Shown here piece by piece: positions 1-64,000 of a DNA stretch of 64,000 bases. Origin of the DNA: a virus; the IMG/VR virus record IMGVR_UViG_3300010389_002125, positions 3,254 to 67,253 of that record. The stretch is one strand, 5' to 3'. Made by a program: the position numbers and the translations under genes. Every line of letters begins with the position of its first letter. Positions within the stretch are counted from its first letter, which is position 1. The notes under the pieces are model-generated. The model did no database searches and was not told the DNA's origin. It worked only from the letters and a program-made list of their open reading frames with translations.

Positions 1-2
1 TA

Positions 3-251
3 CATTTAGCAGTTGACCTAGAAGATAAGCTTCATAAGAGAAGAAAAGATTTAAGAAATCAACTTTTAGCAACCAGAGAAGCTAAGGCTAAAGTTGGTCA
101 GTCTCAGATAGATAGTGCACAAGCAATATCCGATATTATTTACAAGGTTAAAGAAATAGAACTTCAAAAAGAAAAGCTTTTGAAGCAAAAACTAGGCATA
201 TATGATGTAGACGACTACATAGAGGTACACGAGTTGCCAGAGGAGGGCTAA
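3..251 (+). CDS. 3' end of an ORF running in from the left edge; helical/coiled-coil protein (terminase small subunit-like is a possibility)
   Basis: Open frame from nt 3 (HLAVDLEDKLHKRRKDLRNQLLATREAKAK...ELPEEG) to TAA at 249-251; not in the ORF track because it has no start. The function guess rests only on composition and position upstream of TerL. Confidence 0.6.
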   Translation, partial: HLAVDLEDKLHKRRKDLRNQLLATREAKAKVGQSQIDSAQAISDIIYKVKEIELQKEKLLKQKLGIYDVDDYIEVHELPEEG

Positions 252-3200
252 TTGGCAAGGCGAACTATATCTCAACTAAGAAATACTTTTTATGACACCC
301 TGTTAAGAACTGGCAATGTATCTACCCCAAGAGGTTCTGGTTACTCAAATGAATATGATCAAGCGGCAACTAGTAGACTTAATGCACTAAAAGCAGGAAC
401 TGTTCTACCAGGCACAGGTACGGTAGATAACGCTTTTCAACCTACTGGTGGAATGGTAACCAGGGAAGTATTTGAGAAAGTTTACGGTACTGATCAGGAA
501 ATATACGATAGATTGGGTAAGTTTGAGGCTAAGTATTTCGATGAGTTATCAAAGTATAAATCAGCTGGTGGGAGTGTAGATGTAAATTCAGTTAGGGCTT
601 CTGGGGAAATAGATCTAAGCATACTGCCTAAGGGCACTGCCCAAAGGCTTATGAATGAGTATATGTCAGATGTCTTAAGGTTTACCGATTCTGCAGCAAT
701 GACTGGAGATGTCGTCGGTTCTGCTAGGCCCAGTCTGCCATCTTTAGCTGGCCTTCCTGGTCAGCAGATAAGGTCAACGAATAATTACACTGATGCAGTT
801 TTTAGATATGTTATAGATCAACGAGGTGCGGCTCCTGGTCCAAGAAACTATAATCCTATGCAGGTTGTACTTAATGCTGTTAATTTCAACTATTCCTCTA
901 CGAGACAAGAAGCAAATTCCATCGGTATAGCCTCTAAGCTTCCAAGTCTTTCAACTATAAAATCCGCAATGTCAGACTTTAGCGGTGCACCTACAGCAAA
1001 TGTAACTAAAAGCCTTATGCTTGACTTGGAATCAACAGGTGTAACTAGAGGATCTGTTGTCAGATCTTTAACCTTATCAGAAATGGTAATAAATCCAGAT
1101 GGATCTAAGAGTGTTAATGTTCTTCATAACTTTTCATTTGATTCACCATCTATGCGATCCTTAAGAGATGCAGGTGTTAAAGATAGAAGCATGGCAAAGG
1201 GATTGGCGATAAAAGAAGGAACTGATCTTATAGATGTTGGTGAAGGTGGTAAAAATGTTGTAGATAAATTAACTGAAGTTCTTGAGATGATGGCTGATCC
1301 TGAATATGAAAGACTAATAGCGCATAACTCAAGGTTTGACATATCTATGTTACTTTCTACGATGGATAGGCAGGAGGCGTATAGAAATTCCGAAAGGGCA
1401 ATGAACGCAGTTCAGGCATTTGTGGACAGAAGGGACTCAGATCCATTATTTGTTAGAGATACTCTGCATAAAAGTAGAACATATATGCTAGATCAAGTTA
1501 ATCAAGTCGTAGAGAATTACATGCAGGCTAATCCTGACGCAACTGTAGATGAGATAGATAAACTTCGTTTTACAACTTTATTATCCGATGAAAAATTACC
1601 GCTTCTAAAACCGACAGAAACTGTTAGTATTGCAGGCCTTGAGACGATAGCTACAAATACTAATTTATTTGAGCTAATGGAGCAGGATGTAAATGCTCGT
1701 AAATTGTTTGAAAGCATGGAAAAAGGGTCTCATATCGCTGAAGTAGATAATATACTTACAGCTTACATTGACACCTATATAGATGAAGGCAAGTTGTCAA
1801 TTTGGCCATTAACTCAGCAACAAGGGATGTCTGGGCCTGGATACGAAAAAACAGCAGTTGGTGAGTTTTTGAGAAATGTTGTAATTAGATCTAAAGCAGT
1901 AACTGCTACGACTAATATTATTGATCCTAGCAACTTGTCTGGATATTTAACAGACAGGATTCTCGGCTCATCTAATGCTGATGCACTAAGTTCTTTAAGA
2001 GGTATCACAATAAGAATAATAGGTGATGATTCTCAAATGGAGGCGTCTTTGAGATCTTTGGGCTTAGATGATTCTTATAAAAAAGGTGTTATAAACGTTG
2101 GTTCGGATGGAAGAATCTATGCATCGAAACTGGGTGCAGAGGTAGGAGACGACCTTAGTATCGCAAGTGCGGTCTTAGATGATCAGGAAGCTGGCCTTAG
2201 ATTTATCCAGAGAACTATTCGTGATGCAAAAAGCGATATGTCTCCTAAAATTACCGCTAGAACAGCTACTGGTCAAGTTCTGTCAGACAATCTAGCTCTG
2301 CAATCAATAGAAAGTCTAGGAGTCACATATGGAGCAAATCAATCAGTAGATGACTTGGGGGAAATTACGAATAAGGTTCCAAGACTAGGTCGCTATAGTC
2401 CTGCAATTAGCAGTTCTAATATAAGTATAGCATCTCAAAGAGATATTTTAGAAGAAGGGCTCACAGCAGTTTATAGAACTCTAGGGACACCTGATAATAT
2501 TCCAAAAGGAATTTCTCCTAGAAATACTGGTAGGGAAGCTGCACCAGTTTTAAGGGGCGGGATGGCAGCTTATGGTTCAGATGACATTGTGAGAATGGCT
2601 ACATCTTTAAGGGACATTGGTGATCCAATGTATTTCCTAGACGCAAGAAGCAGATATGCAGGCAGTTACTTAGCTGGTTTGACAGCTAATCAGGCTTCAG
2701 ATATGTATATGTCAGCTTCTGAGCAAGGTGCAAAGTCTGGCATATTAAGGTTATTCAATCCTAAGCGTAAAGAATTGGGACTAATTGAGGGATTAGGCCT
2801 AGTTGTTGGTAAAGAGGTCGAAAGTGACTATATTAGAATCGTTGGAGATAAACCATTAGAAGGTAGAACGGTTCCAGTTTTAAGCGCCGATGTTTTTGAA
2901 ATTATATCTGAAAAAGCAGGTGTGGATTTATCTAAGTTAAATGAAAGAAAATTCAGTACTGCGGTAGATTTTGAAGGAAACAAATTTGTTAATGTCAAAA
3001 CTATAATAGATGATGTAAGCCAAAGTGAAAAAATAGCAAAAGAAATAGTTGATACCTTTACAGACGAATCAAAAGTTAAAGAATTAGCAAAAAGGCTTGG
3101 GTATGATGATGCAGATATAGCACTAGGTTCATCTCCTGGGTACGATAGAGTTAATGCAAAGTCAAACGCTCTTTTCGAGCAGTTCAAAAAAATGAGCGCC

Positions 3201-3944
3201 GCTGTAGAAGCAGATGGAACCAACAAGGATGTATTAGCTAGGCGTATAGCTGAAAATATATCTGAACTTGGTGTAGTAACTGAAAGACTTGGAAAGTCAG
3301 ACGAAATATATGATGCCACTATTTCATTAATGGAAACTATGGGTCTTAATCCAAGAAATGATACTGAAGGATTAACCGCTAGAAGAGTTTTTGGAGTTGA
3401 AGGTGGATCTGGATATATAGTTTATGACCAAGATGCCATGTCTAGAGCAGGGCTAATGGGTCAATTTGACGAAGCTACACAAAATGCAGAAGAAGGCTAT
3501 GAAAGACTTGCCAGAAATGTGGCAAGACTAGCGGATACAGACCTTTTAAATGATGTCTCTAGAGAAGCAGGGTATTCTAGAAGTGGTAAGGTAGCACAAA
3601 GTCTTCAGAACGCTGCGAATTCCATAAGGGCATTTATGAAACCAGTGATTGAAGCTACTCCTGGTGGATCTAAAAGTTTAGCTGGCGTAGCAGGTGCAGC
3701 TATACTTGGTTTAATGGCTTATAATTCCTCTAGACAAAATGAGTTATATAACCAGACTGTAGAAAAGCAGCCTTATGAACCTACTAATTATGTAAGGTCG
3801 GAGAACGAATCTTTAGCATACCTATCTCCCACTCCTTCTTCTAGAAGAGATCCATTATTGACAGCCGGTGTTGTCGGGAACTTGGATAGAAATAAAATCA
3901 ACCATACAAGAATGGGCAATAATAAATACGATCATTTATTTTAA
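252..3944 (+). CDS. 1230-aa probable virion/ejected protein with a DnaQ-like DEDDh 3'-5' exonuclease domain and C-terminal hydrophobic anchor
   Basis: ExoI LMLDLESTG (1023-1031), ExoII LIAHNSRFD (1323-1340), ExoIII SHIAEVD (H-x4-D, 1731-1748); hydrophobic LAGVAGAAILGLMAY near C-terminus; TTG start with GGAGG SD at 242-246. Confidence 0.7.
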   Translation: MARRTISQLRNTFYDTLLRTGNVSTPRGSGYSNEYDQAATSRLNALKAGTVLPGTGTVDNAFQPTGGMVTREVFEKVYGTDQEIYDRLGKFEAKYFDELSKYKSAGGSVDVNSVRASGEIDLSILPKGTAQRLMNEYMSDVLRFTDSAAMTGDVVGSARPSLPSLAGLPGQQIRSTNNYTDAVFRYVIDQRGAAPGPRNYNPMQVVLNAVNFNYSSTRQEANSIGIASKLPSLSTIKSAMSDFSGAPTANVTKSLMLDLESTGVTRGSVVRSLTLSEMVINPDGSKSVNVLHNFSFDSPSMRSLRDAGVKDRSMAKGLAIKEGTDLIDVGEGGKNVVDKLTEVLEMMADPEYERLIAHNSRFDISMLLSTMDRQEAYRNSERAMNAVQAFVDRRDSDPLFVRDTLHKSRTYMLDQVNQVVENYMQANPDATVDEIDKLRFTTLLSDEKLPLLKPTETVSIAGLETIATNTNLFELMEQDVNARKLFESMEKGSHIAEVDNILTAYIDTYIDEGKLSIWPLTQQQGMSGPGYEKTAVGEFLRNVVIRSKAVTATTNIIDPSNLSGYLTDRILGSSNADALSSLRGITIRIIGDDSQMEASLRSLGLDDSYKKGVINVGSDGRIYASKLGAEVGDDLSIASAVLDDQEAGLRFIQRTIRDAKSDMSPKITARTATGQVLSDNLALQSIESLGVTYGANQSVDDLGEITNKVPRLGRYSPAISSSNISIASQRDILEEGLTAVYRTLGTPDNIPKGISPRNTGREAAPVLRGGMAAYGSDDIVRMATSLRDIGDPMYFLDARSRYAGSYLAGLTANQASDMYMSASEQGAKSGILRLFNPKRKELGLIEGLGLVVGKEVESDYIRIVGDKPLEGRTVPVLSADVFEIISEKAGVDLSKLNERKFSTAVDFEGNKFVNVKTIIDDVSQSEKIAKEIVDTFTDESKVKELAKRLGYDDADIALGSSPGYDRVNAKSNALFEQFKKMSAAVEADGTNKDVLARRIAENISELGVVTERLGKSDEIYDATISLMETMGLNPRNDTEGLTARRVFGVEGGSGYIVYDQDAMSRAGLMGQFDEATQNAEEGYERLARNVARLADTDLLNDVSREAGYSRSGKVAQSLQNAANSIRAFMKPVIEATPGGSKSLAGVAGAAILGLMAYNSSRQNELYNQTVEKQPYEPTNYVRSENESLAYLSPTPSSRRDPLLTAGVVGNLDRNKINHTRMGNNKYDHLF

Positions 3945-3953
3945 GGATTTCTA

Positions 3954-4586
3954 ATGGCAGCAACAGGTTTAATAAAAAATTTAGGTAAAAGAGCAGGCAG
4001 TTCCTTAACAAGAGCAGGCAGTGCCTTAACATATGGAGGAGGATCCCCAAGAGGACTTGCTGCAATAGGCGCTGCCGCTTTTGCAGCTGGCGTAATTAAT
4101 GAAGCTGGTCCAGCAGCAAGAGATGCGGCCTTTGAATCAACCCTGGGAACATCTGATGCAGATAGGTATTTTACTGGAAGAAAATTTAGTACAAGATTTT
4201 TAGCTGGAACAGCAATGGGCGGACCTTTAGGAGGAGCCCTTCAGTCAACTGCTCCTAGTGACATGCTTGCTACAGGTAGTGCAGCAGTGACCGGAAACCC
4301 TGTCGGATATGCTGCAGGAGGATCTGCCATCGGTGCCCTTACAGGCGGTGGAGTTGCAGCTTTGGCTGGTACAGGTTTTAAAGGTAAAGCTCTTGGAGCT
4401 ATAGGCGGTGCTATTGTTGGTGGGGCAGTAGGCGGATCGCTCCCATTTGCTGCGGCAGGTCAATACGCTAGATCCAATAAAGAATTTTTCTCTCAATCCC
4501 CATACGGAAGAAGTACAGCTAACAATGACCTATCTGCTGTAGGTGACATAGTTTTAGGCATGCACAATTCTAGAAGAGGTTACTAA
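3954..4586 (+). CDS. Gly/Ala-rich glycine-zipper membrane-type protein, probable internal virion protein
   Basis: Several GxxxG hydrophobic stretches (GLAAIGAAAFAAG; GALTGGGVAALAG; GAIGGAIVGGAVGG); AAGGA SD. Confidence 0.6.
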   Translation: MAATGLIKNLGKRAGSSLTRAGSALTYGGGSPRGLAAIGAAAFAAGVINEAGPAARDAAFESTLGTSDADRYFTGRKFSTRFLAGTAMGGPLGGALQSTAPSDMLATGSAAVTGNPVGYAAGGSAIGALTGGGVAALAGTGFKGKALGAIGGAIVGGAVGGSLPFAAAGQYARSNKEFFSQSPYGRSTANNDLSAVGDIVLGMHNSRRGY

Positions 4587-6079
4587 TGTATCCACAGACA
4601 AGCCCTATTGACCCAATGGCTTATTCTGATGCACCTTTGGCCATGAGGATGCTGGAACACATTCCCGGTGCTACGGCAGCCGCTCTTTTTGCACAGGCCC
4701 GAGGTGCAAATACCATCATGGCTGGCGGAGGCTTTATGGATTTTGATAAATCCAGTGAAAGACTCATGAATAGACACAGAGTTATAGATAGAAGTGGTAA
4801 ATTATCTAAACAGCGAATGTCTCAGTTTACGGGCTCAGCTTCACGTAGATCATCTGTTGCAGCACGTGCTGCTACCGGTGCGCCTAGTATGAACTTTCTG
4901 TACAGTTCTCGTGTAAATCACGCTACTCTTAGGCCAAGGGCGCTAAGAAGGATGCATTCTTTAAGCGTCTTTTCCAATACTAATGTAACTGGTGCTTATA
5001 CGCCTTTCTCTGGTGCTATAAATCTAGGTAGGATTCCTGGCATCGGAACAAGAGTAACTTCTGCTATGTCTAAGTTTACAAATATGAGTGACATAGTTCC
5101 TGCAGATGTTGGTCCTGGTCTTTTCTCTTTTTCAGGAGCAGCTAGAAGAGCAGACATGTTGGAGGCAAAAGCATTCAAGCAATCTCAAAGGGGTCAGTTA
5201 TCTGGTAGGGTGCAAAGAAGATTAGCTAAGTTTGATAGATCTTTAGATGCACTTCATGGTATGAATGGGGATCCAGTTAAAGTAGTTAGGGTTTCTCAGG
5301 CTCAAGCAGTGCCTTACAGTAAATTGTTAAGTATGAATCCACTGGAAAGAGGTGGGATGACGGCTTCAGATTTCGTAAAGGCCAATTCTGCATCAATAAT
5401 TGATTATGATGATCTGGGCTATGCCGCTACTAGAAATTCTTTAATAGGTACAGGTACCGGCCCAATGACGGCTGCTAGTATAGGTATGAGGGGAGACCTC
5501 TTAATATCACAATTGCCCGGTAGGGTTACTCAATTTTATGGCGGATATATGCGATATGCGTCTGGCTATGGTGCGAATATAACTTCAGCAGCTGGTGTAG
5601 AGGGTGTTAATAAAGCTAGAAACGCAATGCAGTCGGCACTTGATGATTTAGGCATTAAAGCAAACGCAGATGATGTACTTATGGCTAAGAGGCGTGGTGG
5701 TCAAGGCTTACTTAAGAGTGTGGGAGGTGAAAAAAACTTGCGTGCTCTAATGAATACTCCTGGAGCAAGAGGTGTTTTAGCCACTAAGGGCGCTATGACT
5801 GTTCTGCCAGGATTGCAAGCACTTGGTACAGCTTCTTTATTGTACGACCTTGGTAAAATGGCAGGTGAAGTTGTTGTTAGTGGAATAAATCTGGCGAAAG
5901 ACGCCTACAAGTCAGTTCAGGGAACTATAAATAAACCAGCATTTGGAATGGGCTATCAAGATACAGAAGCTGCTGCCACGTCTAGAGCTAGAGGTGTTAT
6001 GGCTATTCAAAATTCTAGATTAAATGCTAGAAGTGTGCTAGGATCTGAAGCAGGTATGATGGCTGCGCATTTTGGATAA
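4586..6079 (+). CDS. 497-aa basic Ala/Gly/Met-rich hypothetical protein, probable internal virion protein
   Basis: Start overlaps the upstream stop (TAATG); C-terminal TSRARGVMAIQNSRLNARSVLGSEA; immediately upstream of TerL. Confidence 0.55.
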   Translation: MYPQTSPIDPMAYSDAPLAMRMLEHIPGATAAALFAQARGANTIMAGGGFMDFDKSSERLMNRHRVIDRSGKLSKQRMSQFTGSASRRSSVAARAATGAPSMNFLYSSRVNHATLRPRALRRMHSLSVFSNTNVTGAYTPFSGAINLGRIPGIGTRVTSAMSKFTNMSDIVPADVGPGLFSFSGAARRADMLEAKAFKQSQRGQLSGRVQRRLAKFDRSLDALHGMNGDPVKVVRVSQAQAVPYSKLLSMNPLERGGMTASDFVKANSASIIDYDDLGYAATRNSLIGTGTGPMTAASIGMRGDLLISQLPGRVTQFYGGYMRYASGYGANITSAAGVEGVNKARNAMQSALDDLGIKANADDVLMAKRRGGQGLLKSVGGEKNLRALMNTPGARGVLATKGAMTVLPGLQALGTASLLYDLGKMAGEVVVSGINLAKDAYKSVQGTINKPAFGMGYQDTEAAATSRARGVMAIQNSRLNARSVLGSEAGMMAAHFG

Positions 6080-6081
6080 TT

Positions 6082-7941
6082 ATGAGTATTTTTACAAAAA
6101 CAAATGACTTTAGAAAAGCTCTTGAAAGTCTTCCCAGGGAGGACTTATTAGAAATAATCAAAGCTCAAGATACAGAACTTATTAAGCAAATAAACAGAAT
6201 AGAATGGGTATTTGAAAATAAGCTATCTCATTTATCTTGGAATGACGGCTCCCCTGTCATGAATAGATTAATGAGTAATAGGGAATTATCTTTACTTGTT
6301 GATGAGCCTTTTGAAGTAGATAAAGATTTGTTGTCAGCTGGAGTTTCTGCAGAGCATCAAAGGCAACTTCATGTATCAAAAGATAGTGTTGTTTGGGCAA
6401 AAAATTTTTTAGATGTTAATCCAAGAGTGTATCAAATACTTATTTTGAGAGATCCATCTTTGAGAAAAGTTTTAAGAGCTGGTCGTCGTTTAGGTAAAAC
6501 TTTTTCAATGGCTATACAGCTTCTTCATTATTCTTATACCAATAAAGATGGCAGATCTCTGGTCGTGGCTCCAATGAAAACTCAGGTTGAGCTTATCTAT
6601 CAAGAAATAATAAGAATAGCTCAAAAAAATGATGTTGTAATGAATTCTATAGTAAGAAAAGTTACTAGCCCTCAATTTATGATTCAATTTTCTAATGGAT
6701 CAACAATTCGTTTTTTTACTTCAGGAATGAGATCTGGTGGTAAGTCCGACGTTGCTCGTGGTCAAGAAGCCCACTTGATTATTTTGGACGAGATGGACTA
6801 TATGCATTCAGGAGACCTGGATGCACTCTACGCTATGCTTCAAAAGACCGCAGAGGATCAACCAGATAAAGTTTTGATGGGTGCTTCTACACCGACTGGT
6901 AGAAGGGAAAGATTTTGGGAGTGGTGCAGGTCTGAAAGGTTTCAGGAGTTTTGGTTTCCATCTTACTGTAATCCATTTTTTAGTAAAGAGCAAGAAGAAG
7001 AGTTTAGAGAGCAGTATTCACCATCTGGCTATAGGCACGAGATAGAGGCAGATTGGGGTGAGGATTCAGAGGGTGTTTACCCTAGGAAGTTTGTTGATTT
7101 AGCATTTACAGATCCTGGTTGGGATTATATAGCTGAGTTGAATTCAGCAAGATCTTTTCATGTTATAGGTGTTGACTGGGATAAGTATGGTGCAGGTACT
7201 AATATTGTTGTATGTGAAGTTTGTGCCGATAATCATGAGGACGAAAGAGCTAGAGGAAAGGTAAAACTTTGTTATAGAGAAGAAATAAGTAAATCTGAAT
7301 ATACTTTAACTAAAGCTGTAGACAGAATAATAGAGTTAAATGAAATTTATAACCCTAGACACATATATGTAGATAGAGGTTTTGGTGAAGTTCAAGTTGA
7401 ACTCTTAACTAAGTATGGCGTAGAAAATCCTAGATCAAAAATGAGAGAAAGAGTAAAGGGAATAGGTTTTGGTGAAAGTATAGATGTAAGAGATCCTTAT
7501 ACTAAATTAATGACAAAAAAAGAGATGAAGCCTTATATGGTTGATAACTTAAGGCAATTTCTTGAAAATGAGAAAATCATTTTTTCTGCTCATGATGATG
7601 AGCTGTATATGCAGCTAATTTCTTATGTTGTAGTTAGAACAACAGCTACTGGTAGACCAGTTTTTGAGGCAGGTGGGTCAGCTATGGATCACGCACATGA
7701 TGCTCTTATGTTGGCACTTCTATCTGTTGAGCAGAATTATGGTGATTTAAATAAAATGTCTTCAGCTTCAGATACTTACACTTTTTCTAATTCTATTTTT
7801 GTTAAAAACATTTCTGATGATGATGACAATGATGAAGGTACTAATCCAGTTATGGTGGTAGGTAAAAGGGCGTCAGCTGTTGGGGCGAAAACTGGGTTTA
7901 GTAGAAGATCTGGTAATACTTATAAAAGAAGCATGTTTTAA
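6082..7941 (+). CDS. terL: Terminase large subunit
   Basis: Walker A LRAGRRLGKT, Walker B LIILDEMD, coupling motif ASTP, RNase H-like nuclease motifs IGVDWD, IYVDRG and DHAHDALMLA. Confidence 0.95.
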   Translation: MSIFTKTNDFRKALESLPREDLLEIIKAQDTELIKQINRIEWVFENKLSHLSWNDGSPVMNRLMSNRELSLLVDEPFEVDKDLLSAGVSAEHQRQLHVSKDSVVWAKNFLDVNPRVYQILILRDPSLRKVLRAGRRLGKTFSMAIQLLHYSYTNKDGRSLVVAPMKTQVELIYQEIIRIAQKNDVVMNSIVRKVTSPQFMIQFSNGSTIRFFTSGMRSGGKSDVARGQEAHLIILDEMDYMHSGDLDALYAMLQKTAEDQPDKVLMGASTPTGRRERFWEWCRSERFQEFWFPSYCNPFFSKEQEEEFREQYSPSGYRHEIEADWGEDSEGVYPRKFVDLAFTDPGWDYIAELNSARSFHVIGVDWDKYGAGTNIVVCEVCADNHEDERARGKVKLCYREEISKSEYTLTKAVDRIIELNEIYNPRHIYVDRGFGEVQVELLTKYGVENPRSKMRERVKGIGFGESIDVRDPYTKLMTKKEMKPYMVDNLRQFLENEKIIFSAHDDELYMQLISYVVVRTTATGRPVFEAGGSAMDHAHDALMLALLSVEQNYGDLNKMSSASDTYTFSNSIFVKNISDDDDNDEGTNPVMVVGKRASAVGAKTGFSRRSGNTYKRSMF

Positions 7942-7949
7942 GGTTTTAT

Positions 7950-9572
7950 ATGAGCAATCCAATTAATAATCCATATCCAGAATCAGAAGGTGTGTACGGC
8001 TTTGCTGCGCCGACCGATACATTCTTTAAAGATCCAACAAATAAAGATGTTAGAAGAAGCATGGGCATAGAAGACTCTTATTCGTTGTCTTTTTCTGGCT
8101 TTAGAAGCACTTATACAATTCCTTATGATCAGGTTTTTAAAGAAGTTGTTAATGCAGAGAACACTCTTTATCTGGTAATGAGCAGAATAGAAGATAATCT
8201 TTTAAGAAAGATATTTATAGAACCATATATAGACTTGGAGCTAGAAAGGTCACATTATAGAGTCTGGGAAGAGGCATCAAAAAAGATGAACATCCCTGAT
8301 TCTTCAGACACCGTTAGTTTACCTGAAGATAACAATGTTATCCTAGCTAAAGATAATCCTCCAGACTATATTTGTTTTGATGAATATTTGTATGCGGAAA
8401 AGTCACAGACTACAGCTTGTAGAAGATTCATAAATGAATATACTGATGCTATTTCACATTCAACTTTTTCGTATCTTTTTCAATTGCGTAAAATTGTAAA
8501 ATATATGTTTAATGAAATTTTGTGTATAAAAAATTCTTTATTATCAGACATTGGAGGTGTATATGATAATGAATCACAGCAAAAAATCGCAGTACACTAT
8601 GAAGGATGGGCTAAAAAAGCGATACACTATTCGAACAGGATCTCGAAAACAACGGGCACAAAAGCAGAAGAGATCCCACAATCCGAATTGGATACTATCT
8701 CAAAGAAACAAGCCGCAAAACTTCAAGCTTTTTCTGCGATTAGATTAAACGCTGTTGATTCAGAAATCGAAGACATCATATCTAGTATGAAAAGAGATCT
8801 GGTTGATAATTGTGATATTTTTTATCAAAGATTTTTATCTCCAGCAATAAGAATAACTAAAGATATATCTTCTCCTTTACTGTTGGATTTTCAAACTACA
8901 GACTTAAGACAAAAAAGTCCGACTATAGCGGGTGAGATAGCTTTTGCTAGTAATGTTGTTCAGGGTAATTTTGTTTCAGTTGAAGCAGACTATGTGGAAA
9001 GGCATTCTGCCCTCACTTCTAAGATGGAGGCACTTTTTAATCTTATTATAGATAAAAAGAAGTACGCTGCATATATTACGCAGTTAGCGTCTATGGCTTC
9101 TTCAAAAAGAAAAGTTTTGAAAGAGGTAGATAAAGACGTTTATTCTTCTTTATTTAAAGGAGTCTTTGTTGATTCTAATCCTGTAGTAGATTTTTCTTCT
9201 AGTCACTCTATTTTGGACGGCCTAGAAAACGATGATCACCCTCAGTACTTATTGAAAGCTGGAGGTAATGTAACTGGAAATATAACTTTTAATCAGGGTG
9301 TTACCGTAGATGGTGTAGACATAGACCTGCATGCACACACTGGTGCTGATGGATCTCAGCGAATTAAGTCTTTCGATATAGACTACGACACTGCAAGAGT
9401 TATATATCCAGAAGAGTATACAAAAGATCCTGTATCTCTAACAATAGAGAGGTTCATAGAAACTATAGAAGATGGTGGTGTTCCAAGATTTGATGCTGTC
9501 GTGCTTATAGAGGTGTTGGATGAAACTTTATCTAATCATCAGTATGAGTTACTTTATTCGGAGATAGAATAA
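7950..9572 (+). CDS. 540-aa structural protein: helical N-terminus, fibre/spike-like C-terminal part
   Basis: HSILDGLENDDHPQYL fibre-type motif and GVTVDGVDIDLHAHTG HxH motif typical of trimeric spikes/fibres. Confidence 0.5.
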   Translation: MSNPINNPYPESEGVYGFAAPTDTFFKDPTNKDVRRSMGIEDSYSLSFSGFRSTYTIPYDQVFKEVVNAENTLYLVMSRIEDNLLRKIFIEPYIDLELERSHYRVWEEASKKMNIPDSSDTVSLPEDNNVILAKDNPPDYICFDEYLYAEKSQTTACRRFINEYTDAISHSTFSYLFQLRKIVKYMFNEILCIKNSLLSDIGGVYDNESQQKIAVHYEGWAKKAIHYSNRISKTTGTKAEEIPQSELDTISKKQAAKLQAFSAIRLNAVDSEIEDIISSMKRDLVDNCDIFYQRFLSPAIRITKDISSPLLLDFQTTDLRQKSPTIAGEIAFASNVVQGNFVSVEADYVERHSALTSKMEALFNLIIDKKKYAAYITQLASMASSKRKVLKEVDKDVYSSLFKGVFVDSNPVVDFSSSHSILDGLENDDHPQYLLKAGGNVTGNITFNQGVTVDGVDIDLHAHTGADGSQRIKSFDIDYDTARVIYPEEYTKDPVSLTIERFIETIEDGGVPRFDAVVLIEVLDETLSNHQYELLYSEIE

Positions 9573-9573
9573 T

Positions 9574-10626
9574 ATGATTTGGTTTAAATATCTTAAAAGT
9601 TCACAGTCAACTTCTGTTGCCGAAGAAAATACTAACTATTCTTATCCTCAAGTTAAGAGGGCTATAGAAAGATTTATGCCAGATGTTGATATACCCAAGG
9701 ATTTTTGGCTTTCTGTAGATGTTTCAGATTTATCTATAGATTCTTACCTCAATGATTCCTTGGAGCAATCTGTAGATGAAACCTCTTATCTAGTTGTTTA
9801 TGAAAGTGTTTTAAGAAACAATGATTTCACCCCTGTTCAGACAGTGATAATAGATGGTGTTTTATATTTTAAGGCGGCAGAAAATCATGAGTCAAACGTT
9901 TTTATACCTAAACAATACGCATTGTATTATAAAACTCCTGGCTTAAAAAATGTTACCCCTGTCACTAATGGTTCAGTGACTTCTTATAAGGTTAGTGATT
10001 CAAGTAATCCATATAATCCAGGTGAATTAACGGGAGATTTAAGTTTATATAACGTTTCTTTAGGTGATACTGGTTATTATAATTTTTCTTTTGTCAATTC
10101 TGGTTTAGACTGGGAGAATGGTAGATCAATTGAGAAAGACGCTAAAGTTTATATAAATTTTTTAGGACCAACTTTTACTCTTTACGGCGATAAAGGTGTT
10201 GATTATGGAAAGTTTTCCTATAGAGTAAAACCAGCAGAAATACTTCCAGATGATATTATTATTGATACTTTTACTTCTGTAGATTGTTTTTCTCATGCTA
10301 ATTCTTATGATCAAACTTTGATTTTTCTATCTAATTTAGAAAAAAGAGAATATGTAGTTGAGGTAGTGGCTACTGGTGAAAAAAATGTTTCTGCGCAAAA
10401 TAGCTATATAAAGTTATCTAAATTTGATTTCACTTTTGATTTAGATCTAGATTTATCTAAAGAATCTTTAAGTACAAATATTAATTTTGTTTCTCTAGTT
10501 CCAACAGCATCTCAGGGCTCTGTTGGTGGTGATCCAGTTTACGATGGGTCAGATGGCTCCTCTGGAAGTGTTTCTGATACTAATGTTAGAGATGTTAGAA
10601 TACTTCACATAATGGAAGTGATGTGA
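9574..10626 (+). CDS. 350-aa beta-rich structural protein with a probable carbohydrate-binding-like jelly-roll domain
   Basis: FLGPTFTLYGDKGVDYGKF...VDCFS...VEVVATGEKN pattern; aromatic, beta-rich composition; adjacent to a fibre gene. Confidence 0.45.
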   Translation: MIWFKYLKSSQSTSVAEENTNYSYPQVKRAIERFMPDVDIPKDFWLSVDVSDLSIDSYLNDSLEQSVDETSYLVVYESVLRNNDFTPVQTVIIDGVLYFKAAENHESNVFIPKQYALYYKTPGLKNVTPVTNGSVTSYKVSDSSNPYNPGELTGDLSLYNVSLGDTGYYNFSFVNSGLDWENGRSIEKDAKVYINFLGPTFTLYGDKGVDYGKFSYRVKPAEILPDDIIIDTFTSVDCFSHANSYDQTLIFLSNLEKREYVVEVVATGEKNVSAQNSYIKLSKFDFTFDLDLDLSKESLSTNINFVSLVPTASQGSVGGDPVYDGSDGSSGSVSDTNVRDVRILHIMEVM

Positions 10627-10632
10627 TTTTTT

Positions 10633-12714
10633 ATGGCTATTATTAGGAAAAGAATAGAAAATTTAAAAGCTGGTAAAGATTATATTTTAAGTGTTCAGGC
10701 AAAAAATTCAGACTTAAACACAGCTAATGATCCGCTAGCTGCCATTAGATTTACAGTTCCCAGAGATGGAACCGTCCCTGCCGATATTCAAAATCTTCAA
10801 TTACGTGCATCTTATGAAAATGTTATGTTTGTTTTTGATTTTGGTCAGGAAGAAGATATATCACACTATGCTTATGAGTTGTATAATGCTAATGAAGCTA
10901 CTGAAGCTAATTTAGTTTCTGCTGGCATAAATCCAGCTAATGTTTTTACGGTATCTGTAGCCAACAGTTCTCAGGTAGCAGGTCAGTCACCAGTTTGGAG
11001 AGATTATTGGGGTAGGGTAAAAGCTATTGATACATCTGGGAATGAAAGTAATTGGACTCCTCTGATTCAGACTGATGAAAGTACTCCTCTTATTGATGAG
11101 CAATTTATAAGTAGCCTCACTGCAAGCAAAATAACTGCAGGAACAATTGGGGCTCATACTATAACTTTAAATGGTGCAAATTCTATATTGCAATCTTCTA
11201 ATTTTTCTACAGGTTCTACTGGTTGGCAAATTAAGGGTGATGGAACAGCGGAGTTTGATTCTCAGTATATTAGAGGCAACCTTGATGCAGGTAGTGTGAC
11301 AATAGGGGGTGGAACCTATAATTACTGGAATAAAACGGGGGCAGAAAATGATTTCAGAGTCGGTGATGACTCAACTTACGTACTATGGGATAATAGTGCT
11401 GGAACGTTAACTGTTGCTGGTGATGTATCAATTAGTGGTACTCTTAATTCCGCTGACGGAACATTTACCGGGACACTTAGCGCTGTAGATGGCACTTTCT
11501 CCGGAACACTTTCTGGAGTAGGTGGAACGTTTACGAGTAATGTAGTTGTCGGTGAACATCCAACTAATAAGATAACTATAGCATCAGATGCAACTGATAC
11601 TGGAACAAAAATATATGCGGGTGTAGGGACTTATAATAATTCAAATACAGGTTTTTACATTGATGCAAGTGGACAGTTTTCATTGGGAAATAAATTAGCT
11701 TTTGATCAAGCTTCAGGCTTACTTAATTTGAATGGTACTCCATCTGGTGCGTCTTCTGATTTAATTATAGAAGGAGCTATAATTAGAACGGTTCAAGATG
11801 TAGACGATGTTGGATCTACATCGGATGGCGTTGTCTTGACAGAGAATGACATATTTTTATATAGCAGGACTACTGATGAGTCTGCAATTAAATTTCAGGG
11901 AAGTACAAATAATATAGCTAAAATAATATCTGAAATTAAAGGAATACAACTAAGCGCAACAAATTCTCAAGGTTCACCTAAGTTCCAAATTGGTACCGAC
12001 AATACATCAACTGAGAATTATCTCATGTATAAGTGGTATGGGTATAGTGGCGCTGAGGCAATGACTTTATATCGAAATGGTTCTTCTAATCCAAATATTT
12101 TAGATATAAAAAATAACACATCTCAAATAAAAGTTGGCAGCATTCAACTTAAGAATGAAGGTACTGCTTCAGATTTATCCATCAATTGGGATGAAGACAC
12201 AGATAGCGGTATTTATAGGTATAACCCTGGGGATAGTAGTACTGGTGTTTCTTTAGTTGCTCAAGGAATACAAACACTTTTCGCAGCGTCTTTTGTTGGA
12301 AGTAGTGATTCTTTTGTTTACATGAATACACCTACTACAACGACTACATCTGGATATAGTTTTCTATTACGCAGTAATACGTATGGAACGATATCTAATT
12401 ATACATCTTCTAGAGATTTGAAAGAAAACATAACTGAAGTTACTGATGTTGGATCTTTTTTTGATGAGGTCAAACCAGTAACATTTGTCCCGAAGGCTCC
12501 AGAAAATGAAACGGAAGATAATAAAACCCTAAGATTGGCTGACATTCAGCACGGTTTTATAGCAGAAGATATAGCTGAAATATTTGATGGAAGGTTGGCT
12601 ACTTATGATGCAGACCTGAATCCAAATGGGTGGAGATGGCCAGATATGGTAGCTGTTTGTGTTGCTGAGATAAAGAGTTTGCGTAAACGAGTTGCGCAGC
12701 TAGAATCGCTATGA
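10633..12714 (+). CDS. Tail fibre/spike protein with N-terminal FnIII-like domains and C-terminal intramolecular chaperone (peptidase S74)
   Basis: YWGRVKAIDTSGNESNW (FnIII), SLTASKITAGTI and GWQIKGDGTAEF (central-fibre-like), 11-aa GTLxxxxGTF repeats, S74 signature SSRDLKENI...HGFIAEDI...terminal coiled coil. Confidence 0.8.
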   Translation: MAIIRKRIENLKAGKDYILSVQAKNSDLNTANDPLAAIRFTVPRDGTVPADIQNLQLRASYENVMFVFDFGQEEDISHYAYELYNANEATEANLVSAGINPANVFTVSVANSSQVAGQSPVWRDYWGRVKAIDTSGNESNWTPLIQTDESTPLIDEQFISSLTASKITAGTIGAHTITLNGANSILQSSNFSTGSTGWQIKGDGTAEFDSQYIRGNLDAGSVTIGGGTYNYWNKTGAENDFRVGDDSTYVLWDNSAGTLTVAGDVSISGTLNSADGTFTGTLSAVDGTFSGTLSGVGGTFTSNVVVGEHPTNKITIASDATDTGTKIYAGVGTYNNSNTGFYIDASGQFSLGNKLAFDQASGLLNLNGTPSGASSDLIIEGAIIRTVQDVDDVGSTSDGVVLTENDIFLYSRTTDESAIKFQGSTNNIAKIISEIKGIQLSATNSQGSPKFQIGTDNTSTENYLMYKWYGYSGAEAMTLYRNGSSNPNILDIKNNTSQIKVGSIQLKNEGTASDLSINWDEDTDSGIYRYNPGDSSTGVSLVAQGIQTLFAASFVGSSDSFVYMNTPTTTTTSGYSFLLRSNTYGTISNYTSSRDLKENITEVTDVGSFFDEVKPVTFVPKAPENETEDNKTLRLADIQHGFIAEDIAEIFDGRLATYDADLNPNGWRWPDMVAVCVAEIKSLRKRVAQLESL

Positions 12715-12720
12715 TAAAAT
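12692..12720 (+). promoter_or_regulatory. sigmaA/sigma70-like promoter upstream of two small ORFs
   Basis: TTGCGC (12692-12697), 17-bp spacer, TG-A-TAAAAT extended -10 (12712-12720). Confidence 0.55.
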
Positions 12721-12744
12721 CACATTTCTAGTAAGGAGTAAGAT

Positions 12745-12921
12745 ATGAATGATTTAGATGTCAATATATTAATTCAAGTTTTTAATGAAAAAATATCGTC
12801 TTTAATGACAGAGATAGTGGTAAAAGATGCGACTATACGTCAGTTATCTTCTCAAATTGAAGCGACCCAAGCAGAGCATGTAAAAACTGAAGTAAAGAAA
12901 AAAGAAGAAGATTTTAAGTGA
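12745..12921 (+). CDS. 58-aa small coiled-coil protein (below the ORF-track cutoff)
   Basis: Strong SD TAAGGAG, ATG at 12745, MNDLDVNILIQVFNEKISSLMTEIVVKDATIRQLSSQIEA...FK, TGA 12919-12921. Confidence 0.75.
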   Translation: MNDLDVNILIQVFNEKISSLMTEIVVKDATIRQLSSQIEATQAEHVKTEVKKKEEDFK

Positions 12922-12928
12922 GGTTATA

Positions 12929-13138
12929 ATGTCAGAGAATAATGAAATAGATACTACAGATTTGTCAGAAACACCTGAGGTAAAGACTGAGTTTTCAATA
13001 GAGATTAATATCTCTAACGCAAATCTTTCGTATAGAAGTGATTTCCCAGAAGGTGAAACAGTTTTCTGGTTGGAGTCTGTAAAGAATTTAATTATAAAGA
13101 ACACTTTTGAAAACAACAATATCGCAGAACAAGCGTAA
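12929..13138 (+). CDS. 69-aa acidic hypothetical protein
   Basis: GAGG SD; fills the gap before the portal in the operon direction. Confidence 0.7.
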   Translation: MSENNEIDTTDLSETPEVKTEFSIEINISNANLSYRSDFPEGETVFWLESVKNLIIKNTFENNNIAEQA

Positions 13139-13148
13139 GTTGTAAAGG

Positions 13149-13167
13149 TATAAAAAATAACTACTAT
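13149..13167 (+). promoter_or_regulatory. Putative late promoter (TATAA-N8-TACTAT) for portal
   Basis: Same core motif recurs 29-50 nt upstream of six other structural starts. Confidence 0.5.
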
Positions 13168-13196
13168 TATACCTAGTTCTATTATTGGAGATTTAA

Positions 13197-14837
13197 ATGG
13201 CCGTACGTGACTACCTGCCATTCAGGCAATTAGATACAAAATCAACAAGTTCCTTGGAGGCTACTACATTAAGTGATGATCAAATTAGGTCAGTCAACAA
13301 GATAATGAAAGTAGCGGCTCTGGCTCTTGGTTATCAAGGTACAACGTACTACTATAATAATAGGACTAATTTTGAGCCATCTCCTTATAATTTTGATAGG
13401 ATTATACAGGCTGTAGATACTGACTCTTATGTTAAGCAAGCTGTCACTAAGTATAAAGAGTTATTCTGGAAAGAAGGATGGCAAATAGTAGGAGAAAATC
13501 CAGAAGCAGTTGAGTATCTATATCAAAGAATAGACTTTATGGAAATGGCTATGAAAAGACCATTTCTTGAATTTTTAATAGAAGTATCAGATCAGCTTTT
13601 AAAATTTGCTAATGCCTTTGTTGTTAAAGCACGTGGAGATTTAACAGGATATTTTCCTTCTTCTATATCTGCAATTAATGCTAGTGATACTTTAGTCGGA
13701 TATTATCTTATTCCAACAGAGCAAGTAAAGATACTTAGAGATAAGTATAATAAGCCAAAGTCCTATCAGCAGTCTACTGATCCATTGACCTATGCGCCTA
13801 CTGAGAAGGATCCTGTTTGGTCTGCAGACAGGGTTATTCATATGCACTTTGATAAGAAGCCAGGTAGAGCTTTTGGAACACCATTCTTATCGAATGTTTT
13901 AGATGATGTTGTTGCTCTTAGGCAAATGGAAGAGGATATTCAAAATCTTGTCCATAGGGAATTGTTTCCTTTATATAAGTATAGGATAGGGACGCCAGAG
14001 CAGCCAGCAGAACCAGATGAAATTCTAAAGGCGGCTTCAGAAATAGAAAGTATGAGAACAGAAGGTGGCTTAATACTTCCTCATCGTCATGATATAGATA
14101 TTGTAGGATCTAATAATCAGGCACTAGATGCAAGTGCATACATAGATCACTTTAAAGAAAGAGTTGCTGTCGGTTTAGGTGTTGCTCCTCATCATTTAGG
14201 AATGATGATGAATGGGGGTAATAGATCAGTTACCGAAAGACTTGATACAGCTTTGTATGACAAAGTCAAACAATATCAGAAAATATTTGCAGAGATAGTA
14301 AGAGTTCATATATTTAATGAGTTGCTACTAGAGGGTGGATTTGATCCAATAGCTACGCCATATAGTGATGGAACATCTGATAGATGTTATTTTAAGTTTA
14401 ATGAGATAGATGTTGACACTCAAGTTAAGAAAGAAACTCATGTTATACAGAAGTATGTAAATTCTGTGATAACTCTTTCTGAAGCAAGAACTCAGCTAGG
14501 TGTTGATCCAGAAGCTGATATGGATGGGCTATTTCAAAGTATTCAGGCTGATACTCAAATGAAAATTCAACAGGCTCAGATGTCTATTAAGTCTGGAACA
14601 GATGTGCAGAGAGATGGAGATAAGCAGCAGTCAGCTAGTTCTGGTCAAAGAAATTTACCAAATAACAGAAGAGGTGTTGGCAATGCAGTCCGTCCTGCTA
14701 ATCAGCAGGGTAGAAGAACTTCTCCTGATATTAAAAGGGCAGATAGCAATCTTTTGAGCACTGTTGAAAGTTTGCTGGATGAAGAGTATAATATAGTTTA
14801 TATTGATGAAAAAAATGAGGAAAGTGAAAATAAATGA
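13197..14837 (+). CDS. Portal protein
   Basis: Size and position; QLLKFANAFVVK, RVIHMHFDK...AFGTPFL, VAVGLGVAPHHLG, ITLSEARTQLG are portal-like patterns. Confidence 0.88.
   Translation: MAVRDYLPFRQLDTKSTSSLEATTLSDDQIRSVNKIMKVAALALGYQGTTYYYNNRTNFEPSPYNFDRIIQAVDTDSYVKQAVTKYKELFWKEGWQIVGENPEAVEYLYQRIDFMEMAMKRPFLEFLIEVSDQLLKFANAFVVKARGDLTGYFPSSISAINASDTLVGYYLIPTEQVKILRDKYNKPKSYQQSTDPLTYAPTEKDPVWSADRVIHMHFDKKPGRAFGTPFLSNVLDDVVALRQMEEDIQNLVHRELFPLYKYRIGTPEQPAEPDEILKAASEIESMRTEGGLILPHRHDIDIVGSNNQALDASAYIDHFKERVAVGLGVAPHHLGMMMNGGNRSVTERLDTALYDKVKQYQKIFAEIVRVHIFNELLLEGGFDPIATPYSDGTSDRCYFKFNEIDVDTQVKKETHVIQKYVNSVITLSEARTQLGVDPEADMDGLFQSIQADTQMKIQQAQMSIKSGTDVQRDGDKQQSASSGQRNLPNNRRGVGNAVRPANQQGRRTSPDIKRADSNLLSTVESLLDEEYNIVYIDEKNEESENK
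14764..14792 (+). promoter_or_regulatory. sigmaA/sigma70-like promoter inside the portal 3' end, upstream of the 105-aa ORF and glycosyltransferase
   Basis: TTGAAA (14764-14769), 17-bp spacer, TATAAT (14787-14792). Confidence 0.55.
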
Positions 14838-15151
14838 AGATTAAGTTAACGAATGAGGCTCATGTATCCTATGCCAGGACTGACGATGCCTGCGAAGCTT
14901 TTAAAAAAGCTGTAGTAAACGGTCAGGCAAGACTAGCTCTTGAGATGATGGTTGATATAGTTGATTATATATCATCTTTAGGTGATTCAGAAGTAAAAGA
15001 TGAGACTGTGTCTGAGTCGCAGACTATTACAGCAAGTGAAGCTGTAAAAGAAGTAGAGCAAAAGCAAGCAACTAAAACTACTGCAAGAAAGCAAGCTGCA
15101 GCTAAGTCAAATCAACAAAAAGACGAGCAAAGTGGTCAAGAAGAAGAGTGA
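14834..15151 (+). CDS. 105-aa hypothetical protein with low-complexity K/Q/E tail
   Basis: ATGA overlap with the portal stop and GTGA overlap with the downstream GT start. Confidence 0.7.
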   Translation: MKIKLTNEAHVSYARTDDACEAFKKAVVNGQARLALEMMVDIVDYISSLGDSEVKDETVSESQTITASEAVKEVEQKQATKTTARKQAAAKSNQQKDEQSGQEEE

Positions 15152-15915
15152 AGCTTGTAATAGGTTGCCCAGTTTATAAAAGAGACTGGATTCTTCCACT
15201 GTGGATAAAGTATGTTAAGTCACAGGGTTTAAATTTTAAAGATGTAGGTTTTGTTTTTGAGGTTTCTCCTGATGATGAAAAAACTGTTTCTATCCTAAAG
15301 CAGTGGCGCGATGCAGATAAAAGCTTAGGGCTTTTTGATATCAATACAAGAGATGATATAGCTCATTTCTCACACAGAGACAATGGAAGGCAATGGACTC
15401 TTTCCAAGTATGAAAATATGGTTTCTTTGAGAAACTCTATCCTTAATAGGGTTAGGGAAATATCTCCAGACTATTACTTTAGTCTTGATTCAGACATCAT
15501 ATTAACTAATCCAAATACTATAAGATTGTTAACATCGCATATTGATGATGGCGCTAATGCTGTTAGTCCGTTGATGTTTATGACTCCAGTTGGTACAAAG
15601 TATCCAAGTGTTATGACTTGGAGAAAAGATGATCCAAACAGGGCATATAGAGAGTCTGATTATCCATTGGGAACTTATTTCAAATCTGACGTTATCATGG
15701 CAGCTAAAATGATGAGTAAAGACGTTTATGAAAATGTAGATTACTCAGTTCATAGGCAGGGTGAAGATGTTGGCTGGTCACTTTCTTGTAGGGAAAAAGG
15801 CTTTTCCCTGTACTCAGCTTCCTACATATATTCGGTACATGTGATGTCAGAGTTGGCATTAGAAGATATATCCAAAAATGGTGACACTAGAGAAAGAGTT
15901 CTTCAATCAATATAA
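15148..15915 (+). CDS. GT-A fold (GT2-like) glycosyltransferase
   Basis: N-terminal LVIGCPVYKR strand, LRNSILN helix, YYFSLDSDII (DxD), QGEDVGW catalytic-base motif, late His (YSVHVM). Confidence 0.85.
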   Translation: MKLVIGCPVYKRDWILPLWIKYVKSQGLNFKDVGFVFEVSPDDEKTVSILKQWRDADKSLGLFDINTRDDIAHFSHRDNGRQWTLSKYENMVSLRNSILNRVREISPDYYFSLDSDIILTNPNTIRLLTSHIDDGANAVSPLMFMTPVGTKYPSVMTWRKDDPNRAYRESDYPLGTYFKSDVIMAAKMMSKDVYENVDYSVHRQGEDVGWSLSCREKGFSLYSASYIYSVHVMSELALEDISKNGDTRERVLQSI

Positions 15916-15938
15916 ATTTGTATAAATTTGTTCAATGT

Positions 15939-15958
15939 TATAAAAACAAATTTACTAT
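15939..15958 (+). promoter_or_regulatory. Putative late promoter (TATAA-N9-TACTAT) for prohead protease
   Basis: TTACTAT at 15952-15958, 34 nt before the ATG; preceded by the direct repeat TATAAATTTG x2 (15911-15930). Confidence 0.5.
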
Positions 15959-15991
15959 AGTTATAGACTAAAAAGCAAAAGGTGTAATAGT

Positions 15992-17686
15992 ATGTCAATA
16001 GATTTTGTTGAAAGCTTTACTGTTCAACTCCCTGACTTTAAAGATTCGGATATAGACTTTTCTGAATCTTTTAATTCAAAGCACGGTTTGATTATTGAGG
16101 TCGCTGCCATTCATGAAGGTTTGACAGCTAACTACAATCATTACTCCGCTGAATCCCTAGAGGCAGCCTTGGAATCATGGGTTTCCCCTTACCCTAAGCC
16201 AATTATATTAAATCATGATCTAAATACAGAACCTATTGGCAGAGTTATGGCAGCCAAGATGGATAAAGAAGAAGATGGCTCTAGTTTTGTTCGACTTCAA
16301 ATAGCAATAACTGACCCAGTCGCCGCTCAAAAGGTTTTAGATAAAAGATATTTGACAGGATCTGTTGGCGGTAGAGCCGGTAAAGCGGTCTGCAGTATAA
16401 GTGGTGAAGATTTAGCTCAAGAAACAGATTCTGGTAGACCTCGCATACCTAAGTATAAGAGGGGTAAAGTTTACAAGGGTAAATTATCTTATATAGATAT
16501 GCAGGATATCTCTTTTAAAGAGTACTCTTTTGTTAATCAGCCAGCAGATCAAAAATCTGGAGTCAGAAGCACTTCTGTAAAAGATGGTTCAGCTGAAGTA
16601 GCTGATTCAGATAACTGGGTGGCGAAAAGCGCCGCTTTTGTACTTTCTATGGATACTGAAGATATTGTCTCTGTTCAGGAGAATGAGTCAATATTAAAAG
16701 GTATGAAGAAGAAAGAATCACGACCAGCTTACTTGCAGTTGAAAGGCGCGTTCTTAACCGCACTTGCTGCACAAGAGATGGAAAGTGACATTAGTAAGGA
16801 TGATTCATTACTATCTTATGAAGATTCCGAAAAAGTAAAATCTGAGGAGAATTCTATAATGGATGATGTTACCAAAGAAGAAGACATCTTAGCTGTGGCT
16901 ACTGGTCTCAGTGAAGATTTGTCTAGCATCACATCTTCCACTTCCGAACAGGATAGCGTGGAAGAGTCCCAGGATGCTGAAGCTGAGATGGGTGAATCAG
17001 AAGAAGAAGCTGTTGAGGCAGATTCTGAAGTTTCTGAGGAAACATCTGAAGAAGAGTCTCAAGCCACTACCGAAGAAGAGGTAGAGCAGGCTGAAGAGGC
17101 CAAAGAAGATTCTACTGACGATTCAGAAGAGGCGGATGTACAAGTTGTAGATTCCGAAAATGCTGGAGAGCCAGAAGAGGCATCGTCTGAGACTGTTGAA
17201 GTCGAAGATGATGAAGTTCAAGAAGAAGTTGCTCAAGACAGTGATCTCACCACAAACGAAAGTAGTGATGAGCAGGATATTGAGCAGTTGAAGGCTCAAG
17301 TCGCCCTTCTTGAAGAGCAATTCTCAACAGTAAAAGCTGAGAATGCAAAGCTCAAAGGCGCGTTACATATGACTCTTGTTGAAAGAGTTGTTGATACAAA
17401 GATCGCTTTGGGTATTGAGAGTATTGAGGATCGTGAGTCGTTGATTGGTGAGCATTCATCACGTACAGCTTCTTCACTGGCAGATAGTCTTAGAGATTTA
17501 GCTAAGACCCCTGCTGCTAGATCTACAGTACCTTCGTTGCCTGAAGTTATGTCTGAAGCTGAAGTTGTAGCTGAAGATAATGTTCTTACTATCGACTCTG
17601 ACGCAGTTCATGAAGAGCAACTCTCACCGCAAGAGCAGTTTGAGCAGCTTTTTGTTGACACGCTTATGGGTAGACGTAAACTCTGA
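15992..17686 (+). CDS. Prohead protease (HK97/herpes-type fold) fused to an acidic scaffold domain
   Basis: PIILNHD...PIGRV (His), YLTGSVGG (Ser), EYSFVNQPAD; C-terminal half very Glu/Asp-rich with coiled coil. Confidence 0.85.
   Translation: MSIDFVESFTVQLPDFKDSDIDFSESFNSKHGLIIEVAAIHEGLTANYNHYSAESLEAALESWVSPYPKPIILNHDLNTEPIGRVMAAKMDKEEDGSSFVRLQIAITDPVAAQKVLDKRYLTGSVGGRAGKAVCSISGEDLAQETDSGRPRIPKYKRGKVYKGKLSYIDMQDISFKEYSFVNQPADQKSGVRSTSVKDGSAEVADSDNWVAKSAAFVLSMDTEDIVSVQENESILKGMKKKESRPAYLQLKGAFLTALAAQEMESDISKDDSLLSYEDSEKVKSEENSIMDDVTKEEDILAVATGLSEDLSSITSSTSEQDSVEESQDAEAEMGESEEEAVEADSEVSEETSEEESQATTEEEVEQAEEAKEDSTDDSEEADVQVVDSENAGEPEEASSETVEVEDDEVQEEVAQDSDLTTNESSDEQDIEQLKAQVALLEEQFSTVKAENAKLKGALHMTLVERVVDTKIALGIESIEDRESLIGEHSSRTASSLADSLRDLAKTPAARSTVPSLPEVMSEAEVVAEDNVLTIDSDAVHEEQLSPQEQFEQLFVDTLMGRRKL
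16859..17686 (+). CDS. Nested in-frame scaffolding protein (275 aa) from an internal start
   Basis: GAGGAG SD at 16844-16849, in-frame ATG at 16859, TTACTAT at 16808-16814; start lies at the protease/acidic-domain boundary. Confidence 0.65.
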   Translation: MDDVTKEEDILAVATGLSEDLSSITSSTSEQDSVEESQDAEAEMGESEEEAVEADSEVSEETSEEESQATTEEEVEQAEEAKEDSTDDSEEADVQVVDSENAGEPEEASSETVEVEDDEVQEEVAQDSDLTTNESSDEQDIEQLKAQVALLEEQFSTVKAENAKLKGALHMTLVERVVDTKIALGIESIEDRESLIGEHSSRTASSLADSLRDLAKTPAARSTVPSLPEVMSEAEVVAEDNVLTIDSDAVHEEQLSPQEQFEQLFVDTLMGRRKL

Positions 17687-17705
17687 TTATCATAAGGAGA
17701 AATAA

Positions 17706-18458
17706 ATGAGTTTAGCAAAATTTCGTAAGGTACATAGCAAGACCGGTGCAGGTCGTTTCGTAGTTTCTGAGGGCATTGCTCCCAGCGCCTACCTACTTCC
17801 CGATCAGGGTCTTCCTACATGGTACTACGACAGTGAGGATGATCGCTTTGAGATCGTCGTCACTAAGGGTACCATACTTTCAGTCGTTGCCGATTCAAAC
17901 GGCGATGCAAGAATCGTTCCCGCTAATGGTACAGGTTCATCTGTAACTTGGGGCGATACAATGAGCGGTTGGGATCCACTTGATGGTGCTACTCCCAGCA
18001 GCACAACTGGGTCAACCGACACTGTGACAGTTGCCGCAGGGTCAGTTCCAATTGGCGCCGCTCAGTATGATCTCTACAGACCTTTTGATAAGGGCACATC
18101 GCAAGGTGCTGGCTTTATCACTCATGGTTACGTAGAGTATCCGATGGTTGATGGCCTTAACAATGACCTTGCAGTCGGTGACTTAATCCGCGCCGACCAC
18201 ATGGGTCGTCCTGTTGCATTTGATGCCTCCTCAGAGGCAGCTTATTTGCAGGTTGGTAAGGTTATCGAGGTCGAGAAGTTCGCTACGAATTTCGATGATG
18301 GCCTTCTCAGCTATATGCAGCTCCCATCTGATCCAGGTGCACTAAAGACTGTCTACGAGCTTACTCGTGATGGCGATTATAAGGGCAAGCTCGGTATTAG
18401 AGCAAACCTGGATGTTAATAACGTTGTTGGTGCATTCCGTGCCAACTTAACACTCTGA
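17706..18458 (+). CDS. Capsid cement/decoration protein
   Basis: Between scaffold and MCP; strong SD TAAGGAG; LAVGDLIRADHMGRPV...QVGKVI resembles beta-tulip cement proteins; codon bias like the MCP. Confidence 0.7.
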   Translation: MSLAKFRKVHSKTGAGRFVVSEGIAPSAYLLPDQGLPTWYYDSEDDRFEIVVTKGTILSVVADSNGDARIVPANGTGSSVTWGDTMSGWDPLDGATPSSTTGSTDTVTVAAGSVPIGAAQYDLYRPFDKGTSQGAGFITHGYVEYPMVDGLNNDLAVGDLIRADHMGRPVAFDASSEAAYLQVGKVIEVEKFATNFDDGLLSYMQLPSDPGALKTVYELTRDGDYKGKLGIRANLDVNNVVGAFRANLTL

Positions 18459-18491
18459 TAAAAATATTTACACAGGAGGAAAAATCCTAAG

Positions 18492-19550
18492 ATGAGTAAG
18501 ACAATCCAAGAGCTCCTCTCGGGTCTCCCAGCTTGGGAGGCTGCATTGACTGAGGACGGACACATCGATGAAGAGAATAGAGTAACAATTAAGGAAGCAT
18601 TTGCATCTCCTGATGCAGCTGCGTTGTTCCCTAAGGTTCTCTCTCGCACGCTGAGGGAAGCAGCTGAGCCACAACTACTTGTGACTCCTCTACTTTCCAC
18701 AGTTCGCCTCGGCAAGGGGCGCTCATTGGAGTTTCCAGCAGTCAACGCAATCCAAGCTGCCGAAATCCCTGAGGGTCAAGAGTACCCAGAGCAAGCACTC
18801 GCCTTCGCAAAGCAGGTAGAGGGCAAGGTCTCAAAGAAGGGCGTAAAGCTCGCCTTCACTGAAGAAGTCGTTGCTGACTCTCTTTGGGACATTGTTGGTC
18901 TACATGTCCGCGCCGCAGGCCGTGCTATGGCTCGACTCAAAGAGCAGATCGCTCTAAGCCGTTTCAAGGATGCAGCTACAGTCGTCTTCGATAATGACGA
19001 CGCCGGTTATGACAACACTTCAGGTCTCGATATTGATGGCGCAGCCAACGATACTGTTACCTGGGATGATATCATCGACATGGCTGCTGTTCTTATGGCT
19101 GAAAATCACATCCCAACAGACTTCATGCTTCACCCCTTGATGTGGTCGGTGTTCCTCAAGGACGCCATTTTCCACGCTGGTGGTGCTGCCTCTGGTGTCA
19201 ATCAGAGCTGGGGTTACCGTCCACAGTCAGCTGAGGGCGCACTCAATACAACAGCTCCAATGGGTCTGAACGTAATTGTTTCACCATTCGTAAGCTTCAC
19301 TGCTAAGAATGGCGCAACACCTGCTAAGTCAGACCTATTCCTCATTGACCGCAATGAGGTTGGGACACTCCTGGTTAAGGATGACATGAGCACAGATCAG
19401 TTTGATGATCCTACACGTGACATTCGCTCACTCAAGATGAAAGAGCGCTATGACATCATCATGCTCGGTGACGGTGAGGGTATCACTGTTGCTAAGAATG
19501 TCAGCCTTGCACGCAACTACGAGGTTATGGTCACAAACGAGGCCACCTGA
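18492..19550 (+). CDS. Major capsid protein (HK97 fold)
   Basis: AAEIPEGQEYP E-loop, KKGVKLAFTEEVVADSLWD, RAMARLKEQ spine helix, DFMLHPLMW, LKMKERYD; AGGAGG SD; followed by a strong terminator. Confidence 0.92.
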   Translation: MSKTIQELLSGLPAWEAALTEDGHIDEENRVTIKEAFASPDAAALFPKVLSRTLREAAEPQLLVTPLLSTVRLGKGRSLEFPAVNAIQAAEIPEGQEYPEQALAFAKQVEGKVSKKGVKLAFTEEVVADSLWDIVGLHVRAAGRAMARLKEQIALSRFKDAATVVFDNDDAGYDNTSGLDIDGAANDTVTWDDIIDMAAVLMAENHIPTDFMLHPLMWSVFLKDAIFHAGGAASGVNQSWGYRPQSAEGALNTTAPMGLNVIVSPFVSFTAKNGATPAKSDLFLIDRNEVGTLLVKDDMSTDQFDDPTRDIRSLKMKERYDIIMLGDGEGITVAKNVSLARNYEVMVTNEAT

Positions 19551-19589
19551 TAAAACCTTAGGGTTGTTATAGTTACGGATACCCTATGG

Positions 19590-19630
19590 CTAGGGGGCGG
19601 TGGAGAAATCTGCCGCCCCCTAGTTCTATA
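19590..19630 (+). terminator. Intrinsic terminator after MCP
   Basis: 15-bp stem CTAGGGGGCGGTGGA-GAAA-TCTGCCGCCCCCTAG (two G-U pairs) followed by TTCTATA. Confidence 0.8.
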
Positions 19631-19644
19631 TGGGCTTTTAGTTG

Positions 19645-19651
19645 TTACTAT
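19645..19651 (+). promoter_or_regulatory. Putative late promoter core TTACTAT just after the MCP terminator
   Basis: Intergenic, 34 nt before GTG 19685. Confidence 0.5.
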
Positions 19652-19684
19652 CAATACATGCGCTATGTTTTGGAGTGTGGTTAA

Positions 19685-20458
19685 GTGGCTTTTTCAACTT
19701 TAGTTAATAATTTTGTTGTTGGGATAAATAGTCTTCAAATAAAGTTTGTTCGTTCGGTGCAGATAAGTTCTCTTCTGGACGAGAATTTTGTCTTAACAAA
19801 AACAAGTGATCCATCTTCCCCTATAAGTTCACCATTTAGGGATATAAATACATTAATTCATTATAATTCAATAAGTCGTTCATTAACTTTATTTTGGAAT
19901 GTTGTACTAGATCCAAATACTGAATATACTGTTACGATAAATAATCTAAAAGATGGTGGAGGGTTAAGTATACCATCTGATAGTTTTAGTTTCACAACAC
20001 CAGAAACTTCAGCTACACCAAGTAGTTTAGTTGCTACTGGTACTGTTATTGAAGAAGTTTTAATTACAGATAAATCCGTAAAAGTAGATTTTGATACTGG
20101 CTATCAAATAATAGCAAAAAATCCTGAGTTTTATATAAAAGAAGTTCAGCCAGTTAATGGAGCTTTTTATATAGATAATGGAGAAAATGATGGAAGAGTG
20201 ATTATATCTTTCAATCAAAGACCGGCAAGTAACTATCTAAGCTCAAAGTATTTTAAGGTTCAGAGAAAGAAAATGCAGAGAGCACCTTCTAGATGGGAAA
20301 ATGTTACAACTCAGATATCTATGCATTCTTGGAAGCCTGATGTGTATATAGATTTTCCTTCTGATGATAGCACTCCAGTTTATTATATTGATGATAAAAC
20401 ATATTTTCAGACAGGATATAAATATAGGGTAATAGTTTCCTCGGAGGTTGGTGTTTAA
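19685..20458 (+). CDS. Virion protein with two Ig-like (Big_5-type) domains
   Basis: LDPNTEYTVTINNLKDGGG...FSFTT and FYIKEVQPVNG...VIISFN patterns. Confidence 0.65.
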   Translation: MAFSTLVNNFVVGINSLQIKFVRSVQISSLLDENFVLTKTSDPSSPISSPFRDINTLIHYNSISRSLTLFWNVVLDPNTEYTVTINNLKDGGGLSIPSDSFSFTTPETSATPSSLVATGTVIEEVLITDKSVKVDFDTGYQIIAKNPEFYIKEVQPVNGAFYIDNGENDGRVIISFNQRPASNYLSSKYFKVQRKKMQRAPSRWENVTTQISMHSWKPDVYIDFPSDDSTPVYYIDDKTYFQTGYKYRVIVSSEVGV

Positions 20459-20868
20459 TGGCTAATCAACTATATAAGGGAATCAAGGAAGATTTCTTGA
20501 ATGGAACAATAAATCTTTTATCAGTAAATTTACGCGTTGCCCTAGTTAAGAATGGTTATTCTATAGATATAGATAATGATCAGTATGTATCTGATGTTGG
20601 TTCGGAAAACATAGCTGCTAGAAGTAATATTTTAGAAAAAATATCAATAACAGATGGTATATTAGATGCTGAAAATGAAACCATAGAAAATTATGGGACA
20701 AGTGGTTTTGATTACCTAATAATCTATGAGTCTACTGGTGACGATAGCACCTCTAGGTTGATAGCTTATATTGATACTGGAGATGGTTTACCTGTAGCTA
20801 GTACTTCGGAAACTATTTCTATTACTATACAATGGAGCGATTTAGTTACAAAGATATTTAGCTTATAA
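20458..20868 (+). CDS. 136-aa virion structural protein
   Basis: LYKGIKEDFLNGTINLLSVNLRVALV...LDAEN...SRLIAYID...ITIQW resembles small minor structural proteins of tailed phages. Confidence 0.55.
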   Translation: MANQLYKGIKEDFLNGTINLLSVNLRVALVKNGYSIDIDNDQYVSDVGSENIAARSNILEKISITDGILDAENETIENYGTSGFDYLIIYESTGDDSTSRLIAYIDTGDGLPVASTSETISITIQWSDLVTKIFSL

Positions 20869-20877
20869 GGAAATTAC

Positions 20878-21216
20878 ATGGCAACACAATATCCTAATTC
20901 TTTAGATGTACTTAATAACCCATCATCTACTGATAGGTTAGATTCACCAACTGTACCTCACCATGAGCAGCATTCTAATGCTAACGATGCAATAGAAGCT
21001 ATACAAACTGTTATTGGTGTAAATCCAGCTGGTGGTCACTTAACGGTAAAGGACAGAATTATAGCAGCTGAAACAGATATAGTTAATCAGTCTGTTCTAA
21101 ATGGGCTTACTGATGTTACTATTGGTACAGCGAATGGTGGAGACATTTTGCGTTACTCAGGAACTGAATGGGTAAATTATCCAGAAGAAAATCTTGTTGA
21201 TGGAGGAAACTTTTAA
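20878..21216 (+). CDS. 112-aa fibre adaptor-like protein ending in DGGNF
   Basis: [10 protein letters not shown]...[16 protein letters not shown] coiled segment, LNGLTDVTI...[13 protein letters not shown] fibre repeat. Confidence 0.55.
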
Positions 21217-21218
21217 AC

Positions 21219-23318
21219 ATGGCTAATACAATTAGAATTAAAAGAAGGTCTAGCGGTGATTCAGGTGCACCTAGTTCACTTGAAAACGCGGAGCTAGCAT
21301 TTAATGAAGTAGATGATGTACTTTACTATGGTGAGGGCACCGGTGGTGCTGGTGGTACCGCTACTTCAATATTGGCCATTGGTGGTTCTGGTGCGTTTAT
21401 AACAAGATCCACGAGTCAAACCGTTAGTGGTGATAAAACATTTTCTGGAACACTTACATTTAATGGTGGTAATGACTTTACTTCTGGAACTATTCAGGCC
21501 CCTACTCGTACTGCTGGTGATAGCACTACACATGTTGCAACTACAGCATTTGTGACAACAGCTTTGGCGGCTGGTAACAATTTAAATGTCGCAGGAGATA
21601 ATGTTGGCACAACAGGTGGATTCGTAGTTGATCTAGGTGACGGGGATGTTCTAACAATTGCAGGTGATGGAACAACTGGAATATCTACTGATGATAGTAC
21701 TTCTGGAACAGTGCTTATCAGTCTTGATAATACTACCGTTACGGCAGGTAGTTACGGTTCATCAACTGCAATACCTACCTTTACAGTTGATGATCAAGGT
21801 AGACTAACAGCAGCAGGAACTGTAGATGTTGCTACAACATTGAGCATTGCGGACGACAATCTTAATAGTGATACTGTTGACCTTTTAAATGATACACTAA
21901 CATTTTCTGAGGGTGAAGGTATTGACATCACAGTATCTGATAACTCGGTGACAATATCTGGCGAAGATGCCACAACTACCAATAAAGGTATAGCCTCTTT
22001 CGCTACTGCAGACTTTACTGTATCGACTGGCGCAGTAAGTATTAAAAATGTTAATCTAACAACTCAAACAACTGGTGACTACGTTGCTACTATTGCTGGA
22101 ACCACTAATCAGGTAATTGTTTCTGGAGCAGGAACTGAAGGCAGAGCTGTTACCTTATCTCTTCCTCAAGATATTCATTCTGGTGCTAGCCCGACTTTTG
22201 TGGGGTTGACTCTTACAGGTAGTGCTACAATTTCTGGAGATGTTGCTGTTAATGGTGGGAATATAACTACTACCGCAGCAACCATGAATATAGCAACCTC
22301 AAATGCAACCACTATAAATCTTGGGACATCAGGAGCCACTGCTGTTAATATAGGTTCTTCGGCTTCTACTGTAACTGTTAATGACGATCTAGATGTTGCA
22401 GGTGATACTACTTTAACTGGTGATCTAGCTGTTAATGGTGGAGATATAACTACCACTTCTACAACAGGTAATATATTCACCACAAATGCAACTACCTTAA
22501 ATATCGGAACAACAGACGCAGGTGCTATCAGTATAGGTGCTACAGTCTCAACCACTACAGTTAATGACGATCTTGTAGTCGGTGGGGACCTTACGGTTCA
22601 TGGCACTACGACTACAGTTAACTCAACTACTGTAACTGTTGATGACAAGAACATAGAATTAGGTTCTACAGATACACCTACAGATGCAACTGCAGACGGT
22701 GGTGGTATAACTCTTAAGGGTGATACTGATAAGACATTTAACTGGGTAGATGCGACAGATTCTTGGACTTCTTCTGAGCATTTAGATCTAGCCTCAGGTA
22801 AGGCTTATTATATTAATAATGCAAGCGTACTTAGCTCAAATACTTTGGGCTCTGGTGTTGTAAATTCAAGTCTTGAAACAGTTGGCACAATAAATACTGG
22901 CACGTGGCAAGGCACTATAGTCGCACCCACTTATGGTGGAACAGGTGTCAATAATGGAGCCAGTACAATAACGGTTGGTGGTAACTTAGAATTCTCTGGG
23001 GCTTATGCAACAACTATAACTGTTACAGATGCAACTTCAGTAACGATGCCAACGACTGGTACTTTGGCAACATTGACAAATACCGAGACACTTAGCAATA
23101 AGACAATAACTAACTCAAGCATAGGTTCTGTAGATCCATCTACTGCTGCTTTCACAACTTTAACAGCTAGTGGTGCAACGACATTGACAGCTAACACCGC
23201 ATCTAGCTCATATACTACTGGAACTTTAGTTGTTACTGGTGGTGTAGGTATATCTGGTGCCCTTTATGGTAATAGCTCTGATTTAGAGGGTTTTCTTATA
23301 GACGGTGGAACATTCTGA
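21219..23318 (+). CDS. 699-aa Thr/Gly-rich fibre protein with Mtd_N-like N-terminal domain (possible head/neck fibre)
   Basis: TIRIKRR...[23 protein letters not shown]-terminus, ATTAFV and [13 protein letters not shown] fibre motifs, tandem ~61-aa repeat, C-terminal IDGGTF. Confidence 0.75.
22236..22595 (+). repeat. Two tandem ~61-aa intragenic repeats in the fibre
   Basis: [13 protein letters not shown]...[11 protein letters not shown] and [13 protein letters not shown]...[11 protein letters not shown]. Confidence 0.8.
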
Positions 23319-23334
23319 TAAGTAGGTTTTCGTT

Positions 23335-23706
23335 ATGCAATACAATGAAGGCGTAACGTATGATGAGCCATATTTTCAGTATAACGGCGTAAGGGTAGTT
23401 GAACCTTCAACATTTGGACCTACTGCTAGTATATCTAATATAGATATACGTAAAGTTGTAATTCTTCATCCTGAAAGTCTTACTTCTAAGCTTGTTTTTA
23501 TTGGTGTAGATAAAGTAATAATAGTTACTGGTCAAGAGCAGGTTACAGAGTCAACAGCTGTAATGACTTTTGAGACTTTTGATAGCGGTTATATAGCGTT
23601 TAGTGTTGAAGAGCGGGAAGCCTATGCTATCTCCTCTGCAGAAACTATTATTCTAGAAGATAATTCAGCTGGAACAACTGACGTTACTATTATACCAACA
23701 GCTTAG
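23335..23706 (+). CDS. 123-aa acidic hypothetical structural protein
   Basis: Operonic ORF in the neck region. Confidence 0.6.
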   Translation: MQYNEGVTYDEPYFQYNGVRVVEPSTFGPTASISNIDIRKVVILHPESLTSKLVFIGVDKVIIVTGQEQVTESTAVMTFETFDSGYIAFSVEEREAYAISSAETIILEDNSAGTTDVTIIPTA

Positions 23707-23718
23707 AATAGAGGAATT

Positions 23719-24621
23719 ATGTCGACACAAAAAGTCTTGGTAAATGATACGGTTAGGATTAGGGTTCGATTTGTAGATATAAACCCTAGTACTGGTGAAG
23801 AAGAGGATTTGAATCCTATATCTGTTGTTGTTGAAATAAAAGATTCTTCTGGAAATGTTGTTATAGACGAGGATGCAGATCCACAAGAAGATGCGTCTTC
23901 TTTTTATTATGATTTTATTCCAACTTCTGCTAGTGAATATAATGTAAAGTTCTCTGGTATTTTAGATAACGGTAATACTGTTATTGTACAGCAAAAGCTT
24001 TATGTTAGTACGACTACTGAAACTTATCAGCCCTTAGTTACATTGGGTGCAGATGAGCATATAGTTTTTGCTGCAGATGTTGATCCTCTTTATGTCGATC
24101 CTGATGAGCTCCTTCCTTACTTTCCGGATGCAACTTTGTTGGAAATAGGTGAGATTGTTCATATGTATTCCGAAGAAGTTAAGAAGTTGTATAAGCTTAG
24201 GAATGACCAGGATGTTTCCGAGTTGCCGACTATAGTATATGATTATATTAAAGCTGCTACAGCGTGTGATCTTACTAGGACTTATGGCTTCGGTGGTGAT
24301 GATGAAATGTCTATAACATTGGGAGATCTTTCTATTAACAATAGGAACGTTCCCAGAAATACTGTAACGAGAGATAATGCTTCCACCTGGTGTCAAATAT
24401 CTGCAGCTTTGAGAAAAGAGTTAATATCCGCTAAGGTTGGGCCAAGATCTATTGTTCCAAGAGGTGTTCCTGGTGAAAGTATTGGTACTTCTGGAGGTGT
24501 TAAGGATCCCGAGACTGGCAAGATTGTGTACCTTTCGGATAGAGAGCTGTACGGTCCTGGAAGGCAGCCTCCTAGAGATAAAGACCAAATGCCGCAGAGA
24601 GATTTAAGAAGTTATGATTGA
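23719..24621 (+). CDS. Head-tail adaptor/neck protein with N-terminal Ig-like domain
   Basis: Beta-sandwich N-terminus, helical adaptor-like part with MSITLGDLSI hairpin; synteny. Confidence 0.6.
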   Translation: MSTQKVLVNDTVRIRVRFVDINPSTGEEEDLNPISVVVEIKDSSGNVVIDEDADPQEDASSFYYDFIPTSASEYNVKFSGILDNGNTVIVQQKLYVSTTTETYQPLVTLGADEHIVFAADVDPLYVDPDELLPYFPDATLLEIGEIVHMYSEEVKKLYKLRNDQDVSELPTIVYDYIKAATACDLTRTYGFGGDDEMSITLGDLSINNRNVPRNTVTRDNASTWCQISAALRKELISAKVGPRSIVPRGVPGESIGTSGGVKDPETGKIVYLSDRELYGPGRQPPRDKDQMPQRDLRSYD

Positions 24622-24982
24622 TGTCAGGAGAACTTTTAGGCAGATATTGAAACAATGGGGCCATGATGTTCACATTCAAAGAATCTTAAGTAATGGAAAT
24701 TATTCTGATAAATTAGAGAGGGTAACAACAAGGCAGCTTGGACAAACTGGTGCTTTGAATGCAAATTCGGTTCAAGAATTAGAAGCAGGAGTTTTTACTA
24801 AGTATGATGCAGTTTATTATTTTGAATCTACTGTTAATCCTAAAGAAGGTGATAGAATCTATGAGTCTGTATCTGTTAAGGTGAATAAATCATCAACTCG
24901 ATTTAGAATAGATACCGCAACTGGAATTAGAGGTAGGCTCGGTAAGATTGATTACTGGATAGTTGGAGCCACAAGAGAATGA
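24614..24982 (+). CDS. Head closure/stopper protein
   Basis: ILKQWGHDVHIQR...YYFESTVNPKEGDRI pattern; follows the adaptor. Confidence 0.6.
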   Translation: MIDVRRTFRQILKQWGHDVHIQRILSNGNYSDKLERVTTRQLGQTGALNANSVQELEAGVFTKYDAVYYFESTVNPKEGDRIYESVSVKVNKSSTRFRIDTATGIRGRLGKIDYWIVGATRE

Positions 24983-24989
24983 GACTAAA

Positions 24990-26582
24990 ATGATTAAGGT
25001 ATATAATAATCAAAAAGTGAATTTTAAGTTTGTTTTTGCGTCAGAACTTAATATATATAATCCGCTGTCTCTTTCTACTCCTAAAGAGGTAATTATAAAT
25101 GTTTATAGAGGTGATGGAACGTCTGGTTCTGTAGTAGCTGGTCCTTTTTCTTCAGTTTATCAAGATTCTGAGGTTAATGAAGATTCTTTTATATCCGAAA
25201 GCGTTTATGGTGAGATTGTTTTTTCATACAGAATCCCTACTACTCTTTTTGATGGATCATACACTGTACAGGCTACAGTAGAGGGCCCGGATGGGCGCTT
25301 ATTGAGGTCTTACTCTTATTTTCAGGTGGCTAAAACAGAAACATCTTTATCTCCTGTTGTAATGTCGAATAATACTAGTTCAGTGGTCAATTATAGACCT
25401 GAGTATAAGCAGCTATTAAGAACTAACCACAGCACACTGCTTCTGATAGGGCACGCTGATGGTGTTGAATTGAATCAACCTTTTAGAGTTAGAAGTATTC
25501 AACATGCTATTGATTCACTTGGTGCAGATTTTAACTCTCCTCTTTTGAGAGGAATATTGAACGCTTATGCAGCCGGTGCAACTGACATGGTGGCTTGTGC
25601 GGCAGCTCCTATGTATGAGTATGTTGACGACTTTAACTACAGACTTCAGTCTGGAAATGTTTTTGATTACCAGGGTAATTCTTTAAGTAAAACATTTTAT
25701 CAAAGATACTATGAAAGACTAGAGGATACATATGCAGCGATTGGTGAATTGGATTTTATAGATGTTGTTACCCCTTTGCAGGCATCGATAATAAGAACAG
25801 ATAGCTATGACTTTATAAGTCAGTTAGCTCAGTATTGTTATAATTTCAATGTTAATACTGGTTTTGTTCAGATGGGTGTTATTGGTTCTAGGACTAACGG
25901 ATTTAATTCTTTAGATGTTGATTTAATGGAACAAAACTCAGTTCTAAAAGATAAGCTTACCACTTACTCTGGTGGCTTGGTATCTTCTGATGTTGGTAGG
26001 TTTGTGGTCCCTATTTATGGAGAGTGTCTGTATAGTCATCCTCAAATAAGATACACCTACGTTGACTCAGTTGCTGCATCGTACGCAGCGATGCTGGTTT
26101 CAAATAATTTAGGAACTTCTTTAATAAGAAAAAGAGTTCCTGGAGCTATTTCTGCTTTTGGTTCAGATTTAAGTCATTCTGAATACTCAAGACTGGATGA
26201 TCTTGGTGTTAATACCATTTATAGGGGCAAGAAGACTAAGAGAAATATTGATTTTGAGGTGTATGTTACGAATGATTATACGCTAGCAAGAGCTGGAAAT
26301 ACTTTGCAGAAGGCGCAGCAGATGAGGTTAATGGCTAAATTAATTAATGAAGTAAAAGTATATGCGTCTCAAGCAATTGGGCGATTATCTTATGACGCAG
26401 CTAGTGATAAGGTTAGAAATATGTTAGACAATTTAGTATCGGATGGCGCGATAAACGATTACAGTTTCAATGTTAGTACTGATCCGTTAAGAATTGGATA
26501 TCTAATATTTGACATAGAAGTTTTGTCTTCTTTAGGTCTTAAGAAAATAGATTTTTCTTTGTCAGCAGGTCCGGGGGCATGA
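24990..26582 (+). CDS. Tail sheath paralog with N-terminal Ig-like domain (start probably ATG 24990 rather than TTG 24963)
   Basis: LLLIGHADG...AIDSLG...SPLLRGILNAYAAGA and C-terminal RLDDLGVNTI...MRLMAKLINEV...NMLDNLVSDGAINDYSF align by eye with the 414-aa sheath. Confidence 0.7.
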   Translation: MIKVYNNQKVNFKFVFASELNIYNPLSLSTPKEVIINVYRGDGTSGSVVAGPFSSVYQDSEVNEDSFISESVYGEIVFSYRIPTTLFDGSYTVQATVEGPDGRLLRSYSYFQVAKTETSLSPVVMSNNTSSVVNYRPEYKQLLRTNHSTLLLIGHADGVELNQPFRVRSIQHAIDSLGADFNSPLLRGILNAYAAGATDMVACAAAPMYEYVDDFNYRLQSGNVFDYQGNSLSKTFYQRYYERLEDTYAAIGELDFIDVVTPLQASIIRTDSYDFISQLAQYCYNFNVNTGFVQMGVIGSRTNGFNSLDVDLMEQNSVLKDKLTTYSGGLVSSDVGRFVVPIYGECLYSHPQIRYTYVDSVAASYAAMLVSNNLGTSLIRKRVPGAISAFGSDLSHSEYSRLDDLGVNTIYRGKKTKRNIDFEVYVTNDYTLARAGNTLQKAQQMRLMAKLINEVKVYASQAIGRLSYDAASDKVRNMLDNLVSDGAINDYSFNVSTDPLRIGYLIFDIEVLSSLGLKKIDFSLSAGPGA

Positions 26583-26583
26583 A

Positions 26584-27540
26584 ATGGTAATGAGGTATAA
26601 TACTTTTCCTAACTTTTCAGAATGGAATAGATTTCCTAAGAATCCTTTAGTGGCACCAGGGTTTAGTAGAACTAATTCTGAAGGTGTGGAAGAAATATAT
26701 TCTGGAGCTTTAAGTTATCTGGAATTCGTACAAATAGTTAAAAAAGTTTGGGAAGAACTTCATCCAGAAATCATAATGATTCCCTATAATCCAAACAGAG
26801 ATATAAGTACATCTTACAATGAAACTGTTGCAACAACTACATCTGCAAATGTTCCAGGACTTGTTCCATCAGATTATCCTCCAATAACTATTGGTTACTC
26901 ATTGGAGTTAAGAAAGCCTCATACTATGGACCCAAAGCCAAGAATGAGGAATCAAATGATTGACACTCAAGATAGATCTATAACTATTTATGGTCAGAAG
27001 TTTCAAAATATTGTTAGTTTCACAGTAATGGCTGAGGTTGGAACATTTTTTGGTCCCAATAAAGACCAGGTTTTAGATGACCAAGATGCTTCTGTTGTGG
27101 TTGATCAAATCATGGAAGAATTTGAATATTTTATGGTGGAGCATACTCCTATATTTAAAGCAGCTGGGGCGTCAGATTTGGTTTATGCAAGAAGGGTTTC
27201 TGACTCGGATCTAAATAAAGATGGTAAGGATATTCTTCAAAGACAAGTTATGTATATGTTAACAACAGAAAAGACTTATGCAATCGAGAACGCTAGGATT
27301 CAAAAAGTTGCTGTTGATGTAAGAACTTGGCTGAAAGACGCGTATTCTGCGACACCATCTTATCAGGTTGACGAAGTTGGGTCTGAAGAAATTATTAGAG
27401 ATTCTGAGACATATACTAGAGTTAACAGTATAGATAACGATGGGCATCCAACATATGAGGTTATTTCAGATTCAGAACTGATAATTAGAGACCATTTTCA
27501 AATGTCAACACCTGATGATTCTGCCACTCCAAGTAGCTAA
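26584..27540 (+). CDS. Tail terminator/completion protein
   Basis: Directly before sheath/tube; YGQKFQNIVSFTVMA...FEYFM...LQRQVMYML pattern. Confidence 0.55.
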   Translation: MVMRYNTFPNFSEWNRFPKNPLVAPGFSRTNSEGVEEIYSGALSYLEFVQIVKKVWEELHPEIIMIPYNPNRDISTSYNETVATTTSANVPGLVPSDYPPITIGYSLELRKPHTMDPKPRMRNQMIDTQDRSITIYGQKFQNIVSFTVMAEVGTFFGPNKDQVLDDQDASVVVDQIMEEFEYFMVEHTPIFKAAGASDLVYARRVSDSDLNKDGKDILQRQVMYMLTTEKTYAIENARIQKVAVDVRTWLKDAYSATPSYQVDEVGSEEIIRDSETYTRVNSIDNDGHPTYEVISDSELIIRDHFQMSTPDDSATPSS

Positions 27541-27596
27541 ATCTTTGTATAGAAATATATATATTTTTTTTTGAAAAAAGTATGGATGGTTGTTTT

Positions 27597-27616
27597 TATA
27601 AGTTCTTCGTTACTAT
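27597..27616 (+). promoter_or_regulatory. Putative late promoter (TATAA-N9-TACTAT) for the sheath/tube operon
   Basis: TTACTAT at 27610-27616 in a 118-nt AT-rich intergenic region; GGAGGT SD downstream. Confidence 0.55.
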
Positions 27617-27658
27617 ATTTAAAGATTCATAATCCTTAGCTGGAGGTCTTAAAACAAT

Positions 27659-28903
27659 ATGGCTATACCTGGAGTAACTACAACAATTAGAGATCGTTTT
27701 TATACGGTTTCAAGAAGCGATTCGCCAACTGGACCTAGAGTTGTCGCTATCGCAAAACGCTCAACCGTTGATGGCACTGGTGACATACAGGATCTTGACG
27801 TAGTTAGAGCATTAAATGAAGCAGATGTTATAACTGCTTTTGGCGACGGTTCCGATCTTCACAGAGCATTTGTGGAGTTGGTTACATCTGGCGCTGAAAG
27901 AGTTTACCTTGTCCCTCTTCCAGAAGACACTGATTTTGATCATTCCACTGGAGCATTAACTTCTTCTTCGCATGGTGGTGATGTTTTCGATGCAGCCTTT
28001 GCTGCAGCTGAAGCTGCTATTCCTGACATTATTGTCGCTTGGGGTAGAGGCGGTCACCCAGATGACTGGGAAGATCCAGCTACTCCGTCAAACGATGCAG
28101 AGTTTGGCTTCCATGCGGACAATAGTCCAACTGTAACTTCTAACTGGGCATACAAAGTTGGCGCAGCATGTAAGACAATCTCGGAAAATACAAACCCCTG
28201 CATAGGCGTTATTGGCGTGAAGCCATATTATGGTACAGCTGAGAAGATGACTCCTGGTCAAACATCAACACATTTGACATTGGATAAATTGCCTGATAGA
28301 GATGGTAGTGATTTATTCAAATCTGTCGGGTCATATATTACAGTGGTTGCTGGTGAAGTTAAGCCTATAAATTACACGTCAGGTGGTACAGATTTTGGGT
28401 ATTCAAATGCGGCGTGTTCGCTTGCTGCAACAATGAGCACTCTTCCTTCTTACACCTCGTTGATTAATAAGCCACTTTACAATGTTGAGTCAGTTCGCTA
28501 CTCTCCAACTAGAACACAGCAGGCCAACTTGGCTTCGAAAGGTGTAAATCCTGTTATAATAAACTTTAACAAGGTTGCCGTTTTCGGTGAAAGTCTTACT
28601 TTTGCTCAGACTACGTCTGACTATACTCGTTTGACAACAAAGAGAATTATTGACGATTCGACTAGCATTGTTAGACAGGTCTGCCAAAGATTTATTGGTA
28701 TGCCTTCAAATGTTCAGACCAGAAATGCTATGGAAACAGCTATTACTTCTGGTTTGCGTGGTATGCAGTTACGCGGTGCAATCCTTTCGAGCGATTTTAC
28801 TGTTACTTACATACCAAATGAGAACAAGGCAATTATCGACCTTGTTTTGACACCCGCATTCGAACTTAAGAATATCGAAGTTCGAGTAGCAATAACATTA
28901 TAA
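27659..28903 (+). CDS. Contractile tail sheath protein
   Basis: MAIPGV N-terminus, AFGDGSDL, C-terminal LASKGVNPV...RLTTKRIID...FIGMP...IDLVLTPAFELKNIEVRV. Confidence 0.9.
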   Translation: MAIPGVTTTIRDRFYTVSRSDSPTGPRVVAIAKRSTVDGTGDIQDLDVVRALNEADVITAFGDGSDLHRAFVELVTSGAERVYLVPLPEDTDFDHSTGALTSSSHGGDVFDAAFAAAEAAIPDIIVAWGRGGHPDDWEDPATPSNDAEFGFHADNSPTVTSNWAYKVGAACKTISENTNPCIGVIGVKPYYGTAEKMTPGQTSTHLTLDKLPDRDGSDLFKSVGSYITVVAGEVKPINYTSGGTDFGYSNAACSLAATMSTLPSYTSLINKPLYNVESVRYSPTRTQQANLASKGVNPVIINFNKVAVFGESLTFAQTTSDYTRLTTKRIIDDSTSIVRQVCQRFIGMPSNVQTRNAMETAITSGLRGMQLRGAILSSDFTVTYIPNENKAIIDLVLTPAFELKNIEVRVAITL

Positions 28904-28936
28904 TAGCCTACATAAAATACCGATTGGAGGGTAAAA

Positions 28937-29611
28937 ATGGCTGAAGGAGATAACGTTCAGAAATATCTGAACACTTACACAACTTTCTCTGGTGCAGATA
29001 TTGTTGCCACTTTTGGTGGCGTTGAAATTGGTGCTCTTTCTGGTATCACTTTCTCAGTCACTAGAGAAAAAGCTCCCATATACACTATGGGTTCACCTAA
29101 TCCTCGTTCTTTCTCAAGGGGTAAGAGGGGTATCGCTGGTTCGTTAATCTTTACGGTTTTCGATAGACCAGCTCTCTATAAGATGATAGCAGAGAATGCT
29201 GACACAAATAGAAGTCAATGGTTCTACACTAGAAGCCATAACACAATTCCGGGTGACAGCAATCACTCAAGAGGAATTGTTGATTCTGAAAACTATGGCA
29301 CTGGTGTATCTAGAAAGCTTCCTTACTACGCTGATCAGATTCCACCTTTTGATATCACTATTACCTTTGCTAACGAGTACGGTCAGGCCGCTGTTCGTTC
29401 AATATACGGAGTTGAGCTGCTCAATGAGGGCTCTGGTGCTTCGATGGATGACATCGTGATAGAAGAGACAATGACTTATGTCGCTAGAGAGCTTGGGCCT
29501 ATGTTCACGCTTGATATCGACAATTCAGCTGGTGTAGATAATTCTGGTTTAATTAACGAGAGATTTACCTCAACAATAAATGACGGTCAAGGTTCAATTT
29601 ATCAAGACTGA
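28937..29611 (+). CDS. Major tail tube protein
   Basis: FSGADI...REKAPIYTMG...RGKRGIAGSLIFTVFD...IPPFDITITFANEYG; follows the sheath; followed by a terminator. Confidence 0.82.
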   Translation: MAEGDNVQKYLNTYTTFSGADIVATFGGVEIGALSGITFSVTREKAPIYTMGSPNPRSFSRGKRGIAGSLIFTVFDRPALYKMIAENADTNRSQWFYTRSHNTIPGDSNHSRGIVDSENYGTGVSRKLPYYADQIPPFDITITFANEYGQAAVRSIYGVELLNEGSGASMDDIVIEETMTYVARELGPMFTLDIDNSAGVDNSGLINERFTSTINDGQGSIYQD

Positions 29612-29648
29612 TAGTATTTTAAGTGCCTAGGCGCTGTTTAGCTTTAAG

Positions 29649-29684
29649 AGATGCACGGGGGTTGTCCCCCGTGCATCTTTATTT
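29649..29684 (+). terminator. Intrinsic terminator after the tail tube gene
   Basis: Perfect 13-bp stem AGATGCACGGGGG-TTGT-CCCCCGTGCATCT followed by TTATTT. Confidence 0.85.
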
Positions 29685-29699
29685 AAGGAGATAATATAA

Positions 29700-30482
29700 A
29701 TGGATTGGGTAATTAGAAGAGGGCAAAACCCTGATCAAGCAACAGCTATTGTTGATACACCTATGAATGTAGACTCTAGTTTAGCTGACTATGATCAGAT
29801 GAATTATAATACCAGTCAGATATCTTTTTCTGGCGCTGATGCAGTTGCCACTATTATTATTCCCACTATTGGTTCAGATGGGTCAGTTACTGGCCCTGGG
29901 GAAGTTGTGGAGCTGGGTGAGATTCAAACACTATCTTATTCCATGCACAGGGAGAATTCTCCAATTAGAACTTTGGGGCATGTTAATCCTCGTGGTTTCA
30001 TAAAGGGTGGAAGAACGATTGCAGGAAGCCTAATTTTTACTGTTTTTAATGAATATGTATTTTATAGGCTTTCTCAGTACAAAGATCTCTTAGCAAGAAG
30101 AAACGGTTTTTTTGCACCACTTGCTGATATGTTGCCACCGTTTGATATTGTTGTTTCATTTTTTAATGAATATGGAAATATGTCTAAAATGAAGATATTT
30201 GGTGTTACTATAGTTGATGAAGGTCAAACATTATCTATAGATGACTTAATTATAGAACAAACATACACGTATATGGCAAGAGGGATTCAGCCTATGGTTC
30301 AGATGGTTTCCCCTCATGAGAAGTCAGATTCTGATAATCCTGATAGCACTAAAGACCCTAGAGTTGTTGAAAGACAGTTAAATATTCAATATAATATTTT
30401 TGGTGATCAAGTCGTAGATGACTTAACGAAATTGTATGAATCAAATATGATAGATAAGGTAGTTCCACCTAATGTCCGCTAA
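29700..30482 (+). CDS. Tail tube paralog 2 (tube initiator-like)
   Basis: FSGADA...RENSPIRTLG...GGRTIAGSLIFTVFN...LPPFDIVVSFFNEYG is clearly homologous to the tube protein. Confidence 0.78.
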   Translation: MDWVIRRGQNPDQATAIVDTPMNVDSSLADYDQMNYNTSQISFSGADAVATIIIPTIGSDGSVTGPGEVVELGEIQTLSYSMHRENSPIRTLGHVNPRGFIKGGRTIAGSLIFTVFNEYVFYRLSQYKDLLARRNGFFAPLADMLPPFDIVVSFFNEYGNMSKMKIFGVTIVDEGQTLSIDDLIIEQTYTYMARGIQPMVQMVSPHEKSDSDNPDSTKDPRVVERQLNIQYNIFGDQVVDDLTKLYESNMIDKVVPPNVR

Positions 30483-31452
30483 AGAAGAATTTAAATTTAA
30501 TCCTTTATCTGAGAAGATAGATTTAAAATGGGCCGGAAGAGCCAAAGAGGGAAGTAAGAATTTTAATAGTTATTACGACTATTATTTTAGTGGTGAAGAT
30601 ATTAGAATTTATGTTGATGGTCTTTTTGATGTAGATGATGAACTTGACTTAGCATCATTTGCCTATTCTGTTAGGCAGGAGAAGCAGCCGATATATGGAT
30701 TCTGGTCCTATAACTATGATACAGTTATGTTGGGTACAAGGGTTGTTGTTGGAGAGTTTACTCTATATACTAGATATCCTCAAAGAATGACACAGTTGTT
30801 GGAAAAAGCAGCTCTCAATAGAGTTAATGCAGATTCTTTTGGTGGGCAGAATGAGGGAAGTAGTATTGTAACAAGGTTGTCTTCCGAGTTTGCTAGAGAG
30901 CCTTATGATGAGGAAAATATTCAAAAATATTGGTCCTATAGTCAGTTAGATAGAATTACTAATGATATGTATTCTGATGCTATAGATTCTAAAAATATTT
31001 TTAGTGCGCACCCACCTTTTAATTTTGTTATAGTTTATGGAGCAGAACAGACTGCACTTAGCCCTAGGGACATATTGAATTCTCAAGATATATCAGTTGG
31101 AGATACAATAGATAGAGTTGTGGCAGCAGATGTTAACGAAAGAAATGTCAAAGTTGATTCTTTAACAAATCCTATGAAGGTAGTAATACAACAGGTTAAC
31201 TTGACTAGTTGTACTAATTCTTATAGTGTAGGAGGAACCGCTTTAGTGGAAACCTATCAGTTTATGGCTAGAGATTTTTATTTCTCTGACGTTGATGTTT
31301 CTTTTATTAAGAACCTAAAAATAACTAGTGCTTCTGATAGTTTTGATATACCAGATGCTCCACCTATTGTCCTTGATGACGATGGTAATAGAGTCTGGCA
31401 GGATGTAGATGCTAATCCGGGAAGTGTAATTCCTCCCGGAACCGCAGTGTGA
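30472..31452 (+). CDS. Tail tube paralog 3 (tube initiator-like)
   Basis: FSGEDI...QEKQPIYGFW...GTRVVVGEF...HPPFNFVIVYG...ETYQFMARD. Confidence 0.72.
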   Translation: MSAKEEFKFNPLSEKIDLKWAGRAKEGSKNFNSYYDYYFSGEDIRIYVDGLFDVDDELDLASFAYSVRQEKQPIYGFWSYNYDTVMLGTRVVVGEFTLYTRYPQRMTQLLEKAALNRVNADSFGGQNEGSSIVTRLSSEFAREPYDEENIQKYWSYSQLDRITNDMYSDAIDSKNIFSAHPPFNFVIVYGAEQTALSPRDILNSQDISVGDTIDRVVAADVNERNVKVDSLTNPMKVVIQQVNLTSCTNSYSVGGTALVETYQFMARDFYFSDVDVSFIKNLKITSASDSFDIPDAPPIVLDDDGNRVWQDVDANPGSVIPPGTAV

Positions 31453-31458
31453 TATAAT
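31450..31458 (+). promoter_or_regulatory. Extended -10 promoter (TG-A-TATAAT) upstream of the tail assembly chaperones
   Basis: TGATATAAT then AAGGAG SD and ATG 31484; no clear -35. Confidence 0.5.
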
Positions 31459-31483
31459 ATTAAAAAAATAAAGGAGATATTTT

Positions 31484-32029
31484 ATGTCTGATGTTAAAAA
31501 GGTTATGGTAGAAGTAGATGGTGTCGAAGATGTCCTTGTCCATGATGACACTGTTGAAGTTAATGATAATATGGATGAAGAGGCCACTGATTCATCCCCT
31601 GATATAGTTTTAGAGGATCATGTTGAGTTTTCTGTCGATGACGCTCCTGTATCTGTTGAGGATCTTGACGAAGATGAGGAGATTTGGCCTGGTGGCCCTA
31701 CTGCAGCTATGATCATTAACTGGAAAGAGCAGTATGGCGATGTATACGTTACTTCTATTACCTATGATAGTCACATAGTGTGGAGAGTATTGAATAGATT
31801 AGAATATAAAAATATAGTTAAGAAAATGGAAACTTTAATACAAGACGGTGCTATGAGTTCTGCAGAAGCTAACATGTGGAATGAGGAAGCTATAGCTCAA
31901 ACTTGTGTCTTGTATCCTCAGATAGATTTAGGAAATCTAACTGGTGCGATGGCAGGGGTTCCTTCTTTAATATCTCAAGAGGTTTTGGAAGCTTCTGGAT
32001 TCGTTGCTCTAGAAGTGCGACAGCTGTGA
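31484..32029 (+). CDS. Tail assembly chaperone (G-like)
   Basis: Between tube and tape-measure genes; WKEQYGDVY...WRVLNRLEY...CVLYP...AGVPSLISQEVLEASGF. Confidence 0.7.
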   Translation: MSDVKKVMVEVDGVEDVLVHDDTVEVNDNMDEEATDSSPDIVLEDHVEFSVDDAPVSVEDLDEDEEIWPGGPTAAMIINWKEQYGDVYVTSITYDSHIVWRVLNRLEYKNIVKKMETLIQDGAMSSAEANMWNEEAIAQTCVLYPQIDLGNLTGAMAGVPSLISQEVLEASGFVALEVRQL

Positions 32030-32035
32030 TGTTTA

Positions 32036-32662
32036 ATGTTAGATCCAACTTCTTCTTTTGAATTAAAATATAAGTATGGTAATTTATACTTTATATCTAT
32101 AAAAGGTGTAGATTTATATTTTCGTGAATTAACTTTTAAAGAGTATGAAAAAGTACTATATTTTCAACGGACAGAGGAATATTCTTACGCTGATATTGAA
32201 GATATAGTTTTACAACAGGCTATAGTATATCCAGAAAATTTTGATTTAAATAAAATACCTCCAGGAGCTGTTTCTTCTTTAGCTGAAGAAGTTATAGATT
32301 TATCTGGCTTTTCTTCTGCAAGGATGGCCAAGAAAGTACTACTTTCAAAAAGAGAAGAGGCTAATGAGGTAAAGAATTTAATGAAAGCTTTTGTATTGGC
32401 TACTATTAGTTCATATTCTCCTGATGATTTGGAAAATATGACCTTTTCTCAATTGGCTGAAAAAGTAGCCTTATCGGAAAAGATAATAGAAATACAGCAA
32501 AATATAAATGGTATAGAGTCAACTAATATTACTCTTGAGCTTATAGATCCAGAAGAGGAAATGGAAAAGCATAAAGAGATGGCTAAGAAGCATGATCTGG
32601 CAAAGCCTGCTGGTGCAGCCGGAATAGATGACCCAATAGCTAATAAGCTTTGGGCAGGATAA
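32036..32662 (+). CDS. Tail assembly chaperone paralog with C-terminal T-like extension
   Basis: LKYKYGNLY...FRELTFKEY...AIVYP...PGAVSSLAEEVIDLSGF parallels the upstream ORF; extra YSPDDLENMTFSQL domain. Confidence 0.65.
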   Translation: MLDPTSSFELKYKYGNLYFISIKGVDLYFRELTFKEYEKVLYFQRTEEYSYADIEDIVLQQAIVYPENFDLNKIPPGAVSSLAEEVIDLSGFSSARMAKKVLLSKREEANEVKNLMKAFVLATISSYSPDDLENMTFSQLAEKVALSEKIIEIQQNINGIESTNITLELIDPEEEMEKHKEMAKKHDLAKPAGAAGIDDPIANKLWAG

Positions 32663-32674
32663 TAGGGGGAAAAT

Positions 32675-35600
32675 ATGATTAGGGATCCTGGTCCAGTATT
32701 AAACGTTGGTCACAGTGTTACCTCTCGTGATATTCCCACGAATACCGAAGAGACTGAAGGTATATCCCCTAACTCTGGTATTTTAACTAGGGCCGTAAGT
32801 GGTAATCCGGTCCTAAAATTCTTTAGTTCAGCAGCAGTTACAATGGTTGGCGCATATGCAGCCTCAAAGCTAACTAGAGCTGGTGGACTTAGATTAGCAA
32901 AGACCATACAAGATAAAGCCACTGTCGATGCCGATAAGTTTTCTACTACTATAGTTAAATCTGTTACTGAACTTAGAAGGCACTTAGACGAACTCCAGGG
33001 GTTGACAAGAATTGGTGGAGATAGGGCTTATTCAGATTTAGTTTGGGAAATGGATGGTAAGTTAACCACTGGTATAGATCTAGATGGTAGGCTACAGGAG
33101 ACTTCTGGTGTAGGTTTTCTTAAGGCTAATGAAATAGCAGGAGCTAATGAAGGTATCTTAAGAGAGCCCGCTGCGGTATGGTCTTTTAGGGATACTCTGC
33201 AGCAAAAAATGGTTAGGGCTGGACGCCGTCTTCCTTATGAATTACCTGCTTTTTATGCTGCCCAAAAAGCAATTGTTGATCCACTTTTTGGTGAAAAGAT
33301 CAGTGATGAAAAGAAGGTTAACTGGGCTAACCCGGTAGATGTAATAACAGATTTTACAAAAGAATCAGTTATCGCTGCTGCAACAATGATATTGCCGTTT
33401 GAGTTTGCTGGAGCTGCGGCAACACAAACTAGAAGTTCATTGCATACCGCTAGGCACTCGTCTGCAAACTTAGCAAGGTTAACACCTATACAGCAAAAGA
33501 TGCACAAGGGGTTTGTTGAGTTAGATGAGGTAACTAAACTTGTTGGTCACCCTTTATCTTCTCTTCAGGATAGATTTTTAAAAACCTCTGCCCGGGCCTC
33601 TGGGGCTTTTAGTGCAGTCGCTGACCCGTACAGAAATCAGCAAGGGTTTGTTCAAAACTTAAGATCACTTAGACATGGCTACAATGCAGCAAAAAAGGAT
33701 ATAGCCGACAGAGCTGCAAAAGGTGAGCAAGTAAAGAATATTAAATTTACAGATTTATTTAGTTCTAAAACGTTAGGTCCAGAGTCTTCTGCTACTGCAT
33801 TTGATTTAATTCCTGGAATGAGTGGACTTCCTGGGGCAATTAAGACTTTCAAAGAGACATATAAGATCTACGGTGACGCATATGATGTAGTTAGTGGAAA
33901 AGTAAATAGAAACAGACTACTTAAAAAACGACCTACTGAGTATGAGTCCCCCTTAGATGCGGCGATTGATAGGTTACAGTCTTCTTCTCGTTCAAGATTT
34001 GTAGACATAGTTGGATCCCTCGGTTCTCAAAGTGCTAAGAACGATTATCTAAGCACTAGGATAGAGTCAGATATAAAAAAGTCTCTTGAGACTAATCTTA
34101 GAAGACTTGGTTTTAGTGAGTCAGATTCTTTAAATTTTGTTAAAAACATAAATGTTGATCAAGGTGTACTTAAGGCAATAGCATCTGCTAAAGATGATAC
34201 AGTTTTAGGTGTTGATCCAACTAAGCTAATTACAATGGGGTCCATGAAAAACTATGGTATTCCTGGATCTAAAAAAATAAACGATGTTGATTCTTTTTTT
34301 GAAAATATACTTGTTAGATATGGATCTATATCAAAAGATTCAGAAATAGCTCATAAAATTGGAGCAAGACAATTAAGAAAAACCGTACAGGAAAGTTTTG
34401 AGGATGTAGCAGATAGAGTTAATAATGAGTATATAGGGAATGTCTATAAAGAGTGGGGAACTATACGGGCTAATCATATAGGTCAAATTGGATCAGAAAT
34501 TTCCGGTAAAAATAAGCTTTCTTATTTGTCTGTAAAAGAAAGGAACCCTAGAAATGTTGCAGCTGTTCAGAAAGCTGTTGGAAGAGCGCTGGGCCTTAAT
34601 GACGCTAGTGATAGAGTTTTAAGAAACGCTCTAATCAGAAGAGGTTTTGATCCTGACGATTTTAACGGAATGAGATCTTTCTTATTGAGAAATAGAAAGA
34701 TGAGTTCTGGACTTTTTTCAAGGTCTAGTGGTCTAGGGCAGAAGGTCTATTTACGAGACATAACTGACGCTAAAAAATATGAAGATCTAGATTATAACTT
34801 AAAGCAGATAGTGTCTCAAGAAAAGTTTGAATCTTTACAGGGATTTGTTCAAAAGTCAAATACCGGCGGTTCTGCTATGAATACTTCTTTGGAGCAAACT
34901 GCAATTTCTGGTTTAAGAAAAAGAGTAAGTAAAAATGGAGCAGTTTCTTATCTTGATTATAGTGGGGTAAAAGGTAACCTAAGATCCGCTGCTAATTTCT
35001 TTATGGATGAGTTTAAAATTCCTGTATTGGGTTTTAATCCTTTTAATTTATTTGGTAAATCTTCTTTTAATGCGATGGCGAACAGTTCGCCAGTGCAAGT
35101 TATTTCTGGTAGATCAGTGCAGCCTTTTGCTTCTGAGATAGGCGCAGATGATTTTGCAGTTTTTGTTAAAACTAAAGCAGCTAAAGGTAGGGTAATTAAG
35201 GTATCTGGTTCAGATACTGGCGGAATTAAAACAAATATGTTGGATGGCTACTATAGGCCTGTTCATACGTCAAGCAATGAGCTCTTGTCAAGGTATGCCA
35301 GAAACGCTTCAGGAGTTAGGGGTGAGTCACCGTATCAGACAGCAGCAAGGTTTGAGGGGAGGGATAATTTAACTATTCCCGAGAGAATCAAGCAAGCTTT
35401 TGATGTAGATATTGAAAATCAAGGAAGCATTGGTGGGTTTATAAATAGATTTAGGGGAAGGGCTTTTGATTTAGAGAATCCCACTACTCTAAGCAAGCTG
35501 CTTCGAGGTGACGCTATTACAAGTTATCGCGGAGGTAGAAAAACTGTACTAAAAGGTCGAGTTAACGGGGCTAAACTAGATATTGTAGATGAAAGTACTG

Positions 35601-38600
35601 GAAAAGTTGTTAAATCACTTTCTGAGCAAGACGTTTTTAAGGGTTTAGATTCTCTTAGAAGAAGTACTGATAAGTATGGTATTTCTTCAAGAGTAGTGGA
35701 AGCAGCTGAAGCTGATAAGTTATTTAGTGATGGTCTAGAGTTAAGTGGTGTAAATAGTGCTTCCGGTTTAAGAAAATTGATATCAGATTTAGCAGATGTT
35801 GAAACACAGATGCTTGATAAGCAAGGTATTTCTAAGACGCAGCAAAAGGCCGTTCAAAGATCTAGGGCAAAAATAAATAGAATGATAGATGCTCAAGAGC
35901 TTTCTGCTCTTTCGAGTAAGGCTGCGGATTCCCCAACAATAACAACCGCTTTTGACGATATAATTACAGCAGTATTCAGGCACAGAATGTCTACTGAAGG
36001 TATATTGGCCGCAAAAGCTGGTAAGCCAGATCCTTTTGTTAGGTTAAATAGTGTGCTCGATGATTTGGTTCAAGGGGGTCGTATAAGTAGTGCGCAGAGA
36101 GCTGAATCTAAAGCTTCGATCCTAGGAGCTTTGATAGATAAGGCGGCATTCTCTACTTACAGCCCTACTAACTCTGTTTCCAGAGATGCAAGAAACGCTT
36201 TCACAGAGTTAATTAATAATAGGCAAGCTTTTGAGCATTTTTCTGAACCGTTTTCTTCTGGTTCTATTAATGGGATTACTGGAGGAGTTAAGAAGAGGTT
36301 AAGTCCATTAACTTCTAAATTAAATGGCCGTTTTACTACCGGTAAGCATTCTATGCGAGATTTTTATACTGATCCGCTAGGTTCTGGTCAGCAAACTACT
36401 TTGGTTCCAACTTTTGGAACAGTATTCAGCAAGAGTCCAATGGGCGCAATTAAAAGCGCTGCTGGCCTGACTACATACAGTGATCCTGGATCATACTCCA
36501 ATGCGAGTGCAGCAGTAGCACACAGCGTTGGTCGTCTTAATGGATATTTTAGCGCAGCAGGAGTTGGCATTAAAGGTGACTATAGTGGCCCTCTTAGTGA
36601 ATTTGCGATTGGTATGGTTGGAAAGAGGGTTCTTCCTGCGTATATAGCTGGAATGACTTTTATCACTGCAGATAGAACTGTTGGCGGAATGGTCAATGAA
36701 AAAGATGATGAGGGTGAAAGAGTTTACTCTCCATTTTTAGTTACAAAGGCGGCGCGCGCAGCTGTTGAAGTTCAGTCAGTATTTTCTGGAATTACTCCCG
36801 GAGGTCCGGGGTATCAGGAGAAGAGGGAAGAATTACTTGAGGGAGAAGTTGCAATCAGACAAGGTAGGTACTGGCCTTTAGGTTTCACTCCCTTTAAGGG
36901 TGGTAAAATAGAGTATTATAGACCTTCTTATTATAGAAGGCTTCAAGCCGGAGCTTTGTATACCGATGATACCTATGGCAGTCCAATTGAAAAGTTTTTA
37001 TTCTATAATGATATATCCCCTTTGAGACCATTTGATCCATATAGATTTGAGAAGAAACATTATGAAGATAGGCCATACCCCGTAACTGGTGACTACTTTA
37101 CTGGACCATTTGGTCCATTGACAACTATAGGTAATTTAACTATAGGAAAAATACTAAAACCAAGAAAGACCATGCATGAAGCAGAGCTGCAGATGGGTCT
37201 TGCTAATTATATGCCAGCGGGACAGTTTGGGGCGTACGACGCCTCAGCGTATCTGGGTTCAAATGCTGGATATCAGCAGCCTTCAGTACCAGGTGCAAGC
37301 ATGTATGGCGCACCTATGGGGGCCGGACAGGGTAATATGCCTGGTGGTTTTACTCAAATAGCACAATCTAATGCCGAGATGGCATCAAGAGCTGGTCCAA
37401 CAGGATTGGCTACTGGAATGATTAGGAATGACATAAGTTCTGTTAACTCGCAATTTGCAGCTATGGCTTATGGTCCGCCAAAATCATCTGGAATTATGAC
37501 CCCCTCTATTGTTGCATCTGGTTCACCTATAAGTTCTGGATCTATGGAATATCAATTTGGAGAACTTGGCTATAGGACTCAAGAAATGGCGGGTATATAC
37601 GGTTTTGCATTAGCTAACGTTAGGGAAACTTTTGGTTTGGGTCAATCAGATCTAACTCCTCAGAGGTCTGTTTTGGAGTCTGCAAGTAAAGCATACGGAT
37701 CAACTAGATCCTTTTGGGATCTTAATTTAGGCGGCTTAGGTGACGCACCACTCCCTTCGGAAGGTATAGGTAATCTAGAATTTTCTGAGGTAGTCAGAAG
37801 GTTTATACCAAAAGAAAGAACTGATGTAGATTTTATTAATCCTATAAGAAATAGGATGGCAGATGAATATCCATTTTTACCTGGATCAGAATATTTTACA
37901 AATTTTAAAACTGGAGATCCATATACAAAAATTAAAGAAGGAGAATTGAGACTTCCTGGCTTAGGTTATGAAAGACTTAATAGGCTGTATGGAGATGAAA
38001 CTGGAAGATATGGAATAACAAATCAGTTAGATATACTTGGAGATGTGGCACCCTACTCTAAGCAGTATAGGTCTTTAAATAAGCAGATAGATTCTATGGC
38101 CTTGTCTCCCGATGAGAGAATAAGAGTTGCAGAGATACGTGAACAGGTAGAATCAAAAAGTGTTAGAAGACAATTTTCTGATTATAGTTTTAGAGGTTCT
38201 TCAGCGGAAGATATGGGACTTGATCCTAGGGCTTTTACATTAGGTAGGATTGGTGAGGCTATAGCTCATACAGATAACTTTATTGTAAATAAAACAATTG
38301 GTAGACAAACTGCGGTTGAAGATTGGGAAAGAAAAAATGTTTACGGATCTACATTTCCACAGTGGCAAAGTCCAGTCTCAAGTTTCATTGCACCGATGGT
38401 AAATAAGGCAACTCAAGATAATCCAATTGTAGCATCAACATCCATGGCAATAGTTGGTTCACTTTTTGGTGCGACACCTAGAGCTAGGGCATTCGGTGCG
38501 ACAGCAGGGTTTATTACTGGCGCTAGTGCTTCGATTTATGGACAGGTTAAAGAGTTTGCTACTGGCGAAAGACATATTCCAATGGAAAGAAAAAAAGAAT

Positions 38601-39241
38601 TAGCGTTAGAAGAGTATGTTGATGTTTTAAGTTATGTAAAAAATTCTAGGTTAGCTTCCTTAGCTCAGCAGTCTGGAGATTTTAGTTCGGCAGTTCAGTT
38701 TAGAAGGCAGGCTCAGGCAACTATGTATGGTTCAGATTTGGATAATATTAATGTCGAACTTATGAAGTACGCAGTTCCCAAGAGAAAAAGAGAGCATTTT
38801 GAACGAATGATACAGGAGACGGATGAGGGAGAACGAGAGAAGATATTGTCTACTTCAGGAAGGTTAGAAAGAAGGCTGTACCAGGCTGCGTGGGGAATGA
38901 GAGTTGAAAAGAGGCCTGAACTTGATGAATATTTTGAAAGACATGAACTACCAGATGAATCATGGGAAGGCTGGCATGCAAACACTAATATGGATCATGT
39001 GAAGATTAAAATGGGTCAGTCAATGGGTCTAGATATGTCTCAAATGGGTTACTATCCACAACAGTTGAAGCAGGCAAATTTAGCTAATCCATCTTATCCT
39101 AGTTTTTTTTCAGATGAAGACAGTGAAGATATGTTTTTGAGATTAAAATCTTTAATGTCTGGGATGGGTGTTTCTGGAACTGTTATACCTGTAGCAAATA
39201 CATTTGGTAGACAAGATATTAATATTTCTTATGGAGTTTAA
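32675..39241 (+). CDS. 2188-aa tape-measure-like / ejected virion protein
   Basis: Very long, largely helical, several hydrophobic segments; directly after the chaperones; aromatic C-terminal block GRYWPLGFTPFKGGKIEYYRP...HYEDRPYPVTG. Confidence 0.65.
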   Translation: MIRDPGPVLNVGHSVTSRDIPTNTEETEGISPNSGILTRAVSGNPVLKFFSSAAVTMVGAYAASKLTRAGGLRLAKTIQDKATVDADKFSTTIVKSVTELRRHLDELQGLTRIGGDRAYSDLVWEMDGKLTTGIDLDGRLQETSGVGFLKANEIAGANEGILREPAAVWSFRDTLQQKMVRAGRRLPYELPAFYAAQKAIVDPLFGEKISDEKKVNWANPVDVITDFTKESVIAAATMILPFEFAGAAATQTRSSLHTARHSSANLARLTPIQQKMHKGFVELDEVTKLVGHPLSSLQDRFLKTSARASGAFSAVADPYRNQQGFVQNLRSLRHGYNAAKKDIADRAAKGEQVKNIKFTDLFSSKTLGPESSATAFDLIPGMSGLPGAIKTFKETYKIYGDAYDVVSGKVNRNRLLKKRPTEYESPLDAAIDRLQSSSRSRFVDIVGSLGSQSAKNDYLSTRIESDIKKSLETNLRRLGFSESDSLNFVKNINVDQGVLKAIASAKDDTVLGVDPTKLITMGSMKNYGIPGSKKINDVDSFFENILVRYGSISKDSEIAHKIGARQLRKTVQESFEDVADRVNNEYIGNVYKEWGTIRANHIGQIGSEISGKNKLSYLSVKERNPRNVAAVQKAVGRALGLNDASDRVLRNALIRRGFDPDDFNGMRSFLLRNRKMSSGLFSRSSGLGQKVYLRDITDAKKYEDLDYNLKQIVSQEKFESLQGFVQKSNTGGSAMNTSLEQTAISGLRKRVSKNGAVSYLDYSGVKGNLRSAANFFMDEFKIPVLGFNPFNLFGKSSFNAMANSSPVQVISGRSVQPFASEIGADDFAVFVKTKAAKGRVIKVSGSDTGGIKTNMLDGYYRPVHTSSNELLSRYARNASGVRGESPYQTAARFEGRDNLTIPERIKQAFDVDIENQGSIGGFINRFRGRAFDLENPTTLSKLLRGDAITSYRGGRKTVLKGRVNGAKLDIVDESTGKVVKSLSEQDVFKGLDSLRRSTDKYGISSRVVEAAEADKLFSDGLELSGVNSASGLRKLISDLADVETQMLDKQGISKTQQKAVQRSRAKINRMIDAQELSALSSKAADSPTITTAFDDIITAVFRHRMSTEGILAAKAGKPDPFVRLNSVLDDLVQGGRISSAQRAESKASILGALIDKAAFSTYSPTNSVSRDARNAFTELINNRQAFEHFSEPFSSGSINGITGGVKKRLSPLTSKLNGRFTTGKHSMRDFYTDPLGSGQQTTLVPTFGTVFSKSPMGAIKSAAGLTTYSDPGSYSNASAAVAHSVGRLNGYFSAAGVGIKGDYSGPLSEFAIGMVGKRVLPAYIAGMTFITADRTVGGMVNEKDDEGERVYSPFLVTKAARAAVEVQSVFSGITPGGPGYQEKREELLEGEVAIRQGRYWPLGFTPFKGGKIEYYRPSYYRRLQAGALYTDDTYGSPIEKFLFYNDISPLRPFDPYRFEKKHYEDRPYPVTGDYFTGPFGPLTTIGNLTIGKILKPRKTMHEAELQMGLANYMPAGQFGAYDASAYLGSNAGYQQPSVPGASMYGAPMGAGQGNMPGGFTQIAQSNAEMASRAGPTGLATGMIRNDISSVNSQFAAMAYGPPKSSGIMTPSIVASGSPISSGSMEYQFGELGYRTQEMAGIYGFALANVRETFGLGQSDLTPQRSVLESASKAYGSTRSFWDLNLGGLGDAPLPSEGIGNLEFSEVVRRFIPKERTDVDFINPIRNRMADEYPFLPGSEYFTNFKTGDPYTKIKEGELRLPGLGYERLNRLYGDETGRYGITNQLDILGDVAPYSKQYRSLNKQIDSMALSPDERIRVAEIREQVESKSVRRQFSDYSFRGSSAEDMGLDPRAFTLGRIGEAIAHTDNFIVNKTIGRQTAVEDWERKNVYGSTFPQWQSPVSSFIAPMVNKATQDNPIVASTSMAIVGSLFGATPRARAFGATAGFITGASASIYGQVKEFATGERHIPMERKKELALEEYVDVLSYVKNSRLASLAQQSGDFSSAVQFRRQAQATMYGSDLDNINVELMKYAVPKRKREHFERMIQETDEGEREKILSTSGRLERRLYQAAWGMRVEKRPELDEYFERHELPDESWEGWHANTNMDHVKIKMGQSMGLDMSQMGYYPQQLKQANLANPSYPSFFSDEDSEDMFLRLKSLMSGMGVSGTVIPVANTFGRQDINISYGV

Positions 39242-39243
39242 AA

Positions 39244-51200: not shown

Positions 51201-54200
51201 TAACTACTGGTTTTCCTGGTGAAGATAGAGCTGGTCTGGGTCCAAAAATAAGAGAGCCAGATATGGATTTCTTGAACGTTATGGATAAGATAAATGCAGA
51301 AACAAATCCATTAGCAGATTATGCTGCTTATTTTTCTGCTAACGAAACGTCAGAAGTTTTTAAGTCTTTATCTGAGAATAAAAGAAATGGTACTGGAATA
51401 TATGCACCTACTAATTATGTTAGAGGTAAAATTATTAATTTTTACGATGAGGCCTCTTTGTTTTACGCAGAGCCATCAGGTAGAAATGGTTCACCAGTTG
51501 TCAAGGCTGCGCTACCTTTAGCTAGGGCCAACTTATTTATTGGCCCTCACCTGCCGGTAGATACTACGGGTGGAGATTCAGGAGTCCCTGGGACCCGCTT
51601 GAGCGTACCAGTTGCTGAAATGAAACAATCTGGCAGACATCAGCAGATAGTTAATTTAGTGCCTAGGTATTCTGTGTCTGCTTTTTCTGATTTTACTGAT
51701 AGATATGAAATCTACGGCGGTGCAAATATATATAGAATGACTGGATACTATGAAAGTGTTGGTTATGACGAGCAGGATCAACAATTTTCAGATACATGGA
51801 CTAGGCTTATAGAAATAGAAAATCAGTTTCTTGGGGCAGATGAAGGTGAACAGGGACAAGATGATTATGTAGCAAGGCAAAGGTTGGTTTCATCTTCTGG
51901 TATCTTTAATTTTGATACGCCGTTAGCGCTTGAGCAGCTTCAGCAGGTGTCTTCAGATTTTACTCCGCTAGATGATTCCGTCCACATCAGCATGCCTTTC
52001 CCAAGTCTTCAAAAAGGTTTACCAAATCAAATATATGAAGAAACAGGTTTATTTGAATACTCTGAAACTTTTGACAGTATAGAAACTGGTCTGTTAAATT
52101 ATTCAAATATATACGATGAGTGGGGTTCACCTAAAACTCCTGAAGATGAGCAGTTCTATATAGCTATGAGATGGCCTTACGAGCCTAATGTAGATGATGC
52201 GGGTAAGCAGAAATTTAAAGATCAGTATGATATAAGTGAGTTTTATGGCACCGCAGAAGATTATAAGAATAGAAAAGTTTTAGTCTTTTCTCCAGGAACG
52301 GGAAGAGCTGTTGTTTGTAGGCCAGCATTTTTTCACTGGGGTACTAATCTGGAAGGGGTAAGCAGGACTGACGGCCTTGTTTCTCCCGACGCAGCTTATT
52401 ATTTAGGTATAATTACGGGAAATGGTTTAGGTAGCTCAAGTGGCTATAGGCCTGCGCCTCAAAATATGCCGTGCTATGTAGCTTTTGTTCCTGATGAAAT
52501 TCCCGTTGGTGTAATTTCTGACACAGTTTCACCCGTAAATACTTTCGAAATAGTAGGTGAACCCTCAAGATCCATAGACGATCAAGTTTATGCTAGTACC
52601 TTTGGTGAAAATCTTTTTGATCTAAGAAGAGTGCTTAGTACTGCAAATTTAAATGATCATGTAATAGGTTTTGGCAATTTCCATAATGCCGCCTCAGGTC
52701 CGCTACAAGCTTATGCTTCTGTGAACGACGCTTCAAACCGAATTGAAACTATTAATTCTAGATACGGAAGCCTCTCTGCTTATTCACCAACAGAAAGCAC
52801 TAGGTTGTATGATTCATCTTATGGACTCCAATATGGAGGCAATGCTTATCTTATAGGTCAAGGGGCAAGAAACTTTATAGATGCAGCTATTCAGGGGCAA
52901 TATGAGCTTATTACGCAAGACGCCTTAAGGCAAAACTTAGAAAGTGAAATAGGTGACATAAATCAAAGCAATGCTGACACACCTTCTGGAAGAATATCTT
53001 TTGCAACAGTTTTTGATGAAACAGATACAATATCTATTGATGCAAGAAAGTTTTATGATGAAGACTATTCTTCTGAGGTTCAGGTTATAGCAGGTGACGG
53101 AAGGACAGTTTATGACGCTCAGGAAATATGGGATCAGTTTAGGTATCAGTATCATGAGCTAGATAGCGTAAAAGCCATATTTACCCAAATGTATGGTTTT
53201 GATCCAGATTCAGATGAAGAGTTTCCAGATTTCTTTCAAAGTATTTTATCAGGAAGTAATGAATCTAAGTTTTTAGATTTATTTTCCGCTAGTGGAGGTT
53301 CTGCATTAGATGAGTTTTCTTTAATACTTGGCTCAGATTTTGTGTCGGAGCTTTATTCTGATCCAAGTGGCAGTGGTGATCAGTTGGTGGCTGACCGTAA
53401 TTTAGAGGAAGCTATAGAATATGCTAGAGAAAACTTTATTGACGCACCTGCATCTGAAGGCGGTATTATAGAGAGTATAAACTCTTTTCTAGTAAAGAGG
53501 TTGGAATTTGTTAGGGATAGATTTATAGTTAGTGACACTCTGCTTACTGCAGCACAGTCACAAATATCCACTATAGCAGCGAATAGCGCTGATTCGGAAG
53601 TCGATGATGCTGAGACACTCGAAACGGATCCGCTTGGTAGACCTATTGAGGGGCCAGGTTTTGGTAGAGGTACTGCAACTGGAAGCTATAGTGACTTGGG
53701 CACATTAATTACTACGCCTAAACAATTATTCTTGCTTATGGTAGCTTCTTTTAGGCAGAAGATGTGGGAGAATCCTTATGCAAGGGCATGGGTTGTTCTC
53801 AAGCCTGACTTGAGGATTGGTAAGCTTGGTCTTGGCGCTAGAGGTACTAGGTGGAGCCTTAAGCCGATAGATATTATATTTAGAGCATACATAGACCCTT
53901 ATGGCGATTATGCTGTTAATGACGACAAGTTCCTATCTCTTCTTGCCAGTACTAAGGGTGAGGGTAATAGTTCTGGAAATATGTTTGCATGGACGACTGA
54001 GTCTGTTGGAGATTTTTTCTCTCAGAATGTCGCTCCAATATATAACGCAATTGCGGATAGTTTAGATGGTTTACTTTCAGTATTTAAATTGTCTACTCAG
54101 CAAATGGGCTATGCTCTTCAGGAAGCGTCTTCTTTCAGAAGACATGCTAATGTAATGAATAAGGCTTTTAATGATTCCATTTACTATTCCTTAGGTAGAG

Positions 54201-56632
54201 AAGGCTCCCTTCTTAGGGGGGTTGATAATCCATTTACTAGGGAGTATGGAGAGCCAGTTCTTGAAGTTAGAGAACCTTTCCAAAAGCTTCATTACCTTAG
54301 CTCTTTTAGTCATATTTTAAATAATCAAATTCAAGAAAATCTAAACAATGTTGCCACAGTAATTACTGGTGTTTCTGACGGAAAATATCCAGTAACTGTA
54401 GCTTTAGACAAAGGTGCTCCAGCTGAAAGGCAGGTCGAGAAGACAATAGAAACAGGAATATATTTCGACAATGCTATAGGTACTGGGGTTCTGGGTATAA
54501 TACATCCGATTATGCATCCGTTTGAAACTTTTAGAGGGTTTAGCAAAAATGCTCAAGGTACACCAGATGAGTTAACGGCAAGAAGAATTGCTTTGGCACA
54601 CTTGAAGGAAAATATTAAAGATATATATCAAGGTGAACTTATAATTATCGGCAATCCCGATATAAGACCTCATGATTTAGTTTATTTATCAGATGTTTAC
54701 GAAAGAATGTATGGAATATTTGAAGTTGAACAGGTTGTTCACAATTTTACTCCTGAGTTAGGATTTACTACTTCAATTACACCCAATGCTCTAGTTACTG
54801 TTAATGATCCAGCTAGATGGTTTTTGACCTCATGGATACATTCGTGGTTTTCAAAGCAAGCTATAAGAAACGACGCAAGGGTTTTAATGGATAGAGCTAA
54901 AGCTGGGTCATCTGGTATGTCTCTCGGTGGTCAAGTTTCAATGGATAGATTGGCTCAAATACTAGAGCCTCAAATAGTTGGAGGACTTCAGTATACTCAT
55001 GGGTCAAGCGCTTTAGTTAAAGATGCAGTAGCTATGAAGACCGCTCAAGCAATGCCTGATGTCTCCAAGTCAATGACAGAACTATTGTCTTCAAACTCGA
55101 GCGGTGCCGGAGGCCTTGCTGCAGTCGGTAGCACAGCAACAGGTATGATCGTAGGCGGTATTGCGGCAGGTCTTGGGGCTGTTGCTGCTCCGTTCACAGC
55201 TGGAACAAGTGCAGCAATTGGGTTAGCAGTTTCTAGTGCCGTCACACAGTTGTCTTGGAAAGGTTGGTCTTGGGTAAGAGATAATCTTTTAGATCAGCAT
55301 GGATGCTATGTGCAGTACTTAAGTAAAAATGGTCAGCCAATGGACGCGGGACTATCTTATAATCAAGGCATGGTAGTAGGTAAGCATCATAGTAAGGCAC
55401 TCCTACCTGGTGTTCTTGGTGTTAGAAGAAAGGTTAGGACAGTTGACGGTCATGCTTACGTAAGAACTGATGACTTACTAAAGAGTATGGGTTGGAAAGA
55501 AGTTGAGATAGATAGTTTTGTAAGGTATGCCTCTTACGAGAACGCCTTAGTTCATGCAAGGGTTTTAAGATTAGCTGGGCTTTCGCCAGAGCAGGCATCC
55601 CTGTCGGATGCTTTTAGGGTTTTAGCTAGGGTAGTTGAAGTTAAGGGTGGTGACTATATTCGTGTTGAAGATATAATATCTGGATATGAGCTTGATGTTA
55701 AGTTAGATGGTATAGAGACTGAGAGAGTGAATGAGATAGGTCTTCGTGTAGATTCAGCTTTAAACACTACGGAGCAAAGTTTAATGCTCGCAGATGCAAA
55801 AGCGCCAGCTTCCAGATCTGCGCTGCATGTCGCAGATTCACTAAAAGACAAAATATTTATTGTAAGGATTAATGAAACAAGGTCTGGCTCAACAGCTAGT
55901 GTAAGCGAGGACTATGAGCCAGGTAGCTATGACAATAGAGTCGGTAACTATCAAAAAGATGGGGATAATACTTTGGGAACCTTGTTTTACCATTTCCCAA
56001 ATGATTGGATTTATTCGACTATTAGGCGGGTGTCTAACTTACTTAGAAATGCGAATGCTGGGGCATCGGTTGTCCCGTTGGAGAATTCCTCTTTCTTGGA
56101 TGAGGAAACAGCTGAAGCTATAGCTGAGCAACTTGACATTACGATTGAGGAAGTCTATGACTTGAATTGGTCTAATCTTCCTGGGGCTCCTAGCGCCCCA
56201 GTTTCTACGACATCTGACTTTTTAAGTGTATATAAGAGTTCTTTAGATACAGAGTCAGTTTTTTATTCTAGATTTGAATCTATTTATAGATCAATAGATC
56301 AGTATTTTACAGCGTATGATTTTTATGCACTTGCTCAAATAACATCGTCCGACATTTTGTATGATTTATCAGATGAGGGTAAAAAGCAATTTTCTAATAT
56401 AGTAGCTATGTCTCTTTTGGCTAAGCTTTATTCAACTGTTTCAGAGTGGCCAAGAGTTAGTTGGGATCAGTACCACGAAGATGGTGTTCCTTATTCTTTA
56501 AACTGGGAAATGGTTACTAAGAATTTGGCTGAAGTTAAAGTTTCAGATCTTCTTACCAAGTCGCCTTCTGTTATTAGCGCTGAAGAAAGAATTATAAGTA
56601 CAGAATATTATGTTCCAGGAATAGATTATTAA
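45221..56632 (+). CDS. 3803-aa multidomain baseplate hub protein (tube-like domains, gp27/gpD-like hub, RlpA-like DPBB insert, degenerate SNase-like C-terminus)
   Basis: Hub motifs LKPGVRVHLRAGYG...LFNGVITNV...ITAQS and YQGELIIIGNPDIRPHDLVYL...FEVEQVVHNFTPELGFTTSI; glycine-zipper segments; see findings. Confidence 0.75.
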   Translation: MSKINKESLIQSVSNDDTYDKLVEILTSSNHNVLLDFFLNGNYEGQSLGIGDGIETSFVGNGVLDIFDDELYSLISINKCISAAVRGTPSTESLTDDEVYSLYEEYWDFTYEYSLNFSEDSSLGIRTTLADFISGTGRSIPFDGQDPDYRLFCRIHFITQENLIFKSQNSAFVFAKLLLDRIYTWRQVVDEAGDLSDEELQQAIEDAEDISDSEYAAANSVVDSDEIFGILELYAAYSNSPSLDYGDVRQGLLRGLTDLVFVSGDPSPEDWQQFNMIFASSKISAISGLSADVKSNLFEFIEQSGLLQLAGYATSIGDFAKRRFASTANLDKLATDYVEAEVDVLWQSQAAIVINNLKNNPVMFASIQYYFPSLITYLVDALATIVDYSNNGQGGGLIEERQEEFIDSLEKAFGINTETGEAIFTLAFRAETTNNRISKALENSPFRQNNSPVNPDVFHLRLGAANFYVPPLTIDVNTQFKAGSLVGGAIRQRNTPKFNSGYRETNISMRLFFPNYEEIWGLSLDPNVPVDLSSDFEINFSADGDSDQKIDKFLSSLRGLVAAFKYSPILPVKSHYLNSVHGITGVCLQSISISTVPNFPFALAVDLNLLNFDHQAFLPMIKDFNQSVHWGKYRTYMGRAANHLHSYVNENFLIKTSDSKDDSEEAIDLSIYPEDPDVSFDDVEVVEFDQDILRTNVLDEWRNGNHLSLYVPAETQTKLFLPDTASFRSDQEDLHTDLHEPLWAQILERYGFDLNQSSTYGVSLSEARDLSLSKSYSMSSYELVKNSLDILTASVNSQDTASAIYSELVQGFIIENNSSLDDVRIDWLKQRNDGGSEAQDFSSYSDPGPWYFSGKVLSGPDGNYDLSQAKKLIWAVSNDSREYFEQLIDSEIQRIKTSTNVDYVDRSKIEEDIKRAFNVSLYERFFQNGFVQNLMEAVKDRSGSQRFNEWEVPMLKVDLDPSSVIIRGVSLTMGNNFAKMQVQMQDEPAYQFIGGRDTIVNMSMTVFGEAELIKIKRVFDHVSGLARLEHSTGVIGFLGIKNVITALSGVKYVIPMNYQVSTVPNYPHVYQVNLSLVDFDVFQQKREELSNKLQKEMVTEFMTKKNPFLRIKQLWGSFNSYPDFPLYVKDEEGNVVGNLDPDFYFRSFQMYDDDVIYNFTSEQPNIQSHNFDDGADRDIGTRAMYTYLVTSMESILRNYDELGSRGVASQLVDLASEVNMTKDEFVRTLRSVFSTHDVAIIRQENVLTNLFRIADESVETNIFLEDIGSAPFVVGDLSASDSSALDSIEAALAGEYSLSSDVYENEYGQTVQEVSFHPDYVDFHHVITLLNSVEQDEVDKGRVAAMLQTAMGIHFGYISRENGRFYFSSSGDTVTVQAEDQTSSRNLRPSYPKDIQTPDSAFSESDPAASGVPGVQPLHKYQNAYDGSEHAHWEKMMVDANYRDVSGRMLRAFPTYMLWLIDEGGYFAGVKLFDNFYGLQSIMDFSVVSSEDLLGDTLVFRVSNLYSKLTTPESNKIFNPNIGDGDGEELSLTEGLSGIVDLILNRSRNILSHMRHEYIVDVNNIRLKPGVRVHLRAGYGSNPNALQTLFNGVITNVEQGEIVTITAQSDAIELGAVVNSTNKNGDSGKIDGGVDTGLYMSEPRDLMIRLLSMGASRTREAIAHATKGVIFSENKFGIRHFGNMLYEPLNSQEGAKHDAIRSAMSEALLAVGNSDLNPLSMAADAAARTGAAAAGGVGLVTGNIPLAMRGFGYSMRGGAIGAIGQMIANLNSQIDFEIYKRNIYPGNGTGVAQFLGGDLDDGWTSTASIIPSENNSAVGSRVENDLGFVTDVSWNRLLESYQSGNYGPSNTLGVLTDGGEIYEQDSPVTSVGLATVGGAAIGGILGSIIPGAGTIAGAKIGSIGGGLVGVLSGKTGQNFFRTMGLLSANPDDDLPGFDEVSFRAQTYMRSVWDVFQTCARLLPNYIVAVRPFEDRSTVFYGKPHWLYTSGVVPVTTGFPGEDRAGLGPKIREPDMDFLNVMDKINAETNPLADYAAYFSANETSEVFKSLSENKRNGTGIYAPTNYVRGKIINFYDEASLFYAEPSGRNGSPVVKAALPLARANLFIGPHLPVDTTGGDSGVPGTRLSVPVAEMKQSGRHQQIVNLVPRYSVSAFSDFTDRYEIYGGANIYRMTGYYESVGYDEQDQQFSDTWTRLIEIENQFLGADEGEQGQDDYVARQRLVSSSGIFNFDTPLALEQLQQVSSDFTPLDDSVHISMPFPSLQKGLPNQIYEETGLFEYSETFDSIETGLLNYSNIYDEWGSPKTPEDEQFYIAMRWPYEPNVDDAGKQKFKDQYDISEFYGTAEDYKNRKVLVFSPGTGRAVVCRPAFFHWGTNLEGVSRTDGLVSPDAAYYLGIITGNGLGSSSGYRPAPQNMPCYVAFVPDEIPVGVISDTVSPVNTFEIVGEPSRSIDDQVYASTFGENLFDLRRVLSTANLNDHVIGFGNFHNAASGPLQAYASVNDASNRIETINSRYGSLSAYSPTESTRLYDSSYGLQYGGNAYLIGQGARNFIDAAIQGQYELITQDALRQNLESEIGDINQSNADTPSGRISFATVFDETDTISIDARKFYDEDYSSEVQVIAGDGRTVYDAQEIWDQFRYQYHELDSVKAIFTQMYGFDPDSDEEFPDFFQSILSGSNESKFLDLFSASGGSALDEFSLILGSDFVSELYSDPSGSGDQLVADRNLEEAIEYARENFIDAPASEGGIIESINSFLVKRLEFVRDRFIVSDTLLTAAQSQISTIAANSADSEVDDAETLETDPLGRPIEGPGFGRGTATGSYSDLGTLITTPKQLFLLMVASFRQKMWENPYARAWVVLKPDLRIGKLGLGARGTRWSLKPIDIIFRAYIDPYGDYAVNDDKFLSLLASTKGEGNSSGNMFAWTTESVGDFFSQNVAPIYNAIADSLDGLLSVFKLSTQQMGYALQEASSFRRHANVMNKAFNDSIYYSLGREGSLLRGVDNPFTREYGEPVLEVREPFQKLHYLSSFSHILNNQIQENLNNVATVITGVSDGKYPVTVALDKGAPAERQVEKTIETGIYFDNAIGTGVLGIIHPIMHPFETFRGFSKNAQGTPDELTARRIALAHLKENIKDIYQGELIIIGNPDIRPHDLVYLSDVYERMYGIFEVEQVVHNFTPELGFTTSITPNALVTVNDPARWFLTSWIHSWFSKQAIRNDARVLMDRAKAGSSGMSLGGQVSMDRLAQILEPQIVGGLQYTHGSSALVKDAVAMKTAQAMPDVSKSMTELLSSNSSGAGGLAAVGSTATGMIVGGIAAGLGAVAAPFTAGTSAAIGLAVSSAVTQLSWKGWSWVRDNLLDQHGCYVQYLSKNGQPMDAGLSYNQGMVVGKHHSKALLPGVLGVRRKVRTVDGHAYVRTDDLLKSMGWKEVEIDSFVRYASYENALVHARVLRLAGLSPEQASLSDAFRVLARVVEVKGGDYIRVEDIISGYELDVKLDGIETERVNEIGLRVDSALNTTEQSLMLADAKAPASRSALHVADSLKDKIFIVRINETRSGSTASVSEDYEPGSYDNRVGNYQKDGDNTLGTLFYHFPNDWIYSTIRRVSNLLRNANAGASVVPLENSSFLDEETAEAIAEQLDITIEEVYDLNWSNLPGAPSAPVSTTSDFLSVYKSSLDTESVFYSRFESIYRSIDQYFTAYDFYALAQITSSDILYDLSDEGKKQFSNIVAMSLLAKLYSTVSEWPRVSWDQYHEDGVPYSLNWEMVTKNLAEVKVSDLLTKSPSVISAEERIISTEYYVPGIDY

Positions 56633-56643
56633 GGTGGTAAATT

Positions 56644-58899
56644 ATGTTTAATGGAAACAATGTATCATCTAGTCAATCAATAGTATCTGAATTCTTTTCT
56701 AGAAATTATCCAAATGGACAAAGGATAATTAAAAGTACCACTGATTCTAGAGTTGGGGCAGCAGCAGGTAGGAAAACCTTAACTTCACAGAGTATAGAGT
56801 CTACAGTTTCTTTAAGTAATCTTTTTAGAGATCCTAGGTTTGTTTTAACTCAAAAGCCAAGACTTCTGCAGTCTAGTCTGAATAATGTTATTACAAGTGG
56901 AATAGAAACAGTATACTCACAAGGTGCTAGTATATCTGTAAAAGATCCCTCAGATCCTGAAGGGGTAAGGGTTTTAACTGGTGCAGCAGCAGCTAATCAT
57001 GTGTTTCTGAATTCAAGTGTTACCACTAATGCTTCCTATGATTTTATTTCAGGTGAATCAGCTTTCCTTAATCAGTTAGCTAATGCATCTTCTGATGTAG
57101 CTACAGCTGGTTATGTTTTTGGTTCCAATGGTGAAGCTTATCCTCATGGTAGTCATAGTTCAATCCCCAATGCTGGACAAGTTTCTGCAGGTAATAGAAT
57201 GGTATTACTAGAGTCTACATTTGGGCCTCAAGAAAAGGAATGGTATTTAGACAGAGCTAGAATGTTACAGGGTATGACCGGTTCAGATGGTACCCCTTCA
57301 TTTGGTTCTCCTTCTACACTAGTAAATGGTTTTGATTTTGATATTGAAAATGGAAGACAGAACATAAGTGTACATAGTACGTATGTACCTGGTTTTAGTT
57401 CCGCTAATGTCGATATTCCAGATAGCATTATTAATGCAAGTATGCAAAAAGCATACATTGCTCCAGTTATTATAGAGTTTATGATATATATGAATTCTGA
57501 TAATACAGATATATTCTTTGTTGGTAGTCCTGGAACTCAAAGAGCTGGAAATCCTGATCAACAAGGAAACAATTTTAGTCCACTTGAAGATGGTGACACT
57601 GTTTCTGCCCACGTAATGGGTAGAGCTTTAGATATTGGTGGTGTTACAAATAGAGACGGGACTAGGGGTAAGTTAGATTTTGCTCAGTCAGGAGAACCTG
57701 TTGAAGTTTACAGGGAGGCTTTAGAGATCTTTTTAGATGAGCTAAACACACTAGGTGCTACTAGACCGGATCTCATACCTGACCTTATTATGATACACGA
57801 TGACTTGGCGCCAATATATGGATTGAATTCAGGTGGCTTAGAAGATGCAGCTACCTATGTTAAGCAGCAGTATCCTAATCTTTTGTATGTTAATTTTGGA
57901 ACTGATGGAAGTCATAATAATCACATTCACATAAGTTTTGCCCCTCAAAGGTCTGGCGTCTACGTGGGTCCAGGTGGGGCATTAGGTGGTTCGTCTCAAG
58001 CTGATGCCGGAGGTGCATCTGTTGGCGATACTTCTTATTATTCCGATACTATTGTCGCTAGTCCTCAAATAGTTTTTGAAGTTTATGGAAATAGTGTTTA
58101 TACTAAAAATTATGCTACCACACCTTCGGATACTATAAGTAGAGAGCAACTCGTTAAATTGCTATATGCAACTTGTATGTCTTTAGAGGCCGCATGTCTA
58201 TTCGCTGCCGTAGTCACGAGAGAGTCAAATTTAAGGCCGTATGTTATAAACCCAAGAAGAAATGACTACTCTATAGGCTTATGGCAACAAAATATGCTTG
58301 CGCATGGTAGTAAAAATTATTATCTTCCCATCAACCCCAATGGTTCTGCTGGAGGTATCACAGAGGTTGGTTGGAAATTAGCTTATCAAAATTGGAATTC
58401 TATTGGTATGAATGCCTCAAATTTTGAAGCAAAATTGAGAGGCTTAGATTCTGGTTTTACTGATTCCGAACTTAAAGCTGCCGCCAATCCAGCTGTATGG
58501 GTACCTCTTAATCAAGCATATATGTTGTATACAACCATAACTAGCAGAATTGCCCCTCAAACATTTAGTGCGGCAGATAAGATAGCTACAAGTCCTGATA
58601 CAGGTTATATTTTTTCGCCATGGGGTGATTATAATAATGGACCTTATTATGGATGGATCAGTAATGTAAGATTCAAGGAGGCTTATGATTTATTTGTGAG
58701 CTTTGGACAGCCAGGGGCTGATCTTCAACAGTGGGTTCTTGATATGTTTGCAAGCAGTTCGGGATCTTCTAGTATATCAGCGCAGTATGCAAACCAGTGG
58801 GTGAACGGTTGGCAGTTCCCTTCAGATTTGGTAGATGGTTCGTGGGTTAATGGTGGCGATCCGTATCAGATCGATACTATTACTGAAACAGTAACTTAG
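56644..58899 (+). CDS. Virion-associated peptidoglycan hydrolase: M15-type Zn peptidase plus SLT/lysozyme-like transglycosylase
   Basis: SAHVMGRALDIG (H-x6-D)...HNNHIHISF (HxH); VVTRESNL (catalytic Glu)...SIGLWQQN...PLNQA...FSPWG. Confidence 0.8.
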   Translation: MFNGNNVSSSQSIVSEFFSRNYPNGQRIIKSTTDSRVGAAAGRKTLTSQSIESTVSLSNLFRDPRFVLTQKPRLLQSSLNNVITSGIETVYSQGASISVKDPSDPEGVRVLTGAAAANHVFLNSSVTTNASYDFISGESAFLNQLANASSDVATAGYVFGSNGEAYPHGSHSSIPNAGQVSAGNRMVLLESTFGPQEKEWYLDRARMLQGMTGSDGTPSFGSPSTLVNGFDFDIENGRQNISVHSTYVPGFSSANVDIPDSIINASMQKAYIAPVIIEFMIYMNSDNTDIFFVGSPGTQRAGNPDQQGNNFSPLEDGDTVSAHVMGRALDIGGVTNRDGTRGKLDFAQSGEPVEVYREALEIFLDELNTLGATRPDLIPDLIMIHDDLAPIYGLNSGGLEDAATYVKQQYPNLLYVNFGTDGSHNNHIHISFAPQRSGVYVGPGGALGGSSQADAGGASVGDTSYYSDTIVASPQIVFEVYGNSVYTKNYATTPSDTISREQLVKLLYATCMSLEAACLFAAVVTRESNLRPYVINPRRNDYSIGLWQQNMLAHGSKNYYLPINPNGSAGGITEVGWKLAYQNWNSIGMNASNFEAKLRGLDSGFTDSELKAAANPAVWVPLNQAYMLYTTITSRIAPQTFSAADKIATSPDTGYIFSPWGDYNNGPYYGWISNVRFKEAYDLFVSFGQPGADLQQWVLDMFASSSGSSSISAQYANQWVNGWQFPSDLVDGSWVNGGDPYQIDTITETVT

Positions 58900-58912
58900 T
58901 TAGGAGATTTTT

Positions 58913-59284
58913 ATGCCGGTTAACTATCCAAAATTTGACAAAAAGATACAAGAACAAATAGAGAGTTATAATTTTCAACAGTCTAAAACTAGATCTGGTA
59001 TTATAACCTCTGTTGACATAAGGTCAAATACTGCATCAGTGATGTTGGACAACCCACATACTGGAGAGATGGGAAGTGTATTGACTAGTGTTCCCTATCC
59101 ATCGTCAGAAGGTGTTCAAATGGTTGCACCTCTTTTGGGCACGCGTTGTCTGGTAGCTTTTAGGGGTAAAAATGAGTCAGAACCATATATATTATCGGTT
59201 TACGATTCTGCAAGTAATATGTTGAAAAGGCATTCTAAGAATAATGTTAAGACAGGTATTCCTAAATTTATGGTGGCAAAATAA
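58913..59284 (+). CDS. Baseplate spike OB-fold protein (gpV/gp5 N-terminal-like)
   Basis: GIITSVD...ASVML...VPYP...PLLGTRCLVAF...PYIL. Confidence 0.65.
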   Translation: MPVNYPKFDKKIQEQIESYNFQQSKTRSGIITSVDIRSNTASVMLDNPHTGEMGSVLTSVPYPSSEGVQMVAPLLGTRCLVAFRGKNESEPYILSVYDSASNMLKRHSKNNVKTGIPKFMVAK

Positions 59285-59943
59285 TGAGATACAGAAATAA
59301 TTTATCAAAGTTTGGTAATCAACAAAGATTTAATCTTTCAGCTAAAAATGAGATAAGAAGAAGAGATGAGTTTTCTGACAGGGAAGTTGGATTAACTCAT
59401 CCTGATTTATCTTCTTTCATAAGATTGAACGACGCTGGTGATATTGAGATTTTTGCTGGTCCAGAAGTTGGTATAATAATAAGTGCCAAATCAAATACTA
59501 TATCTTTTTTTGCGGACACTGTTAAAATTAACACTAAAGAAGATGGACTTAAGTGGAATACCTATAATTTCAACTACTCTGCAAATACATATAGAGAACC
59601 AACTCTTGTGAAAATAAATAAGAAGAGGGTACATTCGGCCATTAACAATGTTACTTTCTATCTTGATAATATTGGCAATCTAGATGAGGAAGAAATGCAA
59701 AACACTGTTACTATTAATAACGATTATGGCTTTTCGTCAGATTCACAAAGAGAAACTGTTCCTCAACAAAACTTAAAACCTAAAGTAGATTACTCTGGAT
59801 TGACAGAGGATCAAATAGGATTGCTTCAGGTTTATGTTAATGATTTTTCTAATGATCACATTAACAGAGTAATCAGTCTCGTTAAAGATGGATATTCGGT
59901 TGAGGAGTCACATAAGTTAATTTTAGGGCAGGGTTATGAGTGA
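59284..59943 (+). CDS. Probable spike beta-solenoid partner protein
   Basis: SFIRLNDAGDIEIFAG...GIIISAKSNTISFFAD short beta repeats; TAATG coupling to the OB-fold gene. Confidence 0.5.
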   Translation: MRYRNNLSKFGNQQRFNLSAKNEIRRRDEFSDREVGLTHPDLSSFIRLNDAGDIEIFAGPEVGIIISAKSNTISFFADTVKINTKEDGLKWNTYNFNYSANTYREPTLVKINKKRVHSAINNVTFYLDNIGNLDEEEMQNTVTINNDYGFSSDSQRETVPQQNLKPKVDYSGLTEDQIGLLQVYVNDFSNDHINRVISLVKDGYSVEESHKLILGQGYE

Positions 59944-60316
59944 TTTGTATTTCACGTTAAATGGTGATATAGCAATTGACGGTAATTCTGATTTGGCTGT
60001 TACAACTTCGTCTTTGCAGACTGATGTTCAGCAGGCTTATATTAGGTTAATGACTGAGCCTGGAGATTTTTATGTTTATCCAAATTTGGGCATAGACCTA
60101 AGCCCTTTGTATGGAATGCCGCAAAGGCCTAGTACTGGTGAGTTTGGTAAGAAGATTATAAGAGAAGGTCTAAAAAGAGAAGGTTTATTTAAGGCGAGGA
60201 ACATAAAAATCGATGCTGTCCCTACTGGTCCAGATAAAATAAGATTTGATATTCATATTTATTCAGATGTGGATCAGCCTGTAGTTTTATCAATTAGTCA
60301 AAGTTTAGGAGTGTAA
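59936..60316 (+). CDS. Baseplate wedge gp25-like (sheath initiator) protein
   Basis: GDIAID...QQAYIRLMTEPGDFYVYPNLGIDL. Confidence 0.8.
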   Translation: MSDLYFTLNGDIAIDGNSDLAVTTSSLQTDVQQAYIRLMTEPGDFYVYPNLGIDLSPLYGMPQRPSTGEFGKKIIREGLKREGLFKARNIKIDAVPTGPDKIRFDIHIYSDVDQPVVLSISQSLGV

Positions 60317-60317
60317 A

Positions 60318-64000: not shown

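Follow-up and report, generated by a model that had tools for sequence, protein, structure and literature searches.

To our knowledge, glycosylation of phage particles has been demonstrated experimentally only in a few mycobacteriophages. Virion O-glycosylation has reportedly been found in the mycobacteriophages Che8, Corndog and Myrna, and glycosylation of mycobacteriophage virions alters their recognition by antibodies. There, head and tail proteins would be modified by a cytoplasmic glycosyltransferase (GT) that the phage itself encodes, the acceptors being Ser/Thr residues at the C-termini of capsid and tube. Here the same idea is reached, from genes alone, for an uncultured marine phage, a 0305phi8-36-like myovirus. 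The stretch of DNA analysed, hereafter the window, comprises 64 kb; its source is a 67-kb record that is 32% complete.

A parallel with the mycobacteriophages had been drawn in the preliminary description of this locus, and the analogy proved to be loose. The window encodes a single GT, between portal and protease, with no detectable sequence relation to mycobacteriophage GTs: a tblastn search of 50,697 phage records returned only one homolog from a cultured virus, ORF15 of Methanobacterium virus PhiF1 (MK994522.1, 'putative glycosyltransferase'; 25.5% identity, 91% of the query, E 9e-7), and the same records gave no match to P0139, a distant member of the GT subfamily. Moreover, the major capsid protein (MCP) and tube proteins of the window lack Ser/Thr-rich C-terminal tails (the MCP ends in ...VTNEAT, the tubes in ...GSIYQD and ...VPPNVR, and relatives differ). 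The candidate acceptor is instead an internal three-residue motif, Ala-Thr-Pro (hereafter ATP), found in five or more kinds of virion protein, and among the virion proteins of the window only w26584 carries it close to the C-terminus. PhiF1, an archaeal virus of 74 kb without an orf105 homolog (see below), has the gene order TerL, portal (phrog_9232, as in the window), GT, protease-like gene and MCP; its two ATP motifs (0.67 expected) come from just 3,801 aa, too little for a motif test.

The features around the GT gene are as follows.

13197..14837, + strand: portal gene, 546 aa (phrog_9232 portal, E 6.8e-57)
14764..14792, + strand: sigma-70-like promoter candidate TTGAAA-N17-TATAAT, inside the portal 3' end and 42 nt upstream of the orf105 start
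14834..15151, + strand: orf105, 105 aa, directly upstream of the GT gene (tblastn match in 80/80 loci)
15148..15915, + strand: GT-A fold glycosyltransferase, 255 aa, GTG start (AF2 model and fold searches)
15911..15959, + strand: conserved non-coding element, TATAAATTTG twice and then TTGTTCAATGTTATAAAAACAAATTTACTATA, between the GT and protease/scaffold genes
15992..17686, + strand: prohead protease/scaffold fusion, 564 aa (39% identity to 0305phi8-36 gp123 protease/scaffold over 187 aa; weak phrog_18299)

The window portal is 32-34% identical to those of 0305phi8-36, KLEB27-3 and MTATph1. In these three phages and in ME3, the four annotated cultured relatives, the portal is followed directly by a gene of protease/scaffold size, without orf105 and the GT, which agrees with the earlier proposal that the GT was inserted between portal and prohead protease. 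Also as proposed, the GT is coupled to the 105-aa ORF in the head module: the portal stop overlaps the orf105 start (ATGA, 14834-14837) and the orf105 stop overlaps the GT start (GTGA, 15148-15151), both 4-nt overlaps read from the nucleotides, so that translation of the GT is coupled, via orf105, to that of the portal. Expression of the GT ahead of the structural proteins, as proposed in the preliminary description, is not supported. Synteny in relatives, suggested as a check, turned out to be fixed. The order portal-orf105-GT-protease/scaffold-decoration-MCP was found in 80 out of 80 loci retrieved via the GT, and portal-orf105-GT-protease in 37 out of 37 retrieved via the decoration protein (counting those with at least 3.6 kb upstream). 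The aquatic clade comprises about 500 IMG/VR contigs, the window sequence itself being present in marine, estuary and seawater metagenomes of 10 studies, and every genome of the clade has the GT, which is a fixed member of its head module.

The orf105 product combines a conserved helical N-terminus of ∼55 aa (NGQxRLAL) with a variable acidic/lysine-rich tail. It occurs in 66 distinct sequences; V27, N29, Q31 and L34 are invariant in an alignment, and no match was found in Pfam or PHROG. The promoter-like sequence described ahead of the GT is present at 14764-14792 on the + strand. It agrees with the consensus at 11 of 12 positions and scores highest among the 27 promoter-like sites of 12500-20500; since shuffled sequences gave a mean of 19.4 sites at ≥9/12, its quality stands out and the number of sites does not. 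Exact matches to TTGAAA-N17-TATAAT occur twice in the window (14764 and 30367), and up to one mismatch there are five versus 1.69 expected, a number reached by 3 of 100 shuffles. The form TTGAAA-N17-TATA[AC]T is retained in 20 out of 21 relatives, and the four wobble bases within the hexamers are invariant (20/20 sequences), whereas neighbouring codons vary. The GT would be expressed as part of the portal-orf105-GT unit, through its coupling to portal translation, with this conserved internal sigma-70-like promoter as a probable second source. Downstream, the 15911..15959 element is a single copy in the window (0/100 shuffles match), is recognisable in all 18 relatives listed, down to ∼62% GT identity, and has no family in Rfam; it is probably a promoter or regulatory site for the head-protein genes.

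The AF2 model of the GT (pLDDT 95.9, pTM 0.93) is a single Rossmann-like GT-A fold, and every top PDB match is a GT-A enzyme or domain, with Z up to 24. Three sites in the gene correspond to functional positions of this fold.

15487..15495, + strand: DxD motif D114-S115-D116, predicted metal and nucleotide-sugar binding (S112, D114 and D116 invariant in 61 sequences)
15760..15768, + strand: xED motif G205-E206-D207, candidate catalytic base (invariant in 61 sequences)
15838..15840, + strand: H231, candidate C-terminal metal-binding His, or C-His (invariant in 61 sequences)

DSD follows model strand 109-113, as a DxD after the fourth core strand, and GED lies at the start of model helix 206-216, the GT-A position of the catalytic base. 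In a published account (PMC7185993), the xED Asp at the start of helix alphaF is the catalytic base of inverting enzymes, and the C-His concept is likewise described. R12, W14, R95 and N96 are also invariant in the 61 sequences, down to 28% identity. The intact GT-A enzyme with DSD and GED of the preliminary description is thereby confirmed in its fold and its motifs, and the GT looks catalytically intact. No membrane segment or extra domain is read from its 255 aa. The family has 631 representative clusters at E≤1e-3. The window GT itself matches no Pfam model at E≤0.1 or E≤1, an observation that we counted against linking this GT to ATP, and no PHROG model at E≤0.1. Among its 61 relatives, PF03452 (Anp1) is the model matched by most (36/61, best E 4.9e-8), followed by PF00535 (Glycos_transf_2; 25) and PF13704 (Glyco_tranf_2_4; 6), the last two always weakly; precomputed protein-database labels give PF13704 for close relatives.

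The closest folds are the GT1 domain of human COLGALT1/GLT25D1 (9EVJ/9EVK; Z 24.0), LH3/PLOD3 residues ∼296-543 (Z 21.3), yeast Mnn9 (Z 20.9) and mimivirus R699 residues 253-455 (Z 18.9). COLGALT1, LH3 and R699 all come from protein-glycosylating systems. In sequence, the one clear match in the PDB is again COLGALT1 (E 2.6e-7, residues 44-141), its 98 residues spanning the W..S.Y..M..LR..L helix and the DxD. The collagen-enzyme accessory domains align over 191-238 residues at only 15% identity; they sit in multi-domain proteins and are reported as non-catalytic, whereas the phage GT stands alone at 255 aa. The part of R699 matched is likewise an accessory domain (PMC12279948). The three best structural matches are non-catalytic accessory domains, which was also counted against the link to ATP. 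Assignment of the phage GT to the non-catalytic class of COLGALT1 GT1, LH3 AC and R699 AC was considered and rejected, the protein being standalone with xED and C-His kept.

These matches raise the possibility that the phage protein is itself a non-catalytic nucleotide-sugar-binding module, with a role in head morphogenesis as a chaperone of assembly or a partner of the scaffold. According to PMC12003778, COLGALT1 GT1 has a structural Ca2+, keeps its DxD and binds UDP-Gal without catalysis, having no acidic catalytic residues near the sugar. In the phage family, unlike GT1 as reported there, the xED at the start of the helix is invariant and the C-His is retained. In a second phage lineage, a multi-GT/methyltransferase/RmlD cluster opens with a 30-50%-identical GT, and such operons of GTs, sugar methyltransferases and RmlD are the context of a working enzyme. 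Finally, an active enzyme scores nearly as high: Mnn9 (3ZF8; 216 residues aligned) is the best match among active enzymes and, as a member of the Mnn9/Anp1/Van1 group (CAZy GT62), is a metal-dependent GT-A, as the phage GT appears to be. We therefore regard a non-catalytic role as highly improbable. The similarity to GT62 nevertheless has its limits, as the window GT has no PF03452 match at E≤1 and is 11% identical to Mnn9. GT62 enzymes are anchored in the Golgi membrane and elongate the mannan of N-glycans, and the phage GT, in contrast, is short and soluble.

Fold searches bear equally on the nature of the acceptor. DNA base glycosyltransferases, the structural relatives that the preliminary description had set against its own proposal, were not the closest ones: none is among the best 50 matches of three PDB fold lists. 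A non-protein acceptor (bases of the phage DNA, a polymer of the host cell wall, a carrier lipid or a small molecule, for instance in superinfection exclusion, as with prophage TarP, or in DNA hypermodification) would nonetheless fit the scores of the generic GT-A enzymes RmlT, TarP, TarS and SpsA (Z 16-18.5), which act on teichoic acids or polysaccharides, and a TET-associated GT at rank 47 in the viral fold list (BFVD). C5 DNA methyltransferase genes flanked by GT2 genes in three of five relatives, together with the oxygenase next to the GT of one locus (L115), whose second match, to Tet_JBP, is weak (20 bits; cut-off 34.9), point the same way. However, the 100% complete relative G004 has the GT and no C5 methyltransferase was found in it; no thymidylate-synthase-like gene of the hydroxymethylase type was found in any of the five relatives; the GT has neither membrane anchor nor additional domain; and a host-glycan enzyme would not readily explain why more than 100 loci have the gene at one constant position, between portal and protease. 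We consider a non-protein acceptor rather unlikely.

The candidate protein acceptors in the window are the following.

17706..18458, + strand: head decoration-position protein, 250 aa, with GATP at 94-97 (ATP at nt 17988-17996) within a Ser/Thr-rich stretch
18492..19550, + strand: MCP, 352 aa (PF25209, 5.4e-17), with GATP at 274-277
19685..20458, + strand: Ig-like (Big_5) virion protein (PF13205, residues 15-105), with SATPS at 109-113 (ATP at nt 20012-20020)
26584..27540, + strand: virion structural protein w26584, 318 aa (phrog_20284), with ATP at 256-258 and 314-316
27659..28903, + strand: tail sheath, 414 aa (phrog_16991 tail sheath, 6.3e-27), with PATPS at 140-144 (ATP at nt 28079-28087)
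61501..63999, + strand: large virion protein w61501 (phrog_21059), running off the window, with five ATP sites at residues 68, 89, 227, 416 and 589

ATP stands out in the composition of the window proteome. D.ATP is its top gapped 4-of-5-mer (7 observed versus 0.28 expected; 0/500 shuffles reach 7, maximum 3), and ATP, the most strongly over-represented tripeptide of the virion-module proteins, ranks first in the window and in relatives G001 and G003 and second in G002, all motif counts resting on ORF sets from a simple ORF caller, not on curated gene calls. In the virion modules of the window and G001-G004, ATP[SN] occurs 6, 13, 14, 13 and 7 times, respectively, versus 0.5-0.8 expected. The virion modules contain 27 ATP in G001 (4.8 expected) and 25 in G003 (4.9 expected), whereas the non-structural parts of the same genomes are not enriched (5 versus 6.0 and 7 versus 6.8, respectively). 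Five relatives without the GT have no D.ATP and only 0-2 ATP[SN]; as these controls are Firmicutes and Acinetobacter phages on other branches than the clade, the contrast represents one or two independent events, to which the second lineage can be added. Two of them show a mild ATP excess within the shuffle range (MTATph1, 8 versus 3.7; Edson, 7 versus 2.8). Because every clade genome has the GT, there is no loss event within the clade to test.

Conservation of the individual sites follows the same core. The decoration protein has ATP at the aligned site in 97/97 loci and in 4/4 near-complete relatives, and the Ig-like protein, in which SATPS directly follows the Ig domain, has it in 73/73 loci at 41-89% identity with variable flanks. 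Both sites of w26584 are present in 4/4 relatives, the second as a C-terminal ATPN/ATPR three residues from the end. The sheath site is also found in 4/4 relatives, in a segment missing from the MTATph1 sheath. Sites 68, 89, 227 and 416 of w61501 are ATP in every relative aligned there (2-3 each), and site 589 in one of two. In the MCP the motif is only partly conserved (35/82 loci); its GATP loop is an insertion, a gap in the alignments to KLEB27-3, MTATph1 and 0305phi8-36, and the motif loops of MCP and sheath alike are gaps against relatives without the GT. The 'DxATP(S)' motif of the preliminary description thus stands as an enriched and conserved feature of virion proteins, but its core is A-T-P, often with S or N as the next residue; an Asp at -3 is frequent but not conserved, the decoration-protein site reading LDGATP, MNGATP, TAGATP or LAGATP.

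The conserved ATP of the particle proteins is likely an attachment site, and the GT and ATP sites together suggest a sugar-coated virus particle. Our preferred reading, to which we give about an even chance, is that the GT is a cytoplasmic O-glycosyltransferase of virion proteins acting at ATP, the link between enzyme and motif being drawn from their co-occurrence. An active, soluble, metal- and nucleotide-sugar-dependent GT-A enzyme would be made in the infected cell and would transfer sugar to the phage's own virion proteins, the predicted target being the Thr of a short exposed ATP, usually followed by Ser or Asn. Such sites would lie in loops, linkers and C-terminal tails of the decoration, Ig-like head, sheath, sheath-adjacent and baseplate/fibre proteins, and the assembled particle would then bear sugar on head and tail.

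Within the motif, Pro is no less invariant than Thr, which would also fit a two-step route in which a PF13640 (prolyl-4-hydroxylase-like) 2OG-Fe(II) oxygenase hydroxylates the Pro of ATP and the GT glycosylates the hydroxyproline, compare collagen hydroxylysine. PF13640 genes are common in aquatic phages. One or two are present in each of the four near-complete relatives searched, and an oxygenase lies immediately downstream of the GT, before the protease, in 4 of 110 loci and a related one ∼2.9 kb upstream in five more. The GT's nearest relatives in sequence and fold, COLGALT1, LH3 and R699, belong to the machinery of collagen hydroxylysine glycosylation. Nevertheless, the adjacent oxygenase is restricted to one near-identical lineage, none was found in the 67-kb record of the window (32% complete), and the matched collagen-enzyme domains are non-catalytic, so that we judge this route very unlikely. 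Complete relatives also have 3-5 other GT2 genes each. These and the PF13640 oxygenases could write the motif in place of the head-module GT, which was counted against the link between the two.

In the second lineage, the GT lies outside the head module, after resolvase genes, which was counted against the same link. The cassette that it heads, with several GTs and a methyltransferase, resembles the mycobacteriophage cassettes. Three virion-region proteins of this lineage, at 47-63% identity, have ATP in the same alignment columns, and the motif is enriched ∼2-fold proteome-wide. This recurrence bears on an alternative in which the GT acts on virion or assembly proteins, such as portal, scaffold or orf105, and ATP is unrelated to it, being the mark of another GT, a host enzyme or a kinase, or a structural turn. 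A local acceptor would suit the head-module position, the coupling to portal and orf105 and the long Ser/Thr/Glu/Lys-rich tails of orf105 and scaffold, and the further GT2 genes offer other writers. However, the ATP sites recur in a lineage that shares only the GT family, the enrichment is confined to virion proteins and no alternative writer was identified; we hold this alternative to be unlikely.

Glycosylation of virion proteins at ATP by the head-module GT can be extended to a broader proposal, which we put forward tentatively as possible. A hitherto unnamed family of small soluble phage GTs, catalytically intact relatives of the 'dead' COLGALT1/LH3/R699 accessory domains, would recognise ATP as a true sequon of three residues. 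These enzymes would carry out the priming step of virion glycosylation in two or more unrelated lineages of phages: in marine and freshwater 0305phi8-36-like phages the GT would act by itself from the head operon, and elsewhere as the leading gene of a multi-GT cassette. In some lineages, an adjacent 2OG oxygenase may link the sequon-directed system to hydroxylation of proline.

If the sequon reading is true, the GT and its motif would constitute a portable, cytoplasmic, sequon-directed system of protein O-glycosylation, with a testable sequon for phage O-glycosylation and a compact pair of enzyme and tag that might serve glyco-engineering in the bacterial cytoplasm. The inactive GT1/AC domains of the human enzymes that glycosylate collagen would also gain a functional relative in the phage enzyme, presumably one of ancestral type. 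For the phages themselves, it would mean that a very abundant aquatic group sugar-coats head and tail with one small enzyme and a defined ATP site, shielding and adhesion being candidate purposes of the coat, and it would give reason to seek glycans in studies of marine virus surfaces, adsorption, grazing and decay.

The window comes from a large, uncultured myovirus and spans its virion module, with all ORFs of at least 200 aa on the + strand; its source record is a 67-kb fragment with an estimated completeness of 32%. The major capsid protein (MCP) shares 38-45% identity with its counterparts in Moorella phage MTATph1 and in Bacillus phages 0305phi8-36, KLEB27-3, Edson and WH1. The 'Moraphages' were rejected as its lineage, being T4-like (PMC12619734). 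Near-identical DNA was present in marine, estuary and seawater metagenome runs from 10 studies, and a blastn search of the head region against cultured phages gave no match. At 24963-28903, tandem genes of 539 and 414 aa each match tail-sheath PHROGs; KLEB27-3 and MTATph1 are annotated with such a sheath-like pair too. Beyond the tail genes, 32675-56632 contains three giant virion ORFs of 2188, 1837 and 3803 aa, the last related to giants of Acinetobacter phage ME3, KLEB27-3 and MTATph1 labelled 'baseplate hub', 'putative baseplate' and 'endolysin'.

The preliminary description had placed a glycosyltransferase (GT) and a 105-aa ORF (orf105), with overlapping ends and upstream promoter words, behind the portal gene. 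This reading of the sequence proved correct in every element. The head genes are:

13197-14837, + strand, portal gene; stop overlaps the orf105 start (ATGA)
14834-15151, + strand, orf105, 105 aa; ATG start overlaps the portal stop (ATGA)
15148-15915, + strand, GT, 255 aa; GTG start overlaps the orf105 stop (GTGA)
76-nt spacer between the GT and the protease/scaffold gene
15992-17686, + strand, protease/scaffold gene
17706-18458, + strand, gene in the decoration-protein position
18492-19550, + strand, MCP gene

The order portal, orf105, GT, protease/scaffold, decoration protein, MCP was found in 80 of 80 loci fetched with the GT (62-89% identity), scoring only neighbours within the length of each locus, and all 80 gave an orf105 match. 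Sampling independently of the GT, through the decoration protein, yielded 72 new loci; the 37 with at least 3.6 kb upstream were scored, and all had the GT in the same order. Synteny in relatives, left for checking in the preliminary description, thus gives the GT a fixed place. The numbers of IMG/VR stretches encoding the GT and the decoration protein are similar (522 versus 496). By contrast, the portal gene is followed directly by a gene of protease/scaffold size in the GT-less phages 0305phi8-36, KLEB27-3, MTATph1 and ME3, and the gene sizes of Edson, whose genes all lack names, fit the same pattern. On this comparison of gene order, the orf105-GT pair is an old, fixed insertion that marks an aquatic clade.

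Among 50,697 phage records, no GT relative was found at E<=1e-3 besides that of the Methanobacterium virus PhiF1, the sole cultured virus with a homologue (25.5% identity). Like the window, PhiF1 has large terminase, portal, GT, a small ORF, a protease-like gene and MCP in order (MK994522.1, 11927-18717), and its portal belongs to the same PHROG (9232). The shared arrangement and portal family hint at an old link between the two head modules.

Two sequence elements flank the pair:

14764-14792, + strand, TTGAAA-N17-TATAAT, inside the last 25 portal codons
15911-15959, non-coding element of about 45 nt, TATAAATTTG twice and then TTGTTCAATGTTATAAAAACAAATTTACTATA, between the GT and the protease/scaffold gene

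The words TTGAAA-N17-TATA[AC]T are found in this position in 20 of the 21 relatives compared (TATAAT in 15, TATACT in 5). Their conservation comes partly from protein constraint, since they overlap a conserved portal peptide, (V/I)E(S/N)..L....Y(N/T). However, none of the wobble bases within the hexamers (Val/Ile-T, Glu-A, Tyr-T, Asn/Thr-T) changes in any of 20 aligned sequences, whereas the next downstream Tyr codon is TAC in 5/15 and there is free variation in nearby codons for Val, Leu, Asp and Glu; this fits selection on the DNA word itself. A second exact copy lies at 30367-30395, at the 3' end of a tail-tube-like ORF (29700-30482) and just before ORF 30472-31452.

The element at 15911-15959, single-copy in the window, can be recognised in all 18 relatives listed, even where the protein identity of the flanking genes has fallen to about 62-67%. 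No Rfam family matched 14600-16200, and TATAAATTTG was discarded as a repeated promoter word of the window, where it is not enriched (14 matches, 13.8 expected). The element is a candidate promoter or regulatory site for the head-protein block, whose abundant products are probably served by a signal of their own here. Because orf105 and the GT have candidate promoter words of their own and a distinct element precedes the protease gene, the pair is likely to be regulated apart from the protease-to-MCP block. The preliminary description proposed expression ahead of the structural proteins; the coupling to the portal gene argues instead that the pair would be made together with late proteins. RNA contigs from two marine metatranscriptome runs, compared with 13200-19600, cover part of the portal gene, the scaffold 3' end, the decoration gene and MCP; they give neither starts nor expression levels, and the uncovered stretch 14698-16409 carries no weight.

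Orf105 occurs only in the clade of the window. Its N-terminal 55 or so residues are conserved (NGQxRLAL; invariant V27, N29, Q31 and L34), whereas the acidic and lysine-rich tail varies. It matched nothing in Pfam or the PHROGs, and the protein Atlas returned nothing usable. Prediction of a complex between the GT and orf105 residues 1-60 scored 0.00 in two runs, which weighs neither way.

The GT itself matched no Pfam or PHROG model. Its family nevertheless comprises 418 proteins at E<=1e-3 out of 657 candidates (90%-clustered database), 631 representative clusters at 50% identity (365 of them at E<=1e-10) and 522 of 578 candidate IMG/VR stretches. In an alignment of 61 members reaching down to 28% identity, R12, W14, R95, N96, S112, D114, D116, Y199, G205, E206, D207 and H231 are invariant. 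The AlphaFold2 model built from this alignment (pLDDT 95.9, pTM 0.93) places the DxD after strand 109-113, G-E-D at the start of helix 206-216 and H231 in the C-terminal part. Taujale et al. 2020 (PMC7185993) describe DxD, xED and C-His as elements of the GT-A common core; the xED Asp, which opens helix alphaF, acts there as the catalytic base in most inverting enzymes. We are highly confident that the gene encodes a real GT-A enzyme and, as the modelled protein has all three motifs, take it to be catalytically competent.

The closest folds agreed between a Foldseek search of the PDB, a re-examination with VIA-align and a scan of 48,161 representatives that did not use Foldseek.

Closest fold matches of the GT model
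Protein; Z; aligned residues
COLGALT1 residues 52-320; 24.0; 237
LH3 residues 296-543; 21.3; 220
Yeast Mnn9; 20.9; 216
Mimivirus R699 residues 253-455; 18.9; 191

Generic GT2-type enzymes (RmlT, TarP, TarS, WrtF, SpsA) follow at Z <=17.5, or up to 18.5 with VIA-align. By sequence, COLGALT1 was the sole clear PDB match (E 2.6e-7, residues 44-141); the family profile added Mnn9 weakly (E 0.15), and the Pfam model matched by most members was Anp1 (GT62; 36/61, best E 4.9e-8). The matched parts of COLGALT1, LH3 and R699 are accessory domains, that of LH3 (296-543) being presumably its AC domain, with only indirect support from the discussion in PMC12003778. In COLGALT1 GT1, Ca2+ and UDP-Gal are bound in a structural role and the acidic residues that catalysis requires are missing (PMC12003778); R699 begins with its catalytic domain, and its accessory domain lies beyond a loop near residue 244 (PMC12279948). 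Unlike the non-catalytic COLGALT1 GT1, the phage protein keeps an invariant xED and C-His and stands alone, and in the model the family looks like an intact, free-standing relative of this accessory-domain lineage. One fusion member of 842 aa (P0134) had no informative extra domain.

The enzyme could instead modify DNA, and the preliminary description had named DNA base glycosyltransferases as the structural relatives that would speak against a protein substrate. None was among the best 50 rows of each of the three PDB fold lists, so the closest fold is not of this kind; in a viral fold library, a TET-associated GT appeared only at rank 47. Complete relatives do carry 3-5 more GT2 genes and 1-2 PF13640 oxygenases. 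In three of the near-complete clade relatives, a C5 DNA methyltransferase lies among the GT2 genes (G001:C1:289-1957, G002:C1:147077-150906, G003:C1:92684-96264), and these clusters may well modify DNA, perhaps by hypermodification, separately from the head-module GT. The GT is independent of them, since G004, a 100% complete relative, has the GT and the motif described below but no C5 methyltransferase. A thymidylate-synthase-like hydroxymethylase was found in none of five relatives searched. Elsewhere in G001 and G003, a GT2 gene also adjoins PF13640 oxygenases. In four of the 110 clade loci (L115:7781-8359, also L110, L111 and L112), the head-module GT has a prolyl-hydroxylase-like 2OG-Fe(II) oxygenase (PF13640) directly 3' of it, and five more (L120-L122, L124 and L126, about 4108-4359) have a related one about 2.9 kb upstream of the GT; the neighbourhood recalls the pairing of hydroxylase and glycosyltransferase in collagen modification.

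The acceptor motif originally proposed, DxATP(S), is real and enriched, but its core reduces to Ala-Thr-Pro (ATP). In the 40 listed ORFs of the window (20,974 aa), D.ATP occurs 7 times against 0.28 expected (maximum 3 in 500 within-protein shuffles) and is the most enriched gapped 4-of-5-mer with at least 5 occurrences (25-fold; runner-up 12.5-fold). ATP leads all tripeptides with at least 10 occurrences in G001, G003 and the window, and comes second in G002. The excess is seen in the virion modules of the window and of all four near-complete relatives, whose GTs are 63-64% identical. The ORFs counted were called with a simple in-house routine that takes ORFs of 60 aa or more greedily by length.

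Ala-Thr-Pro in virion modules of the clade and virion regions of GT-less relatives (ATP[SN] expectation in the clade modules, 0.5-0.8 each)
Phage; ATP observed; ATP expected; ATP[SN]
Window; 14; 3.6; 6
G001; 27; 4.8; 13
G002; 25; 5.5; 14
G003; 25; 4.9; 13
G004; 12; 4.8; 7
0305phi8-36, GT-less; 1; 1.05; 1
KLEB27-3, GT-less; 4; 2.1; 2
MTATph1, GT-less; 8; 3.7; 1
ME3, GT-less; 4; 2.4; 0
Edson, GT-less; 7; 2.8; 0

Amino-acid composition does not account for these counts: the motif is a property of virion proteins, because the non-structural parts of G001 (25,827 aa; ATP 5 versus 6.0 expected, ATP[SN] 0) and G003 (34,314 aa; 7 versus 6.8, ATP[SN] 1) are at the expected level. D.ATP is absent from the virion regions of all five GT-less relatives, two of which have a mild ATP excess inside the shuffle range, and the motif loop of MCP and sheath is a gap in their proteins wherever alignable. 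Every clade member carries the GT and the five controls sit on other branches, so this contrast represents few independent events.

Within the clade, ATP sites are kept while the surrounding sequence drifts. The decoration-protein site is present in 97/97 loci, and an Ig-like protein (19685-20458) has ATP in 73/73 loci at 41-89% identity, in flanks such as TNSATPSI, GCGATPNT and VSAATPSE. The sheath site, both sites of a 318-aa virion protein (26584-27540) and four of the five in the protein at 61501 are kept in all aligned near-complete relatives; the MCP site is partly conserved (35/82 loci). Those in the portal, ORF 252 and ORF 32675, each conserved in 0/4 relatives, are probably chance occurrences. 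Phage enzymes that glycosylate their own particle are known from mycobacteriophages. A C-terminal acceptor of the mycobacteriophage kind was rejected here after inspection of the capsid and tube C-termini; the sole resemblance is the extreme C-terminal ATP of the 318-aa protein, which ends in TPDDSATPSS (ATPN(T/V/S) or ATPRH in relatives).

Family members 30-50% identical to the window GT form 23 clusters at 60% identity, one of them the window's own clade (47 loci); representatives of the other 22 were compared. In each of them, a sugar block begins with the family member, as would be expected of a priming enzyme. In 19/22, the ORFs that follow directly match additional glycosyltransferase models (GT2, GT7C-like, GT11), the exceptions being L099, L131 and a short MAG contig, L163. 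In these cassettes (L083-L144) 2-4 GTs follow, including a GT11 fucosyltransferase-like one (for example L084:7001-9705, L095:2914-5879 and L091:6986-11088), and several loci also have FkbM- or CmcI-type methyltransferases or RmlD. The cassettes lie directly 3' of Holliday-junction-resolvase-type genes. ORFs directly upstream of distant GTs are RusA-, RuvC-, endonuclease VII- or HNH-like or have no assignment; the small ones, resolvase- or HNH-like, were ruled out as orf105 homologues, and orf105 is therefore not a universal partner of the family. A genome-contig search with a narrower GT alignment gave three MAG contigs, one Solirubrobacteraceae and two Saccharibacteria.

Three contigs of this second lineage (G005, G007 and G009), read whole, show a proteome-wide ATP excess of about 2-fold (15 versus 7.0, 25 versus 11.7 and 10 versus 5.6 expected), with clusters of 6, 5 and 4 sites per protein in fibre-like proteins. 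In homologous proteins adjoining the tape-measure gene and just 40-63% identical (about 190 and 410 aa in each contig, plus one of about 170 aa in G005 and G007), ATP falls at the same alignment column. This comparison, confined to contigs that carry the GT, is the strongest hint that the GT family and the motif go together; PhiF1 offers too little sequence for its motif count to inform.

Judged on the sequence comparisons, the chances that the GT glycosylates virion proteins at ATP are about even. A search of the literature on phage virion glycosylation, outside subscription journals, found no account of the GT family, the GT of this clade or the ATP motif. New are the enzyme family, its fixation as a single gene in a marine and freshwater clade of very wide distribution and, most of all, a candidate acceptor motif that is sharply defined, statistically robust, specific to virion proteins and shared by head and tail proteins.
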